The notes: generated by a model from the sequence alone, not told the origin. Counted from the stretch's first letter, positions 1 through 64,000 are shown. The stretch is 64,000 bases of DNA from an uncultured Bacilli bacterium (GCA_944332555.1 CALVKF010000001.1:38452-102451), one strand, 5' to 3'. Program-made: numbers and translations.

Positions 1-415
1 CACTAATAATTTTTATATTATTTTCTTTAGCATATTTAATCAAAGCCACTTTAGCATCTATATCATCACATGCATCAATAATATAATCGGAATACACTAA
101 ATCCTTAACATTATCTTTAGTTATCGCTTCACTAATCCCTTTGATTTTTATTTCAGGATTAATACTCTTCATTCTTTTAATAGCCTCTTTTACTTTATAA
201 TGCCCAATATTATTAGTATTACTAATTATTTGTCTATTTAAATTACTTAAGACAAATTTATCATTATCATAAATAGTAATATCATTAATACCACTTCTAA
301 CTAAAGCTTCTAGGGCTATACCCCCAACTCCCCCAACTCCAACTAAAATAACTTTAGTCTTATTAATTTTTTTAACATTTTCTTCTCCAATTAAACTAAT
401 TAATCTTTCGTCCAT
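1..415 (-). CDS. ThiF/MoeB/HesA-family E1-like enzyme (possibly a TcdA-like tRNA t6A dehydratase). N-terminal part only; the C-terminus lies beyond the window edge
   Basis: ATG on the minus strand at 415..413. The translation MDERLISLIGEENVKKINKTKVILVGVGGVGGIALEALVRSG carries the GxGxxG Rossmann loop typical of ThiF/MoeB. Confidence 0.6.
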   Translation of the reverse strand, partial: MDERLISLIGEENVKKINKTKVILVGVGGVGGIALEALVRSGINDITIYDNDKFVLSNLNRQIISNTNNIGHYKVKEAIKRMKSINPEIKIKGISEAITKDNVKDLVYSDYIIDACDDIDAKVALIKYAKENNIKIIS

Positions 416-424
416 ATAAACTCA

Positions 425-600
425 CTTTCCAAAATAAAACCTAGAAGGTAGCTGCGTTGATAAAAACCCGCTCTCGGCAGGTGGGCATCACATGACCTAC
501 TTTAGGATCCTTATGCACTTAATGGATAAGTCTTCTACACCATAGGTCAATTAGATTCCCGTATATCATATCTAGTCGGTTTTATAATGACAGGCTACCT
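425..600 (-). ncRNA. Candidate structured small RNA (possibly 6S-like). Identity and strand uncertain
   Basis: This ~170-nt island is more GC-rich than its surroundings. A long closing helix (acctagaaggtagctg ... caggctaccttactaggt) encloses internal hairpins. On the minus strand the closing stem is followed by a U-run (ttttatttt). Confidence 0.25.
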
Positions 601-671
601 TACTAGGTAACTTAATTATACCAAATTTATTATGTCTTTGCAATAATTTTAAATTAAATTAAAAAGAAACA

Positions 672-1487
672 TTATTGCAATGTTTCCTTTAAACTTAATA
701 AATCTTCTATTTCTACAGGATTCATAGTACTATAATTACTCATTGCATTAGTTACATTAGCAACCCAACTAGGTTTGGCAATCTTTACACCATTTTCATT
801 ATACATCGGATTATATACCCTACCAATAGATTCAACTGTTGTAAGGCCTTTACCAAAATACCCTTCACTTAATAATTTAATATATGAATAAATTCCGTAT
901 TCAATATTTTTATATCTAATTAATCCTCTACTAGACATACCACCAAAGATATTGTTTTTATTTAACATACTTTTAGCACTATATCCAGATTCAATTTGGG
1001 CAATTGCAGCAGCAATAGAAAAATCAACATTACCATAAAAATCACAGAAATACTTAATTAAAGCAACCATATATTCTTTACTTGGATTACTTACACTTAA
1101 AGTTCTGTCAAACAATTCTTCTTCACTATCTTCTAGATTAATTAAATAATCAAGTAATACTTTATCAATATCTTCAGTATTAAGTAAACCAATTTCTTGA
1201 TAATTTTCTTTTAACTTATTTACTAATACATCATAATCTATTTGAAACATATCACTCATAAATTTAATTGTATCACTATTAGTAGTTAAGAATATATTAA
1301 GTATTTCTTCTTCACTTAATATTCTACTGGTCTCGGGAACCTCCGCATCGACATTATAACTAATTGAATGAACAATCATTTCATCTCTATTTATATAATG
1401 ATGCATTGTTAAACTAAATGTAAGTAGTACTGCCCCTATAGACAGCAAAATTAATCCCTTTTTATTCTTTTTTATATATTCTTTCAT
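672..1487 (-). CDS. Membrane-anchored peptidoglycan hydrolase, GH73 N-acetylglucosaminidase-like
   Basis: There is an N-terminal transmembrane helix. The motif AAIAQIESGYSAKSMLNKNNIFGGM resembles the catalytic ESG(W/Y) region of FlgJ/GH73 glucosaminidases. Confidence 0.5.
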   Translation of the reverse strand: MKEYIKKNKKGLILLSIGAVLLTFSLTMHHYINRDEMIVHSISYNVDAEVPETSRILSEEEILNIFLTTNSDTIKFMSDMFQIDYDVLVNKLKENYQEIGLLNTEDIDKVLLDYLINLEDSEEELFDRTLSVSNPSKEYMVALIKYFCDFYGNVDFSIAAAIAQIESGYSAKSMLNKNNIFGGMSSRGLIRYKNIEYGIYSYIKLLSEGYFGKGLTTVESIGRVYNPMYNENGVKIAKPSWVANVTNAMSNYSTMNPVEIEDLLSLKETLQ

Positions 1488-1595
1488 ATTATTATTATAC
1501 TCTCCCTTTCAAAAGTATGCATCTATTATAGCACATTTTGATAAAAATTGCAAATTAGCACGAACGAATGTATTGTTTTATGCTTTATAAAGCAT

Positions 1596-1624
1596 AAAAC
1601 CGATTCTCAGGTGGAATCGGTTTT
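1596..1624. terminator. Bidirectional intrinsic terminator hairpin
   Basis: The hairpin is aaaaccgattctcaggtggaatcggtttt, with a 10-bp stem and T-runs on both sides. It lies downstream of the Abi_2 gene on the minus strand. Confidence 0.6.
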
Positions 1625-1630
1625 ATATCA

Positions 1631-1696
1631 AAAAATTAAAATTAGGGCGATCTCACGAAGACATCCCCCATATAAAAATGTATTACCATTTTTTCT
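1631..1696. repeat. Copy A of a ~60-bp direct repeat (aaaattagg-N3-atctcac-N-aagacatccccca-NN-taaaaatgtattaccattttttc)
   Basis: About 90% identical to copy B at 2859..2919. Both copies sit between a minus-strand gene stop and a bidirectional terminator. Confidence 0.8.
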
Positions 1697-1742
1697 CAAC
1701 ACATATACTATAACATATAACATCACATATTGTCAACTGTTT

Positions 1743-2743
1743 TTATGTATTTTCTTGCAAAACTTTATAATGGGTATCAATTATTTGTTTAAAATAATTA
1801 TATACTGATATAAGTAAATTATTATTACTATAATATTCTCTATGTTTAATTACTCTATTAAAAAAGAAATAATTTATTTTTTTAGTAACACTTTCTCTAA
1901 CACCATCACTAGTAACTAATTCATTAAACATATAAAGAACATAAGTTATTTGTCTTATTCTTGAATTTTGCAACTTATTTTTTCGTTTTTCTTTTCCAAT
2001 ACCACTTTTATCTAAAAAATCAATGACATATTTATTAGGATTATAATTGTTATCTTTTATACCAAGATTTGTTAAAATATTGTCATTGTGAGCAACCGCA
2101 TTTCTCAATCTAACAATATCTCTTAAAATATAAATATCATTAACTAAATAAAAGAAATTGTATTCATTTAAAAAATATTCATAAAATTTCACTAATTCAC
2201 CAAATGTTATAATTTTTAGAAATTCCCATATTGGAATATTTTCCAATTTCATATTATCATCTATAACTAATTTAGAAAATATTTCACTATAATAAATATT
2301 ATCATAGTTTTTTAAAATACTATTATGAAGTTTTTGGGGGTTAATTGGATCATTATAGTCATTATCTAAATATTTATTAACAACTGCATAGCCATCTTCA
2401 TTAGGTATATTTTTAATTAACCTGAGTATTTTAAGTTTTAAATAATGTTCAATATCTACAATCATATCAAAAAGTAATAGTCTTAATTTAAAATCAATTA
2501 TTGATAAATCTTTTAAATAAGCAAAATCTAAGTCAACATATTCATCAATAAACTCTTTATTAACATATTTCTTTTCAAAATTATTTTTATAAGCAGTTAG
2601 GTTAAAATAGTTATTATTATCTTCCAAATATTTAGATGCTTCTTTTTCGCTCATTTGTTCAAATTTAATATTTTTCTCTTTTAAATGCTCTATCATTTCT
2701 TCTGTAGTAAGCATAGGTTTTAAAACGATTTCATCTAACATTT
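1743..2743 (-). CDS. Abi_2-family abortive infection protein (AbiD/AbiF-like)
   Basis: The start is reassigned to ATG 2743 because it is preceded by aaaggagga. The N-terminus MLDEIVLKPMLTTEEMIEHLKEKNIKF and the motif LRNAVAHN are typical of Abi_2 proteins. Confidence 0.6.
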
Positions 2744-2829
2744 TTATCCTCCTTTCTGAGTGTGTTGTTTCTACAATATCACAGAAAGTGAAATAATGCA
2801 AGAGAAATCGTTCACTTTTAATAAATTTT

Positions 2830-2858
2830 AAAAATTCAAAACCGACGGTTTTGAATTT
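2830..2858. terminator. Bidirectional intrinsic terminator hairpin
   Basis: The hairpin aaaattcaaaaccgacggttttgaatttt has a 13-bp stem and is symmetric with U-rich arms. It lies downstream of the HerA-like ATPase gene. Confidence 0.6.
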
Positions 2859-2919
2859 TTAAAATTAGGACAATCTCACTAAGACATCCCCCACGTAAAA
2901 ATGTATTACCATTTTTTCC
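2859..2919. repeat. Copy B of the ~60-bp direct repeat
   Basis: The sequence taaaattaggacaatctcactaagacatcccccacgtaaaaatgtattaccattttttcc aligns to 1631..1696 with 6 mismatches. Confidence 0.8.
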
Positions 2920-2975
2920 TTGCATATACAATATATCATGTATTTTTACCACAAAATCAATAGTTTTTATAAAAT

Positions 2976-4808
2976 TTATGCCATAGTTATATCTGGAATA
3001 TCACTAAGCGGAGCATTATCTTGTACTGGATTTGGTGTAACTGGAGCACTCGCTTGTGGTTGTAACTTCCAACAAGCAGATACATCACAGTTAGATGAAT
3101 ATGGCATTGGATTTGGCATTTCCATTTTAACAATCATTGGTATTTTAAATGCTCCACCAAAACAAACACAATTACCAGGTTGTAATACTTTTTGTTTATC
3201 TAGAATATCAGCTGAAATATTCGGCAACATTTCTCCAATATATTTTATATCTAGAGGGTGAGTCATTTTAAATATTAAGAAATTATTGCATTGAGCAATA
3301 ACAGTATCCGATATTTCTACTGGTCTTTGACTAATAATATCAAGAATTACCCCATATTTTCTACCTTCTTTAGCAATACGATCAAAGATATTATAACCAA
3401 GCAAGAATGTATCATTATCTTTTTGAATATATCTATGAGCTTCTTCTAAAAATAAATGAAATGGTATTGTAGCTCTTTCACTACGACCTTTAGAAAAATC
3501 AAATATCATTCTCGAAAATATCTTAACAAATACTTTAGCATATATATCATCAACATCTTCTAAATTAATATTGATTATTTGAGCTTTTCTAGCCCCATTA
3601 GCAACAAGTGATGAAATATAATTTGGCAGTGATATATATTCGCTACTAAAAAATCCATTTAACTTACTATTAATAATTGAATTTAATCTAACTTTTAATA
3701 TTGTTGCATCATCATGTAAGTTTTGATTGTGTTGAAAACCTTCACTAATTAATGTAAATTCTAATGCTGCCGCAAAATCTTTTAGGGAATATGAGGCTTT
3801 CTCTGGTTCTTTAATTGATTCCAAATCTTCATTAATTTTACCTAAAATATAATTAGTAATTAGTACTGATTCGCCGAAATTACCATTAGAATCTATTTCA
3901 AAACATTCACTTAATGTTCTAGTATATCCCAGTCCTGGTATTACAGAATCAAAATTAAATTCTTTGGTATGACATACCTCAATTATCGTAAATATTTCAT
4001 TTTTCTTACTAGCTACTGTTTCATTAGAAAATAATACTGCTAGTAGTGCTTTAGCAATTAAATGATTCTTATAAGTATTTGCTTCTTCACTATTAGTTGA
4101 AAATATTTTAGCAAGCTTAATTGTATGTTCAATTATTGGTAATTGTGCATGATCACTTGCTTGAAATAAAAGAGCAAAATCATCAAGAGTGAGTAAATTT
4201 ACGGGAATACTTAATGGAATATCAGTATCATCCTGTGGATTAGTTGTAATAAACTTATAACAATAATTAGGATTTATTTCATTAAGTTTTCCAAAAGCAT
4301 TTTTATATTCACCAAAGGAATCAAAGATAAATAAATTAGCATTATATTGAACATTAAATTTGGAATTAAAGATATTTTGAATAATTCTAGCAACTCCACA
4401 AGATTTACCAGAACCAGAATTACCAAATATTGCTAAATGGTTAGAAAACAAATTATTAATATTTGGACATATCTTAAATCCCTTATATATAGCACTTTCA
4501 CCTAAAACAAAACTTGATTCATCATAAGTACCAACAAGTTCCATTAATTCCGCTTGGTTAATCATTCTAATTTTACTTGTTAAAAGTGGTTTTCTTAAAA
4601 CCCCATTTATATACTTACCATTAATATATTCTCCCAAAAATCTAATTTTAACTACATCACTACCAAGTTCAAATACTTCTCCAAGTATTCTTTGTTCTCC
4701 TTCTTCAAATATAACATTTAAATTCATTAAATCGGCAGCTGCTGCTTCTTTTTGCAAATTTTCTACATGAGCTTCACTATCACCAATATAAACTATTTTT
4801 CCAAACAT
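2976..4808 (-). CDS. HerA/FtsK-superfamily (DUF87-like) ATPase with a P/Q-rich C-terminal tail
   Basis: Walker A LAIFGNSGSGKSCGVA and Walker B-like HLFLEEAHRY are present. There is no transmembrane segment. The C-terminus PQASAPVTPNPVQDNAP is low-complexity. Confidence 0.55.
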   Translation of the reverse strand: MFGKIVYIGDSEAHVENLQKEAAAADLMNLNVIFEEGEQRILGEVFELGSDVVKIRFLGEYINGKYINGVLRKPLLTSKIRMINQAELMELVGTYDESSFVLGESAIYKGFKICPNINNLFSNHLAIFGNSGSGKSCGVARIIQNIFNSKFNVQYNANLFIFDSFGEYKNAFGKLNEINPNYCYKFITTNPQDDTDIPLSIPVNLLTLDDFALLFQASDHAQLPIIEHTIKLAKIFSTNSEEANTYKNHLIAKALLAVLFSNETVASKKNEIFTIIEVCHTKEFNFDSVIPGLGYTRTLSECFEIDSNGNFGESVLITNYILGKINEDLESIKEPEKASYSLKDFAAALEFTLISEGFQHNQNLHDDATILKVRLNSIINSKLNGFFSSEYISLPNYISSLVANGARKAQIININLEDVDDIYAKVFVKIFSRMIFDFSKGRSERATIPFHLFLEEAHRYIQKDNDTFLLGYNIFDRIAKEGRKYGVILDIISQRPVEISDTVIAQCNNFLIFKMTHPLDIKYIGEMLPNISADILDKQKVLQPGNCVCFGGAFKIPMIVKMEMPNPMPYSSNCDVSACWKLQPQASAPVTPNPVQDNAPLSDIPDITMA

Positions 4809-4818
4809 AATATTCTCC

Positions 4819-5280
4819 TTATTCTACTATAAATTCTCTATCACCCATAATAAAGTTTCCTAAAACTCCATTATCTATAGGTATAAAACACATTAATATT
4901 TCATCACTTTCACTAATTTCTTTATTAACATAATAAGTTAAATTAATTGCAGTATCTGTTACTTCTACCCCAATATCATTAGTAAATTCTAAAGTATCAT
5001 CATAATTAATAAAATCTATTATATAATCATAAGTATTTAAATCTCCTGCTGTTAAAAACACAAGTTCATGAATATCATAATCTTCTAAAAAAGCTAAATA
5101 TTCATCATATGATGTTATAAGTGTTGGAGTATATATAGTTCTATCATCTTTTCTAATAACTATACCTTCAACTACTTCTCTATAATTACTATTTCCTCTT
5201 GTACCTATATAAATTCCAAGTACTGCAGCACCCAGGACAATTACTATAGCAAGAGTTGTTATAAATATTCTTTGCTTCAT
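4819..5280 (-). CDS. Hypothetical membrane-anchored protein (N-terminal transmembrane helix plus a ~125-aa extracytoplasmic domain)
   Basis: The ORF reads MKQRIFITTLAIVIVLGAAVLGIYIG and has a single N-terminal hydrophobic helix. It overlaps the upstream gene by 4 bp (ATGA), which suggests translational coupling. Confidence 0.5.
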   Translation of the reverse strand: MKQRIFITTLAIVIVLGAAVLGIYIGTRGNSNYREVVEGIVIRKDDRTIYTPTLITSYDEYLAFLEDYDIHELVFLTAGDLNTYDYIIDFINYDDTLEFTNDIGVEVTDTAINLTYYVNKEISESDEILMCFIPIDNGVLGNFIMGDREFIVE

Positions 5281-6047
5281 AAATTTTCAGTACCTACCCA
5301 ATTATAATGATCATCATTTATTACAAAACTACTTCTATAACTTACTCTTCGTCTTGTTAAATGTTTATTTATATATTCATCAAATGTTAAATCATCATTT
5401 TCTACATCAATACTCGTAAATGATAATACTAAATTTTCATACAATCCATTATCATATACATGATAATTTATTACCCCATCAATATTCTCCTCACTATAAA
5501 ATAATATACTTTCATCTAAATATAAATAATTATCACTTATACTTATATTACTAATATCTCTATCAGCTTTATAAAGTATACCATTATATTCTATTTCATC
5601 ACACATATATACATCATCTTCAAAATTACATCCATTCTTCCCATTTACATTAAAATTCTTATTTATTATAAAAAGTCCACTTCCATACATATTATTTATA
5701 GTACTAATAAGTTCATTACTACTAATATCCTCTTTATTAATACTATATACTCCTTTAGTAAGTAATATATCATTATTTATATCATTAATACTCACTAATT
5801 TATCTTGATATGCAGTCTTATATTCCTTATTATTTGTAGTAACAAAAGGTATTAAATTCTCAAGCTCTATACTTAATGAATCAGTACCCCCATCAAAATT
5901 AACAATAGTATTTATATCTAATCCTCCACTATCTTCTTTATTAATCCAATTATTTAAATATAATAAACTACATATAACTAATAATAATATTAATATAATA
6001 AATCCCAGTATTATATTTACTTTTCCTTCTTTAGCATCATATTTCAT
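5277..6047 (-). CDS. Hypothetical membrane-anchored protein (N-terminal transmembrane helix plus a ~220-aa extracytoplasmic domain)
   Basis: The ORF has an aaaggagaa RBS. Residues 12-32 form a hydrophobic helix. It is the first gene of the operon, and the promoter TTGTGA-16-TATAAA lies upstream. Confidence 0.5.
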   Translation of the reverse strand: MKYDAKEGKVNIILGFIILILLLVICSLLYLNNWINKEDSGGLDINTIVNFDGGTDSLSIELENLIPFVTTNNKEYKTAYQDKLVSINDINNDILLTKGVYSINKEDISSNELISTINNMYGSGLFIINKNFNVNGKNGCNFEDDVYMCDEIEYNGILYKADRDISNISISDNYLYLDESILFYSEENIDGVINYHVYDNGLYENLVLSFTSIDVENDDLTFDEYINKHLTRRRVSYRSSFVINDDHYNWVGTENL

Positions 6048-6362
6048 ATTATCTTTTCTCCTTTATATTCTACTAAAAGTATATCACAAAACTAGTATTT
6101 AAGTAAATAAGGTATTGTAAAATTCTTAAAAATAGTGTATTAAATATACCACATCAATAAATGTTGATGCAATGGTGATTAAGGAATATCTTCATTAAGC
6201 ATATTAGTAGCAAGGGAATATCTTAATGTATGAATTCCTTTTTTATTTGCAAATTTAAAACCAACTATAATTTTTACATTGAAGCTGTTAATAATGCTAC
6301 TGAAATACTGGAAATTTATGGCAGCAATACGATATCATATTGGTAGGAAAGGGATGTCTCAA

Positions 6363-6560
6363 TGAAGTTAATTAATCCATATCCATTAAGAATAGATAAA
6401 GAATTAATGGAAAAACTAAATATATTGCCAATGAAAACTCTAGAAGTGTTAATAGAGAAATAGAATTTGCAATAAAAAAATTAGTAAAAGAATATGAAGA
6501 GGAAAATAATGTTGATATTAGTAAGGTACTAGAAAAAGATAAAGACAAGTTAGGAGTCTA
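6363..6560 (+). pseudogene. Frameshifted remnant of a small ribbon-helix-helix-like protein
   Basis: MKLINPYPLRIDKELMEKLNILPMKTLEVLIEK ends at a stop. The reading frame continues in the +2 frame as EIEFAIKKLVKEYEEENNVDISKVLEKDKDKLGV. The same frame upstream is interrupted by TAG after ...ILEIYGSNTISYW. Confidence 0.3.
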
Positions 6561-6569
6561 ACTTGTCTT
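6542..6569. terminator. Bidirectional terminator hairpin overlapping the gatB 3' end
   Basis: The hairpin is aagacaagtta-ggagtc-taacttgtctt, with T-rich flanks. Confidence 0.5.
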
Positions 6570-7977
6570 TTAATATTTCTTTAGTAATAACTGGATTAGC
6601 TTTACCTTTAGTTTCCCTCATTACTTGGCCTACAAAATAATCAAATAGATTTGTTCTACCATTTTTATAATCTTCTATTTGTTTAGTATTATTTGTAAGG
6701 ATATTATCAATAATAGTTTCAAGTTCATCTTTATTAGATACTTGGGTATTATTACTAATAAATTCTTTTGGTTCTTTATTAGTAGATAAAGATTCATTAA
6801 AGATTTCTTTAGCTTGTTTACTAGATATTGTATTATTATTTATTGCATCAATTATTTCTTTTAGATATGTCGGTGTTATAAAGAAATCTTTAAGCGTTAT
6901 ATCTTCTTTATAAAGGTAAGAAGTAATATTACCTACTAACCAGTTATAAGCACTCTTTACATCTATTCCAATATTAATAGATTCATCAAAATAATCAGCA
7001 TAGTCTTTATCTTTAATAATAAGACTTGCTTCTAGTTCTGTTAAATTATATTTATTTATATAATTTAACTTACGATCTCTTGGTAACATTGGAATATTTT
7101 TCCTTATTTTATCTAAATATTCAGGAGTTATTTTATATTTAGGAAGATTTGGTTCAACAAAGTATTTATAATCAATGGCATCTACTTTACCCCGCATTCT
7201 AATAGTAGTACCACTTTCTTCATCAAATCTTCTCGTTTCTTGTTCTACTTCATCGTACCGGCCTTCTTCTTTAAGTTTTATTTGTCTATGTACTTCATAG
7301 TTTATTGCTTCGCGAACATTAGCAAATGAATTAATATTTTTTATTTCAACTTTAGTACCTAAAGTGGTACTATCTTCATCCGTTATAGATACATTGACAT
7401 CACATCTTATTTGTCCTTTTTTAGTATCGGCATCACTTACATCTAGATATTGATAAATTCTGCGCATTCCTTCTAGAAAAGCTACTGCTTCATCTGCTGA
7501 ATTTAAACAAGGTTCTGTAACTAGTTCTAAAAGAGGTACACCAGAACGGTTATAATCGATTAAAGTTGCATCAGAATAATGATCAAGTGAAGCTGAATCT
7601 TCTTCTAGATGAATATCATGAATGAGCACTGTCTTTTCTTCACCATTACAATCTATTATAACTTTGCCATTTACTCCTATTGGGTCATGCATTTGAGTTA
7701 TTTGATAACCTTTAGGAAGATCGGGATAATAATAGTTTTTCCGATCAAAATAGAAATATTGTGGAACACTACATTTTAGTGCTAAACTCATTAAAATTGC
7801 TTTTCTTACACATTCTTTATTAAGGGTTGGCAAAGTTCCTGGAAAAGCCATATCAAGGGGAGCAACATTATCATTAGCTAGTTCATTATAAGAGTTACGA
7901 GCACTTGAAAACACTTTAGAATTCGAAGTCATTTCACAGTGCATTTCTAGACCTATTACTACCTTTTGTTTATTCAT
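6550..7977 (-). CDS. gatB: Asp-tRNA(Asn)/Glu-tRNA(Gln) amidotransferase subunit B
   Basis: The ORF is 475 aa. The N-terminus MNKQKVVIGLEMHCEM and the overall length are typical of GatB. It lies in a gatC-gatA-gatB operon. Confidence 0.9.
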   Translation of the reverse strand: MNKQKVVIGLEMHCEMTSNSKVFSSARNSYNELANDNVAPLDMAFPGTLPTLNKECVRKAILMSLALKCSVPQYFYFDRKNYYYPDLPKGYQITQMHDPIGVNGKVIIDCNGEEKTVLIHDIHLEEDSASLDHYSDATLIDYNRSGVPLLELVTEPCLNSADEAVAFLEGMRRIYQYLDVSDADTKKGQIRCDVNVSITDEDSTTLGTKVEIKNINSFANVREAINYEVHRQIKLKEEGRYDEVEQETRRFDEESGTTIRMRGKVDAIDYKYFVEPNLPKYKITPEYLDKIRKNIPMLPRDRKLNYINKYNLTELEASLIIKDKDYADYFDESINIGIDVKSAYNWLVGNITSYLYKEDITLKDFFITPTYLKEIIDAINNNTISSKQAKEIFNESLSTNKEPKEFISNNTQVSNKDELETIIDNILTNNTKQIEDYKNGRTNLFDYFVGQVMRETKGKANPVITKEILKDKLDS

Positions 7978-9421
7978 CTTTAACCACCATATCTTTATAA
8001 TTCATTTTACTTTCTAATGCATAAGCAATATTTAGGACACTCACATCATCTTTACAATTACCAGTTATATTAATGCCTACAGGTAAGTTATTTATAAGTC
8101 CATTTGGTATGGTAATTGAAGGGAAGCCTCCGAAATTACCAATTTGTAAGTGCTCTTCTAAAAGAAGAGTATCATCATCATTAAGTTGATCTTTTTCCGT
8201 ATTAAGTAGTGGTGCTGGACCAGTTGAAACTGGTAGGATTAAGGCATTATATGTCTTAAATAATTCCTTCATTTTATCTACTATTAATCTTCTAGCCTTT
8301 TGGGCCCCAACAAAATATCTTTCTTGGTTTTCTTTTTGTAAGATATATGAACCTATGACAAATCTGCGTTTTATAAGAGGTGAAAAGCCTTTAGTCCTAT
8401 GATCTTTCATCATATCAAATACATTATCACCTTGACCGCGAGGGCCAAAAATAATACCTGTCATATTAGATAAATTACTAGTTGCCTCTGCACAAGATAA
8501 ACATACATAAACACTAGGTATTACTTTAAGTAATTCTTTATCGATTGACACTTCATCTATCTCTACTCCTGAAGAGGAAAGAATATCTAATGATTTATGA
8601 AAATTTTCTAAATGTTTTATTAATGCTTCAGTTGCATTTGGGTAATTTACTATATCTACAATTTCTTTAATAAAAAATAGTTTTTTACCCTTTACATTAC
8701 CATTTAAAGATTCATATAAATGAATATTACGGGAATCCCAACTTGTTGCATCTTTTTGATCTTGCCCTTTCATTGCATCAACTACAATCGCCGCATCTTC
8801 AACAGAGCGAGTTAGAACACCACAAGTGTCCAAACTTGATGCAAAAGGAAACAATCCATATCTTGAAATCATACCATAGGTTGGTTTATAACCAACAATT
8901 CCGCAGAAAGCTGCTGGTTTTCTAATTGAGTCTCCAGTATCACTACCTAAAGCATAAGGGTAAATTCCTGCCGCAACCGCCGCCGCCGAACCACTAGAAG
9001 ATCCGGCACAACTTCTTGATAAATCCCAAGGATTGCGAATAATACCAGTATGAGCAGTTGTACCAGTTCCTCCCATACCAAATTCATCCATAGCTGTTTT
9101 ATTTACACCAACAGCACCAGACGCTTTTAAATTAGCTACTGCAGTAGCATCAAAAAATGGAATATAGTCTTTTAAAGTATTACTAGAACCAGTTGAAAGA
9201 ATGCCTTTAGTTGAATAATTATCTTTAATGCCATAAGGAATACCCGATAATAAATTATCAGTTACTTCATTACTTTTAGCATCATCTATAATTGTAACAA
9301 AAGCATTACATGTTTCATTTAACTTATGGGATTTAATTAAAGATTCTTTAATTAAATCATCACTAGTTATTTCCCCATTTTTTAGCATTTCATGTAATTT
9401 AACAATTCCCAGTTCAGTCAT
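7970..9421 (-). CDS. gatA: Asp-tRNA(Asn)/Glu-tRNA(Gln) amidotransferase subunit A
   Basis: The amidase signature GGSSSGSAAAVAAG is present. The start is reassigned to ATG 9421 (MTELGIVKL) behind a GGTGG RBS and 2 nt after the gatC stop. Confidence 0.9.
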   Translation of the reverse strand: MTELGIVKLHEMLKNGEITSDDLIKESLIKSHKLNETCNAFVTIIDDAKSNEVTDNLLSGIPYGIKDNYSTKGILSTGSSNTLKDYIPFFDATAVANLKASGAVGVNKTAMDEFGMGGTGTTAHTGIIRNPWDLSRSCAGSSSGSAAAVAAGIYPYALGSDTGDSIRKPAAFCGIVGYKPTYGMISRYGLFPFASSLDTCGVLTRSVEDAAIVVDAMKGQDQKDATSWDSRNIHLYESLNGNVKGKKLFFIKEIVDIVNYPNATEALIKHLENFHKSLDILSSSGVEIDEVSIDKELLKVIPSVYVCLSCAEATSNLSNMTGIIFGPRGQGDNVFDMMKDHRTKGFSPLIKRRFVIGSYILQKENQERYFVGAQKARRLIVDKMKELFKTYNALILPVSTGPAPLLNTEKDQLNDDDTLLLEEHLQIGNFGGFPSITIPNGLINNLPVGINITGNCKDDVSVLNIAYALESKMNYKDMVVKDE

Positions 9422-9422
9422 C

Positions 9423-9713
9423 TTACACCACCTTTGGTACAACTATTTCTCTATCTTCTGTATTATCACAATTAGCTAGTATTTCTTCAATTGGTACAGA
9501 TTCTTCTGCTGTATCTTCTCTAAGTATTATTTCTGTATCATCTAGGGCATGAGTCATTGGTTCAACATTTTCAATATTCTTCATATTAGCAATAACTTGC
9601 ATAGATTTATCAATTAACTCAAATTCTCTTAAAACCAAATCATTTTCTTCTTTACTTAAACCAATGAGTAATTTATTAGCTAATTCATCAACTAATTCAC
9701 TTGTAAATTTCAT
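9423..9713 (-). CDS. gatC: Asp-tRNA(Asn)/Glu-tRNA(Gln) amidotransferase subunit C
   Basis: The ORF is 96 aa and lies immediately upstream of gatA. The sequence MKFTSELVDELANKLLIGLSKEENDLVLREFE is GatC-like. Confidence 0.85.
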   Translation of the reverse strand: MKFTSELVDELANKLLIGLSKEENDLVLREFELIDKSMQVIANMKNIENVEPMTHALDDTEIILREDTAEESVPIEEILANCDNTEDREIVVPKVV

Positions 9714-10242
9714 TTAATACTTCATCTACCCTTTCATAAAACTCTTCGATTGAACCATTATTCACTATGTAATAATCGGCATTAGCAATCGGTTCACATT
9801 TTCTTATATTTTCAGTTTCCGTTAAATCTCTAGTTGCTGCCTCTTCATAAGTAAGTGGTCTATAATCTCTATTTACTAATCTTTCATAACGAATTTGTTT
9901 ATTTACAACTATAGCAATAGTTACAATATTACTAAAATTTTCCTTTAATATTTTTAATTCATCCCAAGAATAAAGGCTTTCCACAACAACATCACTTGAT
10001 TTTATAGCTTCTTTAATTTTCGGAATATTTAAAGTCGCATAAACACCCATGCCACCATCACACCGTAATTTTTCTCGCATCATTCTTTCATTTTCAGGAC
10101 TTACTTCTAAACCACTTTCTTTAAGCTTATCAAAAGTAACTTCCCCAAAATATATTCTTTTGAAATTTTTCTTTTCTAAATAATCACAAAATACTGATTT
10201 ACCAGAACCACACATACCAAGTATTACAATAATTTTATTCAT
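9697..10242 (-). CDS. P-loop NTPase, nucleotide kinase-like (dephospho-CoA kinase/NMP-kinase fold)
   Basis: The Walker A motif is LGMCGSGKS. The protein is 181 aa and overlaps the gatC start by 17 nt. Confidence 0.5.
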   Translation of the reverse strand: MNKIIVILGMCGSGKSVFCDYLEKKNFKRIYFGEVTFDKLKESGLEVSPENERMMREKLRCDGGMGVYATLNIPKIKEAIKSSDVVVESLYSWDELKILKENFSNIVTIAIVVNKQIRYERLVNRDYRPLTYEEAATRDLTETENIRKCEPIANADYYIVNNGSIEEFYERVDEVLNEIYK

Positions 10243-11075
10243 TTATTACCTCGCAATCTTGCTAAATGTCTTGCATTTGCTTCTTCTAATTCTTTTAATT
10301 CACTATTTTTAAATGTTTTTACTTTACCATTTTCTAAAGCAATAACTAATAATATTTTTTGACAATTAGCATTAATGATCATATCTACTAATCGATCAGT
10401 ATTATTACCTAATTTTAAATCCCTTAATTGTTTTTTAGTATAACCTTCTAAAACATCTCTAGCATCAAGTAAGTTTGGTTTAGGAATAACTTCTTCTTTT
10501 ATTGTTTCATAATATTCTATTAAATCATTATTTATTGTTGCTGTTATGGCATTTCCTAAAGAATTATATAATACTTCTAAATTTAAATCTTGAAATTTAG
10601 AAGTATTGACTTTATCTTTTAAAATATAATAACCGCTTTCATAAAATAAAGTATCTGGTAGTTTTTTATCTTCCCAAATTATACCATTTTCGGTAATTAC
10701 TGTATAAGTAAAATCAAGTCGTTCATTTTTAAAATTACAATTACTTAAAATAACTAAATTACTAGATAAAACTTGAACTTTATCATAATGCTTTTTAGAT
10801 ATATTACCTAAATTATCTATTAAATAATATCCATGATTATCTTTAGCTACAAACAATTTACCATTAATAGTATGAATTAAAGTACCAGGAACAACAAATT
10901 CTTCAAAGTTAGGATCTAGTAAGATAGGTTTGTTAAAAGCAACATACATTAATTTTCCTGCCTCACCATATACTTTTGGTAATTTAGATTCATATAATTT
11001 GGCCCTTTCATCAATTAATCCACTATTACTATTTAAAAATAAATAGTTACTTAAATTATCTTTAATCTCTTCCAT
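10239..11075 (-). CDS. Hypothetical protein
   Basis: A 278-aa ORF is tightly packed between asnS and the kinase-like gene. No recognisable motif was seen. Confidence 0.4.
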   Translation of the reverse strand: MEEIKDNLSNYLFLNSNSGLIDERAKLYESKLPKVYGEAGKLMYVAFNKPILLDPNFEEFVVPGTLIHTINGKLFVAKDNHGYYLIDNLGNISKKHYDKVQVLSSNLVILSNCNFKNERLDFTYTVITENGIIWEDKKLPDTLFYESGYYILKDKVNTSKFQDLNLEVLYNSLGNAITATINNDLIEYYETIKEEVIPKPNLLDARDVLEGYTKKQLRDLKLGNNTDRLVDMIINANCQKILLVIALENGKVKTFKNSELKELEEANARHLARLRGNK

Positions 11076-11077
11076 AA

Positions 11078-12448
11078 CTAAAACTCACAATTCCCCGGTG
11101 TTCTATAATATGGAATAACATCTCTAATATTTTCCATACCTGTTAGATACATGACAAGTCGCTCAAAACCTAAACCAAAACCAGAATGAACGACACTACC
11201 ATATTTTCTTAAATTGACATACCAATACATATCATCGATACTCATACCAAGTTCCTTCATTCTACTCACTAGTTTATTATAATTTTCTTCTCTTTGTGAA
11301 CCACCGATTAACTCACCAACACCAGGTAATTCAAGATCTACTGCCCCAACAGTTTTACCATCATCATTTTGCTTCATATAAAATGCTTTAATATCTTTGG
11401 GCCAATTATAAATAAATACTGGACCTCCGAAATGTTCGGTGATATATTTTTCATGTTCTTTAGCTATATCTTCCCCATATTCCGGAGTAAATTCAAATAA
11501 TTCATTAGATTCTTTTAATATTTTAATTACTTCTTCATGAGTTACTCTCACAAACTTGGAATTAACTACTTTTTCTAATTTTGCTTTTAAACCATTTTCG
11601 ACAAATTTATCTAAAAATTCTATTTCAGATGGAGCATTATCTAGAACATATTTAATTATATACTTAAGCATATCTTCTTCAATATCCATTAAGCCAAATA
11701 AATCACAAAAAGCAATTTCTGGTTCAATCATCCAAAATTCTGCCATGTGTGTTTTGGTATTAGAATTTTCCGCTCTAAAAGTTGGACCAAAAGTATAAAC
11801 TTTGGAAAAAGCAAGAGCATAGGTTTCCGCCTCTAACTGGCCAGATACCGTGAGACCAGCAAATTTACCAAAAAAATCTTTACTATAATCGAGCTTGCCA
11901 CTTTTAGCTACCCGCTCTAAATCAAGAGTGGTAACTTGAAACATTTCTCCAGCCCCTTCACAATCACTCGCCGTAATTATTGGAGCATTAAAATAAATAT
12001 AGCCATTATCTCCAAAATATTTATGTATTCCTTGCGCAGCTATTGAACGAATCCGAAAAACCGCTTGAAACATATTAGTACGAGCTCGAAGATAAGCATT
12101 TTCTCTTAAAAACTCTTTTGTATGTCTTTTAGCTTGAATTGGATAATCATCTGGACAACTATCAAGAATTGTAATACTACTTGCTTTTACTTCATATTCT
12201 TGATTACCACTAGATTTAACTAAAGTACCTTCAACACTAATAGATGAACCAACAAGTAATTTAGATATATCTCCAAAATTATTTAAAGTATTATCATAAA
12301 CTATTTGTAAATGATTAAAACAAGTGCCATCAGAAAAATCAACAAACCCAAATTCTTTTTGAGGTCGATGATTTCTAATCCAACCATTTAACTCTACTTC
12401 TTTATTTTCTAAATCTTTAGTATGATCTAATATATATTTTATTTCCAT
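11078..12448 (-). CDS. asnS: Asparaginyl-tRNA synthetase
   Basis: The class II motifs FRAENSNTKTHMAEFWMIEPEIAF and GGSQREE are present. The 456-aa length is typical of AsnS. Confidence 0.85.
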   Translation of the reverse strand: MEIKYILDHTKDLENKEVELNGWIRNHRPQKEFGFVDFSDGTCFNHLQIVYDNTLNNFGDISKLLVGSSISVEGTLVKSSGNQEYEVKASSITILDSCPDDYPIQAKRHTKEFLRENAYLRARTNMFQAVFRIRSIAAQGIHKYFGDNGYIYFNAPIITASDCEGAGEMFQVTTLDLERVAKSGKLDYSKDFFGKFAGLTVSGQLEAETYALAFSKVYTFGPTFRAENSNTKTHMAEFWMIEPEIAFCDLFGLMDIEEDMLKYIIKYVLDNAPSEIEFLDKFVENGLKAKLEKVVNSKFVRVTHEEVIKILKESNELFEFTPEYGEDIAKEHEKYITEHFGGPVFIYNWPKDIKAFYMKQNDDGKTVGAVDLELPGVGELIGGSQREENYNKLVSRMKELGMSIDDMYWYVNLRKYGSVVHSGFGLGFERLVMYLTGMENIRDVIPYYRTPGNCEF

Positions 12449-12450
12449 TT

Positions 12451-12804
12451 TTATCTACCCTTTCCAAACATTTCTAAATCAAGTGGTCCTTCAGCATTTA
12501 ATTTAGAATTAATTACACTATTAAGTAAATTTTCTTCCATCATTTCATATGCTCCATTATGTTCTTCTAGAAACTTACTAAATTTTACAGAAAATTTATT
12601 TAAAAATTCATCAGTATTGCCTTCTTCAATTGCATTAAGCAATAATTGGTCACTCAAGCCATCAGCATGAGTAGCAATAGCATAATTGTATAAATCATTA
12701 AAACGAACATTAATAAGTCTATAAAACTCATTTAAATCTTCAATAGACCGTGGTATTACACCATAAAAATATAACCAATGAAATAATATTTCTCTTTTAT
12801 CCAT
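12451..12804 (-). CDS. Hypothetical protein
   Basis: A 117-aa ORF lies between hisS and asnS. Confidence 0.4.
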   Translation of the reverse strand: MDKREILFHWLYFYGVIPRSIEDLNEFYRLINVRFNDLYNYAIATHADGLSDQLLLNAIEEGNTDEFLNKFSVKFSKFLEEHNGAYEMMEENLLNSVINSKLNAEGPLDLEMFGKGR

Positions 12805-14054
12805 TATATCACTCCTAAAATATAATCCACCACAACTGCTTCATCCACTTTTTCTTCTTCTTTTGTAATATTATCCTTAACAGTAATTAATCCTTTATTT
12901 AAATCGTCATTATTTAAAATAATTAAATATTTAGCTCCAAGATTATCAGCAATTTTAAATTGTGATTTTAAACTTAAATTAGCCCCATTAATTTCCGTTA
13001 TAACATTATTAAGTCTTAAATCTTGGGCGATTTTAATAGCATATATTTTTTCTTCTTCGGAAACACTCATTATATAAACATCAATATTTTCTTCTATCTT
13101 TTTATCACTAATTTTTTCTTTTAATTTAGCAATAATACGTTCTAACCCTAAAGCAAAACCAATGCCAGGAAGAGCAGGTCCTCCAAGATTTTCTACTAAA
13201 GAGTTATAACGACCTCCACCACCAAGAGCTAAATCACCATCTAACTTATATTCCCAAACACATTCATCATAGTAATCAAGTCCCCTTACAATACTCTCAT
13301 CAATTTCATAATCTATTTCTAAATTATCTAAATATGTTTTAAGAGTTTTAAAACGCATTTTTGATTCATCTGATAAATAATCACTAATCTTTGGAGCATT
13401 TTTTAAAATATCAGAATCTTTATCTACTTTACAATCAAGTATTCTTAAAGGATTAGTATTTATTCTATTTTGACAATCTTCACACAACTTGTGAATATGA
13501 GGTTTAAAATAATCAACTAAAGCTTCACTATATTTTTTCCTTGACTGGGCATCTCCCAAAGTATTTAATTTAACTACTACATCATCTAAACCTAAACTAC
13601 TTATTAAATTAAAGCCTAGAGATATAACTTCAGCATCAATTAATGGATCATTGCTATTAAAAACTTCTACTCCAAATTGTGTAAATTCTCTAAATCTACC
13701 AGATTGTGGTCTTTCATAACGATACATTGTTTCATTATAATATAACTTAATTGGATCATTTTTATTACCATATAACTTATTTTCAATAACACTCCTTACA
13801 ACACCAGCGGTGCCTTCTGGTCTTAAAGTAATACTTCTATCTCCCCGGTCAACAAAGTCATATGTTTCTTTTTTTACTATATCTGTTGCATCTCCAACAG
13901 TTCGATGAAATAGTTCTGTTGCCTCAAATACTGGTGTTCTAATATATTCATAATTATAATTAATCATAAATGATTCAATTTCATGATTAATATAATTATT
14001 TATCTTAGCATCTAATCCCATTAAATCATAAGTTCCTTTTGGTTTTGTAATCAT
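12804..14054 (-). CDS. hisS: Histidyl-tRNA synthetase
   Basis: The N-terminus MITKPKGTYDLMG and the class II HisS architecture are present. The RBS is aaaggaag. Confidence 0.9.
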   Translation of the reverse strand: MITKPKGTYDLMGLDAKINNYINHEIESFMINYNYEYIRTPVFEATELFHRTVGDATDIVKKETYDFVDRGDRSITLRPEGTAGVVRSVIENKLYGNKNDPIKLYYNETMYRYERPQSGRFREFTQFGVEVFNSNDPLIDAEVISLGFNLISSLGLDDVVVKLNTLGDAQSRKKYSEALVDYFKPHIHKLCEDCQNRINTNPLRILDCKVDKDSDILKNAPKISDYLSDESKMRFKTLKTYLDNLEIDYEIDESIVRGLDYYDECVWEYKLDGDLALGGGGRYNSLVENLGGPALPGIGFALGLERIIAKLKEKISDKKIEENIDVYIMSVSEEEKIYAIKIAQDLRLNNVITEINGANLSLKSQFKIADNLGAKYLIILNNDDLNKGLITVKDNITKEEEKVDEAVVVDYILGVI

Positions 14055-14094
14055 AATTTCACTTCCTTTTTCTTATCATTTTATTTTAAAATAA

Positions 14095-14118
14095 AAGGCT
14101 AGTCAATTGACTAGCCTT
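14095..14118 (-). terminator. Intrinsic terminator located between the hisS promoter and the hisS start (candidate attenuator)
   Basis: On the minus strand the hairpin is aaggctagtcaattgactagcctt, followed by ttattttaaaataa. Confidence 0.55.
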
Positions 14119-14129
14119 ATCAAATGCAT
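14103..14129 (-). CDS. Candidate 8-codon leader peptide MHLIRLVN running into the terminator stem
   Basis: On the minus strand: AGGTG, then a 6-nt spacer, then ATG CAT TTG ATA AGG CTA GTC AAT TGA. The stop codon lies in the terminator loop. A second SD-ATG copy (AGGAG-cagaa-ATG CTT TAG) sits 50 nt upstream. Confidence 0.25.
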   Translation of the reverse strand: MHLIRLVN

Positions 14130-14200
14130 TTCTGCACCTGTCATAGTATATTGTCTTTCGACAAAATACAATCTAAAGCATTTCTGCTCCTGTACTAATA

Positions 14201-14229
14201 TACTACAACATTATTTTATTCTAGTCAAG
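14201..14229 (-). promoter_or_regulatory. Sigma-A-type promoter for the hisS leader
   Basis: On the minus strand: TTGACT, then a 17-bp spacer, then TAGTAT. Confidence 0.45.
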
Positions 14230-14255
14230 TATTTTTATGCATTTATAACATATTT

Positions 14256-14900
14256 TTAATTCAAATTAGTATACTCCTTTATAATGCAATTATCTATTTT
14301 TTCTATTAATTCATTATTACATTTCAACAATGGCAAATAATCATACTTTTCAAATAATGTTTTATTTATAGATAATTTGCTAATAGTTTTAATATGATCT
14401 ATGCAAGCGTATGAAATAGTATTTTTTCTTTGTGTATAATATTTAATCACTCTTTCAATTTCTTTCTTTTTTTTAGAATCATTTTCTCCTCGGAATTTCG
14501 CTCTCAAACCATTGATTAGGTTTTCATCATATAAAATGTTACCAACATTCACAGATTTTAAATGCTTTTTGGAAGTTAACGGAATAACATGAAGTGTAGG
14601 ATTCATCATAGTATCTCTTTTAGAAATAACAATAGCAAAATGCTCTCCAGAAAATTCACTCCCAATATTAACTCCAAATTTAACTCTAACAATTTCTCCC
14701 CTAAAATATCTCATAAATTTTTTTGGCTTATTCTTTATTTCATATAACAATGTTTGACTTTCATCTAATTTAGAATCTTCAAATTTAGTATATTTATCAC
14801 CGAGATTTTTATCAGATATTTCAATATTGTTTAAATATGCTTTTTTTAATTTTAAATGTTTTTTATTTATAGTCTTATTAGTGCATATTTTTGTACTCAT
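14256..14900 (-). CDS. PemK/MazF-fold domain protein with N- and C-terminal extensions
   Basis: The core RGEIVRVKFGVNIGSEFSGEHFAIVISKRD...PTLHVIPLTSKK matches the MazF/PemK pattern (RGdi..v.f.p..GsE..g.RPavVvS.d......v.vvPlTs). The protein is 214 aa against ~110 aa for canonical toxins. Confidence 0.5.
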   Translation of the reverse strand: MSTKICTNKTINKKHLKLKKAYLNNIEISDKNLGDKYTKFEDSKLDESQTLLYEIKNKPKKFMRYFRGEIVRVKFGVNIGSEFSGEHFAIVISKRDTMMNPTLHVIPLTSKKHLKSVNVGNILYDENLINGLRAKFRGENDSKKKKEIERVIKYYTQRKNTISYACIDHIKTISKLSINKTLFEKYDYLPLLKCNNELIEKIDNCIIKEYTNLN

Positions 14901-15026
14901 ATATTCACTTCCTTTTTCTTACCATTTTATTTTATCACACAAACGCCTAAAAGAAAATGCTTAAATTATTTATTTTTCCTTACATAATTAAAGAAATTGA
15001 TTAATTTAGTTTTAAAACCCATTTAA

Positions 15027-15182
15027 TCAATTCATATTTAATTTTTCTTGTAATTCTTTTATTTTTTCTATTCTTTTATTTATTTCTGTAATTATTTTAT
15101 CAATACTTGTAATATTATATTCATCTTCATCATAGGTAAATTCTAATACTTCGGTATTTTTATTCATTAATATGTATTTCAT
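15027..15182 (-). CDS. Small ORF (51 aa) upstream of the MazF-like gene; candidate antitoxin, but doubtful
   Basis: The translation is MKYILMNKNTEVLEFTYDEDEYNITSIDKIITEINKRIEKIKELQEKLNMN. It was not in the ORF track because it is under 60 aa. It has no clear RBS or DNA-binding motif. Confidence 0.2.
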   Translation of the reverse strand: MKYILMNKNTEVLEFTYDEDEYNITSIDKIITEINKRIEKIKELQEKLNMN

Positions 15183-15213
15183 ATTAAACCTATGGTTTTA
15201 GCGAGTTCAAACA

Positions 15214-15260
15214 TTTTGTTGTGCAATTTTCAGAAGATTTGTTGTGCAACTTTCAGAGAA
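15214..15260. repeat. Tandem 24-bp direct repeat (tttgttgtgcaaNtttcagaRgaN x2)
   Basis: There are two adjacent, near-identical copies. They lie between the aspS terminator and the small ORF. Confidence 0.7.
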
Positions 15261-15261
15261 T

Positions 15262-15290
15262 TTTAAAAAATATCAGATTACTCTGATACT
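15262..15290 (-). terminator. aspS terminator
   Basis: On the minus strand the hairpin is atcagagtaatctgat, followed by attttttaaaa. Confidence 0.5.
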
Positions 15291-16999
15291 TTTATACCTA
15301 ATTCTTTTAATTGAGCATTATCAACAACGCTTGGTGCTTCACACATCAAGTCACTTGCACTGGCAGTTTTTGGAAATGCAATAACATCTCTAATATTATC
15401 AGTTCCCGCTAAGATCATGGTAAGTCTATCCAAGCCAATTGCTAATCCTCCATGTGGTGGTGTACCATATTTTAAAGCATCAACGAAGAAACCAAATTTA
15501 TTTCTTATTTGTTCTTCCGTTAATTCTAATGCTTCAAACATTTTCTCTTGAACTTTCTCATCATGAATACGAATTGAACCACCACCTGCTTCATAACCAT
15601 TAATTACAATATCATAAGCTTTGGAATAACAATGTTCTTTATCATTTATTAGTTTGTCAATATCTTCATCTTTTGGAGCAGTAAATGGATGATGCATAGC
15701 CATAAATCTTCCTTCTTCTTCACTCCATTCAAATGATGGAAAATCAACAACCCATAATAATTTATAATCACCATCTTGAATTAAGTTTAAATCATGTCCT
15801 AGTTTTACTCTTAAAGCTCCAAGAGAAGATTTAACAATATTCTTCTTACCACTTACTATAAATGCTATATCATTATCTTTTAAATCTAATTCTTTAATTA
15901 AATTAGTTCTTTCTTCATCATTAAGTAGTTTAGCAATTGAACCAGTTAATTCCTTATCCATTTTTAAATAAGCAAGTCCTGATGCCTTATAAGTTTTAAC
16001 AAACTCTGTAAGTTTATCAATTTCTTTTCTGGAAAAGTCACTTGCTTTATCATTTACAACAATAGCATTTACTTCTACGCCTTTCATAAACTCAATATTA
16101 GTATTTGAAAATATATTAGTTATATCTTTAATTGGCAAATCAAATCTTAAATCCGGTTTATCTGATCCATAGGTATTTATGGCATCATCCCACTTAATCT
16201 TTATTAGTGGTAACTTAATATCAATACCTTTTACTTCTTTAAATATTTTAGCAATTAGTTTTTCGGTTACATCCATGACTTCATCTTCAGTAACAAAACT
16301 CATTTCCATATCTATTTGCGTAAATTCTGGTTGGCGGTCCGCTCTTAAATCTTCATCTCGAAAACATTTAGTTATTTGAAAATAGCGCATTATGCCTCCG
16401 ATCATAAGAAGTTGTTTAAATATCTGTGGTGATTGAGGTAGTGCATAAAACTTACCCTTGCTTATTCTTGATGGTACTAAATAATCTCTAGCCCCTTCTG
16501 GTGTACTTTTACAAAGCATTGGAGTTTCTACTTCAATAAAACCTAGAGAGTCAAAATAATTTCTGGTAACCATCATTATTTTATGCCTTAAAACCAAATT
16601 TTTATTAATCGCATTTCTTCTTAAATCTAAATAACGATATTTAAGTCTTGTATCTTCTAGGGCTGTTGTATCATCAGTTAAAGCAAAAGGTATTTCTAGT
16701 GATTTATTGAGTAACTTTAAATCACATACTTCAACTTCTATTTCTCCAGTAGGAATATTTTTATTAATATTTTCCCGTTTTACAATCTTCCCCTTAATAC
16801 TTATTACATATTCATTATGCAAAGTGTTTGCTAAATCATAAAAGGGTGATTCTGGTTTAATTACAAGTTGCATAATACCTGATCTATCTCGAAGATCAAT
16901 AAATATAACTCCTCCAAGATTTCTTACCTTGGCAACCCAACCATTTAATGTAACTACATCACCAACATTATTAATATTATAATCTACACTTAATTTCAT
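15278..16999 (-). CDS. aspS: Aspartyl-tRNA synthetase (bacterial type)
   Basis: The start is reassigned to ATG 16999 (MKLSVDYNINNVGDVVTLNGWV) behind GGAGG. The protein is ~573 aa with a class II core. Confidence 0.9.
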   Translation of the reverse strand: MKLSVDYNINNVGDVVTLNGWVAKVRNLGGVIFIDLRDRSGIMQLVIKPESPFYDLANTLHNEYVISIKGKIVKRENINKNIPTGEIEVEVCDLKLLNKSLEIPFALTDDTTALEDTRLKYRYLDLRRNAINKNLVLRHKIMMVTRNYFDSLGFIEVETPMLCKSTPEGARDYLVPSRISKGKFYALPQSPQIFKQLLMIGGIMRYFQITKCFRDEDLRADRQPEFTQIDMEMSFVTEDEVMDVTEKLIAKIFKEVKGIDIKLPLIKIKWDDAINTYGSDKPDLRFDLPIKDITNIFSNTNIEFMKGVEVNAIVVNDKASDFSRKEIDKLTEFVKTYKASGLAYLKMDKELTGSIAKLLNDEERTNLIKELDLKDNDIAFIVSGKKNIVKSSLGALRVKLGHDLNLIQDGDYKLLWVVDFPSFEWSEEEGRFMAMHHPFTAPKDEDIDKLINDKEHCYSKAYDIVINGYEAGGGSIRIHDEKVQEKMFEALELTEEQIRNKFGFFVDALKYGTPPHGGLAIGLDRLTMILAGTDNIRDVIAFPKTASASDLMCEAPSVVDNAQLKELGIKVSE

Positions 17000-17002
17000 A
17001 TA

Positions 17003-17245
17003 TCCTCCTAAACATAAAAAGACCCTATAATATAAGGACGGATTAATCCGCGGTGCCACCTTATTTCATAGAATCTATGCTCTTTAATTTATAACGCAAT
17101 CACACGAATTATTTATAATTTTGCTTATCTTCATTAACATTTAGTTACAAGTTTCCATCACCCACTTGCTTTCTATAAACTTTCTATTAACTACTGGGGC
17201 AAATAAATAATTTACATAATTAATATAACATAATTTTTACCTTAA
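17003..17245 (-). ncRNA. T-box leader upstream of aspS
   Basis: On the minus strand the conserved T-box sequence AAGGTGGCACCGCGG (rc of 17050..17064) is followed by cggattaatccg/gggtcttttt and then the aspS RBS. Confidence 0.55.
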
Positions 17246-17250
17246 ATCAA

Positions 17251-17685
17251 TTACATTTCTAGTATTATTGTTACAGGTCCAGAGTTTGTAATTGAAACTT
17301 CCATATCTGCCCCAAAAACTCCTGGTAAAGACTCAACATATTTATTTAATTCTGCATTAAACTTTTCATATAAAACTATGGCTTTATCACCTTTCATAGC
17401 TTTAATGTATGATGGTCTATTGCCTTTGGTAGCATCCCCATATAAAGTAAACTGCGAAATTGATAGAATTGAACCTCCAACATCCAGAATTGATTTATTC
17501 ATAACACCACCTTCATCATCAAAAATTCTTAAATTAACTATTTTTCTAGCCATATTAGCTATTTTTTCTTCAGTATCCCCTTCCGTAAAACCAACAAGTA
17601 AAACTAGGCCCTTATCTATACTACTCACCAGTTTACCATCAACACTAACACTAGATTTCTTACTTCTTTGAACTACTACTTTCAT
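17251..17685 (-). CDS. dtd: D-aminoacyl-tRNA deacylase
   Basis: The ORF is 144 aa. The N-terminus MKVVVQRS and the motifs SQFTLYGD and NSGPVT are typical of Dtd. Confidence 0.85.
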   Translation of the reverse strand: MKVVVQRSKKSSVSVDGKLVSSIDKGLVLLVGFTEGDTEEKIANMARKIVNLRIFDDEGGVMNKSILDVGGSILSISQFTLYGDATKGNRPSYIKAMKGDKAIVLYEKFNAELNKYVESLPGVFGADMEVSITNSGPVTIILEM

Positions 17686-17692
17686 ACATCAC

Positions 17693-19819
17693 CTATAAAT
17701 TATCCGTAACATCTACGACATTACTTAATTTTCTAATTGAATTTTTAATATATTCTAATTCATCTTTATCTTTTATTCTAATATTAAGTTCATATATGAG
17801 TCTATCATCTTTTTCTATAGTCTTACATGATCTAACTAAAGAATCTCTTTTACCTATTTCTGTTATTACTTCAGCTAAAATATCTTTAGTATCTTTAATT
17901 GTTACATAAATATTAGTATAGTAATAATTTGTACTATCCATATTCCATGATACTTCAATTAATCGATCACTATCAATATGAACATTTTTACAATTCCTCT
18001 TATGAATGCTTATTCCTTGTCCTTTAGTAATAAAACCTACTATATCATCACCTTTAACAGGCATACAACATTTAGCAATATTAACCATAATATTTGGAGT
18101 ACCTTCAACTAATATATCACTCTTATAATTAATTTTAGGCATATCTCTTTTACGCTCAATTAAGATATCATCAACATCTTTAGAATCATTACTACATAAA
18201 TTAATTATATAACCAGCAGTATATCTCAAGGAACCTATTGCTAAATACAAATCATCTAAATCTTTTAATTTTAAATCTTTAAGTATTTTATTTATAGCTT
18301 CATTATTAAGTACTTCACTAAATGAAAGTTTTCTTTTTCGAAGCTCTTTTTCTAAAATATCTTTTCCTTTAGTAATATAAAGTTCCTTATCTTTTTTACT
18401 AAAATAAGCTTTTATTTTATTTTTAGCTTGATTTGTTTTACATAGATTTATCCAATCTTGATTAGGAGTAGCTGCTTGATTTGTTTTAATATTAACTACA
18501 TCTTCATTTTTTAGTTCATATGAAAGTGGTACTATTTTATCATTTACAACTGCTCCAACCGTGGTATCACCAACTTTTGAGTGAATCCTATAAGCAAAAT
18601 CAATTGGAGTTGATCCAACAGGTAACTCAATTACATCACCTTTGGGAGTATAAGTATAAATTAAATCAGAGAATATATTAGTGTTAACCGCTTCTTCAAA
18701 GTCGATATCCGATTCATCGTTACTTGCCTCAATTACATTACGAAACATTTCTAATTTTTGTTCCATAATATTTTGAATCTTTTTAGTACCCTTTTCTTTA
18801 TAAGACCAATGACTCGCTAACCCTTTTTCGGCGATTTCATCCATTTCATAAGTTCTTACCTGTATTTCAAATACTTTGCCTTCTACTCCAAATACAGTTG
18901 TATGAAGAGATTGATACATATTTTCTTTAGGGGATGCAATATAGTCTTTAAATCTCTTAGGCATTGGTCTAAATCTTGAATGGATTAAACCAATTACTTG
19001 ATAACATTCTGCTTCCGTATTAACAAATACTCTTAAAGCTAAAATATCATAAATATTATCCCATTTCTTACCATTATTAAGCTTATTATAAATACTATAA
19101 ACACTCTTAACTCTTCCCTTTATTTCAAAAGTAATACCGGCATCAGTAAGTATTTCAATAATACTTTCCTTCATTTCTTCCAAGTAATCATTTAATTCTG
19201 AAACGGTATTATTTAATTTTTCTAGTATATCATTATAAACATTAGGTTTTAAATAATACAAACTTAAATTTTCTAATTCACTTTTAATAGAGTTTATACC
19301 AAGTCTATGAGCAATAGGAACAAGTACACTCATAGTTTCATTAGCTTTTTCTTTTTGCTTCGCTGGATTTATCGCCCAATTGGTGCGCATGTTATGAAGT
19401 CTATCAGCAAGCTTTATATATAGTACTCTTACATCTTCTGCTAAACCTACAAGTATTTTTCTTAAGTATATTACAGACTTTTCATTATTATCTGGAAGTT
19501 CTAATTTATTAATTTTGGATACGGAACTCACAATCATTGCTACTTCATCCCCAAAGTCTTCCTTTAAATCTTCATAAGTTTTACTACCATTATTAATGAC
19601 TTCATGAAGTAGTGATGCAATTAAAGTTGTATCATCAACATTTAAATCCATAAGTATTTTAGTAACTTCTAAAGGATGTGTAATAAAATCATCACCCGTA
19701 AGTCTTTTCATATCCTTATGTTCATTATAAGCATAAAGATATGCTCTTTTTATCTCCGCATAGTTTTCCCTTTTTTTTAATTTTTCTTCCAAATCCTCAA
19801 AAGTTATTGCTTTTTCCAA
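17693..19819 (-). CDS. relA: (p)ppGpp synthetase/hydrolase RelA/SpoT
   Basis: The ORF is 708 aa. The HD domain motif is HPLEVTKILMDLNVDDTTLIASLLHEV. A synthetase domain follows, then TGS/ACT-like regions. Confidence 0.85.
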   Translation of the reverse strand: MEKAITFEDLEEKLKKRENYAEIKRAYLYAYNEHKDMKRLTGDDFITHPLEVTKILMDLNVDDTTLIASLLHEVINNGSKTYEDLKEDFGDEVAMIVSSVSKINKLELPDNNEKSVIYLRKILVGLAEDVRVLYIKLADRLHNMRTNWAINPAKQKEKANETMSVLVPIAHRLGINSIKSELENLSLYYLKPNVYNDILEKLNNTVSELNDYLEEMKESIIEILTDAGITFEIKGRVKSVYSIYNKLNNGKKWDNIYDILALRVFVNTEAECYQVIGLIHSRFRPMPKRFKDYIASPKENMYQSLHTTVFGVEGKVFEIQVRTYEMDEIAEKGLASHWSYKEKGTKKIQNIMEQKLEMFRNVIEASNDESDIDFEEAVNTNIFSDLIYTYTPKGDVIELPVGSTPIDFAYRIHSKVGDTTVGAVVNDKIVPLSYELKNEDVVNIKTNQAATPNQDWINLCKTNQAKNKIKAYFSKKDKELYITKGKDILEKELRKRKLSFSEVLNNEAINKILKDLKLKDLDDLYLAIGSLRYTAGYIINLCSNDSKDVDDILIERKRDMPKINYKSDILVEGTPNIMVNIAKCCMPVKGDDIVGFITKGQGISIHKRNCKNVHIDSDRLIEVSWNMDSTNYYYTNIYVTIKDTKDILAEVITEIGKRDSLVRSCKTIEKDDRLIYELNIRIKDKDELEYIKNSIRKLSNVVDVTDNL

Positions 19820-19907
19820 TGTATTTCACCTCAATTTTTTAAAGTTTAAAAATTACAACTCATATACTTATTATATAACAAAATAAAATTAATTTAAAGG
19901 TGATATC

Positions 19908-21212
19908 GTGAAAAATAATTTATTTATTAAATCTACTCTAATTCTTATCATAAGTGGTTTTGCTACTAAAATATTAGGTTTTATCATTAGAATTGTATTT
20001 ACTAGGATAATTGGCCCTTATGGGATAAGTTTATATACTATAGCAACACCAACATATTCTTTGCTTCTAACCATTGCAACCCTTGCCATACCCATATCGA
20101 TATCAAAGTTAGTTGCAGAATCTAAAGGCAGAAGTATTAGAATACTTACATCTGCGGCAGCCCTAATTCTTTCAATTAATTTTATTCTTATTATAATCAT
20201 ATTTTTTACTCACGATTTTATTGCGATAAATCTCTTAAAAGAACCTAAATCCGGTCCGATACTCATGGCCATGGCTTTGACACTTCCATTTGTTTCTATT
20301 TCAAGCGTCCTAAAAGGATACTTCGCCGGCAAACAAAATATGGTACCTCATGCAACAAGTAATATAATAGAACAAATTGTAAGACTAATAATTATTATTT
20401 TAATTTTACCTAAACTTATGGAACAATCTGTTATGAATGCTGTTATTGGCCTAGTTTTACTTACTATAATTTCAGAAATATCTTCCATTATAGTATTCTT
20501 ATTCTTTATTCCCAAAAAAATCAATTTAAGATGTGACTTAACTCCAACTAGAGGAATAACTAAAGATATTCTGGGTATTTCTTTACCTTCAGTTTCCAGT
20601 AGAATTATTGGTAACATTGGTTATTTCTTTGAACCAATAATTCTTACTAATTTACTTTTACTATCCGGTTATTCAAGTAGTTATATTCTAGCAGAATATG
20701 GAGCTTATAATGCCTACTCTATATCCCTTTTAACCATGCCCTCATTTTTCATTGCAGCCATATCTTCATCACTTTTACCAGAAATAAGTAAATATTATGC
20801 GAGTAACAATAAAGAAATGGTTAGAAAAAGAATAAAACAAGGACTTCTTTTTGCCCTTGTTATTGGTTTAGTTTTTTCTTCTGTTATATTTATTTTCCGA
20901 GATTCACTATTATTTACTTTATATAAAACAACAATCGGAAGCAAATATATTAAAATACTTGCTCCCGTATTTGTCTTATTTTATTTAGAAGGTGTCTTAA
21001 CTTCTTCTCTTCAAGCCATGGGTTATGCTAAAACTACTATGAAAATAACTCTATATGGTGTATTTATAAAATTAATAATTTTAGCAATATTATCCCTAAG
21101 TCACATTGGTATATATTCACTAGTTATATCAGAAATAATTAATATATTATTTGTAGTATCTCTTAACTTTAAAGCTTTGAAAAAAGGAATTAAAATAAAA
21201 AATTTAATTTAA
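19908..21212 (+). CDS. MOP-superfamily polysaccharide/lipid-II flippase (MurJ/SpoVB-like)
   Basis: The ORF is 434 aa and polytopic. The N-terminus resembles the MurJ/Wzx families. Confidence 0.55.
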   Translation: MKNNLFIKSTLILIISGFATKILGFIIRIVFTRIIGPYGISLYTIATPTYSLLLTIATLAIPISISKLVAESKGRSIRILTSAAALILSINFILIIIIFFTHDFIAINLLKEPKSGPILMAMALTLPFVSISSVLKGYFAGKQNMVPHATSNIIEQIVRLIIIILILPKLMEQSVMNAVIGLVLLTIISEISSIIVFLFFIPKKINLRCDLTPTRGITKDILGISLPSVSSRIIGNIGYFFEPIILTNLLLLSGYSSSYILAEYGAYNAYSISLLTMPSFFIAAISSSLLPEISKYYASNNKEMVRKRIKQGLLFALVIGLVFSSVIFIFRDSLLFTLYKTTIGSKYIKILAPVFVLFYLEGVLTSSLQAMGYAKTTMKITLYGVFIKLIILAILSLSHIGIYSLVISEIINILFVVSLNFKALKKGIKIKNLI

Positions 21213-21550
21213 TACGTTCGTTTATGTTAGTTTTGTCGAATCACTTGCAATATCAAAATTATCCTTTATAATAGATAACCGTTACCTGTAATTGGTAGAG
21301 CGCCGACGGGCTTTTTAGCTAAAGACTCCAGGGGGTCATGGATATGATTCTTAAAAGAGTTCCAAGGTTAAGAAGGCAGTTTATGATTAGAAAAATAATA
21401 TTATATTTCATGATAATTATTAATATTAAAATAAAATTTAGTATTAATAAGAAAGACGCCACTAGAAAGTAGCGCCTTACAACAAATTTGGCGTTACCCA
21501 ATACAGGTAATTTACAATATAGCAAAGTTTTATATAAATTACAACTATTT

Positions 21551-21796
21551 TTATTCATCTTTTATATTTTTAAATAAGTCATCGGAAAAAAACTCGCCGA
21601 GTGTGATATTTAATCCTTCACATATTTTATATATAGTTGCTATTTTAGGGTTATTTGATTGTCCTGCAACTATATTTTGTAAAGTGCTTTGGGTTAAAGA
21701 GCACATTAAAGCAAGTTTATTAATTGAGATATTTCTATCTTTACAAATGTTTAATATTTTTTTAGCTATCGCTTCTTTCATATTCATATTAACCAC
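21551..21796 (-). CDS. XRE-family helix-turn-helix transcriptional regulator
   Basis: The HTH motif is ISINKLALMCSLTQSTLQNIVAGQSNNP. The ORF is 81 aa, though the start may be one of the internal Met codons. Confidence 0.7.
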   Translation of the reverse strand: MVNMNMKEAIAKKILNICKDRNISINKLALMCSLTQSTLQNIVAGQSNNPKIATIYKICEGLNITLGEFFSDDLFKNIKDE

Positions 21797-21867
21797 TCAT
21801 GTATATAGTGTATCAACAAGTTGCCTTTTATACCTAACCACGCATGGTTAAAATGAGTATTTTTTAA

Positions 21868-21925
21868 AAAAATAACACTTTTTGACACAGATTTAAGGTC
21901 GAGTTGTGAAACTTCGAGGACTTAA
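21868..21925. terminator. Long near-perfect inverted repeat (~22-bp arms); bidirectional terminator for tig
   Basis: The sequence is ttgacacagatttaaggtcgag-ttgtgaaa-cttcgaggacttaaatctgtgtcaa. Confidence 0.55.
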
Positions 21926-21996
21926 ATCTGTGTCAATGGTTTTATTTAAAAAAGTATAACTTTCCTATTATATAAAAAAAGCACTAAATTGTGCTT

Positions 21997-23241
21997 TTAG
22001 TTATTTTCTTTTAAAATTTCTAATGCTTTATGCATTCTCAAATCATACTCTATAATATCTTTAGTATAAACTTTATTGATTTCTTCAACATCTACACCAA
22101 ATTGTTTAGCAAGTTCTTCTGCTCTATTATCAACTTCTTCTTTAGTGAATTTCAAGTCTTCTTTATCAGCTATTGCTTCAATTAAATAACGATATTTTAC
22201 TCTCTTTGTTGCTTCTGGTTCCATAAGTTTCTTTAAATCATCTTCAGTTGAACCAGTCATTTGATAATAAGTATCAATATTCATACCTTGCATTTGTAGT
22301 TGTCTAGAATATTCATCAAGCATTCTTCTTACTTCTTCTTCAACTATTTCAGGATTAATATCGACTTTTAAATTTTTAGAAGCCGCTTCTAGGCAAGCAT
22401 CGATGAAAGCATCTTCTGCCATATGTTCTTTTTGATGATGAATATCTTTCTTAATTTGTTCTCTTAGTTCTTTTTCAGTTTTAATATCATCATAACCTAA
22501 ATCTTTAAAGAAATCTTCATTAATATCCGGTAAAACTCTTGTTTTAACTTCATTTACTTTAACTTTAAAAGTAACATCTTTGTTCTTTAAGTCTTCAATA
22601 TAATTTTCTGGGAATTTTAGATTTAATTCTTTTTCTTCTCCTGCTTTAAGACCAATTAAACCTTCTTCAAAACCAGGTATAAATGAGTGACTTCCAATTT
22701 CAAGTGGAAAATTTTCACCACTACCACCTTCAAGTTCTTTGCCATCAACATAACCAGTAAAGTCGATGATTGCAGTATCTCCTTCGACAATTTCGCCATT
22801 TTCTTTAGTAACTACATCTGCCATATGTTCTTTTAGATGTTCAATTTCATGATCAATTTCTTCTTCAGTTACTTCAATCTTTTCCTTCTTTACTTTTAAA
22901 TTTTTGTATTCCCCTAAAATTACTTCTGGTTTAGTAATAATAGTAAATTCAAAAATAATATTACTATCACTAATACCTGTTACATCAACTTTTGGTTCTA
23001 CAACTGGTTCTAGTTTACTTTCATCAAGAGCTTTTTTATAAGCAACCGAAATAGCACTATCAACTGCATCACCATAAAGTGATTCAATACCAAAGTGCTT
23101 TAAATAAATATCTTTAGGTGCAGCTCCTTTTCTAAAACCATCAATTTTTGTTTCTTTGTTTTTCTTTTTGAATGCCGCATCTAGAGCAGATACCCATTCC
23201 TTATCTAATTTAATTTCAATTTTGTGTACATTTTTTTCCAT
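21997..23241 (-). CDS. tig: Trigger factor
   Basis: The ribosome-binding signature GFRKGAAPKDIYLKHFG is present. The ORF is 414 aa. Confidence 0.85.
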   Translation of the reverse strand: MEKNVHKIEIKLDKEWVSALDAAFKKKNKETKIDGFRKGAAPKDIYLKHFGIESLYGDAVDSAISVAYKKALDESKLEPVVEPKVDVTGISDSNIIFEFTIITKPEVILGEYKNLKVKKEKIEVTEEEIDHEIEHLKEHMADVVTKENGEIVEGDTAIIDFTGYVDGKELEGGSGENFPLEIGSHSFIPGFEEGLIGLKAGEEKELNLKFPENYIEDLKNKDVTFKVKVNEVKTRVLPDINEDFFKDLGYDDIKTEKELREQIKKDIHHQKEHMAEDAFIDACLEAASKNLKVDINPEIVEEEVRRMLDEYSRQLQMQGMNIDTYYQMTGSTEDDLKKLMEPEATKRVKYRYLIEAIADKEDLKFTKEEVDNRAEELAKQFGVDVEEINKVYTKDIIEYDLRMHKALEILKENN

Positions 23242-23308
23242 ACATCTCTCTCCTTAACTATAAAATATTATATCATTTCAATAGAAAATAAGCAATTATT
23301 TTAATTGC

Positions 23309-23773
23309 TTATGCGATTTTTTCAATCTTTATATTGTATCCACCATTCGGAGATTCTACACAAACGGTATCTCCGATACGGTGAGAAAGTAGTGCTATAC
23401 CTAAAGGTGATTCATTAGAAATTTTATTTTCAAATGGATCAGCTTCCATTGAACCAACTAATTTATACTCTTCTACTTCTCCATCATCATAACTAATAGT
23501 TACTGTAGAACCTAAATTAACAATATTTTTATCTTTATTGTCAATAATTTCAGCATGTTCAAGTTTATATTCAAGTTCTTGAATTTTAGCTTCAATTTGG
23601 GCTTGTTCATTTCTTGCTGCATCATAATCAGCATTTTCTGATAAGTCTCCTTGAGCCCGAGCTTCCTTTAGAGCCTTAATTACTTCTGGTCTTCTCACAT
23701 TTTTAAGTACATTTAATTCTTCTTCTGCTTGCAAGTATCCTTCAGCAGTCATAATAAATTTATTATCATTCAT
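23309..23773 (-). CDS. greA: Transcription elongation factor GreA
   Basis: The ORF is 154 aa. An acidic coiled-coil N-terminus is followed by the FKBP-like C-terminus GDTVCVESPNGG. Confidence 0.85.
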   Translation of the reverse strand: MNDNKFIMTAEGYLQAEEELNVLKNVRRPEVIKALKEARAQGDLSENADYDAARNEQAQIEAKIQELEYKLEHAEIIDNKDKNIVNLGSTVTISYDDGEVEEYKLVGSMEADPFENKISNESPLGIALLSHRIGDTVCVESPNGGYNIKIEKIA

Positions 23774-23818
23774 AATTTATCTCTCCTTTTTTATTTTGAT
23801 TTCCAGTTCATAATATTA

Positions 23819-25009
23819 CTATAAAATGCTTGATTTGTCAATCACTTTTAGTCTCATAAAATCATTTTTTGCGAGTTTTTTATCAACTGGAATTTTAACT
23901 ATTGTTTTGGGATGACGAGACGCATCAATTAATTCTAGAGAATCATTATATATTTTATTTAAAACTATACTAAATGTTTCCGTATTTGGCCCAAAAAATT
24001 CAACTTCTGTGCCTATTTCAAAATAATTTCTAGTATCAATCGTAGCTATTTTAGTATCATCATCATAATCTAGAACTAACCCTAAAAAATCTTGGTTAGA
24101 TACTTCATCACGGCCATTAAAGTATTGTTCATCTACTCCTGGTAATTTATCAAAAAATTGGGGAGCTGATTCTCTATTAGCACAACGATTAAGTATAGCT
24201 AGATAATATGCTTTATCTGGCTCTGTTAAAGTCTTATTAATTATACCATCAATCATCCTTCTGTAACACCAAATAACAGTTGCCACATAATATATGGAAC
24301 GCATTCTACCTTCAATTTTAAAAGAATCAACCCCCATATTTATTTCATCTTCTAAAAATTTAACCATATTTAAGTCTTTCGGCGTAATAGTTAAGTCTAC
24401 TTCCCCATCGCTTCGCTCAAAATTCCAACGACATACTTGGGCACAACCACCACGATTAGCATCTCTTAAAGTCATATAATTTGATAAAACACATTTACCA
24501 CTAAATGAAGTACACATGGCTCCATGGATAAATGCTTCTACTTCTATACCAGTATCTTTTATTCTTTTTATTGCATCTCTACTTGCTTCTCTAGCTAAAA
24601 CAACTCTTGTAACTCCGAGATTACGCCAGAATTTGACGGCACGTGAGTTCATTGTACTAGCTTGAGTAGATAAGCACATAGCTAGATTTAGACCTAATTC
24701 TTTTACTCTTTTAATTACCGCAATATCACTAACAATAATGCTATCAACATTAATTTCATCTAAATATTTTAAATATTCATCTAAACCTGCAAAATCGCTA
24801 TCATGTAGTACTATATTAACTGTTACATAAACTTTTTTACCTAAGCTATGGGCATATTCAGTAGCTTTTTTTATTTCTTCTAAGTTAAAATTTTTGGCAT
24901 TCGCGCGTAACCCAAAATTTTGGCCTCCGAAATATACGGCATCTGCACCATAAAGAAATGCAAAGTAAAGTCTTTCAAAATCTCCAGCTGGAGCTAGTAA
25001 CTCAGTCAT
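23819..25009 (-). CDS. Peptidase U32 family protein (YrrO/RlhA-like)
   Basis: The start is reassigned to ATG 25009 (MTELLAPAGDFERL) behind GGTGA. The U32 N-terminal signature is present. The position is syntenic with B. subtilis yrrO. Confidence 0.75.
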   Translation of the reverse strand: MTELLAPAGDFERLYFAFLYGADAVYFGGQNFGLRANAKNFNLEEIKKATEYAHSLGKKVYVTVNIVLHDSDFAGLDEYLKYLDEINVDSIIVSDIAVIKRVKELGLNLAMCLSTQASTMNSRAVKFWRNLGVTRVVLAREASRDAIKRIKDTGIEVEAFIHGAMCTSFSGKCVLSNYMTLRDANRGGCAQVCRWNFERSDGEVDLTITPKDLNMVKFLEDEINMGVDSFKIEGRMRSIYYVATVIWCYRRMIDGIINKTLTEPDKAYYLAILNRCANRESAPQFFDKLPGVDEQYFNGRDEVSNQDFLGLVLDYDDDTKIATIDTRNYFEIGTEVEFFGPNTETFSIVLNKIYNDSLELIDASRHPKTIVKIPVDKKLAKNDFMRLKVIDKSSIL

Positions 25010-25010
25010 C

Positions 25011-25769
25011 TTAATCACCTATCCTATAAGTAGTAGCTTTATCTAGAAATAAAGAATCGTTATCTATGTTACTTACATCATTATTTATTACAACATCTAG
25101 TATTTGTTCATCATCTAAAAATACGGGATTATACCAAAAATATAATACATTATCTAAATCAAGTAAATTTAAAGCATTATAATACTTACTTGCATAAAAA
25201 TAAGTACCATATTCATTTTCAAAAATTTTAAAACCATTATCTTTGATTTTAACATCCAACACATTTTTATTGGGAATATTATAGTATTTTGCATAATTTG
25301 CAAGTAATAATCTTCTTGAATACATTAAATCTTTCATACCGAATACATTTACTACTACTGGTTTTATTGTGTTTTTAACAATTTCTTTTATTTCTTCTTT
25401 GGTAATATCACTAGATACTACTACACTATCTGTGTATTCTAGGTAATAATTAATTGATCTAGTGTTATTACCATAATGATTAATTAAAAGAATTTTAGTA
25501 ATATTTAAATCACTTATTATATCAAGTATACCTAAATCATCAAATACTATACCTTTTATATTATTTTTTTTATGTAATATTGTATCTAATTCATCCAAAT
25601 CAAAATCATCAAGTATTCTATTTATTAAAACAAAACCATCAATATCTTTAATATCAAAAGTTATTGGGTATCCTACAGTATATGATTTAAGAGGATATAA
25701 TAGCATTATATCCTCATTATTCTTTAATTTATCTGATATTGTATTACTTGTAACTGTAACTAATTTCAT
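25011..25769 (-). CDS. YrrN-like protein (divergent U32-family partner)
   Basis: The position is syntenic with B. subtilis yrrN. The start is reassigned to ATG 25769 behind AGGTGG, with an ATGA overlap onto the trmR stop. Confidence 0.45.
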   Translation of the reverse strand: MKLVTVTSNTISDKLKNNEDIMLLYPLKSYTVGYPITFDIKDIDGFVLINRILDDFDLDELDTILHKKNNIKGIVFDDLGILDIISDLNITKILLINHYGNNTRSINYYLEYTDSVVVSSDITKEEIKEIVKNTIKPVVVNVFGMKDLMYSRRLLLANYAKYYNIPNKNVLDVKIKDNGFKIFENEYGTYFYASKYYNALNLLDLDNVLYFWYNPVFLDDEQILDVVINNDVSNIDNDSLFLDKATTYRIGD

Positions 25770-26368
25770 CAATTTTTCCACCTACTTATAGAAAGACCAT
25801 CACCAATATCTAAAAATTTAGTGTCAAATTCTGGATTATTCTTTAAAAATTCAATATAACTTTCGATTTTTTCAACTAAACTTTTTAAATTACCTTTATC
25901 AAGCATACTGGACTTTCCAACATAATCATGAAAATTAATATTATCTGTAATAATGGCGCCCCCTGGCTTTAAGAAGTTTTTATATTTTTCAAAAAACTTA
26001 ATATATTGACCCTTTGCGGCATCAATAAAGATTAAATCATATTTTAATTCTTCACTTAAATTAAGTTCTAAAGCATCTTGATAGACAACATTAATGCGCT
26101 TTTCCATGCCGCATTTCTTAACATTTTTAAGGCATTCCATATATCTTGTTTCATCACGCTCAATTGTTGTAACTTGCGCCTTATTATTACTTGATGCCAT
26201 AAGTATGGCTGAATATCCTATAGCACTACCAATTTCTAAAATTGCCTCAACATTATGTTCTTTAATATACTTCATAATGTAAACAATCGATTTTTTCTCA
26301 ATTATTGGTACATTATTTTCTTTAGCATATTCCTCCATCGCGAGGATATTTTCTTTTAGTTCTTTCAA
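25769..26368 (-). CDS. trmR: SAM-dependent O-methyltransferase (YrrM/TrmR-like)
   Basis: SAM-binding motif I is LEIGSAIGYSAILMA. The protein is 199 aa. The position is syntenic with yrrM. Confidence 0.7.
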   Translation of the reverse strand: MKELKENILAMEEYAKENNVPIIEKKSIVYIMKYIKEHNVEAILEIGSAIGYSAILMASSNNKAQVTTIERDETRYMECLKNVKKCGMEKRINVVYQDALELNLSEELKYDLIFIDAAKGQYIKFFEKYKNFLKPGGAIITDNINFHDYVGKSSMLDKGNLKSLVEKIESYIEFLKNNPEFDTKFLDIGDGLSISRWKN

Positions 26369-26378
26369 TTTTTCTCAC

Positions 26379-27446
26379 CTATCCATATAATCTTTGAAAT
26401 TCTAAAAATTCATTATAATCATCTGTAAAATAAACATTACCAGTTATGATATCTGCAAAAAAGTAGATATAATTTGTATCAGCAGGATTAAGTACCGCCC
26501 GAATGCTTTCACTACTTGGATTACATATCGGTCCAACTGGTAAGCCAATTAAAGATGCATTACGAGTATTATAAGGGTTATCGTCCGCTAAGTCAAGAGT
26601 TGTCAGGGTTTCTGTCATACTTTTATGAACTCCATAATAGGTTGTAACATCCATCCCTAAATTCATTCCCCTATCAAGTCTTGTATAAATTACTTGGGCA
26701 ACTTTAGTCCGATCTTCATAATTCATTGCTTCTTTTTCAGCAATACTTGCCATTGTAAGTATTTCATGAACTGAATAGTTACTTGCATCAATCTCACTTC
26801 TAAATATTTCTAACTGTTTAGCTGTTTCATCAAGCATTTTTCTGATTACCTCATTTAAAGTCGTTTCAGTATGAATTTGATAAGTATTAGGATATAAATA
26901 ACCTTCTAAACCATAATATAAATCATTATTTAGAATATCATCAGTTAAAAACCAATAATCATCAATTAAACTATTTAAAAATTCAGAATTATTTATTTCC
27001 TCAAGCATTGCATCATATTCTAAATTTGTATTTTCACTTAAAAGTTTTAGATATTCTTCTAAAGTAATACCTTCTCTGAAGGTTAAGCTAACACTATCTC
27101 GTTCAGCATTAATTACATCTCCATTTGCTAAAGATCTAATAATATCTTCAGTACTCATATTACGATTTAACTCATAAGAGCCCGCTTGGATATTGGTATT
27201 ACCACTTAAAACAATATAAAATAAAGTTGCATATTTACTTTTTATTAAATTAGCATCCTTTAAATTGTTGGCAATTTCCATCTTACTATCACCTTGATTA
27301 ATAGTAAAATTAACAATTGTGCTTTCTTTAGATACTGGTGTAAGCAAATAAAAATATAAGCCAATAAATATCGCTATTATTGCTAATATTATTCCACTAA
27401 TTATTAAAATAATTTTAGTTTTTTTATTCAATGTTTTCTCCTCCAT
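26379..27446 (-). CDS. mltG: Endolytic murein transglycosylase MltG (YceG family)
   Basis: A YceG-like domain follows the N-terminal transmembrane helix. The position is syntenic with yrrL. Confidence 0.8.
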   Translation of the reverse strand: MEEKTLNKKTKIILIISGIILAIIAIFIGLYFYLLTPVSKESTIVNFTINQGDSKMEIANNLKDANLIKSKYATLFYIVLSGNTNIQAGSYELNRNMSTEDIIRSLANGDVINAERDSVSLTFREGITLEEYLKLLSENTNLEYDAMLEEINNSEFLNSLIDDYWFLTDDILNNDLYYGLEGYLYPNTYQIHTETTLNEVIRKMLDETAKQLEIFRSEIDASNYSVHEILTMASIAEKEAMNYEDRTKVAQVIYTRLDRGMNLGMDVTTYYGVHKSMTETLTTLDLADDNPYNTRNASLIGLPVGPICNPSSESIRAVLNPADTNYIYFFADIITGNVYFTDDYNEFLEFQRLYG

Positions 27447-27696
27447 TCATTTTAGATTGGATATTTAATAAAACTCTATCTAAAAACTCCAATATTTCTT
27501 CGTCTTCGATAGGTTTAATAAATTGAACCCCATCTAAAAACTCATAATTACCAGCATAGGCAATAATATCTCCAAATTCATTTTTTTCTCTTTTAGTATA
27601 TATGACATAATTATTACCACTAACTTCAATATTTAATAAAATATCATATTTTTCTACTTTTTCACCATTTTCAATTATTAATTTATTATTTTTCAT
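27424..27696 (-). CDS. DUF1292 protein (YrzB-like)
   Basis: The ORF is 90 aa. The acidic pattern NYVIYTKREKNEFGDIIAYAGNYEFLDGVQFIKPIEDEE is typical of DUF1292. Confidence 0.7.
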   Translation of the reverse strand: MKNNKLIIENGEKVEKYDILLNIEVSGNNYVIYTKREKNEFGDIIAYAGNYEFLDGVQFIKPIEDEEILEFLDRVLLNIQSKMNGGENIE

Positions 27697-28103
27697 AATT
27701 TCCTCAAAAAACTTTCCAATATTAATTGTGATGCCACTATATCAGTTTTCTTACTTTTATTAATTTTTTTCATTCCATTATTTTTAAGTATATTTATTGC
27801 TTCAACTGTTGTAAGCCTTTCATCTTCCAAATGGACAATTAACCCAATATTTTCTAACATTTCTTTAAATTTTAAGCTTCTATTACTTGCAAATCCTAAC
27901 GAATTATCCATATTTTTAGGAAGACCTAAAACTACTTGTGTAATATTATATTCTTTAGTTAAATTTAGCAATTGTTCTAACGCACTTTCATAATCCTCTT
28001 TTGCAAATTTAATTAATTTTAAGGGACTAGCTATTGTATTAGTTTTATCACTAATTGCCACTCCTAAAGTAGTTGTACCTAAATCCAAACCTAAATAACG
28101 CAT
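27693..28103 (-). CDS. ruvX: Holliday-junction resolvase-like nuclease RuvX/YqgF
   Basis: The N-terminus MRYLGLDLGTTTLGVAISD is characteristic of YqgF. Confidence 0.85.
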   Translation of the reverse strand: MRYLGLDLGTTTLGVAISDKTNTIASPLKLIKFAKEDYESALEQLLNLTKEYNITQVVLGLPKNMDNSLGFASNRSLKFKEMLENIGLIVHLEDERLTTVEAINILKNNGMKKINKSKKTDIVASQLILESFLRKL

Positions 28104-28351
28104 TAAACACCTAAATATCCATTAATTAAAGCTCTTAACACTTCACTTCTTTCATATTCAGCAATCTTATTTCTAGAATTATTAAAAGAAGTTATGTATT
28201 TTAAATCTCCAGTTAATAAATAACCCACTAATTGATTGGTAGCATTATAACCTTTAAATTCTAAAGCTTCAATTACTTCATTAAGCATCATTAATATTAA
28301 TTCTTGTCTTAATTCTTGTACATTAAATATACTTGTTTTACTATAATCCAT
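28103..28351 (-). CDS. ireB: UPF0297/IreB-family protein (YrzL-like)
   Basis: The ORF is 82 aa. The sequence VIEALEFKGYNATNQLVGYLLTGD is typical of DUF965. Confidence 0.75.
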   Translation of the reverse strand: MDYSKTSIFNVQELRQELILMMLNEVIEALEFKGYNATNQLVGYLLTGDLKYITSFNNSRNKIAEYERSEVLRALINGYLGV

Positions 28352-28417
28352 AATTTACTCCCATCATCAATATAATAATATCAAAAAATACATTATTAAT
28401 CAATCAATTAAAAGAAA

Positions 28418-28440
28418 AAAAGATAGAAATTAATCTATCT
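28418..28440 (-). terminator. Intrinsic terminator inside the 5' region of the ireB operon
   Basis: On the minus strand the hairpin is agatagattaatttctatct, followed by ttttttt. Confidence 0.5.
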
Positions 28441-28707
28441 TGGAGGGCGGAGACACTAACAGCAGTATTTAAATTGTTTATATTTAAAAGAAAACTTAAT
28501 ACTTTAATATTGTAGGAACTATAAGACTATAATTTATATTATAGAAAGGTTTGTAAAAGAGTTAATGATCAATAACGAACATATTTAAGAAAACTTAAAT
28601 TTATACCGGTCTGTTCGGAAAACCGTCGGACTCCTCTCCTCCACAATAATATTATAACATATTTTTGAAAAAAGTATGTAATAAATGTGTTATTTTTGTG
28701 AATTTTT

Positions 28708-29565
28708 TTATTTTTTGGCAAAATCTTGAGAATTTTTGGCAAAAAATTCATAATAAACCCTTACATTTTCTAAATCTGACCATTTTTTTACTCTAGCAGG
28801 ATATGAATCTAGATCATATATTTTAGCATCTTTAATATTTAGTAAAAATGGTGAATGGGTGGCAATGATAAATTGGCAATTAAAAAATCTGGCTGAATCT
28901 TCTAAAAATTGAGCTAATTTAATTTGGGTACTAGCAGACATACTATTTTCTGGTTCATCTAAAATGTATAAACCATCTTCTTTAATAGCTGATGCAAAAT
29001 GCATTAAAGCTGACTCACCGTTGGATTGTTCAGGCATTTCGGCGACTGCTACTCTTGATTTCACAAATTTAGACAAAGTCATTTTTTTGGCATCCACAGC
29101 ATTAACTAATTCTTCATAAGTCTTTATGCTATCAGAATTTTTATATTTTTTATCAAAATATTCTTCAAGCATCTCTTCTCTTTTATCATATATACCATAA
29201 TTAACTCGCCGAACATTAAATAAATATTCAAATATATCATCACTACTAATAATTTTTATCTCCCGCGGTCTTTTATTAAATTTATATTTACAATTAGCAA
29301 TATAATTAACAAATGTTTCACATGTACCATATTCTCTTTCCCTCCTTGCATTAATTGCTTCAGCCATAATATTTAAAGCTGTAGATTTTCCCGAACCATT
29401 ACCACCATAAATAAAGGTAATTGTATCAAATTCAATTTTTTCCAAACCTCTTTCAGGAAATATATGACAAGGATATCTATTTTTAACATAAGTTCTTTGT
29501 TCCTTAAGTAGCAAATTATTTTCAGCATCTTCATTTAATAAATTAAACTCTTTTAAATAAATCAT
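28708..29565 (+). CDS. Small ABC/SMC-like AAA ATPase (AAA_21-type)
   Basis: Walker A is GGNGSGKST, the signature-like region is SNGESALM, Walker B is LYILDEPENSM and the H-loop is ATHSPF. The protein is 285 aa. Confidence 0.6.
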
Positions 29566-29626
29566 GAAATCATCTCCAATTAAAGTATAGCATAAAATTT
29601 AATCTAATACAATCATTTGTTTGCAC

Positions 29627-30166
29627 CTAATTTATTTCTTTAATTTTCTCAAATAAATCAGGTATCGCTTCTTCTTTTAATTGGAGTTCAATGTTCTTAC
29701 TTCTATTTTCAAATATGCCATTTACTTTATAAAAATACAAATGAATAAATAAACGTAATTTGTTTTCTTTTATTAATTTAATTAATTTATCTTCTTGTAA
29801 TTTATAATAAGTCATTTGATAATACCTATAATGCATTACATTTTTAATAACTTTCTTGCTATATCTAATAAGACACATATCACTTAATTTAAAAACACAT
29901 CTTTTAATTAGATCATCAAAATAAATATACCCGCGTTGTTCTAATAAGTTCTTGTTCTTATCATAAATATTAATATAAAACTTTTCATTATCACTTTTAA
30001 GTTCTATTCCTTTATAATCTGGGGTATAGAGATTATCAATCTCTTTACCTAGTAATTTTTCAAGAGTTAAACCACCTCCATTAATGCCATTATCTACCAC
30101 TGTTGGTACATACCCTAAACTTTTTATTCTTTCAAATTCTGCGATTAATTCTTCTATACTATTCAT
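29627..30166 (-). CDS. MutH/Sau3AI-family PD-(D/E)xK endonuclease
   Basis: The sequence DNGINGGGLTLEKLLG...PDYKGIELKS aligns with E. coli MutH (DKGWIGVLLEIWLG...DFAALGVELKT). The RBS is aaggaggg. Confidence 0.6.
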   Translation of the reverse strand: MNSIEELIAEFERIKSLGYVPTVVDNGINGGGLTLEKLLGKEIDNLYTPDYKGIELKSDNEKFYINIYDKNKNLLEQRGYIYFDDLIKRCVFKLSDMCLIRYSKKVIKNVMHYRYYQMTYYKLQEDKLIKLIKENKLRLFIHLYFYKVNGIFENRSKNIELQLKEEAIPDLFEKIKEIN

Positions 30167-30332
30167 AAATCGCCCTCCTTAAGTGATGTATCTTATCACA
30201 ACTTAAGCGATTATTTTGTCGAATTAAGGAAGCAAAGGCAATTTTTTTAAATTTATTACAATTTTACATACTTTTTTAGCCAATATTACATGTTTAATCA
30301 TAAACCGGGCGAAAAGGTCCACCATCAAAAAA

Positions 30333-30354
30333 AGAGATTTTCCAATCTCTTTTA
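30333..30354 (-). terminator. Terminator downstream of the tRNA pair
   Basis: On the minus strand the hairpin is aaagagattggaaaatctcttt, followed by ttttttt. Confidence 0.55.
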
Positions 30355-30364
30355 ATCCTTAATT

Positions 30365-30449
<85 letters not shown>

Positions 30450-30461
30450 ACAAATAAAAAA

Positions 30462-30538
30462 TGGTGGACCTCGAAGGACTCGAACCTTCGACCGCCCGGT
30501 TATGAGCCGGATGCTCTAACCAACTGAGCTAGAGGTCC
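30462..30538 (-). tRNA. tRNA with CAU anticodon (Met, or Ile2 with lysidine)
   Basis: The rc is ggacctctagctcagttggttagagcatccggctcataaccgggcggtcgaaggttcgagtccttcgaggtccacca. It closely resembles Bacillus tRNA-Ile2(CAU). Confidence 0.85.
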
Positions 30539-30593
30539 GTGATACAATAATAATATCACAATAACAGGTATTGTTCAAGTGATTTTGATTAAT

Positions 30594-30652
30594 TTTTTGA
30601 AATAATTTTAGCTCATGGTTAGAGCAGCAAGGCATTATCATAATCGAGGCCA
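30594..30652 (+). pseudogene. Degenerate 5' fragment of a tRNA (copy of the CAU tRNA D-arm region)
   Basis: tagctcatggttagagcag matches tagctcagttggttagagca of the adjacent tRNA. The remainder is diverged and in the opposite orientation. Confidence 0.4.
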
Positions 30653-30734
30653 GACATTTATAATACACTAAATACTTCGTTATAAGTGGTTTTGATTGAT
30701 TTTATATAAATTTTTTAACTCAAAATAAAAGATT

Positions 30735-30765
30735 TAAGAACCCCCTTAAATCTTAAATCTTTTCC
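30735..30765 (-). terminator. Terminator for the 30770..31279 gene
   Basis: On the minus strand the hairpin is aagatttaagggggttcttaaatctt, followed by ttattttg. Confidence 0.5.
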
Positions 30766-30769
30766 AAAA

Positions 30770-31279
30770 TTATTTATCTTGCAACATATTTAATAAATCG
30801 ATTTTAAACATGTCTTTAGATGCATTTGCTTTAGATATCATTATACCTTTATAAGTTGTAAGTTCTGATCTATGTCCTTCAAGCAAGATATCAGATGGTG
30901 TAATAGTTTCAAGCACTACTACTTCATCTTTTTTGTGAACTGTATATATTAACTTAACATCACCGTGAATTTGCGCAAACATCTTATCACTTGGAAGTTT
31001 AAGTTCATATGTTTCTGTACCATTTTTCTTATTAACAGAAACTAGTTCACCAACGAATTTACCATTTCTTAAAGCTGGGTAATAATCAAAATTTAATTTT
31101 TTGAATGCAAGCATATTATATTTTTTTAATGCTCTTTCCAACTTTTTAAATTCGTTTTCACAAACGTATTCTAAAACATATCCTTTCATTTTTCCATACC
31201 CCCTAATTACTCGAACAATATCATTATACCACAAACTACTTTTTTTGTCAAATTTGTGTAAATTTTTCATATCGTTCAT
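30770..31279 (-). CDS. Hypothetical protein with a possible RelE/ParE-like C-terminal region
   Basis: The ORF is 169 aa. The C-terminal segment VKLIYTVHKKDEVVVLETITPSDILLEGHRSE is reminiscent of the RelE/ParE fold. The assignment is weak. Confidence 0.3.
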   Translation of the reverse strand: MNDMKNLHKFDKKSSLWYNDIVRVIRGYGKMKGYVLEYVCENEFKKLERALKKYNMLAFKKLNFDYYPALRNGKFVGELVSVNKKNGTETYELKLPSDKMFAQIHGDVKLIYTVHKKDEVVVLETITPSDILLEGHRSELTTYKGIMISKANASKDMFKIDLLNMLQDK

Positions 31280-31316
31280 AGTATTTCCACAATGGGACTA
31301 AATTATACCAAAAATA

Positions 31317-31910
31317 TTATGCTTTGTCAAATTTTGTCGAAAAAAATTTCTGAAACATTCTATTTTTCCATAATTTATATAAAATATAAAGAATAATTAT
31401 TACTAATATTAGTTTCGAATATTTACTAATTATCCCAGCAAATATATGCCAATTATCTGCAAGTAATACTCCGGCATAGACAAGTATTGTGTTCCAAATT
31501 ATTGAACCAATTGTTGTATATATTAAAAATATTTTCATATTCATTCGATCAATACCTGCAGGAATAGAAATTAAGCTTCTTATTATTGGCACACATCTCC
31601 CATATAAAACAGCTTTTTTTCCATATTTATTAAACCAAGAATTAGTTTTATCTAATTCACTATCTTTAAACCATTTGAAATTTTTTATATATACCCCCAC
31701 ATAATATAAAATAATTGCTCCAATTAAAGAGCCCAAACTTGATGAAATTATTACACCAATTGGGGTTAAATCACTGCTTTTTGTAATAAACCCACCAAAA
31801 GTAAGTATTACTTCTGATGGAATCGGCGGAAATATATTTTCTATAGCTATTAGAAAAAATATTCCCACATAACCATAAGTATCCATAATATTTAAAATAA
31901 AATCTCCCAT
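31317..31910 (-). CDS. DedA/SNARE-associated family membrane protein
   Basis: The sequence GYVGIFFLIAIENIFPPIPSEVILTFGGF is the DedA signature. Confidence 0.8.
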   Translation of the reverse strand: MGDFILNIMDTYGYVGIFFLIAIENIFPPIPSEVILTFGGFITKSSDLTPIGVIISSSLGSLIGAIILYYVGVYIKNFKWFKDSELDKTNSWFNKYGKKAVLYGRCVPIIRSLISIPAGIDRMNMKIFLIYTTIGSIIWNTILVYAGVLLADNWHIFAGIISKYSKLILVIIILYILYKLWKNRMFQKFFSTKFDKA

Positions 31911-31936
31911 AAAACCCCCATTAAAAAAATAATTGG

Positions 31937-32185
31937 TTAAAGTTTAAGTCTTACTATTGTTTCACCTAAGTTCCAATTATTTAATTTATATTCTAATACA
32001 TCTTTATTATTTCTTAGTATTCTATGCACTTCTTTAGTAAGAATATTTGTACTTTTACCATGGATAATAATAATATATTCATTTTTCATTAATTTATTAT
32101 CATGAATAAACTCACTAACTAAAGCATCAACCATAGCAACAATTTCTCCATGTAAATCAAGCTTTGGAGTTTTACTAGTGATCAT
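31937..32185 (-). CDS. Smr-domain protein
   Basis: The ORF is 82 aa. The motif LDLHG and the Smr fold pattern are present. Confidence 0.6.
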   Translation of the reverse strand: MITSKTPKLDLHGEIVAMVDALVSEFIHDNKLMKNEYIIIIHGKSTNILTKEVHRILRNNKDVLEYKLNNWNLGETIVRLKL

Positions 32186-33228
32186 TGTGGGTTACTTGGT
32201 TGTTCAGGTGTTGGTTGCATTGGTTGTTGAGTCACTTGAGGTTGTTCAGTTTGAGTAGGCCCTACTTGTGGTTGTTGGGTTGGTGGTGTTTGCGGGTTCG
32301 GATTTTGGCTAGTTGTATTTCCACCATTAACTTTTTTAGCATAATAATCAAGTACTTCTGATAAACTTGGAATTGATAATCTTGAACCCATTTTTTGCAC
32401 TGATAATCCCCCAGCAATATTGGCAAGCATTACAGTTTTTTCCATATCAAAGCCACTAGCAATTCCATAAGTAAATGCCCCGTGGAATATGTCCCCGGCC
32501 CCAGTTGTGTCTACCGCCGTACATTTAAGTCCTGGCATAATCTTTATTTGATTGCCGGCTTGATACAAAGCTCCATGTTCTTCTAGTGTTACTACAATTG
32601 TAGCATTAGGATATCTATTTTGTAATTTATTATAAATATTTACTAAACTTTGAGGTTGTTCAAAGTTAAATTTTAAACCTGTTAGGTTTTCCGCAAAACC
32701 TTTAGAACAAACAATATATTTAATATATTTACAAAGTTCAAGTAATTCTTGCGTAACACGACCCGCATCAATTATAGTAATTGCTTCAGGAAACTTAGTT
32801 ATAGCATTTTGAGTTGCTCCATAATCATGGCCATCAGTAAATATTATATCTGGAGTAAATTCATAATTATATTTTTTTAAAGCTGGATATTCTGTTGCCA
32901 CATTAAAAACAGTTCTGGAACCATTTTTCTTATTAACCATAATATATGAAAAAGATGTATCTTTTTCATAACTAGTTTCAATATAATCAGTATTAACATG
33001 AACATCTTGAAATTCTTTTTTAATTCTTGTTCCAAAATCATCACTACCTACATTTGTAGCAATAATTGTATCAACACCCCATTTACCCAGCAAATATGCC
33101 GCATTCGAAGCGGGGCCTCCACCACTAGAATATTTTTCATTAAAACGATATTTAGCATTCTCCACAGGGTATTCATCTACTGGAACTGTCATATCCCAAC
33201 TAGTATGTCCTATACATAAAACTTTCAT
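32182..33228 (-). CDS. PfkB-family carbohydrate kinase with a P/Q/T-rich C-terminal tail
   Basis: The N-terminus VLCIGHTSWD and the motif TGAGDIFHGAF are PfkB-like. The tail reads QNPNPQTPPTQQPQVGPTQTEQPQVTQQPMQPTPEQPSNPQ. Confidence 0.7.
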   Translation of the reverse strand: MKVLCIGHTSWDMTVPVDEYPVENAKYRFNEKYSSGGGPASNAAYLLGKWGVDTIIATNVGSDDFGTRIKKEFQDVHVNTDYIETSYEKDTSFSYIMVNKKNGSRTVFNVATEYPALKKYNYEFTPDIIFTDGHDYGATQNAITKFPEAITIIDAGRVTQELLELCKYIKYIVCSKGFAENLTGLKFNFEQPQSLVNIYNKLQNRYPNATIVVTLEEHGALYQAGNQIKIMPGLKCTAVDTTGAGDIFHGAFTYGIASGFDMEKTVMLANIAGGLSVQKMGSRLSIPSLSEVLDYYAKKVNGGNTTSQNPNPQTPPTQQPQVGPTQTEQPQVTQQPMQPTPEQPSNPQ

Positions 33229-33246
33229 TAATAATCAATCCTTTCA

Positions 33247-34443
33247 TTATATACTAACAATAAATGGTTGAGTCAAAGAACCATTACCACTTATAAATAC
33301 ACAATCACTTTTCAAATAAAACACTGGTCTTACTGCACTAATATTATCTACTTTACCATAACTACTACTATCATTTACATGACCATTACTAAATATAAAA
33401 TAAACATAATTACTTGTACCTTCAACCTTACTTATGGTCCATTCATCTAACCCCATATATAAATAATTAGTACTTAAGCCATTTAAATAATTATCACTCC
33501 CCCAAAACTCTGGATAAGAGGAATAATAATAATCACTAACATCCATAAGTATTATATCCCCATCAACTAAACTAATACTACTTCCTAAATAAATTCTAAA
33601 ATTAACATTTAAATTTATTTTATTTAAATTAGATTCTTCCCAATTATTTACTTTACTTGCATTATTCCAATAATAAGTACTTACATCATCATAAATACTT
33701 CCTTTATAGTAGGTATCTCCAATTTGATAAGTATTAAAATATGCACCATCTAACCCTAACATATCACTTGTTGCATAATCATTCTTAATTACTTTTAATC
33801 TTCCATTAAATACACCTATTATTCTATATAATTCATTATTAATACTTATATAATTATTTGGATTACTTCCTACATATCTATAAGTATTATCACTATCTAA
33901 ATAGTATAAATTATTATTACTTAATTCTTTTATATAATCACTAATCTTTACTTTATCTTCTCTTAAAATTACATCTATATCTACATTTGTAGTATCTCCA
34001 CTCACTTCAAATGTCCATTCATCTTTACTATTATTTATTGGACAATCGCTTTTTACTAAATATAATCCAGTTTTATTGCTTAAATCTAATCTGTTACTTA
34101 CACCATTATTATCGATTACATTAAGTGCTAAATTGCTTACATTATTATTAACTTTAACATAGACATTGTAATTAGCACTATTACTATATTCGGCACTCAA
34201 ACTAATTTTATTATTATTACTATCAAGTTTTCCATTATCAAGTTTTAATACATCACTATAATTTATTATTTCTACACTCTTTTCATCATTTAATACTACT
34301 TTAGTTTCTTCTAATTCAGAGTTTTTAGAATATACATAATATTCATAAAATATCTTCATAAATAAAACAACTGTTACAAGTAATATTAAAAACAATAATA
34401 ATTTTAATCTTTTATCTTTATTTATCCTTTCTACTAAATTCAT
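33247..34443 (-). CDS. Membrane-anchored surface protein, paralog family member 1 (shares the C-terminal W-rich domain)
   Basis: There is an N-terminal transmembrane helix. The C-terminal motifs YRYVGSNPNNY, LYRIIGVF and VRPVFYL are shared with 51624..52844 and 53284..54945. Confidence 0.6.
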   Translation of the reverse strand: MNLVERINKDKRLKLLLFLILLVTVVLFMKIFYEYYVYSKNSELEETKVVLNDEKSVEIINYSDVLKLDNGKLDSNNNKISLSAEYSNSANYNVYVKVNNNVSNLALNVIDNNGVSNRLDLSNKTGLYLVKSDCPINNSKDEWTFEVSGDTTNVDIDVILREDKVKISDYIKELSNNNLYYLDSDNTYRYVGSNPNNYISINNELYRIIGVFNGRLKVIKNDYATSDMLGLDGAYFNTYQIGDTYYKGSIYDDVSTYYWNNASKVNNWEESNLNKINLNVNFRIYLGSSISLVDGDIILMDVSDYYYSSYPEFWGSDNYLNGLSTNYLYMGLDEWTISKVEGTSNYVYFIFSNGHVNDSSSYGKVDNISAVRPVFYLKSDCVFISGNGSLTQPFIVSI

Positions 34444-34479
34444 ACATCTACTCCTTTATTTATGAGATATTTTTATTTA

Positions 34480-35874
34480 TTAAGCTCCTAATTTACAAAC
34501 AGTATCAGCAGTAATACTTTGAACTGTAATAGTTCCAAATTCATCTATTGAGGCTGTTGCATTGTTTGTGCATGTTACTGCACTATAATTATTAGTATTA
34601 TTTACTTTAAATGTTGCTGAATCTAGAGCATTTATAGTTTTAGTATTCGCTGTATCATTAAAATAAACTAAATGACTATCTAAATAATCTTTGTCTGGAT
34701 AACTAGCACCATAAGTAGCTGTTAAATCAATAAGCATGGCTCCGTCGAAATACATTGTACCAGCAATATTGTTATTATTAAAATCTAATCTTAATGGATA
34801 ATTTCCACTAGTAAAGCTTGAACGATCTTTTACTGCACTAACTATTGTCCAATCATTAGCTGTAGGGGCTACTCCTTCAACAAAATTTGGTTCAGCAACT
34901 GGCCAATAAATACCAGCAGAGATTGAGGTTGCATCTAAAACATAAGCTTCTACTCTTCCATAATATATATGTGTTGCATCTAAAGGCCAAGCAGAGGTTG
35001 TATTAGATGTTATTTCTGGACTACCAGCTGAACCGTTTAATTGGCATGAATAAGAACCATATTTAGCATAAGAAGTTGAATATGCACATGCTGACCAACC
35101 AGTTTGTCCCTCAAAATTTCCTATAGAACCTAATAAATTTGTCAATGTATAATCACTACCTACTATTTCAGTATTTTCAGCAACCAATGTTACTTCATTA
35201 GTTTCTTTAACATCAGCATTCATAATAAATTCAATATTAAAATTATTTCCATAATTACCTGATTGATCATAAGATTGATTTAAATAAGTTAAAGTAAATG
35301 TCCAATTTTGGGCTGTTGCAGTCGTACTAGAATTAGAAGTAATGGCATAATCGCTCGCAACAGCATAAAGACCTGATGCTCCAGTTACATCAAAACCAGT
35401 TACTCCATTATATGTTCCATAAGTTAGACCATCAATATTAGTTATTTCTGTATCATCTTGAAAAACTGTAAGAATTACTTCTGGATTACCTTCTTGAGTA
35501 TAATTTAAAGTATTTGCAGTAACATTAAAATAAACATAATAAGAATCTTCTGCTGTATTATTAGTAGAATTAGCGGTAAGTTCTGCTCGATAAGTTGTGC
35601 TTTGAGCATAGTTACCTCCACCTTCAGGTAGTGTTGTAGATGTTACATTTAAATCTATTGGATTACCTTCAAAAAACTCAAGTTTATCTGTAGTATCACT
35701 GCCTATTGTAACATTTTCTCTAGCTTCATTAATAAACGCCGCCAAATAAGAGTATGTTATTCTTATAACTAATACAAGAAATACTCCTATTATTAAAATG
35801 CTTAAGAAAAATAATACTTTATCATTTTTAATCCTATTAATAATATTCTTCACTCGTTTCACCCTACTATTCAT
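34480..35874 (-). CDS. Membrane-anchored Ser/Thr/Asn-rich surface protein
   Basis: The ORF is 464 aa with an N-terminal transmembrane helix and a low-complexity extracellular region. Confidence 0.5.
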   Translation of the reverse strand: MNSRVKRVKNIINRIKNDKVLFFLSILIIGVFLVLVIRITYSYLAAFINEARENVTIGSDTTDKLEFFEGNPIDLNVTSTTLPEGGGNYAQSTTYRAELTANSTNNTAEDSYYVYFNVTANTLNYTQEGNPEVILTVFQDDTEITNIDGLTYGTYNGVTGFDVTGASGLYAVASDYAITSNSSTTATAQNWTFTLTYLNQSYDQSGNYGNNFNIEFIMNADVKETNEVTLVAENTEIVGSDYTLTNLLGSIGNFEGQTGWSACAYSTSYAKYGSYSCQLNGSAGSPEITSNTTSAWPLDATHIYYGRVEAYVLDATSISAGIYWPVAEPNFVEGVAPTANDWTIVSAVKDRSSFTSGNYPLRLDFNNNNIAGTMYFDGAMLIDLTATYGASYPDKDYLDSHLVYFNDTANTKTINALDSATFKVNNTNNYSAVTCTNNATASIDEFGTITVQSITADTVCKLGA

Positions 35875-36014
35875 TACTATAACTAGTATAACATAAATTA
35901 AAAAAAAGACATAGTCTTTTTTTTAATTTTTTATTTAAAAAGTTATATTTTATTTATTGTAAATAATAATTATTCATGTTATACTTAATTTATCAAAGTA
36001 TGGAGGTTTTGGAT

Positions 36015-37052
36015 ATGTCTAAAATAATTAATTTACATAATTCTATTAATAAATATTTTAGTAATTTTGAAAATAAATATTTAGAAAATATTATACTAGA
36101 TAAAAATTATAATATTATATTTGATCATAATATTAATTTTAATGGTTATTTTGTTAATGGTTTAATTTATAATAAAAATAATGAAATAACCATTAAAATT
36201 AATCCTTATTCTACTGAATCAATATTATTTATTCTTATGCATGAGATAACTCATGCAATAAATAAAAATAAATTAAAAGAATTAGTTATTAATTATTTAA
36301 TTCAAGAATTAGAATTAATAGAAAACGATTATATAGTTAGTGATGAACTTATTTGTGATATTGCTGGTGTATTACTAGGTAATACTAAATTCTTGAATTA
36401 TTTATATTATAATAGCAATTATAATATAAATATTAATAATAATTATAATAACTTTATAAATAACTTTTTAATTACTTGGGAATATTGTTATAAAAATAAA
36501 GATATTATATTAAATAAAATTGAATATAGTATTAGTAATAAATTAATTCCATATACAGAACATGAAATAAATAATTTTAAAAATAGTAATAAAATTATTA
36601 TTGGTAATAGTTATTCAAAAATTAAAGAATTTGTAGATGACTCATATAAAAAATCAAATAATAACAAACTATATATTGGAAAAGTAGATAACAACACAGC
36701 TGCAAAATTAATAAAGCAATTAAATGTCAACTTATTTAATTATAATGTTTGCTTAAAAAATAATGCTATTAAACACATATTACGAAAACATTCTAATAAT
36801 AAAGAAATATTAAGGGGTCAAATTCCTATTTCTAAAAATGATTTTTATTTAATACCAAAAATAATATTACAATACGATAAAATAGAAAAAGTAGGTGTTA
36901 CTAAACAAAATAAACTTGCATTAAAAATATCAAAGACAATAAATACACATCAATACAATTTAATTGTATATATTTCGGATAAAAGTAAATCTATCGAAAT
37001 ACAAACAATGTATATAATTAAAAAGAAAAAGATTTCTAGTCTCTGCGTCTAA
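36015..37052 (+). CDS. HExxH metallopeptidase-like N-domain protein with a PBECR-like C-terminal region
   Basis: The start is reassigned to ATG 36015 behind GGAGG. The zinc-binding motif is ILMHEITHA. The C-terminal motif is NAIKHILRKH. The 3' end overlaps a GC-rich hairpin. Confidence 0.45.
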   Translation: MSKIINLHNSINKYFSNFENKYLENIILDKNYNIIFDHNINFNGYFVNGLIYNKNNEITIKINPYSTESILFILMHEITHAINKNKLKELVINYLIQELELIENDYIVSDELICDIAGVLLGNTKFLNYLYYNSNYNININNNYNNFINNFLITWEYCYKNKDIILNKIEYSISNKLIPYTEHEINNFKNSNKIIIGNSYSKIKEFVDDSYKKSNNNKLYIGKVDNNTAAKLIKQLNVNLFNYNVCLKNNAIKHILRKHSNNKEILRGQIPISKNDFYLIPKIILQYDKIEKVGVTKQNKLALKISKTINTHQYNLIVYISDKSKSIEIQTMYIIKKKKISSLCV

Positions 37053-37143
37053 TGCATAAATCCCTAGACTAACGCCCGAAACGAGCAGAGATACAAAATC
37101 TTTTTCTATAAATAATATACTATCTTTTTTATTAAATGTCAAC

Positions 37144-37791
37144 TTATTTTACTTCAGTTTTTTTAATAATATATATTTTTTTATTTTTATAAAAAGCATA
37201 AAATATATCTTCATAAGTTAAGTTTTTGTTCTTTAATTCACTTTTAAGCCATGCTTCACTTTTATGAATGTGTTTTAATGCTCCTTTTTGAATAGATCCA
37301 TCAAGTATTAAAGGCATTGGGTAACTACTTTTAAGTTTAAATAAATTATATTTAAATACTGATAATTCCCCATTAGGTTCTAAAAAAGCATATTCAACCA
37401 TATCTAAATCTTTTATTCCTTGCTGTCTTAAACTTACTAGTAAATCATCTAGGGAATATCTTTGTTTAACCATTTCTTTATAATTTATTTTACCATTACA
37501 AATAATTAGGGATGGTTTACCATCAAAAAGAGTTCTAAACTTTCTTGATTTAATAGAAATATAAGCAAATAATACTTCAAGTATAACAAGTAGAGCAATA
37601 GGTATAATTGTTAAATATATGGGGTTTTCTGTCTCTTCAATAGATATTGCAACGAGTTCTGCAATAAGTATTGATACTATTAAATCTATTACTCCCAATT
37701 GCCCTATTTCTCTTTTACCCATTATTCGATATGCAATTAAAACAAAGAAGTAAAAAAATAAAGTACGAAATAATACTGTAAATAATTCCAT
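37144..37791 (-). CDS. DUF421 (YetF-like) membrane protein
   Basis: The sequence RIMGKREIGQLGVIDLIVSILIAE is the DUF421 signature. The start is taken at ATG 37791 behind GGGTGAAG. Confidence 0.7.
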   Translation of the reverse strand: MELFTVLFRTLFFYFFVLIAYRIMGKREIGQLGVIDLIVSILIAELVAISIEETENPIYLTIIPIALLVILEVLFAYISIKSRKFRTLFDGKPSLIICNGKINYKEMVKQRYSLDDLLVSLRQQGIKDLDMVEYAFLEPNGELSVFKYNLFKLKSSYPMPLILDGSIQKGALKHIHKSEAWLKSELKNKNLTYEDIFYAFYKNKKIYIIKKTEVK

Positions 37792-37850
37792 AGCTTCACC
37801 CAAATATATTATGGTGCTAAAGTAATAATTTTAATCATATTATTAACTAG

Positions 37851-38211
37851 GTGATTAATTTGAAATATTTACTTAAATATTTAGGATATTATAGTGTATT
37901 TATTATTTTACTGACATTTATTTGTAGTTTACTTAATTTAATTGGAGTAAATTCTACTATTACTAATTTAATGATTTTTATCTTTAACATTTTAGCATTC
38001 TTTATCTTTGGATTTAAAACTGGTAAAAAAGCTAGTAACAAAGGCTATATTGCAGGTTTAAAAATTGGTGGTTTATTCCTACTAATATTAATTATCATTA
38101 ATTTGTTTAGTGCTCGTAATTTCCTTAATATAACTACTCTTATTTATTATGTTGTTTTGCTTTTGTCTTCTACTCTCGGAGGGAGCCTCGGTATAAATAA
38201 AAAAGAAGATA

Positions 38212-38219
<8 letters not shown>
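37851..38219 (+). CDS. Small polytopic membrane protein
   Basis: The ORF is 122 aa with 3-4 hydrophobic helices. Confidence 0.45.
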
Positions 38220-39634
<1,415 letters not shown>

Positions 39635-39715
39635 TCAATTATAGCTTATTTTTCTTTTTTTGTCGATATTTGTTATTTAATTATCAAAATTATATGAAAA
39701 AACGAACATAACTTT

Positions 39716-40068
39716 CAGTTGCCCGAAAAAATCGGACAACTGAAAATGAAATTTATATAATAGGCAAAACAGATTTTTCAAAAAACAACTGTCCGAAAAA
39801 ATCGGACAATTGAAGCAAAGTCAACTGCACGAAAATATCGTGCGATTGAAAATGAAAGCTTAAAAATGGTAAATTTAGAGGAACTGAATTGTACACATTT
39901 TGTGTACAACTCAAAATAAAGTCTATAATGCTGTAAATTTAGATACTAAAGAAATTTCGAGACTTTTTTTAATCAATACCATTACTAAATCCGAACCTTT
40001 TAAATTGCGTAATAATTAAAAAAACAAAGTAGCTGAAAAAAACAACTGTACGATTTTATCGTACGGTT
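39716..40068. repeat. Array of five degenerate palindromic hairpin units (CAACTG-N4-loop-N4-CAATTG followed by AAAATGAAAG)
   Basis: The units lie at 39716..39742, 39786..39812, 39822..39848, 39887..39911 and 40043..40068. The stems differ between units but remain complementary. Confidence 0.75.
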
Positions 40069-40117
40069 AAAAATTAAATAAATATATATTTAGAAAAAAT
40101 AATATACTATATAAAAA

Positions 40118-40810
40118 TCATTTAAGTTCCTCTAGTCGTTCATCTACTTCTTCAAAAAATCTATAAACTGTTGTACAACTTTCTGATTTAGAAGGAGTAT
40201 CATTCATATGATTTAAATGAATTCTTTTGGCTCTTTTGATAGCTTCTTCTAAAGAACCATATGCACATAATTTATCATAAATATCTTTATCATTTTTATG
40301 ATATTTATATTTCAAACCAGAATCGGAAAAATATTGATTAATTTTTTCTTTATACATTGTTCTATCCATTTTATTATCGATATAATTAAAATGTAACAAA
40401 AACCAATATTCTATAGCTTGATTAGACCACAAGGGAATATAACCATTATCATAACACATTTTGATTGCCATATTGAAAGTTTCATCACGAAAACTATCTT
40501 TGTCAAATACTACAAATATTTTTCCATATGGAACAATGGCTTTTTGATATTCATCGATATCATTTTGAATATCTTCTACTGATCTTACTAATGAAATTGT
40601 ATTTTTTCCCATTCCCACAATTTTTACTTTTAATTTATTTTTTTCTTCAATATTTTTATTAATAGCATTTACAGCTCCTTTAAAATAATTTGGTTCTGTT
40701 TGAGCTCCTTCGCAAACAATTAGCCAATTACTAGGCCTTTGATGTAGTATATTTTCTCTTCTTTTCTCTCTCTCTTCTCTTCTTTTGTTGAATAAATTAT
40801 CTTTCCCCAT
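40118..40810 (-). CDS. RloB-like/OLD-family TOPRIM protein (AbiLii-like)
   Basis: The motif LIVCEGAQTEPNYF is the CEGxxTE signature of RloB/DUF4276. The ORF is 230 aa. Confidence 0.65.
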   Translation of the reverse strand: MGKDNLFNKRREEREKRRENILHQRPSNWLIVCEGAQTEPNYFKGAVNAINKNIEEKNKLKVKIVGMGKNTISLVRSVEDIQNDIDEYQKAIVPYGKIFVVFDKDSFRDETFNMAIKMCYDNGYIPLWSNQAIEYWFLLHFNYIDNKMDRTMYKEKINQYFSDSGLKYKYHKNDKDIYDKLCAYGSLEEAIKRAKRIHLNHMNDTPSKSESCTTVYRFFEEVDERLEELK

Positions 40811-40818
40811 AATGCCCC

Positions 40819-42045
40819 CTAGTTGTTATCGTATGGAATTGCTCCAAATTGTCCTGTTAAATATTTTTGTTCATAGTTTGCATCAAATCTTAATCCTCTA
40901 AATTCTGATAAAGAATATAAAGATGATTTACCAGATAAATCTTTAGCCACTAAATACAATTCATCTCTTCTTAAATCATTACTGTTAAACAAGAATGTAG
41001 AATGAGCAGTATAGATTAATTGAGCATTATTTTTATTAATATTTCTATCTTTATACATATTAACTATTTGTTTAAATAGTAAAGGATGTAATTTAACATC
41101 TAATTCATCAATGCATAATAAACCACCAAGTTCTAAATTTTTTAATATTATTGGCATAATATTAAAAATTTTAATAGTTCCATCAGATTCATTTTGCAAA
41201 GGTATTAATATTTCCGAATCATTATCAATACTTTTATGAATACCACTAATTTTATAATATTCTCTAACATCTTTTATCTTTTTAATATCAATACCTTGCA
41301 AACAAGGATCAAAATCATTAATTATTTTTTGGAATTTTTTAAACAATACACTATCTTGAGATAATATATTAATACTTACTTCATCATTTAAAACGCTTTC
41401 AATTTTAAAACTAAATTTTGAAACATAATCATAAATATCTCTTAAAATTCCTTTTTCTTCTTTAATAGCAATATTACTTAATACTAATAGCTTATTAGTA
41501 TTAACATCCGTATTATTACCAAAAAAATTCCAAATTTTTTTATATTTTTCAAAAGATTTACCAAACACTACTTTATTTTTAATTCTTTCAAAAACTATTT
41601 TTTGAGAAGCTTTAGAAGATGCCATAAATTTTTTCTTATACAACCATTCTTCAGCAAATCCGTCTTTATTAACCGCAAAACCATAACGATATTCATAATC
41701 TTTTAAACAAATAGAAATTTCAAATTCGCTATTTTGACTACGAGCTTTAGTACTAAAAGCAAATGGATTAGTTGGAAGCTCTTTATTAATATCAACTCTA
41801 CTAGAAGTTTTAATAAGATTAAACATAAAACCAAGTGCTTCTAAAATACTGCTTTTACCAGAAGCATTAGCACCATTAATTTCTATTACTGGTAAAATCT
41901 TATTTCCATTAATATCTATGGTAGTATTAATATGCCTTTTTTCACCAGTTGCTGTTAAATCTAAAATAGTTTCATTATAAAAACATTTATAATTCTTAAA
42001 TTTAAATTGTAATAACATACTACAACACCTCTTATCACTCATTTT
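40819..42045 (-). CDS. OLD/AbiLi-like ABC-type AAA ATPase
   Basis: Walker A is INGANASGKSSILEAL, Walker B is LLCIDELDVKLHP and the H-loop is YTAHSTF. The start is probably ATG 42045 or 42018, since both have an RBS. Confidence 0.65.
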   Translation of the reverse strand, partial: KMSDKRCCSMLLQFKFKNYKCFYNETILDLTATGEKRHINTTIDINGNKILPVIEINGANASGKSSILEALGFMFNLIKTSSRVDINKELPTNPFAFSTKARSQNSEFEISICLKDYEYRYGFAVNKDGFAEEWLYKKKFMASSKASQKIVFERIKNKVVFGKSFEKYKKIWNFFGNNTDVNTNKLLVLSNIAIKEEKGILRDIYDYVSKFSFKIESVLNDEVSINILSQDSVLFKKFQKIINDFDPCLQGIDIKKIKDVREYYKISGIHKSIDNDSEILIPLQNESDGTIKIFNIMPIILKNLELGGLLCIDELDVKLHPLLFKQIVNMYKDRNINKNNAQLIYTAHSTFLFNSNDLRRDELYLVAKDLSGKSSLYSLSEFRGLRFDANYEQKYLTGQFGAIPYDNN

Positions 42046-42070
42046 ATCATCCTTTTTGATTATTTTCAAC

Positions 42071-42108
42071 AACTTTGAGAGAAAATTTCTCTCAAAGTTG
42101 TTGTTTTT
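42071..42108. promoter_or_regulatory. Perfect 16-bp-arm palindrome immediately upstream of the AbiLi-like start
   Basis: The sequence is caacaactttgagaga-aaat-ttctctcaaagttgttg, followed by tttttt on the plus strand. Confidence 0.5.
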
Positions 42109-42188
42109 TAATATAATATGCAAATTTTTATTACATATTCTTGTAAAATAAAAATAAATATGATAAATTTAATTTAGGGTGATAATTA

Positions 42189-42569
42189 ATGAGTAATGAA
42201 GAAACGATTCTTTTTGTTATATTTTTTTCTATAGCTTTTATTTTAATATATAAATATATTAGATTATATTTAAAAAAGAAACATATGATTAAAATAAATG
42301 CCACAGTAACCAATATAATAAAGAAAACTACCTATCAAAAAAACATGTATGTTTATTTTTATAAATATAAATTTAAAGGTGAAGAATATAGTACAAGTGA
42401 TAATACCAGACATAAAATATTAGGCTTTAATCCTAAAATTAATGATACATATGAAATATTTATTAATACTAAAAAACCTAGTGAATGTATTACTCCACTA
42501 GATTTATTCTTAAGTAAAATATCTTTAATATTAAGTATAGTTTTAATAATAGTACCTTTTATTTTATAG
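42189..42569 (+). CDS. DUF3592-like small membrane protein
   Basis: The ORF is 126 aa, with an N-terminal transmembrane helix, a beta-rich middle and a C-terminal transmembrane helix. Confidence 0.45.
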   Translation: MSNEETILFVIFFSIAFILIYKYIRLYLKKKHMIKINATVTNIIKKTTYQKNMYVYFYKYKFKGEEYSTSDNTRHKILGFNPKINDTYEIFINTKKPSECITPLDLFLSKISLILSIVLIIVPFIL

Positions 42570-42582
42570 GTGCCTTTTATTT

Positions 42583-42616
42583 ATGGCAAATTCGGAATCG
42601 ATTCCGAATTTGCCAT
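42583..42616. terminator. Bidirectional terminator
   Basis: The hairpin atggcaaattcggaatcgattccgaatttgccat is a perfect palindrome with a 15-bp stem. Confidence 0.6.
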
Positions 42617-42661
42617 ACTTTTCTTTTTAGTCCCATAAATACTGGGATTGTAACGTGGCCA

Positions 42662-43699
42662 TTAATTCTTGAACTTGGTAATATTAATTAATCTATCAAG
42701 TAACTCGCTATAACTAATCCCACCATATTCAATTAATTTTGGATACATACTAATATCAGTAAAGCCTGGTAGGGTATTAATTTCATTTAAATATATTTTA
42801 TTGGTATTATTCTCTAAGAAAAAATCAATTCGAGAAATAGCGGTGATATCTACTACCCTAGCTGCTTTTAGAGCAATACTTTGAATCTTTTTCATAGTAT
42901 CATCATCAATATCTGCAGGTATTAAAGTTTTGGAATCACTATTATTATATTTGGCATCATATGAATAAAACACATCAGAAGCAAGAATTTCTCCAACTAC
43001 TGAAGCACTACTACCAAGTAGGGCACATTCAAGCTCCCTTCCCTCAATATTTTTCTCAATTAATATTTTATCATCCAAGTCTTTGGTCATATACAAGGCA
43101 TCAATTAATTCATTTAAACAACTTACTTTACATACTCCCACAGATGAACCTAGTCTTGCAGGTTTAATAAAAACTGGATAATTCAATTTATTTTTAATCA
43201 TTTTATCTATTTCTAAAACACTAGTTTCGTGATAATCAAAATTATCATCAACAAAATAAAATTTATTATTATCCCATTTGATATATAAATCTGGTGTAAC
43301 ACTAATACCGGCATGTTTTAAAACATATTTAGTATATACTTTATCTATACATATGCTACTAGTAAGTACTCCACAGCCAACATATGGAATATTGAGTACT
43401 TCAAGTAACCCTTGAATAGTGCCATCTTCACCATTTTTGCCGTGAATTACTGGTATCACGCAATTCATACTTTTTAAGAATTTAAAAACATTCTTAACCT
43501 TCCTAATTCTTTTAGGTAACCATCCAAAAGAATTTTTAGGCATATCTTCTAGCACATGATACCAGTCTCCTGATTTAGCAATATATACTGGATATATTTT
43601 ATATTTATCCTTATCTAAATGATTAATAACACTACAAGCACTTGCTACACTTACCTCGTGCTCACTAGATGTACCACCAAATAAAACCCCTAATTTCAT
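42662..43699 (-). CDS. ddl: D-alanine--D-alanine ligase
   Basis: The ORF is 345 aa. The N-terminus MKLGVLFGGTSSEHEVSVASA and the ATP-grasp fold are typical of Ddl. Confidence 0.9.
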   Translation of the reverse strand: MKLGVLFGGTSSEHEVSVASACSVINHLDKDKYKIYPVYIAKSGDWYHVLEDMPKNSFGWLPKRIRKVKNVFKFLKSMNCVIPVIHGKNGEDGTIQGLLEVLNIPYVGCGVLTSSICIDKVYTKYVLKHAGISVTPDLYIKWDNNKFYFVDDNFDYHETSVLEIDKMIKNKLNYPVFIKPARLGSSVGVCKVSCLNELIDALYMTKDLDDKILIEKNIEGRELECALLGSSASVVGEILASDVFYSYDAKYNNSDSKTLIPADIDDDTMKKIQSIALKAARVVDITAISRIDFFLENNTNKIYLNEINTLPGFTDISMYPKLIEYGGISYSELLDRLINITKFKN

Positions 43700-43707
43700 A
43701 ACTCCCC

Positions 43708-45084
43708 TTATCTTAATGCATCTACTATTTCCTTAAATTTCATTGAGTTACTAGCTTTAATAAGTATGTAGTCTCCAGGTTTTATAATACCTTTTAAAAA
43801 CTTGATAGCATCACTATTATTATCAAAATGTACTGTTTCTATTTTACCTTTAGCTTCTTCATAAATGTAGCTCGCCTCTATCCCTACTGTAACTAATATA
43901 TCTATTCCTTCATCTATTACTAATGCACCAATTTTACGATGTAATTCTTCAGTATAATCTCCTAGTTCAAACATCGAACCCAAAACAGCAATTCTTCTCC
44001 CATTTAGGGATGCCAAATACTTAATAGCATAACTCATTGAATCATAGTTAGCATTATAAGAATCATCTATAATTGTTATATTTGATTCTCTACTTATTAT
44101 ATTCATTCTATTGCTACTAAGTTCAAATGCCTTAATTCCTTCATATATTTGGTTATAATCTTCATGATACAAATTACCTACAGCAATACCCATTAAGGCA
44201 TTATAAATAAAATGTTCTCCAGATACTGGTACCATATATTCATTACTTAAAACTTTAAAAATACTAGTATTATTAATAGTAGAAATATCAGTTGCCAAAT
44301 AATCTGAAGGATTATTAATACCAATAGTTATAATATTAAACTCATCTTTATTTTTTAAATACCAATCATGTAATAATTCATTATCATTATTAATTATCAC
44401 ATAACCATTTTTATCTAATCCTTCAAGTATTTCTAGTTTAGCTTTTAATATATTTTCCCGACTTCCCAAATTACCAATATGAGCAGTACCAATGTTAGTG
44501 ATGATTGCTACATTTGGTTTAGCAATATTAGTAAGATAACTTATTTCTCCGAAATGATTCATTCCCATTTCTAAAACTAATATTTCACTACCAGCATCCA
44601 TACTTAAAATTGTTAAAGGCAGACCTATATGATTATTTTTATTGCCACAAGTTTTATAAGCTTTATATTTTTCTTTTAAAACACTATAAACAATATCTTT
44701 AGTTGAAGTTTTACCAGCACTACCAGTTATAGCAATTACATCACTTTTAATAGTACTTCTTTTGTATTTAGCTAGCTCTCCTAGAGCTTTTATAGTATCT
44801 TTAACAACAATAATTGATTTGTTATTTTCTTCTAAATATTTTAAATCATTTATATTTTCTTCATAATTATCTAATATTACTAGTTTAGCTCCTTTAGTAA
44901 AAGCATCCATGTAAAATAAATTTCCATCATTATTTTCCCCTAAAATGGCAATATAACAACTATTATTATTTACTTTTCTGGTATCTGTAGTAAAATTAGT
45001 AATTTCCCCATCTACTTTATTTATTATTTTCCCTATTTCAATATTTTCATAAATATTTTTTATATTCAACTCACACACCACCAT
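43708..45084 (-). CDS. murF: UDP-N-acetylmuramoyl-tripeptide--D-alanyl-D-alanine ligase
   Basis: The ORF is 458 aa. The Mur-ligase P-loop is ITGSAGKTSTK. The gene is adjacent to ddl. Confidence 0.85.
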   Translation of the reverse strand: MVVCELNIKNIYENIEIGKIINKVDGEITNFTTDTRKVNNNSCYIAILGENNDGNLFYMDAFTKGAKLVILDNYEENINDLKYLEENNKSIIVVKDTIKALGELAKYKRSTIKSDVIAITGSAGKTSTKDIVYSVLKEKYKAYKTCGNKNNHIGLPLTILSMDAGSEILVLEMGMNHFGEISYLTNIAKPNVAIITNIGTAHIGNLGSRENILKAKLEILEGLDKNGYVIINNDNELLHDWYLKNKDEFNIITIGINNPSDYLATDISTINNTSIFKVLSNEYMVPVSGEHFIYNALMGIAVGNLYHEDYNQIYEGIKAFELSSNRMNIISRESNITIIDDSYNANYDSMSYAIKYLASLNGRRIAVLGSMFELGDYTEELHRKIGALVIDEGIDILVTVGIEASYIYEEAKGKIETVHFDNNSDAIKFLKGIIKPGDYILIKASNSMKFKEIVDALR

Positions 45085-45100
45085 TCATAGACATTATACT

Positions 45101-47350
45101 CTATTTAAACAATTTTGTATATGCCTCATCAAGATTACTTACTAAAATAATTTGCATATTTTCTTTTATAATATCTGGTAAATATACTAAATCCATTGCA
45201 TTATCTGCTGGTATATAAACGGTTTTTATTCCATAGTTATATGCCCCAATTAATTTTTCTTTTAATCCCCCGATTTTTAATATATTACCTGTTAGAGATA
45301 CTTCGCCAGTAAAAGCTATATCACTAGGTACTTTTTTCTTTTCTAAAGCAGAAATTAAAGCAACAAGACTAGCAAATCCTGCCGAAGGACCATCTTTTTT
45401 AGCATCAGCACTTAAATAATGAAAATGAATATCCATTTTGCTCAAATTATATTTATATTTACTTTTGACAACAGTTGCTATAACCTCAATACTTTCCTTC
45501 ATTACATTACCTAAATTACCTGTTGTAATAATTTTACCATTACCACTAGATAATACTACTTCTACATTTGTTACTTCTCCCCCAATAGCTGTATAAGCTA
45601 AAGCTTTAGTAACACCAACACTATCCTCATCTAAAGTATTATTACTATATTTAGGATTGCCTAATAATTTAATTATTTTATCTTTATTAATTGTTTTAAT
45701 ATTATTAATAGCCATTTTACGAACTAAAGAAGTTAGTATTCTAGTAAGTTCCCGAACCCCTGCTTCACTAGTATAATTATTTATTAAAAACAAAATTACA
45801 TCATCACTAAAGCGTTCTTTTTCAACTAATTTATGTTCTTCACATATTTTAGGAAGAATATATTTTCTAGCAATATCTTTCTTTTCAAATAAGGTATAAC
45901 TATTTAAATTAATTACTTCTACTCTATCAAGTAGTGCATATGGAATATCCTCCATTACATTAGCTGTTAGAATAAATAAAACATTAGATAAATCAAAAGG
46001 TTCTTCTAAATAATTATCAACAAAACTTTTATTTTGCACGGGATCTAGTATTTCTAATAATACACTAGCTGGATCTCCTTTATAATCTTTAACCATTTTA
46101 TCTACTTCATCAATTAATATTACCGGATTATTACTTCCTACTTTATTAATTCCTGCAATTATTTTACCAGGAGAAGATGCCAGGTAAGTTTTTCTGGAGC
46201 CAATTAATTCTGTAGCATCATTTAATCCACCAACACTTATTTTGTAAAACTTCCGATTTAAAGCCCCCGCAATAGATGCGGCAATACTGGTTTTACCTAC
46301 CCCTGGAGGTCCCACTAAACAAATTATTGGAGACCCTATATCTTTATTAATATTTTTAATTGCCACATATTCGGTAATTCTTGTTTTTATTTCTTCTAGT
46401 CCATAATGGGTTTTATCTAATTCTTCCCTTACTTTATTAAAATTAGCATTTTCCTTCGTCGACTTATTCCAGGGTAGATTAAGTAAATAATCTAAATAAT
46501 TACGAATAACACTAAATTCTGGAGAAGATTCATTCATAAATTCTAACTTTTTAATTTCATGTTCAATTTTTTCTTTAGTTTTACTAGGAAGACGTAATTT
46601 ATTAAGTAAATTTTGAAAACGATTAATTTCACTATTAGTTACACTTTCTTCTCCTAATTCGGCATTTATCATCTTTATTTTTTCTTTTAAAATAAATTTC
46701 TTTTGATCTTCATTTAAGGCATCATTAACTTTATTATCTAATTCAATATCAAGTTCTTGAATCTTTATTTCTTCTGACATATCTACTATTAAATTTTTAG
46801 CTCTTTTAATAGGATTTATCTCTTGCATATATCTTAATTTTTTAGAAATATCAAATGGTAGAAATGAAGCAATAATATCCGTTGCTTTATTTAAATCTTT
46901 ATTAGTAAGTATATTTAAAATATCATTAGAAGAATGGGTACTAGTAATATAATCTTTTAATACACTATTTAATTTTCTAATTAAAGCATTTTCATCTTCT
47001 TTGATGATCATTGGCAAATCAATATACATTATCTCACTATATAAAATATTTTCATCATCACTAAAAAACTTATTAACAGCTACTCTTCTTTGACCTCGAA
47101 GAGTTACTTGCATCCCATTAGTGGTAGCAATTCTACTTTTAATTTTGGCAATAACACCAACTTTAGGTAAATCATCAATCCCAGGTTCTTCTTCAAAAGA
47201 ATCAATCGGAGCAATAACTAAAATTTCGTTATTATATTTATTAGTTGCTTCAGCTACAGTTTTTTGACTAATTTTATTACTTAATTCTAATTTTATTTCC
47301 TGATTAGGAAGGATAATTAAATTTTTTAATATTATTACTGGTATATTCAT
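45101..47350 (-). CDS. lon: ATP-dependent Lon protease
   Basis: The start is reassigned to ATG 47350 behind GGGAGG. The AAA+ P-loop is GPPGVGKTS. The protease motif is DGPSAGFASL. Confidence 0.9.
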   Translation of the reverse strand: MNIPVIILKNLIILPNQEIKLELSNKISQKTVAEATNKYNNEILVIAPIDSFEEEPGIDDLPKVGVIAKIKSRIATTNGMQVTLRGQRRVAVNKFFSDDENILYSEIMYIDLPMIIKEDENALIRKLNSVLKDYITSTHSSNDILNILTNKDLNKATDIIASFLPFDISKKLRYMQEINPIKRAKNLIVDMSEEIKIQELDIELDNKVNDALNEDQKKFILKEKIKMINAELGEESVTNSEINRFQNLLNKLRLPSKTKEKIEHEIKKLEFMNESSPEFSVIRNYLDYLLNLPWNKSTKENANFNKVREELDKTHYGLEEIKTRITEYVAIKNINKDIGSPIICLVGPPGVGKTSIAASIAGALNRKFYKISVGGLNDATELIGSRKTYLASSPGKIIAGINKVGSNNPVILIDEVDKMVKDYKGDPASVLLEILDPVQNKSFVDNYLEEPFDLSNVLFILTANVMEDIPYALLDRVEVINLNSYTLFEKKDIARKYILPKICEEHKLVEKERFSDDVILFLINNYTSEAGVRELTRILTSLVRKMAINNIKTINKDKIIKLLGNPKYSNNTLDEDSVGVTKALAYTAIGGEVTNVEVVLSSGNGKIITTGNLGNVMKESIEVIATVVKSKYKYNLSKMDIHFHYLSADAKKDGPSAGFASLVALISALEKKKVPSDIAFTGEVSLTGNILKIGGLKEKLIGAYNYGIKTVYIPADNAMDLVYLPDIIKENMQIILVSNLDEAYTKLFK

Positions 47351-47458
47351 AAAACCTCCCAAACTAAAAGTTATTATATCTATTTTCACCATTTTTGTAA
47401 AGTAAAATCACCAATAAATTTTAAGAACATACCATATTAGTGTAAAAGGAGGATTATT

Positions 47459-47887
47459 GTGTTTAATATATTTACAAATTTATCGTATCCTATGCAAGCC
47501 TTTATTGCTTGTCTATTTACTTGGTTGATTACATCTCTTGGTTCCTCTGTTGTTTTTTTATTTAAAAAAGTTAATAAAACCGTTTTAGATGCAATGCTTG
47601 GTTTTGCTGCGGGAGTAATGATTGCTGCAACATTTTTTTCACTTCTTTCACCTGCAATTGCTATGGCAAATAATTTAGGGATGACTTCTTGGATTGTTGT
47701 ATCATTAGGCTTCTTTGGAGGAGGTTTACTTTTATTTCTTGGTGATATAATTTTTGATTATATTGTTAAAAAGAGAAAAGCTACTCCAAGTAATGCTAAA
47801 AGAATTGTAATGTTAATCTCTTCAATAACTTTACATAACATACCAGAAGGTTTAGATTTATGGGTAGCAATTTGCATTAAAACGTGA
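47459..47887 (+). pseudogene. zupT: ZIP-family zinc transporter ZupT, N-terminal half, disrupted by insertion
   Basis: The GTG start lies behind AAAGGAGG. The ORF ends after LHNIPEGL with 10 junction-derived codons. The C-terminal half resumes at 51195. Confidence 0.7.
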
Positions 47888-47894
47888 TAAAATT

Positions 47895-49649
47895 ATGATA
47901 GGGTGTGATATTATGATAACGAGTAAAGATCTAAAAAATATTGTTAATACTGAATTAAATAAAATATCTACGGTTTCTAGTAGCACAAATCGTGGGGAAT
48001 TTATTTTAGCTAATGATAAAACTAATATTTTAAAAAGTGATATTGAAAAATATAATGCCCTACTACGTATGCAAGAATTACTTGATAATAATTTTTCTAA
48101 TCTTCAAAGTCAATTTGAATTTTTAGATTTAAGCAAACTTACCGGAATTAATTTAAGTGAAGAAGATTATCAACAATTATTAAACCCTAATTATTTAAAA
48201 ATAAAAGATAAAGATAAAATTATAGGTTTAATAAATAAAATATTAAAAGAATCAAATACTAATCGGGGTGAATTTGTTTTAGCTAATGATTCTAGAAGCA
48301 TTTTAAAAAGTGAGGTTCAAAAATATAATGCCCTACTACGTATGCAAGAATTAATAGATAATAATTTTAGTAATTTAGAATATAAATTTGAATATGAAGA
48401 TTTAAGAGATTTTGTTGATCTTGACAATGAAAAACAAGAAATATTAAATCCCCAAGTAGTTTTTGATAATGAATATAAATTAGTTAGTGATCGCATTAAA
48501 AAATTACAAAATACTACTGGTATTAATTTTGAAAAGAATATTGAATATCAAAATTTATTAAAAATGCAAAATTATTTAAATAATAATTTTAAAGATATGC
48601 CTCATACTTATGATTATTTAAATTTAAGAAAAAAGACTAATTTAGATCGAATGGAAGATAATAAATATTTTATGTTAATTTCATCTAAATTACCTAAAAA
48701 AGAAAGTACACAACCAGTTGCAAATACTTCCATAGAAGCTTTAGAACCTATAGAAGTAAAAGAAGAAAAGGAAATAAAACCAGTCATTAAAAACGAAGAA
48801 GTAGAACAAGCAAAACAAGTAAATGAAGTAGCAGAAGAAATAGATACTTTTACTACTAATGTAGATAATGATACATTAAATTCTGAAGAAGTTTTAGATG
48901 TAATTCCCCCACAAGAGGTAGCAGAAGATACTAAAGTGGATGCACTAGTTCAAAATATAGAACCCTATAATTTTTATGGTCAAAAAATAAAAGTGGTTAA
49001 AAAAAGACCATTAACTTGGCTAAATGAACATCGCAAGCAAATACTAATAGCTTTAGCAATTACCGCTTTAGTTATTGCAGTTATTACAACATTCTCTTAT
49101 TTAATACCAGCTTTAACTTCGGCTGCTGAAATTGCAGAAGTATCTACCCTTAGCACTTCAATGGTTAATAATGCGGCCCTATGGCATACTGCTGATGCGG
49201 CGGTTCAAACTACTCTTCATGCCCAAAATGTTGCCCTAGCTCAAAGCTTGCAAAATATTGCAGGAATTAAAACCACTTATGAGACAGCTACTGGAATATG
49301 GACTATCGGAGGCATGGAATTATCCCAATTTGCAACAGCTGCTACTATGAGTGCTCAAAATGCTATAGCAGCAACCACTACTACTGCTAATACCCTTTTA
49401 GGCATCTCTACTGCTGGATCACTTATAGGAGTCCTTGGAGCAATAGTTCCTAATAAAAAGTCAGATGAATATCTAAAATATAAAGAAAAAATACAAGAAT
49501 GGGGAGCATTAGATACATCCGCCCAACAACAAATATTAAAAGATATTCATAATTCTAATTTAAGTGATAATGAAAAAAATAGACTTCTAAAAAAAATAGA
49601 TAAATTACAAAATAAAATAGAAAATTATGATAAAAATATAGGGAGATAG
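47895..49649 (+). CDS. Element cargo: hypothetical repeat-containing membrane protein
   Basis: The protein is 584 aa. A ~100-aa unit (NRGEFxLAND..ILKSxxxKYNALLRMQELxDNNFSNL) is repeated twice. A central hydrophobic segment is ILIALAITALVIAVITTF. The C-terminus is coiled-coil-like. Confidence 0.5.
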   Translation: MIGCDIMITSKDLKNIVNTELNKISTVSSSTNRGEFILANDKTNILKSDIEKYNALLRMQELLDNNFSNLQSQFEFLDLSKLTGINLSEEDYQQLLNPNYLKIKDKDKIIGLINKILKESNTNRGEFVLANDSRSILKSEVQKYNALLRMQELIDNNFSNLEYKFEYEDLRDFVDLDNEKQEILNPQVVFDNEYKLVSDRIKKLQNTTGINFEKNIEYQNLLKMQNYLNNNFKDMPHTYDYLNLRKKTNLDRMEDNKYFMLISSKLPKKESTQPVANTSIEALEPIEVKEEKEIKPVIKNEEVEQAKQVNEVAEEIDTFTTNVDNDTLNSEEVLDVIPPQEVAEDTKVDALVQNIEPYNFYGQKIKVVKKRPLTWLNEHRKQILIALAITALVIAVITTFSYLIPALTSAAEIAEVSTLSTSMVNNAALWHTADAAVQTTLHAQNVALAQSLQNIAGIKTTYETATGIWTIGGMELSQFATAATMSAQNAIAATTTTANTLLGISTAGSLIGVLGAIVPNKKSDEYLKYKEKIQEWGALDTSAQQQILKDIHNSNLSDNEKNRLLKKIDKLQNKIENYDKNIGR

Positions 49650-49651
49650 AT

Positions 49652-49903
49652 ATGAATATAAATGATTGTATAGAACTTGAAAATGGTAAAAATTATTTAT
49701 TATTACTTGAAAGTATGTTAGATAAAAATAAATACTTCCTAGCAGTAGGAATTACTAATGATCTACCCAATGGTGAATATATAGTATTACAAGAAGTAAT
49801 AGATGATAATGATACTTTTGTAATACCTATAAATGATCCTATTATTCTTGGTAATTTAATTAAAGAATTTCAAGAAGATTATAATGAAGAATATAACGAT
49901 TAA
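49652..49903 (+). CDS. Element cargo: DUF1292-like acidic small protein
   Basis: The ORF is 83 aa. Its pattern resembles the chromosomal YrzB/DUF1292 gene at 27424. Confidence 0.45.
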   Translation: MNINDCIELENGKNYLLLLESMLDKNKYFLAVGITNDLPNGEYIVLQEVIDDNDTFVIPINDPIILGNLIKEFQEDYNEEYND

Positions 49904-50003
49904 GATATTTCATATATCTTTTTTTTATACATATTATTAAATATGAAAAAATTTAAATATTATTTAATATATTCAAATAAAAAAATAAAGGAATTAATTA
50001 AAA

Positions 50004-51164
50004 ATGTTAAATAAAGCAGCATTATATATTAGATTATCTAAAGAAGATAAAAATGAATCTATTAATAATCAAAAACAATTATTAATAAAATATGCTAGTG
50101 AAAATAATATCTCTATCCATGATATTTATATTGATGATGGTTATACCGGAACTAACTTTAATAGACCAGCATTTAATAAATTACTAACAGATATTAATAA
50201 CAAATTAATTGATACTATTATTGTAAAAGATTTATCAAGACTAGGAAGAGATTACATTAAAACAGGAGAATTAATAGAACACTACTTCCCTACCCATAAT
50301 ATTCGTTTTATTGCTATAAATGATTCTATTGATACAATTACTAATAATGCTAATATTGATATAGCTCCCTTTAAATATATTTTAAATGATTTATATGCTA
50401 AAGATCTATCTAAAAAAATTAGAAGTGCTAGAAAAACTATGCAAGAAGCCGGTTTATGGGTAGGAGGTTGTATTCCTCTTGGATATATGCAAAGTACATT
50501 AAATAATAATAAATTAGTTATAAATAAAAAAGAAGAATATATAGTTAAAAAAATATTTAACTTATATTTAAATAATAAAAGTATCAATGATATTAAAAAT
50601 ATATTAAATCAAGAAAATATTCCAACATTTTCTAAATTAAGAAAAAATATTAATAATTCATGGACTAATCAAAGTATCAAAAAGATATTAACTAACCCTA
50701 TTTATACAGGAACCCTCACTCAGAATAAACAACAAAGATTAAGTTATAAATATCGTCATATTATCAATAATCCTAAAGAAGATTGGATTATAGTTAATAA
50801 TACTCATGAAAGTATTATTAACTATAATGATTTTATAAAAGTAAATAAAACACTAAATACCAAGAAAAAATCTAACAAACTAAAAGCTCATTTATTAGAT
50901 AATTTATTATATTGTTATGAATGTAAACATCATCTAGGTATTAGGAAAATAAAAAATAAGTACTATTTATGTTGTAATAATTATCGCTATAATAAATTAA
51001 ATTGTACTGCTCATGGTTTTAATTATCATACTTTAGAAAATGATATTAAAGAAATACTTTATACTAAATTTAATATTAATATAACTAGAGATATATTATT
51101 AAAATTAATAGAAAGAATAGAAATATCCCAAAATAAAAAAGTATTTATTTTTTTTAAGTTCTAA
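50004..51164 (+). CDS. Large serine recombinase (resolvase/invertase N-domain plus recombinase domain plus zinc ribbon)
   Basis: The N-terminus AALYIRLSKEDKNESINNQ carries the catalytic Ser. The motif DLSRLGRD is present. The zinc ribbon is CYECKHHLG...CCNNYRY...CTAH. The protein is 386 aa. Confidence 0.8.
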   Translation: MLNKAALYIRLSKEDKNESINNQKQLLIKYASENNISIHDIYIDDGYTGTNFNRPAFNKLLTDINNKLIDTIIVKDLSRLGRDYIKTGELIEHYFPTHNIRFIAINDSIDTITNNANIDIAPFKYILNDLYAKDLSKKIRSARKTMQEAGLWVGGCIPLGYMQSTLNNNKLVINKKEEYIVKKIFNLYLNNKSINDIKNILNQENIPTFSKLRKNINNSWTNQSIKKILTNPIYTGTLTQNKQQRLSYKYRHIINNPKEDWIIVNNTHESIINYNDFIKVNKTLNTKKKSNKLKAHLLDNLLYCYECKHHLGIRKIKNKYYLCCNNYRYNKLNCTAHGFNYHTLENDIKEILYTKFNINITRDILLKLIERIEISQNKKVFIFFKF

Positions 51165-51194
51165 TTACATACCAGAATATACATACCAGAAGGT

Positions 51195-51599
51195 ATGTCT
51201 ATTGGTGTAGCATTTGGTTCAATTTTTTATGGTATTGAAGGAGCTACAGTATCTGCAGCTATAATGCTTGCTTTAGGTATAGGTATTCAAAACTTTCCTG
51301 AAGGATCAGCAGTATCCCTACCATTAAGACGTGAAGGTTTATCAAGAAAAAAAGCATTTTTCTTCGGTTCCCTTAGTGGCATTGTTGAACCAATATCCGC
51401 AGTAATTGGAGCAATACTAGTATTAAAAGTACAATTTTTATTACCAATATTATTATCATTTGCGGCTGGTGCAATGATTTATGTAGTAATACAAGAATTA
51501 ATACCTGAAAGTCAAACCAATAAAAGAAAAAACCTAATGGCATTATTCACCATATTAGGTTTTGTTATAATGATGATTTTTGACGTAGCCCTAGGTTAA
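51195..51599 (+). pseudogene. zupT: ZupT C-terminal half
   Basis: The sequence MSIGVAFG...IQNFPEGSAVSLPL continues the ZIP-family motifs. Confidence 0.7.
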
Positions 51600-51600
51600 G

Positions 51601-51619
51601 TGATATCAGAGATATCACT
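51601..51619. terminator. Palindromic hairpin between zupT and the convergent paralog gene
   Basis: The hairpin is gtgatatcagagatatcac. Confidence 0.4.
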
Positions 51620-51623
51620 TTTG

Positions 51624-52844
51624 TTATACCACCAAACGAATTGGGTCAGATTGTGTCCCTGTTCCGCTAGAATATTGAACATTTGAGTTGAGGTAAAAGA
51701 CAGGACGGACCCTAGCGGAACTACTATTTAAAATAACATAATTATAAATATACCCCCAACCAATTACATAGAAAACTATATTCGAATTGTCTGAATGGCG
51801 AGTAATTGTCCATTCATCAGAACCCAGATACATCCAATCATAATCTTGGGCTCCTTCATCATATTTATTTAATGGTGTTGCCCAATAATCTGAACTGGCC
51901 GCAAATCCATAATCACTTACATACATTAATCCTATCTTTGCATCATATGTTGTACTACTACTATTTACTCCTACTTCGTAATTATATGCTGTTTGTGGTG
52001 TGCCTGTTCCATTTGATCTGCTCATTCCTCCGACTTTCCAGTTATGATATGATATCAAACTGTCCCAAGAATTCCCAATATTGGTTAAATAAACTTGATT
52101 TAAATTTACTGTATTTAAATTTGATTCACTCCATACATTTGTATTTGTATTATTGTTCCAACGATATTGATACCCCGAATAATATGCTCCATCAGTTCCT
52201 AATAAATTGGTTAATGCAGCAGTTGATTTAATTAATTTTATCTCTGAACCAAACACTCCTATGATTCTGTACAAGTTATCTTCGGGACATATTGTAGCAT
52301 CTGAACCAAAACAAACATAGTTATTTGGATTAGCTCCCGCATATCTATAACTATTATCTCCAGCACCATTCACTAAATCTGCATCATGATAATATATTCC
52401 ATTATCCATATCTCCTGTTATATTATAATAATTTATGATGCATTCCGATAGAGTTTCATCTGGATTACAAACAGAAGCTAAATTAACTTTTTTATCAAAA
52501 TATACATAACAGGCATCAGAAGAGTTAGCTAATAACTTAACACTATTAGTACTACTATCCCATGATAATTCACCGCCATTTTGACAAGCACTTAAAGTTC
52601 CATTAAATTCATAATCATCCCCTGGCCAAGTACCAGATGTTGATTCTTGATACTGTCCACTACCCGCTTCAGTTTCAAGCATAAGCGTTAGAAAACCACC
52701 AATTTGGTTTTCTACTTTTTCTTCTACTTTGGCTTGATATATTTCACTATCAGTAGTTTTATTTACATAAAAATAAATACCTATACCAAGTATAATTACT
52801 AATAAACTACTTATACTAATTAATGCTATTTTTCTTTTACTCAT
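51624..52844 (-). CDS. Membrane-anchored surface protein, paralog family member 2
   Basis: An N-terminal transmembrane helix is followed by the domain SGQYQESTSGTWPGDDYEFNGTLSACQNGGELSWD...CYVYFD. The shared W-rich C-terminal domain ends DPIRLVV. Confidence 0.6.
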   Translation of the reverse strand: MSKRKIALISISSLLVIILGIGIYFYVNKTTDSEIYQAKVEEKVENQIGGFLTLMLETEAGSGQYQESTSGTWPGDDYEFNGTLSACQNGGELSWDSSTNSVKLLANSSDACYVYFDKKVNLASVCNPDETLSECIINYYNITGDMDNGIYYHDADLVNGAGDNSYRYAGANPNNYVCFGSDATICPEDNLYRIIGVFGSEIKLIKSTAALTNLLGTDGAYYSGYQYRWNNNTNTNVWSESNLNTVNLNQVYLTNIGNSWDSLISYHNWKVGGMSRSNGTGTPQTAYNYEVGVNSSSTTYDAKIGLMYVSDYGFAASSDYWATPLNKYDEGAQDYDWMYLGSDEWTITRHSDNSNIVFYVIGWGYIYNYVILNSSSARVRPVFYLNSNVQYSSGTGTQSDPIRLVV

Positions 52845-52859
52845 TACTACTCAACTCCT

Positions 52860-52924
52860 CGTATTATCAATACGGTTATATTACAATTTAATTATATTAT
52901 AATAAAAAACGTATGTCAATACGG
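52860..52924. promoter_or_regulatory. Two palindromic operator-like sites CGTATT-N3-AATACG
   Basis: The sites are cgtattatcaatacgg at 52860..52875 and cgtatgtcaatacgg at 52910..52924. They lie in the divergent promoter region between paralog 2 and the XRE gene. Confidence 0.4.
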
Positions 52925-52944
52925 TTTTTGATATAAATAGCTTG

Positions 52945-53193
52945 ATGATTGATATAATTCAAATGGTGAAAATAATGGAAATAAAAGCAAATAAGTATAA
53001 AGCGAACGAAATACTTAAATTTATAAGACAAAATACTAATTTAACTCAAAAAGAATTTGCTAAAGGAGTTAATAAATCAGAAGATTGGGAATACTCTAAT
53101 GAAGCTGGTAGAAGCAGATACTATTTTAGTGATTTAATTGAAATTTGTAATAAGTATGATTTAGAAATTATTATTAAAGACAAAGAAAAATAA
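52945..53193 (+). CDS. XRE-like HTH regulator
   Basis: The HTH motif is NLTQKEFAKGVNKSEDW. The real start is probably ATG 52975 (MEIKANKY) behind GGTGA. Confidence 0.55.
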   Translation: MIDIIQMVKIMEIKANKYKANEILKFIRQNTNLTQKEFAKGVNKSEDWEYSNEAGRSRYYFSDLIEICNKYDLEIIIKDKEK

Positions 53194-53195
53194 AG

Positions 53196-53227
53196 AAAAA
53201 TGCATTATTTTGCATTTTTCTTTATTT
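53196..53227. terminator. Bidirectional terminator
   Basis: The hairpin aaagaaaaatgca-ttatt-ttgcatttttcttt has a perfect 13-bp stem. Confidence 0.6.
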
Positions 53228-53283
53228 TACATTAACAATATTTCTTAACATTTTTTAAGTAATAATATCAGAAATTACATTTG

Positions 53284-54945
53284 TTATACTACCAAACGAA
53301 TTGGATCAGAACTTGTTCCTGTACCACTAGCATATTCTACATTGGAATTTAAGTAAAATGTTGGTCTAACTTCATTAGTATTATTATAGACATTATCATT
53401 ACTAATAATACCACCATAAGTACTATATACACGAAATGCATAACGAGACTGATCCAAATAACGAGTAATAAGCCACTCACTAGAACCCAGATATAACCAG
53501 TTATTATTTGCTACATTACTATAATTATTTAAATGTGTTGTCCAATATGTATTGCTTGTTCCAAAACCATAATCACTTATATACATTAATCCTATTTTAG
53601 CAATATATGTTGTACTACTACTATTTGTTCCTACTTCATAGCTATATGCTATTTGTGGTGTACTTTGTCCATTCGAAGAAAATATTCCTCCAACTTTCCA
53701 TATATGATTTGTTATTTTACTATTCCAAGTATTCCCTAAACTATTTAAATATGTCTCATTCAATACATTAGTATTTAATGTGCTTTCGCTCCATACATCA
53801 CTTCTATTAGTAGATGAACCGCTCCAACGATAACTTCCATAACTTATATTTTTTATTAGTTTAACCTCTCCATCAAAAATCCCAATAATCCGATATAGGT
53901 TATTACTTGGGCAGGTTGCTGCATCTGAACCAAAACATACATAATTATTTGGATTTGCTCCAGCATATCTATATGAATTATCCCCAGCTGAATTTGCTAG
54001 TGAACTGGTATGATAATATATGCCATTTGAACCTTGACTTGTATATAATCCTTTTATATAATCAGCTAATAATATTATATTTTCTGTTTCGGCATTTATT
54101 GTATATACATTGGAATCTACTCCGTTAGTATCTCTTACATATACTCTTATACTATAACTTTGTCCTGCACTTAGTCCACTAAATGTATAACTGTTTGAGC
54201 TACTACTTGTGTATGAACCATTATTTATTGAATAATAATATGTTTGAATAGTATTTGTTCCTGCACTTGCACTCACACTTACTGTTATACTATTATTACT
54301 TACACTTGTTGCTGTTACACTATTGACTACTGGATTTACATATGCATCTGTTATTACTTCTATTATCTCTTCATTTGATTCATAACCTTCACTATCTACT
54401 GCATATACTTGGAATGTGTATTTAGTATTATCTGTTAGATTACTAAAAGTATAACTTGATGTATTACTTGTTTGATAACTATTTCCTCCATCCATACTAA
54501 AGTAATATGTTGCTACTGGATTTTCTCCAGCATCTACTGTTACTGTTAAAGTAACACTATTAGTTGTTTTAGTTGCAGATACATTTGTAATAGTTACTAC
54601 ATTATATAAATCAAAATATACATAACAACCATCAGATTTATTACTTAATAATTCTACTATGCCATTTTCTCTATCCCATCTAAGTTCTCCGCCATTTTCA
54701 CATCTACTTAATTCACTATTAAATGCATAATTACCACTTGGCCATGTGTTAGTTGTTGATTCTTGATATGTTCCATCACTTTGTTCTAACATTAATGTTA
54801 GAAATGAATTATTGATTAAATTTTTATCATTATTACTTAATACAATATTTTCTTCACTTTTAAATAAAGTAAGTGACAATGTAATAGCAAATATTGCTAT
54901 TACAAATATAGTGCTTATTCCAATTAATACTTTTTTATTTTTCAT
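53284..54945 (-). CDS. Membrane-anchored surface protein, paralog family member 3, with three FN3-like repeats
   Basis: The start is reassigned to ATG 54945 (MKNKKVLIGISTIFVIAI). It has the same N-domain and C-terminal W-rich domain as member 2. The FN3-like repeats contain the blocks VTLTVTVDAG...YTFSNLTDNTKYTFQVYAVD. Confidence 0.65.
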   Translation of the reverse strand: MKNKKVLIGISTIFVIAIFAITLSLTLFKSEENIVLSNNDKNLINNSFLTLMLEQSDGTYQESTTNTWPSGNYAFNSELSRCENGGELRWDRENGIVELLSNKSDGCYVYFDLYNVVTITNVSATKTTNSVTLTVTVDAGENPVATYYFSMDGGNSYQTSNTSSYTFSNLTDNTKYTFQVYAVDSEGYESNEEIIEVITDAYVNPVVNSVTATSVSNNSITVSVSASAGTNTIQTYYYSINNGSYTSSSSNSYTFSGLSAGQSYSIRVYVRDTNGVDSNVYTINAETENIILLADYIKGLYTSQGSNGIYYHTSSLANSAGDNSYRYAGANPNNYVCFGSDAATCPSNNLYRIIGIFDGEVKLIKNISYGSYRWSGSSTNRSDVWSESTLNTNVLNETYLNSLGNTWNSKITNHIWKVGGIFSSNGQSTPQIAYSYEVGTNSSSTTYIAKIGLMYISDYGFGTSNTYWTTHLNNYSNVANNNWLYLGSSEWLITRYLDQSRYAFRVYSTYGGIISNDNVYNNTNEVRPTFYLNSNVEYASGTGTSSDPIRLVV

Positions 54946-54972
54946 ATAATCTAATACACATCCTTTATCATT

Positions 54973-55014
54973 TGTACACAATTGTATTATACCATACACA
55001 TGTGTACATTTCAA
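54973..55014 (-). promoter_or_regulatory. Promoter TTGAAA-17-TATAAT for paralog 3, with an overlapping 9-bp inverted repeat ATGTACACA-N20-TGTGTACAT
   Basis: The -35 hexamer lies at 55014..55009 and the -10 hexamer at 54991..54986 on the minus strand. The IR arms at 54973..54980 and 55001..55008 bracket the spacer. Confidence 0.55.
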
Positions 55015-55062
55015 TATTAAAGCAAACATAATATAATAAATGTAAAAGAAAGGAGTGCACAT

Positions 55063-55224
55063 ATGGATTCAGTAACTATAACATTTAGAACTACAGAAGA
55101 AATAAAGAAAAAATTAGACAATATTGCTTTAGATCAAAATAGAACTCTATCAAATATGATAGAAACTATAATCCTTAAATGGTTAGAAGAAAATGATGAA
55201 AAGGCTCAAAAAAGCAATAAATAA
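55063..55224 (+). CDS. Ribbon-helix-helix (CopG/Arc/MetJ-like) DNA-binding protein, 53 aa
   Basis: The translation is MDSVTITFRTTEEIKKKLDNIALDQNRTLSNMIETIILKWLEENDEKAQKSNK. The RBS is AAAGGAG. It was not in the ORF track because it is under 60 aa. Confidence 0.6.
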   Translation: MDSVTITFRTTEEIKKKLDNIALDQNRTLSNMIETIILKWLEENDEKAQKSNK

Positions 55225-55248
55225 ACCAGTGAAATTTTTCACTGGTTT
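55223..55248. terminator. Bidirectional terminator shared by the RHH gene and mutS
   Basis: The hairpin is aaaccagtgaaatttttcactggttt. Confidence 0.65.
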
Positions 55249-55253
55249 ATTCA

Positions 55254-57806
55254 CTAATTAGTGTTTTTAATCTCTTCTTTTAATTCATATAATAAATTTA
55301 GAGCAGCAATTGGTGTTGTATTCATTAGATCAACATTTTCTATTTTTTTCTTTATGTTATCTTCTTTTTCTTCAGTTTTAAAGAAATCCATACTTAATTG
55401 GACTTTTTCATGTCCTTCTTTTTTCTTGGCGTTTGTTTCATATTCACTTAATATTACACTAGCTCTATCCAGTAATTCTTCTGGCATTTTAGCTAATCTT
55501 GCTACATGTATTCCATAACTTTTATCTACTGCTCCATCTTTAACCTTATGTAAAAATGTTATATTATTACCATTTTCAACAGCACTTACATGAACATTTT
55601 TAATATTTTTAAATTTTCTATCTAATTTGGTAAGTTCATGGTAATGAGTAGAAAATAAAGTAAAAGATTTAATATTCTCACTAATATATTCAAGTATTGC
55701 TTGAGCTAAACTCATACCATCATATGTCGCTGTACCTCTTCCAAGTTCATCAAATAATATCAAACTATTACTTGTGGCATTAACTATTGCATTTCTAGCT
55801 TCTTTCATTTCCACCATAAAAGTAGATTCTCCACTTACTAGATCATCACTAGCACCAATTCTAGTAAATATTTTATCAATAATAGGTAATTGAGCGGATG
55901 AAGCCGGAACAAAAGAACCCATTTGAGCCATAATTACAATTATAGCTAGTTGTCTCATAAAAGTCGATTTACCACTCATATTTGGTCCAGTAATAAGTAA
56001 AGTATTGATATTACCTTCCATGATACAATCATTTGGAACATATTCATTTTTACTTACCTTTTCTATAACAGGATGTCTACCATCTTTAATAACAATTTTC
56101 TTTTCATCAATTATTTTAGGTCTAACTAAATTATATTCTTCACTACAAATTGCCAAAGATAAAATAGCATCAATTTCACTTAATAGACCGGCGGTTTCAA
56201 TAATACTTGGTACATCTTTTTTTAATTTATCTCTTATTTCACAAAATATTTTATATTCTAAATTCATAATATTTTCTTCAGCATTTAATATTAAGGCTTC
56301 TTTTTCTTTTAATTCTGGTGATATATATCTCTCACAATTACTTAAAGTTTGTTTTCTTTGCCACATATATTCATCTTTTACCAGATTTTTAGCCCCATTA
56401 GGAATTTCAATATAATAACCAAACACTTTATTAAAACCAACTTTTAAATTTTTAATACCGGTCTCTTCTTTAACTTTAGCTTCAAATTTAGCCACAAAAT
56501 CTTTACCACCACTACGAATTAATCTAAGTTCATCTAAATCACTATCATAACCTTTTTTAATAATATTTCCTTCTCTAACACTTATTGGTGGTTCTTCCGC
56601 AATTGCTGTTGCAAGTAAAATATAAATATCTTCTAATGGATTAATTTCATAATTAAAACCTAATTTTTCTATTATATCTTTAATATTTGGTAATACTTCT
56701 AAACTATTTTTTAATTGTAATAAATCTCTAGCATTTAGACTTCCATTAATTATTTTACCTGCTAATCTTTCAATATCATAAACTTTATCTAAATCTTGAA
56801 TTAATTCATCTTTTAAAATAAATTCATTATTTAATGTTTCTATTTTATCTAATCTTTGATTTATTTTATTTTTATCTTTTAAAGGATTTAATAACCAACT
56901 TTTAAGTTTCCTACTTCCCATAGCAGTTTTACATTTATCTAGTAACCATATAAGAGAATACGTTCTTTCTTTTAATCTAATCGTTTCTACTAATTCTAAA
57001 TTTCTAACAGTATGAACATCCATTTCTAAATAATCATTAACATGTAATATTTCTAAATGATTAATATGACTTAAATCTTTTAATTGACGATTCGCCAAAT
57101 AATAAAATAAATGTTGAACACCTCTTTTATGCCGAAAATTGCTAATTTTATCTATAAAATCTTGATATTTATCTTCTAATAAATTACTAGAAATAGTTAC
57201 TTCTATATGATAAGTATTTTTTAATGTTTCAATAAATTCAGCATTACTATTATCCATTAATACTATTTCTTTAATATTATAATTTAATATTTCATTTATT
57301 AAATCATCCATATTATTATCTATAGTTAAATTAGCTAAAAAACTAGTAGATATATCTAATATTGTAATATTTATAGCATCTTGATAAAAATTAATACCTG
57401 CAATAAAAGAAGTTTCTAAATCATTTAATAAATCATTATCAGCAATAGTTCCTTTACTAATTACATCAACGATACCTCTTTTAACCATTCTATTGCCCGT
57501 GGTTTTAGGGTCTTCCAATTGCTCACAAATAGCTACTCTATATCCTTTATTAACTAATTTTTCAATATAACTCTTAACATTATTATGAGGTACTCCACAC
57601 ATTGGAACTCGTTCATTTAGCCCTGCAACTCTTCCTGTAAGTGTTAATTCTAGTTCCCTTGATGCAACTAACGCATCATCAAAAAACATTTCATAAAAAT
57701 CTCCCAGACGATAAAATACTAATTCTTCGGGATATTGGTCTTTTATTTCCATGTATTGTTGCATCATGGGACTTAATTTATTTCTATCTACTTCACTACG
57801 TAACAT
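55254..57806 (-). CDS. mutS: DNA mismatch repair protein MutS
   Basis: The ORF is 850 aa. The N-terminus PMMQQYMEIKDQYPEELVFYRLGDFYEMF and the Walker A GPNMSGKST are present. Confidence 0.9.
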   Translation of the reverse strand: MLRSEVDRNKLSPMMQQYMEIKDQYPEELVFYRLGDFYEMFFDDALVASRELELTLTGRVAGLNERVPMCGVPHNNVKSYIEKLVNKGYRVAICEQLEDPKTTGNRMVKRGIVDVISKGTIADNDLLNDLETSFIAGINFYQDAINITILDISTSFLANLTIDNNMDDLINEILNYNIKEIVLMDNSNAEFIETLKNTYHIEVTISSNLLEDKYQDFIDKISNFRHKRGVQHLFYYLANRQLKDLSHINHLEILHVNDYLEMDVHTVRNLELVETIRLKERTYSLIWLLDKCKTAMGSRKLKSWLLNPLKDKNKINQRLDKIETLNNEFILKDELIQDLDKVYDIERLAGKIINGSLNARDLLQLKNSLEVLPNIKDIIEKLGFNYEINPLEDIYILLATAIAEEPPISVREGNIIKKGYDSDLDELRLIRSGGKDFVAKFEAKVKEETGIKNLKVGFNKVFGYYIEIPNGAKNLVKDEYMWQRKQTLSNCERYISPELKEKEALILNAEENIMNLEYKIFCEIRDKLKKDVPSIIETAGLLSEIDAILSLAICSEEYNLVRPKIIDEKKIVIKDGRHPVIEKVSKNEYVPNDCIMEGNINTLLITGPNMSGKSTFMRQLAIIVIMAQMGSFVPASSAQLPIIDKIFTRIGASDDLVSGESTFMVEMKEARNAIVNATSNSLILFDELGRGTATYDGMSLAQAILEYISENIKSFTLFSTHYHELTKLDRKFKNIKNVHVSAVENGNNITFLHKVKDGAVDKSYGIHVARLAKMPEELLDRASVILSEYETNAKKKEGHEKVQLSMDFFKTEEKEDNIKKKIENVDLMNTTPIAALNLLYELKEEIKNTN

Positions 57807-57836
57807 TCAAAACACCTGAATGTATTATATCATATT

Positions 57837-59825
57837 TTAAGCTAATTTAAATCTTTTTTTATCAATAAATAGAATTATTTCTTCTAAATACATTCCGGTA
57901 TCAGGTACTTTAATACTGATCTTCTTATTAGTAATATTAACTGTAATTACTTCAGAACTTTCTAATATATTAAAATATATCTTATCACTTAATACTTGAT
58001 AACCCGGGCTTGCAACACTCTCTTTAATATAATAACTTCCAAGTGGTAATTCTAAAACTTCTAATACTCCCAAATTATTAGTTAGACCACTAAAAATTAA
58101 TGCCCCATCTTCATTAAATATATTAAAACCTGTTCCTTCCAGAGGTAAATTATTATCTCCAATCTTATTAATTATTAATTTCCCCTTCTTTAAATAATTA
58201 CTAATAGTTACTTCTTCTTCACTATTTTCTTTGACTATTACTTTATAGTAATTTTCATCTAATTCATATTCTACTAAATTACTTAATTCTCTTACATAAT
58301 ATTTACCACATACTAAATTATCAAATATTACTTCGCCATATTCATTAGTAGTACTCACTTTAACTAAATTTTTATTTTGATCATATAATCCAATTTCTAT
58401 ATTTTTAGCTAAGGCCATATCTTTATTAGCTAATTCCTTATATTTTATCACCTTTACTTTACCTTTTTTTAATTCATTATACACTTTTATTTCCTCCACA
58501 CTTCCTTCATTATTAACTATTTTTACTTCAACTATAAAATCATCACTAACTATATAATCATCTTTTTTAGTTAATTCTTTTATTTTATATTTACCTAACT
58601 CTAAATTATCAAATATAATTTCCCCATCTTGATTAGTTTTATTAGTCCTAATTAAATTATCAAACATATCATATAAACCAAATTCAATACCACTAGCTAA
58701 TACATATTTTAGCTCTTGATCAAATTCTTCTTGATATTTAATTATTTTTATTTGACCAGTAATCTTTTTATTATAAAAATCAACATTTATATTACTAGCA
58801 TTTAAAAAAATATCTAAATATTCATCATTAATCATATACCCTGTAATAACTTGGGTATTATCTTCTTTCAAATAATATTTACCTACTTTTAAATTATTAA
58901 ATATCGCCATACCATCAGCATTAGTTTTTGTTGTACTTACTAAATTATGTTCTTCATCATAAAGTAAAAACTTAATACCTGCGATATTTAGATTTTCTAA
59001 AGTATCATAATCTTTTTTAAATACAGTTATTTGACAAGGAATAATATTGATATTTATCTTTATTTCTTGATCAGAAATATTTCCTACAGCCATAGCTTTT
59101 TGACTTTCAGAATCAATATATACTAATGCTGAAGTTTCATAATTATCACTTTTTTTTACTAATTCAATGGCAAAACTCCCTATTTTATTACCATTTATTT
59201 TTAATTTATTGTCCTGAATTTGAACTAAATCAAAATCTTCAATTATTTCATAATCACTTAATACCCCACTAGCATCAGTAATAATGGTATCTTCTCCATA
59301 TAAAAGATTTACATCATTTAATGCAGGTAACAATTTATGTCTACTGACTAAAGATTCAATTTCTTTTATTTCATCTTGATATAAATTATTGTTAATATTG
59401 CCCCCTAAAGTGTCTGTAAAATAAAACTGGGCATTCGGAGCAACTTTTCGCCAAATCATCATTTGCGTAATATAATACCAATAATCTTCAGTATGATCAT
59501 CATACATATACCCATAATAAGCAATCAATGAAATATCTTCCCAAACTTCTTCACTAATATTTAAATCATCTAAAAAGTCCTTACTATACTCTTCATATTC
59601 ATCTCCATCAATTAATGCAATAAATGGCTCTAAACAATAAACAAAAGCATTATCACTAACTCGTCTTAAAAAACCACCTTGTTTATTAGTTATTTTACCT
59701 GATTCATCAATTTTTCTAATAAACATACCCGGTATTTTATCCCCAACATATATTCTTTCACTACTAGCACTAACTACATTTGTAGCTAATAAAAAACCTA
59801 TTAAAAAAAATATTACTTTCTTCAT
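57837..59825 (-). CDS. Thioester-domain (TED) surface adhesin with five CnaB-like repeats and a C-terminal VPDTG sorting-like signal
   Basis: A signal peptide is present. The sequence FVYCLEPF...YYITQMMIW is the Cys/Gln thioester motif pair. The block GxxFxLYD...TNxxGxxxFxNLxxGKYxxKE is repeated 5 times. The C-terminus reads KVPDTGMYLEEIILFIDKKRFKLA. Confidence 0.6.
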   Translation of the reverse strand: MKKVIFFLIGFLLATNVVSASSERIYVGDKIPGMFIRKIDESGKITNKQGGFLRRVSDNAFVYCLEPFIALIDGDEYEEYSKDFLDDLNISEEVWEDISLIAYYGYMYDDHTEDYWYYITQMMIWRKVAPNAQFYFTDTLGGNINNNLYQDEIKEIESLVSRHKLLPALNDVNLLYGEDTIITDASGVLSDYEIIEDFDLVQIQDNKLKINGNKIGSFAIELVKKSDNYETSALVYIDSESQKAMAVGNISDQEIKININIIPCQITVFKKDYDTLENLNIAGIKFLLYDEEHNLVSTTKTNADGMAIFNNLKVGKYYLKEDNTQVITGYMINDEYLDIFLNASNINVDFYNKKITGQIKIIKYQEEFDQELKYVLASGIEFGLYDMFDNLIRTNKTNQDGEIIFDNLELGKYKIKELTKKDDYIVSDDFIVEVKIVNNEGSVEEIKVYNELKKGKVKVIKYKELANKDMALAKNIEIGLYDQNKNLVKVSTTNEYGEVIFDNLVCGKYYVRELSNLVEYELDENYYKVIVKENSEEEVTISNYLKKGKLIINKIGDNNLPLEGTGFNIFNEDGALIFSGLTNNLGVLEVLELPLGSYYIKESVASPGYQVLSDKIYFNILESSEVITVNITNKKISIKVPDTGMYLEEIILFIDKKRFKLA

Positions 59826-59940
59826 TCCAAACCTCCTTTGCTAATATTTTTTTTAAATTTCTAATTTCATTTATCACCTCCCTCTATTATATATTTTCAA
59901 CAAAAGTAGTCAAAATTCTTTTTTTTAGCCAAATTTTTTT

Positions 59941-59965
59941 CTAAAAACAAAAAAAACGTTCATTC
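59941..59965 (-). terminator. Terminator downstream of the DUF4176 gene
   Basis: On the minus strand the hairpin is aacgttcgaatgaacgtt, followed by tttttttg. Confidence 0.5.
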
Positions 59966-60010
59966 GAACGTATAATTTGTGTAAACCAATGTCAAACTTG
60001 ACATTACTAT

Positions 60011-60649
60011 TTATTCATTAAAAATAATTCCATCTTCGGTAAATTTATATGTAGGAATATCTATTTTTATTTCATCAGTTTTAGCATCTTGATTATTTTC
60101 CAAAACATTATTTAAATTATTTTCAATATTCTCTTTATCCTTAAGAGCTAAATCATCAGTTAAAACTGCAGCGTTATTTTGTTCTATGACCGGAATAGCA
60201 CTTGGAGCACTATTAGAAACTGGTGTTTCAAATGGATTTTTAACTTCCATAGAATCTAATAATTCTACTAGATGCGAAACTGATTTAGAATCAGTAAATT
60301 CATCATATGCAACTACTCCATTAGCATCATATTTGACATTGACAAAATTATCATCTTTCTTATAATCTTTAGTATCTTGATTATTTTGTCCCAACATATT
60401 ATTATTTAAAATACCAAATGATTCATCTTTAAAGCCCTCGAATAACACATTAGTTATATCACTATGATTAAAAGCAAAAGTGTTACCTAAAAGAGTTCCT
60501 TCGGGATAACTTATACCTATATAATCATACATTTTAACAACATTTTGATATTTTATAGCATAGTATCCTACGATCATTACACTTTTATTAGTATCATTTA
60601 TAGTTACAATACTACCTATTGGTAAATATTTATCTTTCACTAATCTCAC
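60011..60649 (-). CDS. DUF4176-family protein (common in T7SSb/LXG loci)
   Basis: The N-terminus MRLVKDKYLPIGSIVTINDTNKSVMIVGY matches the DUF4176 opening. Confidence 0.55.
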   Translation of the reverse strand: MRLVKDKYLPIGSIVTINDTNKSVMIVGYYAIKYQNVVKMYDYIGISYPEGTLLGNTFAFNHSDITNVLFEGFKDESFGILNNNMLGQNNQDTKDYKKDDNFVNVKYDANGVVAYDEFTDSKSVSHLVELLDSMEVKNPFETPVSNSAPSAIPVIEQNNAAVLTDDLALKDKENIENNLNNVLENNQDAKTDEIKIDIPTYKFTEDGIIFNE

Positions 60650-60658
60650 CCTTTTCTT

Positions 60659-61036
60659 TTATTTAGCTTGCATTTGTTTTTCTCTAACAATATCTAATAC
60701 TCCCAGCATATTATCTACTAAAATATATAAAAATTGTCTTTCAATATTAGATAATTTTCCAGGAATATATTCAGCTCCACTTTTTCTTACTTCATCAGAA
60801 ATATTTACTCCTACAGCTGATGCTTCTTCTTGAATCATTTGTTGAATCAATTTAACATGTTCTTCAGTTAATACTCCCTTTTCTTCAACTTTATTTTGAC
60901 TTTTCATAATATCAGCCATTTTTGGTTTATCTTTTTTTCTTAAATATCCATCAATTAATAATTGAACTATTGAATTAAATTGCATTTGGGCTTCTACATC
61001 ATTATTAAAGCCAACATTCACACCTAAATCATTCAT
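60659..61036 (-). CDS. Hypothetical small protein downstream of the LXG-like gene
   Basis: The start is taken at ATG 61036 behind GGAGG (MNDLGVNVGF...), 2 nt after the stop of the upstream gene. Confidence 0.4.
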   Translation of the reverse strand: MNDLGVNVGFNNDVEAQMQFNSIVQLLIDGYLRKKDKPKMADIMKSQNKVEEKGVLTEEHVKLIQQMIQEEASAVGVNISDEVRKSGAEYIPGKLSNIERQFLYILVDNMLGVLDIVREKQMQAK

Positions 61037-61038
61037 TA

Positions 61039-61428
61039 TTAACCTCCATTTATCCAATTATATACTGTACCTAAACGAGCTCTATCAACACTTGACGCAC
61101 TTACTTCTTCTGCTAAAGCTTGCATATCATTAACAGATTTTCTAATATTATTTACTAATCCATCAATAATATCATTGTAAGATACTATTTGTCCATTCAA
61201 AAATTCTGTTAAATTTCTAACATTATTTCCTAATGTAACTGATGTTTCATCAATTACATTTATACAAGTATTTAATAAATTATTTAATTGTTGAGTTTGA
61301 ATATTTCTATTCAAAGACAATAATAGTTCTCTTATTTGTGGATAATAAGATTGAGTAAGTGTATCATTATTATTACTTATACTACTATTTATTCCTCTTA
61401 ATGTTTCTGGATCTAAATTTACATACAT
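61039..61428 (-). CDS. LXG-like N-domain-only protein
   Basis: The ORF is 129 aa. It is homologous to the N-terminus of the 62426..63472 product (MYVNLDPETL vs MFIDVDLQVL; LTEFLNGQI vs TNLNGLEENI). Confidence 0.45.
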   Translation of the reverse strand: MYVNLDPETLRGINSSISNNNDTLTQSYYPQIRELLLSLNRNIQTQQLNNLLNTCINVIDETSVTLGNNVRNLTEFLNGQIVSYNDIIDGLVNNIRKSVNDMQALAEEVSASSVDRARLGTVYNWINGG

Positions 61429-61442
61429 ATTTAATCACCTTC

Positions 61443-61757
61443 CTATAAATCTTCCAACATACTTTGTAGTTGAGATAGACTATCTGTTGCTGTTTCGTTA
61501 GCTCCACTATATGCCGCGATTTGTTTGCTTAAAAAAGTATCTACAGCTTCAAATAAAGCAACTATTTGTGTACTTTTTGCCTCATTAGCACTAATGTATT
61601 CTTGCAAAGCTGGAGTTATTTCATTACTTCTGATATTTTGTGTTATATCATTAATTATTCGAACATCATTATCATATTTATTTTTCAATTGAGTTTTTAT
61701 TTCCACCAAACGAGCTTGAACACTTCGCATTTGATCAATATCAAATTTTATTTTCAT
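61443..61757 (-). CDS. Small alpha-helical T7SS-associated (Lap/WXG100-superfamily-like) protein
   Basis: The ORF is 104 aa and is predicted helical. It lies in a cassette with the LXG-like gene. Confidence 0.4.
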   Translation of the reverse strand: MKIKFDIDQMRSVQARLVEIKTQLKNKYDNDVRIINDITQNIRSNEITPALQEYISANEAKSTQIVALFEAVDTFLSKQIAAYSGANETATDSLSQLQSMLEDL

Positions 61758-61766
61758 AGTACCTCC

Positions 61767-62063
61767 CTATATTTGACTAGATGTAGCACTTTTGCTACTA
61801 GTCTTTTCTGTAAATTCAATATATTCTTTGATAGCATTAGCAAAGGCATTATTACAAGTAATTGAACGATTAGCAAAACTTACTTCATTTAGTAATTGCG
61901 TTCTAAAAGCTTGAGCATCAGATTGTGATTCTTCCCAATATGATAAAGTCGTATTTAATATTTCATTTAGTTCATCAATATAAGCACTGCTACTACTACC
62001 ATTATTAATAAGTTCATTAGCTAAAGATGTAACTTCAGTAGTATTATTAATTACAAAATTCAT
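61767..62063 (-). CDS. WXG100-like small protein
   Basis: The ORF is 98 aa. The central motif LSYWEESQSDAQAF resembles EsxA ANWEGQAF. Confidence 0.45.
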   Translation of the reverse strand: MNFVINNTTEVTSLANELINNGSSSSAYIDELNEILNTTLSYWEESQSDAQAFRTQLLNEVSFANRSITCNNAFANAIKEYIEFTEKTSSKSATSSQI

Positions 62064-62075
62064 TTAATTTCCTCC

Positions 62076-62363
62076 TTAATTTATTTGATTTCTAGATGCT
62101 TCTAATGCTCTTTGAGCATACACCATAGATGTATTAGCACATTCTCTAATTCCTCTAGCTAAAGCCCTTAAATTAGTAATATTTTTTTGCAAACCTGCAA
62201 CATAACTGTTCTTATCTTCTGTTTCAGATGCCCAACTATCAATAATCCGATTTTTATCCGATTCTAAATTATCAGCAATACCATTTAATTTAGTAAAGAA
62301 TTGCAATAATTCTTCACTAGCATCTATTACTTGCTGTGCATTTATAATTTTAAAATTATCCAT
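62076..62363 (-). CDS. WXG100-like small protein
   Basis: The ORF is 95 aa. The central IDSWASETEDK motif is paralogous to the partial ORF at the window end (SIWTSDTED). Confidence 0.45.
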   Translation of the reverse strand: MDNFKIINAQQVIDASEELLQFFTKLNGIADNLESDKNRIIDSWASETEDKNSYVAGLQKNITNLRALARGIRECANTSMVYAQRALEASRNQIN

Positions 62364-62425
62364 TTCCTTCCTCCTTATTATATTTTAATTTTAACACAAC
62401 TTATATATTTTAGTCAATTTAAGTT

Positions 62426-63472
62426 TTAAGAAATAACATCTCTATTAACAAACGGTCCGTTAACACTAGCCATATTTCCAGAATTGCTATTATCATTTCC
62501 ACTTGCACTAGCATTTGGAGCTGAATTTACATCTATATTAGCAGCAGCTCCACTTACGGCATCAACATTTGAGCTAGCACTAGTCCCTCCCATATCTAAA
62601 GGTATTTCATTAGTATATTTAGGAAATTCTGGAGTTTCAATATCACTGGCACTAACATTTGGAGCTGAATTTAAATCCATATCTATACTATCAAAATCTA
62701 CTGCTGCTCCAGTTACAGCATCAATGCTTGCGTTAGATCCAATATTTCCTTGAGGATTAATTGTTCCATCCATATTCATATATTCCATTGCCCTGTCAGC
62801 AAAATCGGTTGCTTCAAAACTATTTGCTGCCGAACCCACACCACTATCAGCTCCACTTACGGCATCAACATAGGCATTAGAATCAATTCCTTGATAATTG
62901 GCAGTAGCATCATCATTCAGATGATCCATTGCTAAATCCGAAAAACTTTTTCCTTCGTCAGATGCTAATGTTCCTTCAGGATTAATTGTTCCATCCATAT
63001 TCATATATTCCATCGCTCTATCAGCAAATTCCGGTGCCTCAGTATTAGTTGTTTCATTTTGATTAGGTATTTCTATATTACTTGTACCATCACTCTTTCC
63101 AATATAACTTACAGCATCACTTTCGGTAAAATCAAAATTGCCACTAGTAGTATAATCTTGCATTACAACAAATAATTCTGTAAGTTTTGATACAGCCATT
63201 TCTAATATTACATTATATCCTTCTAAAGATGCCGCAATATTTTCTTCAAGACCATTCAAATTAGTTCTAATATTATTTGCATAATAAACTACTTTTTCAT
63301 CAATTGTTGTTAATATTGCTTTAACATCCTCCGTTTTAATTCCTTGTTCTGTAAGCAAATTAGCAATATATTCTCGCATTTTTTCAAAGTAATCATTTAC
63401 TAAAGTATTATCATATGATTCAATATCATGACTAACATTTTTTAAAACCTGTAAATCTACATCAATAAACAC
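62426..63472 (-). CDS. LXG-like N-domain protein with a repetitive low-complexity C-terminal region
   Basis: The ORF is 348 aa. The N-terminal ~110 aa are LXG-like. The C-terminus has the repeat DRAMEYMNMDGTINP(E/Q)G and a NSAPN(V/A)SAS repeat. No recognisable toxin domain is present. Confidence 0.45.
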   Translation of the reverse strand: MFIDVDLQVLKNVSHDIESYDNTLVNDYFEKMREYIANLLTEQGIKTEDVKAILTTIDEKVVYYANNIRTNLNGLEENIAASLEGYNVILEMAVSKLTELFVVMQDYTTSGNFDFTESDAVSYIGKSDGTSNIEIPNQNETTNTEAPEFADRAMEYMNMDGTINPEGTLASDEGKSFSDLAMDHLNDDATANYQGIDSNAYVDAVSGADSGVGSAANSFEATDFADRAMEYMNMDGTINPQGNIGSNASIDAVTGAAVDFDSIDMDLNSAPNVSASDIETPEFPKYTNEIPLDMGGTSASSNVDAVSGAAANIDVNSAPNASASGNDNSNSGNMASVNGPFVNRDVIS

Positions 63473-63484
63473 GATAACACCTCC

Positions 63485-63844
63485 CTATATTTGCTCTACT
63501 GAAGAGACAGTAGAACTAGCAAAACTATCAAGTTCATTTGCTGTTTGTTGCATTCTAGCTTCGGCATCTTGATTTATGTTTTCATAAGAACTAATTTGAT
63601 TTTGCAAGAAAATAAACAATTCATTTAAATTTCTTTGAATATTGCCATTTTGACTATAAATACTATTAGAAAAATCTTGAATTATTTTAGATAAACCACT
63701 AGAATTTACATCCCCACTTATTAATGTATACTTTTCTCTATTTTCCGCAAAAGCTGTAGCTAACTGTTCTTTTAAATCAACAATACGATTTAAAAGTTCA
63801 CGAGCCCGATTAAAATCCTCAATACTTATCACATTATTCACCAT
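63485..63844 (-). CDS. Small alpha-helical T7SS-associated (Lap-like) protein
   Basis: The ORF is 119 aa and lies immediately upstream of the LXG-like gene. Confidence 0.4.
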   Translation of the reverse strand: MVNNVISIEDFNRARELLNRIVDLKEQLATAFAENREKYTLISGDVNSSGLSKIIQDFSNSIYSQNGNIQRNLNELFIFLQNQISSYENINQDAEARMQQTANELDSFASSTVSSVEQI

Positions 63845-64000
63845 CCTTATTTGCTTGAGCCTCTAAAGAAGCAGCAAAATCTTGCAAAGTATAAGCAAAA
63901 TCTTTTGTGAATTTAACTAAATTTTCTAAAAATTCAACATTTTTAGTTAAATTAGCAGTAAGAGATGCCACATCTTCTGTATCACTTGTCCAAATACTAG
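63833..64000 (-). CDS. WXG100-like small protein, C-terminal part (N-terminus beyond window)
   Basis: The translation ...SIWTSDTEDVASLTANLTKNVEFLENLVKFTKDFAYTLQDFAASLEAQANKDGE is paralogous to the 62076..62363 product. Confidence 0.4.

Follow-up and report, generated by a model that had tools for sequence, protein, structure and literature searches.

In active lysogeny, as in the comK prophage of Listeria, reversible or conditional excision turns a host gene back on. Tn4451 and Tn5397 are small non-phage elements of large serine recombinases (LSRs), respectively TnpX and TndX, which run to about 530-710 aa, have extended C-terminal regions, cross over at a GA dinucleotide, act on many GA-containing targets and carry out excision without a separate factor; Tn4451 travels with a mobilisation gene, and Tn5397 with conjugation genes. 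A further group, the gene-intervening elements, includes skin (SpoIVCA) in sigK, SPbeta (SprA-SprB) in spsM, gin (GirC-GirX) in gerE of B. cereus, and the fdxN element (XisF) in Anabaena (PMC5595907; PMC4191935; PMC5499854); gin is an example that is not a prophage (PMC5595907). When its coiled coil is removed, LI integrase recombines both attP x attB and attL x attR, at low efficiency and with no directionality factor (PMC10754689; PMC5499577), and phiC31 integrase is completely inactive (PMC10754689).

We analysed a 64-kb stretch of DNA from an uncultured Bacilli bacterium (hereafter the window), in which, as proposed in an earlier sequence-only reading, a discrete LSR cassette of ~3.3 kb interrupts the zinc transporter gene zupT (Table 1). 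Like the gene-intervening elements, this is an LSR-bounded insert in a coding gene; its precise deletion restores a conserved reading frame, it is vertically inherited and fixed, and the gene that it interrupts is under purifying selection. It differs from them in that the target is a housekeeping metal importer rather than a sporulation or heterocyst gene, no sign of host differentiation is seen in the data at hand, the cassette is far smaller (3.2-4.5 kb) with a host-type operon as cargo, and the recombinase has no coiled coil, with no candidate directionality factor found. Unlike the comK prophage and its kind, which are full prophages that replicate or reintegrate, the cassette has no replication or packaging genes; unlike Tn4451 and Tn5397, it has a single target and no mobilisation, conjugation or resistance genes. 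Overall, the cassette resembles an excision switch kept for a long time more than a mobile element of recent arrival. Elsewhere the window has housekeeping genes but lacks a clear marker of sporulation, the single match, to SpoVB, scoring below cut-off; the SpoVB family also includes general flippases.

Table 1. Features of the interrupted zupT locus, in coordinates of the window.
Feature	Position	Strand	Basis or remark
zupT promoter/leader, common with divergent lon	47393..47458	+	78% mean column identity, 8 species
zupT N-terminal half, 131 codons up to HNIPEG	47459..47851	+	Pfam Zip 5-102
attL (attB left half, attP right half)	47816..47880	+	attL/attR compared, 8 lineages
Left copy of 14-bp repeat ACATACCAGAAGGT	47838..47851	+	exact match
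Large cargo gene	47913..49649	+	578 aa; ORF from 47895 is 584 aa
Small cargo gene, 83 aa	49652..49903	+	distant DUF1292-like beta-meander and helix
Terminator-like hairpin and T-run 3' of cargo operon	49902..49928	+	-6.6 kcal/mol, z-score -2.7
Conserved non-coding block TATGAAAAAATTTAAATATTATTTAAT 5' of recombinase gene	49942..49968	+	near-invariant, 6 species
LSR, 386 aa	50004..51164	+	Pfam Resolvase, Recombinase, Zn_ribbon_recom
attR (attP left half, attB right half)	51150..51215	+	holds 2-mismatch copy and exact repeat
zupT C-terminal half, 134 codons	51195..51599	+	Pfam Zip 193-322
Terminator-like hairpin closing zupT	51598..51620	+	consensus scan: 10-pair stem, T-rich tail

The gene is broken at 47851/51195. 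Two plus-strand ORFs, at 47459..47887 and 51195..51599, match Pfam Zip (PF02535, 323 positions) above the gathering score, each over a different part of the profile. Deleting the insert restores a continuous ZIP frame, as had been claimed: 47459-47851 joined to 51195-51599 encodes a 265-aa protein that is 79-82% identical over its full length to intact ZIP proteins and reads HNIPEG followed by MSIGVAFG across the join. Intact syntenic orthologues have HNIPEGMAIGVAFG at the same junction, and their native HNIPEGM is matched by the restored protein; the ZIP motifs HNxPEG and QNFPEG are both present in the zupT translation. Upstream, an AAGGAGG ribosome-binding site precedes the GTG start, and the promoter region is conserved to the same degree whether or not zupT is interrupted; downstream, the C-terminal half is 85-98% identical among interrupted species.

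The 14-bp repeat ACATACCAGAAGGT had been reported at both junctions, and exact copies indeed lie at 47838-47851 and 51181-51194, with a 2-mismatch copy at 51167-51180 and no further match in the 64 kb; 0.27 matches are expected in the window by chance, and three or more were obtained in none of 100 shuffles. In two lineages (L091 and L103) attL reads CCAGATGG and attR CCTGAAGG. As GA, flanked by two mismatches, is all that these sites have in common, the crossover is fixed at GA, which occupies bases 9-10 of the 14-mer (47846-47847 in attL, 51189-51190 in attR) and so lies inside the repeat, in keeping with the sequence-only reading. Similarity between attP and attB extends weakly out to 35 nt (repeat family D8) and is reduced to GA in L091 and L103. 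In architecture the att sites are those of a serine integrase, being short imperfect inverted repeats with a non-palindromic 2-bp crossover, as is characteristic of the LSR family: attB (ACATACC-AGAA-GGTATGT) is a perfect 7-bp inverted repeat with GA at its centre, and attP is an imperfect inverted repeat of ~50 bp whose arms are conserved across species. On comparison of these sites, the 14-bp repeat is attP/attB similarity around the GA crossover. The term 'flanking direct repeats' thus holds for the exact copies at the junctions and not for their origin: a target duplication made by insertion was rejected, since L091 and L103 share GA alone. The partial third copy noted just inside the right end is present as the 2-mismatch match, and is the outer left arm of attP; it was rejected as a true third repeat, since other species read CTACCCATAAAT there.

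The 386-aa LSR beside the right junction, also described previously, carries the three domains expected of it: a catalytic domain (PF00239, E 7.5e-25, residues 5-150), PF07508 (E 6.5e-23) and a zinc ribbon (PF13408, E 7.9e-7). The catalytic motifs YIRLS and SRLGRD and the zinc-ribbon cysteines C304, C307, C324 and C334 are invariant in the LSR alignment, and the catalytic domain matches those of TnpX and TP901-1, the best solved structure being TnpX (E 7e-25). Missing, and not noted in the sequence-only reading, is the coiled-coil motif of the zinc-ribbon domain, an LSR-family trait that controls synapsis and direction. About 100 alignment columns over the coiled coil are absent in all 382-416-aa members and present in 513-534-aa relatives, and the window LSR matches only positions 88-438 of the 651 in the PHROG integrase profile. 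The engineered LI/A118 and phiC31 coiled-coil deletions lack this part of the zinc-ribbon domain too (PMC5499577; PMC10754689); those are laboratory constructs, whereas the deletion here is natural, clade-wide and under purifying selection. As the phiC31 deletion is inactive, the window enzyme could likewise be dead or crippled; purifying selection on the LSR speaks against this.

Among the ICE and phage serine integrases whose attB sites lie in conserved genes is a sister clade of 513-534 aa (P0037, P0074 and P0102), which includes the nearest full-length relatives, themselves integrases of conjugative elements. Its members have 50-55% identity to the window enzyme and the same three domains, likewise target the HNxPEG codons of ZIP genes, and likewise are encoded by the last gene by attR. 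These relatives retain the coiled coil and belong to large transfer-competent elements or, in the case of the long integrase of L090, sit beside a likely addiction module, whereas the window enzyme has lost ~100 residues and its cassette all transfer functions. The gene for P0037 (534 aa, 54-55% identity) closes an element that also encodes a TraG/VirD4-type coupling protein and a sortase, and it adjoins a ZIP C-terminal fragment; a 2.6-kb sister element with a full-length integrase sits in an unrelated ZIP gene. The best match of the LSR in phage records has 36% identity, and the single IMG/VR relative 24%. These relationships suggest that the cassette originated from a conjugative element whose integrase, like P0037, targeted the same HNxPEG codons.

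The larger of the two cargo genes was previously read as encoding a 584-aa repeat-containing membrane protein. Its internal repeats (273-nt spacing) and membrane hairpin are borne out, and its start is more likely at 47913, the choice of gene callers in sister contigs. In the predicted layout, the repeats form a cytoplasmic N-terminal part, followed by an acidic linker, a membrane hairpin of two helices whose outside loop is conserved, and a helix at the C terminus. The family numbers 86 proteins only, without a match in Pfam, PHROG or PADLOC; the AF2 model is confident for residues 10-265 only, and a Foldseek search against the PDB gave no match. This is the fastest-evolving gene of the locus (35-42% identity between species, dN/dS 0.21-0.60). 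The small cargo gene has 51 representative relatives, always alongside the large one. Its description as DUF1292-like holds for the family, in which 8 of 45 members match PF06949 (best E 2.5e-6), and not for the window protein itself, which falls below threshold; the L091 orthologue reaches E 8e-4 and 20.6 bits against a cut-off of 24. The predicted fold (AF2 pLDDT 92.7) has no significant match in the PDB. In L106-L108 and L006 both cargo genes occur without any recombinase, as a plain chromosomal operon, so the small cargo protein is unlikely to be a directionality factor. The hairpin stem and T-run that follow the operon are conserved in six species, and the block TATGAAAAAATTTAAATATTATTTAAT is kept even in L093, the most distant lineage aligned, despite near-saturated synonymous sites; it is a candidate promoter or operator.

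The same three-gene cassette was found in the same syntenic zupT (MurF-Lon-zupT...MutS) in at least eight lineages of species rank within a group of low-GC gut Bacilli (the window species, L089, L091/92, L103-105, L109, L093/94, L113/114 and L111/112), and every split zupT found carries the recombinase, in agreement with the sequence-only reading. All seven members of the LSR clade at 55% identity or above whose contigs were read lie in this site. The LSR tree is broadly congruent with host Lon and MutS trees; all are neighbour-joining trees of few taxa, and the LSR tree leaves the branching order of L093 and L113 unsettled. In the closest pair of species, the LSR has a dS of 0.52 and the cargo genes 0.53 and 0.46, alongside values of 0.70 (Lon), 0.72 (MutS) and 0.37-0.47 (zupT halves). 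Comparisons among interrupted species show that the LSR (dN/dS 0.14-0.20) and both the N-terminal (0.06-0.12) and C-terminal (0.03-0.10) halves of zupT are under purifying selection. The cassette has been inherited vertically at this site in the group since before the divergence of at least eight species-level lineages. Two syntenic lineages have an intact zupT, namely L001, nested among the carriers as sister to L113, and L095, which branches beside the five-lineage group of the window; both probably reflect secondary loss by precise excision. Among 5.8 billion proteins, we found no intact ZupT more than 82% identical to the restored protein of the window, nor any at least 90% identical to those of the 5-7 other interrupted lineages tested, and the assemblies searched contain no excision product (attB) of any interrupted species.

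One contig, and possibly a second, similar place, retains a trace of recombination. Metagenome contig L085 runs from zupT-N through a cassette, an attP junction and a second cassette to zupT-C, the two copies (3352 bp) being identical, and the junction predicted by joining the left of attR to the right of attL is found in it verbatim. For this contig to be assembled, reads must span the attP junction, whether from a circle or from a tandem array; the junction therefore exists in at least one natural sample.

This junction would also be expected of an active small integrative mobilisable element that hitch-hikes on co-resident conjugative elements and was acquired independently, at one specific site, by each lineage. 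The conjugative-element integrases with the same HNxPEG target, the 2.6-kb sister element and the two syntenic lineages without the cassette are further points in favour of such an element. We nevertheless consider it unlikely. Pfam, PHROG and PADLOC identified no mobilisation, replication or phage genes in the cassette and, in either cargo protein, no relaxase, oriT-associated function, coupling protein or other transfer function; integrase is the sole PHROG match, with phage structural, replication and packaging genes not found. Cassette dS is close to host dS, the LSR tree follows that of the host, and LSR similarity between species never exceeds that of host genes. Furthermore, the cassette is fixed in each species with no empty site assembled, is never seen outside zupT or outside the host group, and lacks the coiled coil for efficient attP x attB synapsis. 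The suggestion of a currently mobile element is thus not upheld for a cassette that, in at least eight lineages, is fixed and syntenic and has diverged along with its hosts.

The lack of an empty site in assemblies could also be taken to mean that no rearrangement takes place, with the ZupT fragments working as a split transporter, or with zupT dispensable and the cassette an inert fossil. Both halves are intact ORFs, and the C-terminal half opens with a native Met codon directly after attR. But the break falls within HNxPEG, which in ZIP transporters belongs to the metal-binding transmembrane helix 4, its Glu being a metal-binding residue. The N-half ORF continues into the cassette to a stop at 47885-47887, and its tail past PEG/PDG varies from 1 to 16 residues and is unconserved between species; the sole Shine-Dalgarno-like sequence 5' of the C-half ATG is GAAGG, 1 nt away. 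The Glu codon is GAT (Asp) in the attL of six of the eight lineages and GAA in the attR of all eight, so that in those six lineages Glu is obtained only after recombination. A fossil would not hold dN/dS of 0.03-0.20 in zupT and the LSR over dS of 0.5-1, and the L085 junction shows recombination. We therefore regard an absence of rearrangement as very improbable.

Vertical inheritance and fixation, together with an LSR and precise gene reconstitution, also describe the developmentally timed elements of the skin, SPbeta and gin type, and in a host that differentiates, for example by sporulating, the cassette might be excised only in a terminal cell type that needs ZupT, with the germline retaining it. 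Terminal excision would explain the long persistence of an element that is lost on excision, and gin in gerE is a non-phage precedent (PMC5595907). Such timing is unlikely for a general metal importer that is not a sporulation gene, in a 64-kb window where SpoVB, below cut-off, is the nearest to a sporulation marker; the known cases, moreover, use a directionality factor acting via the coiled coil, and here the coiled coil is lost and no such factor is evident.

The reading that we favour, at a probability of roughly 55%, is that a conjugative element has been reduced to this minimal, domesticated remnant, which acts as a low-frequency excision switch without a directionality factor. The remnant would consist of a coiled-coil-less LSR, two att sites and a two-gene operon, placed in the HNIPEG codons of zupT. 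The LSR would catalyse deletion between attL and attR at GA, rejoining zupT and restoring the HNxPEG Glu codon in place of the Asp of most interrupted lineages (six of eight). Recombination of attL x attR is normally blocked by the coiled coil, and with that motif lost excision may proceed without a directionality factor; it should be inefficient and may be reversible. The population would maintain an interrupted 'germline' from which a minority of zupT-ON cells arises, and these would contain the 3.3-kb circle, unable to replicate, or else sister-chromosome tandem products. While the cassette is integrated, no terminator separates the zupT promoter from the cargo operon downstream, which may be transcribed by read-through; the conserved block upstream of the recombinase may give that gene regulation of its own. 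As a non-replicating circle would be lost, the cassette can persist only if it reintegrates, if excision is very rare or if cells that lose the cargo pay a fitness cost. We put forward more tentatively, as somewhat less than an even chance, the broader view that a natural clade of coiled-coil-less LSRs has long been retained as the engine of a self-contained, factor-free zupT switch, between zupT OFF with the cargo operon present and zupT ON, in hosts without known differentiation.

If our reading is correct, a family that lacks the motif and is under purifying selection offers a naturally occurring test for the coiled-coil model of how serine integrases gain directionality, and a conjugative element was whittled down to an integrase and its att sites and then kept by its host; a cofactor-free integrase of 382-416 aa with defined attB and attP of ~40-50 bp would be a compact tool for excision or inversion circuits. 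On the broader view, gene-intervening elements would not be confined to bacteria that form spores or heterocysts, and a minimal serine integrase of 386 aa able to excise unaided would already exist in nature. On either view, gene reconstitution by a recombinase would extend beyond sporulation and heterocyst genes to zinc uptake in uncultured gut Bacilli, which suggests that such switches may be more widespread than the few developmental cases known.

The cassette lies in a housekeeping stretch of a Bacilli genome of about 25% G+C, which carries gatAB, asnS, hisS, aspS (behind a T-box), relA, tig, mltG, tgt, ddl, a Mur ligase gene, lon and mutS, together with 6S RNA. zupT is divergent from lon; its N-terminal half runs to the motif TLHNIPEG and then through 11 unrelated codons to a stop, and a second ORF with a Zip match begins MSIGVAFG. 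Between them are three co-oriented genes, which encode a large cargo protein, a small cargo protein and a large serine recombinase (LSR) with Resolvase, Recombinase and zinc-ribbon domains. An earlier sequence-only reading had described a split zupT, a three-gene insert and flanking repeats, and the ORFs, domains and repeat positions show this description to be accurate. By eye we recognised no Zur-box-like operator upstream of zupT, only an inverted repeat in the zupT/lon intergenic region that is conserved in all eight species compared, interrupted and intact. This repeat is a candidate regulator site, and it does not match the Zur box of Firmicutes.

Coordinates of the cassette, its junctions and other loci discussed (L-numbers are contigs carrying relatives)
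Sequence	Feature	Position	Strand	Detail
Window	Abi_2 and HerA/DUF87-type genes	1743-4808	-	
Window	Candidate regulator site	47403-47423		TAAAAT-N9-ATTTTA
Window	zupT start	47459		
Window	ACATACCAGAAGGT, left junction	47838-47851		exact
Window	GA, exchange point, left	47846-47847		
Window	End of TLHNIPEG	47851		
Window	Large cargo gene	47913 or 47895 to 49649		578/584 aa
Window	Small cargo gene	49652-49903		83 aa
Window	Conserved block TATGAAAAAATTTAAATATTATTTAAT	49942-49968		27 nt
Window	LSR gene	50004-51164		386 aa
Window	ACATACCAGAAGGT, inexact copy	51167-51180		2 mismatches
Window	ACATACCAGAAGGT, right junction	51181-51194		exact
Window	GA, exchange point, right	51189-51190		
Window	Second Zip ORF, start	51195		
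Window	Paralogous secreted or membrane-anchored proteins	51624-55062	-	406 and 592 aa
Window	Pilin-like and DUF4176 genes	57837-61428	-	pilin-like protein 662 aa
L085	Two cassette copies	3826-10543		
L090	Sister element	686-4067		2.6 kb
L090	Tandem repeat	1666-1824		49 nt x 3.2
L099	534-aa recombinase element	6833-11923		
L106	Cargo operon	7001-9283		
L006	Cargo operon	2429-4345		

We found ACATACCAGAAGGT exactly at both junctions and, apart from the inexact copy, nowhere else in the 64 kb; chance alone would give 0.27 matches in that length. The sequence-only reading treated these 14 bp as flanking direct repeats. Origin of the repeat by target-site duplication is ruled out, as sister species share a core of GA only: two interrupted sister lineages, L091 and L103, read CCAGATGG at the left junction and CCTGAAGG at the right, with a mismatch on either side of GA. 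The junctions of L093, L109, L111 and L113 differ by one mismatch, immediately 3' of GA. Both patterns place the exchange at GA, and the 14-bp repeat accordingly represents similarity of attP and attB around a GA crossover. GA is also the centre of an inverted repeat, as expected of a serine integrase; the rejoined target, ACATACC-AGAA-GGTATGT, is a perfect 7-bp inverted repeat. The predicted attB of the window contains TTACATAACATACCAGAAGGTATGTCTATTGG and its predicted attP (circle or tandem joint) contains AGAATATACATACCAGAAGGTTTAGATTTATGGG. When the right end is joined to the left end, the inferred attP forms an inverted repeat, imperfect and about 50 bp long, exemplified in L089 by GCTACCCATAAATAATATACC-AGAA-GGTTTAGTAAAAATGGGTAG. 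The partial third copy noted in the sequence-only reading is indeed present, but is the window's version of the outer left arm of attP and not a genuine third repeat.

The window LSR belongs to a 99%-identical cluster on 23 contigs, and the same split zupT was found in eight of the eight places read. Related LSRs (382-416 aa, 55-81% identity) occupy the same site, with the same gene order and synteny (MurF-Lon-zupT...ABC...MutS), in lineages L089, L091/92, L103-105, L109, L093/94, L113/114 and L111/112. Identity matrices and neighbour-joining trees of the LSR agree in outline with those of Lon and MutS: in host and LSR trees alike, L091 and L103 are sisters, the window falls in a five-lineage group, L093 and L113 lie farther out and L111 lies farthest. 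For the closest pair, L091 and L103, dS is 0.52 for the recombinase, 0.53 and 0.46 for the cargo genes and 0.37-0.47 for the zupT halves, against 0.70 for Lon and 0.72 for MutS; for all other pairs it is near saturation in every gene. By these measures the cassette is nowhere younger than the genomes that carry it, and the sequence comparisons indicate that it is old, fixed and inherited together with its host. Two syntenic relatives, L095 and L001, have an intact zupT, and L001 falls within the carriers, where its sister is L113; the simplest account of both is that the cassette was lost secondarily, through precise excision. In a search of 5.8 billion proteins the window's restored protein had no intact ZupT counterpart above 82% identity, and a protein search likewise gave none at least 90% identical to those of the other interrupted lineages tested; the empty site that the sequence-only reading hoped to recover from related strains was thus not found. 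A scan of JGI metagenomes with a degenerate att pattern, covering empty site and circle, gave no match.

Among species pairs in which both members are interrupted, the zupT halves have a dN/dS of 0.03-0.12 and the recombinase one of 0.14-0.20; the small cargo gene has values of 0.05-0.32 and its large partner 0.21-0.60. This pattern of selection suggests that split zupT and recombinase still matter to the host. The cassette might instead be an inert fossil, or the ZupT halves might work as a split protein. The low dN/dS values argue against both, as does the zupT promoter region, which carriers and intact species conserve to the same degree. ZIP transporters bind metal in part through the HNxPEG motif. 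Six of the eight lineages have HNIPDG encoded at the left junction, and the right junction always brings the A that gives GAA, so that the invariant Glu codon of the motif exists only in the recombined gene. In the interrupted lineages compared, the tail of the N-half beyond PEG/PDG is unconserved and comprises 1 to 16 residues, and the sole Shine-Dalgarno-like sequence ahead of the C-half ATG sits one base from it. The codon, the tail and this spacing also weigh against a fossil and a split protein, and reconstitution of zupT by excision is the favoured reading.

A direct trace of recombination is preserved in L085, a metagenome contig of the same species as the window, in which two head-to-tail cassette copies, identical over 3352 bp, lie between zupT-N and zupT-C. 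The copies meet in exactly the predicted attP, CAGAATATACATACCAGAAGGTTTAGATTTATGGG. Samples that yielded L081-L088 include ERZ28614218 / SAMEA6814667, ERZ27336984 and ERZ24773293. The double copy may be a true tandem array of the kind that attL x attR exchange (left by right junction) between sister chromosomes would produce, or it may be a loop walked twice by the assembler, the signature of circular copies in the assembly graph; tandem or loop, the sample must hold reads spanning the attP junction.

All the short LSRs lack about 100 alignment columns relative to 513-534-aa relatives at 51-54% identity, and the gap, located after the second zinc-ribbon cysteine pair and before the last strands, corresponds to the coiled-coil segment. 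Their catalytic and zinc-binding residues are invariant. The window LSR covers only positions 88-438 of the 651 in the PHROG integrase profile and has three of four structural features of LSRs, the coiled coil being absent. P0037, a full-length relative (534 aa), is encoded at the end of an element that also carries genes for a TraG/VirD4-type coupling protein and a sortase, and it abuts a ZIP C-terminal fragment; another relative, P0102 on L090, is inserted at the same motif in a ZIP gene only 36% identical to that of the window. Together these two cases indicate that the recombinase clade targets HNxPEG-encoding DNA. The window recombinase appears to be an ICE integrase that has lost its coiled coil naturally. 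In published experiments, LI integrase stripped of this motif yields a little product on both attP x attB and attL x attR with no directionality factor present, and the wild-type enzyme gives none on attL x attR (PMC5499577; PMC10754689); phiC31 integrase with the equivalent deletion is inactive (PMC10754689). Given these experiments, autonomous excision is a reasonable prediction: lacking a coiled coil, the window LSR would excise the cassette without a directionality factor, weakly and possibly reversibly.

Several observations concern the recombinase gene and its relatives. The block TATGAAAAAATTTAAATATTATTTAAT upstream of the LSR gene is almost invariant in six species, though synonymous sites are saturated, and is probably a promoter or operator. 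In L099-L102 the element that ends in a 534-aa relative of the recombinase, and that has a coupling protein of the TraG/VirD4 type and a sortase, interrupts a ZIP gene at its second HNxPEG motif; a C-terminal piece of 94-95 aa remains. The sister element of L090 lies in an unrelated ZIP gene and encodes a full-length integrase of 533 aa; the 668-aa 'fusion' to Zip in the deposited record appears only with TGA read as Trp. On its opposite strand a 156-aa gene, whose product had no match in a Pfam search, is preceded by a tandem repeat, a layout typical of type III toxin-antitoxin systems.

The large cargo protein, called uncharacterised in the sequence-only reading, had no match in profile searches of Pfam, PHROG and PADLOC, nor in PDB, and its family numbers only 86 proteins. 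At its N terminus a unit of about 90 aa occurs in two to four copies; the other parts are an acidic linker, a membrane hairpin of two helices with a conserved outside loop, and a C-terminal helix. Its gene is the most variable of the cassette, within and between species. The small protein is confidently predicted to be a beta-meander plus helix (pLDDT 92.7) and is probably a distant DUF1292 member. A terminator-like hairpin follows the cargo operon, and a terminator scan found none between it and the zupT N-half. The cargo pair also occurs without recombinase and zupT in L106-L108, between amidase and pseudouridine synthase genes near rpsI, rplM and whiA, and without recombinase after valS in L006; it is therefore a host-type operon, not a mobility or directionality module. 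At these loci the pair is a normal chromosomal operon that has a promoter-like region and a terminator of its own, and in L006 an intact zupT follows it 1.7 kb downstream, on the same strand. The L106 small protein is nearest to the L093 and L113 cassette copies (66-68% identity), and an L106-type locus is absent from the 64-kb window. Were the cassette copy the sole one in its carriers, losing it would carry a cost, and this would account for its persistence. The 83-aa protein is unlikely to be a directionality factor, as it is always paired with the large membrane protein, including at the recombinase-free loci, and the recombinase lacks the coiled coil through which such factors act. PADLOC returned nothing meaningful for a defence-system cargo.

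Other loci of the window were also noted. The paralogues adjoining zupT share a C-terminal domain ending SDPIRLVV, the 592-aa one with fn3 repeats; in same-species strains (L081-L088) the locus encodes 144, 265, 564 or 604 aa, and it is a strain-variable surface-protein locus. An Abi_2 (abortive-infection-like) protein adjoins a HerA/DUF87-type ATPase that resembles anti-phage HerA and scores below family cut-offs; this may be a defence island. The pilin-like protein combines SpaA-fold, thioester and SdrD_B domains; a DUF4176 protein comes next, and this neighbourhood is kept in all related contigs.

By the tests run, the cassette does not qualify as an ICE, mobilisable element, prophage or Tn4451-type transposon. 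A phage or satellite origin was rejected: PHROG matched the integrase only, matches to phage records reached at most 36% identity, and IMG/VR gave a single unrelated match at 24%. In the literature searched we found no paper connecting zupT with a serine recombinase. The comparisons establish the anatomy, age and selection pattern of the cassette; excision as its mode of action is well supported, if indirectly. It differs from skin, SPbeta, gin and the fdxN element, which are gene-intervening elements of spore-formers and heterocyst-formers, in target, visible host biology and size, and in having neither a coiled coil nor a candidate directionality factor, but it would work like them.
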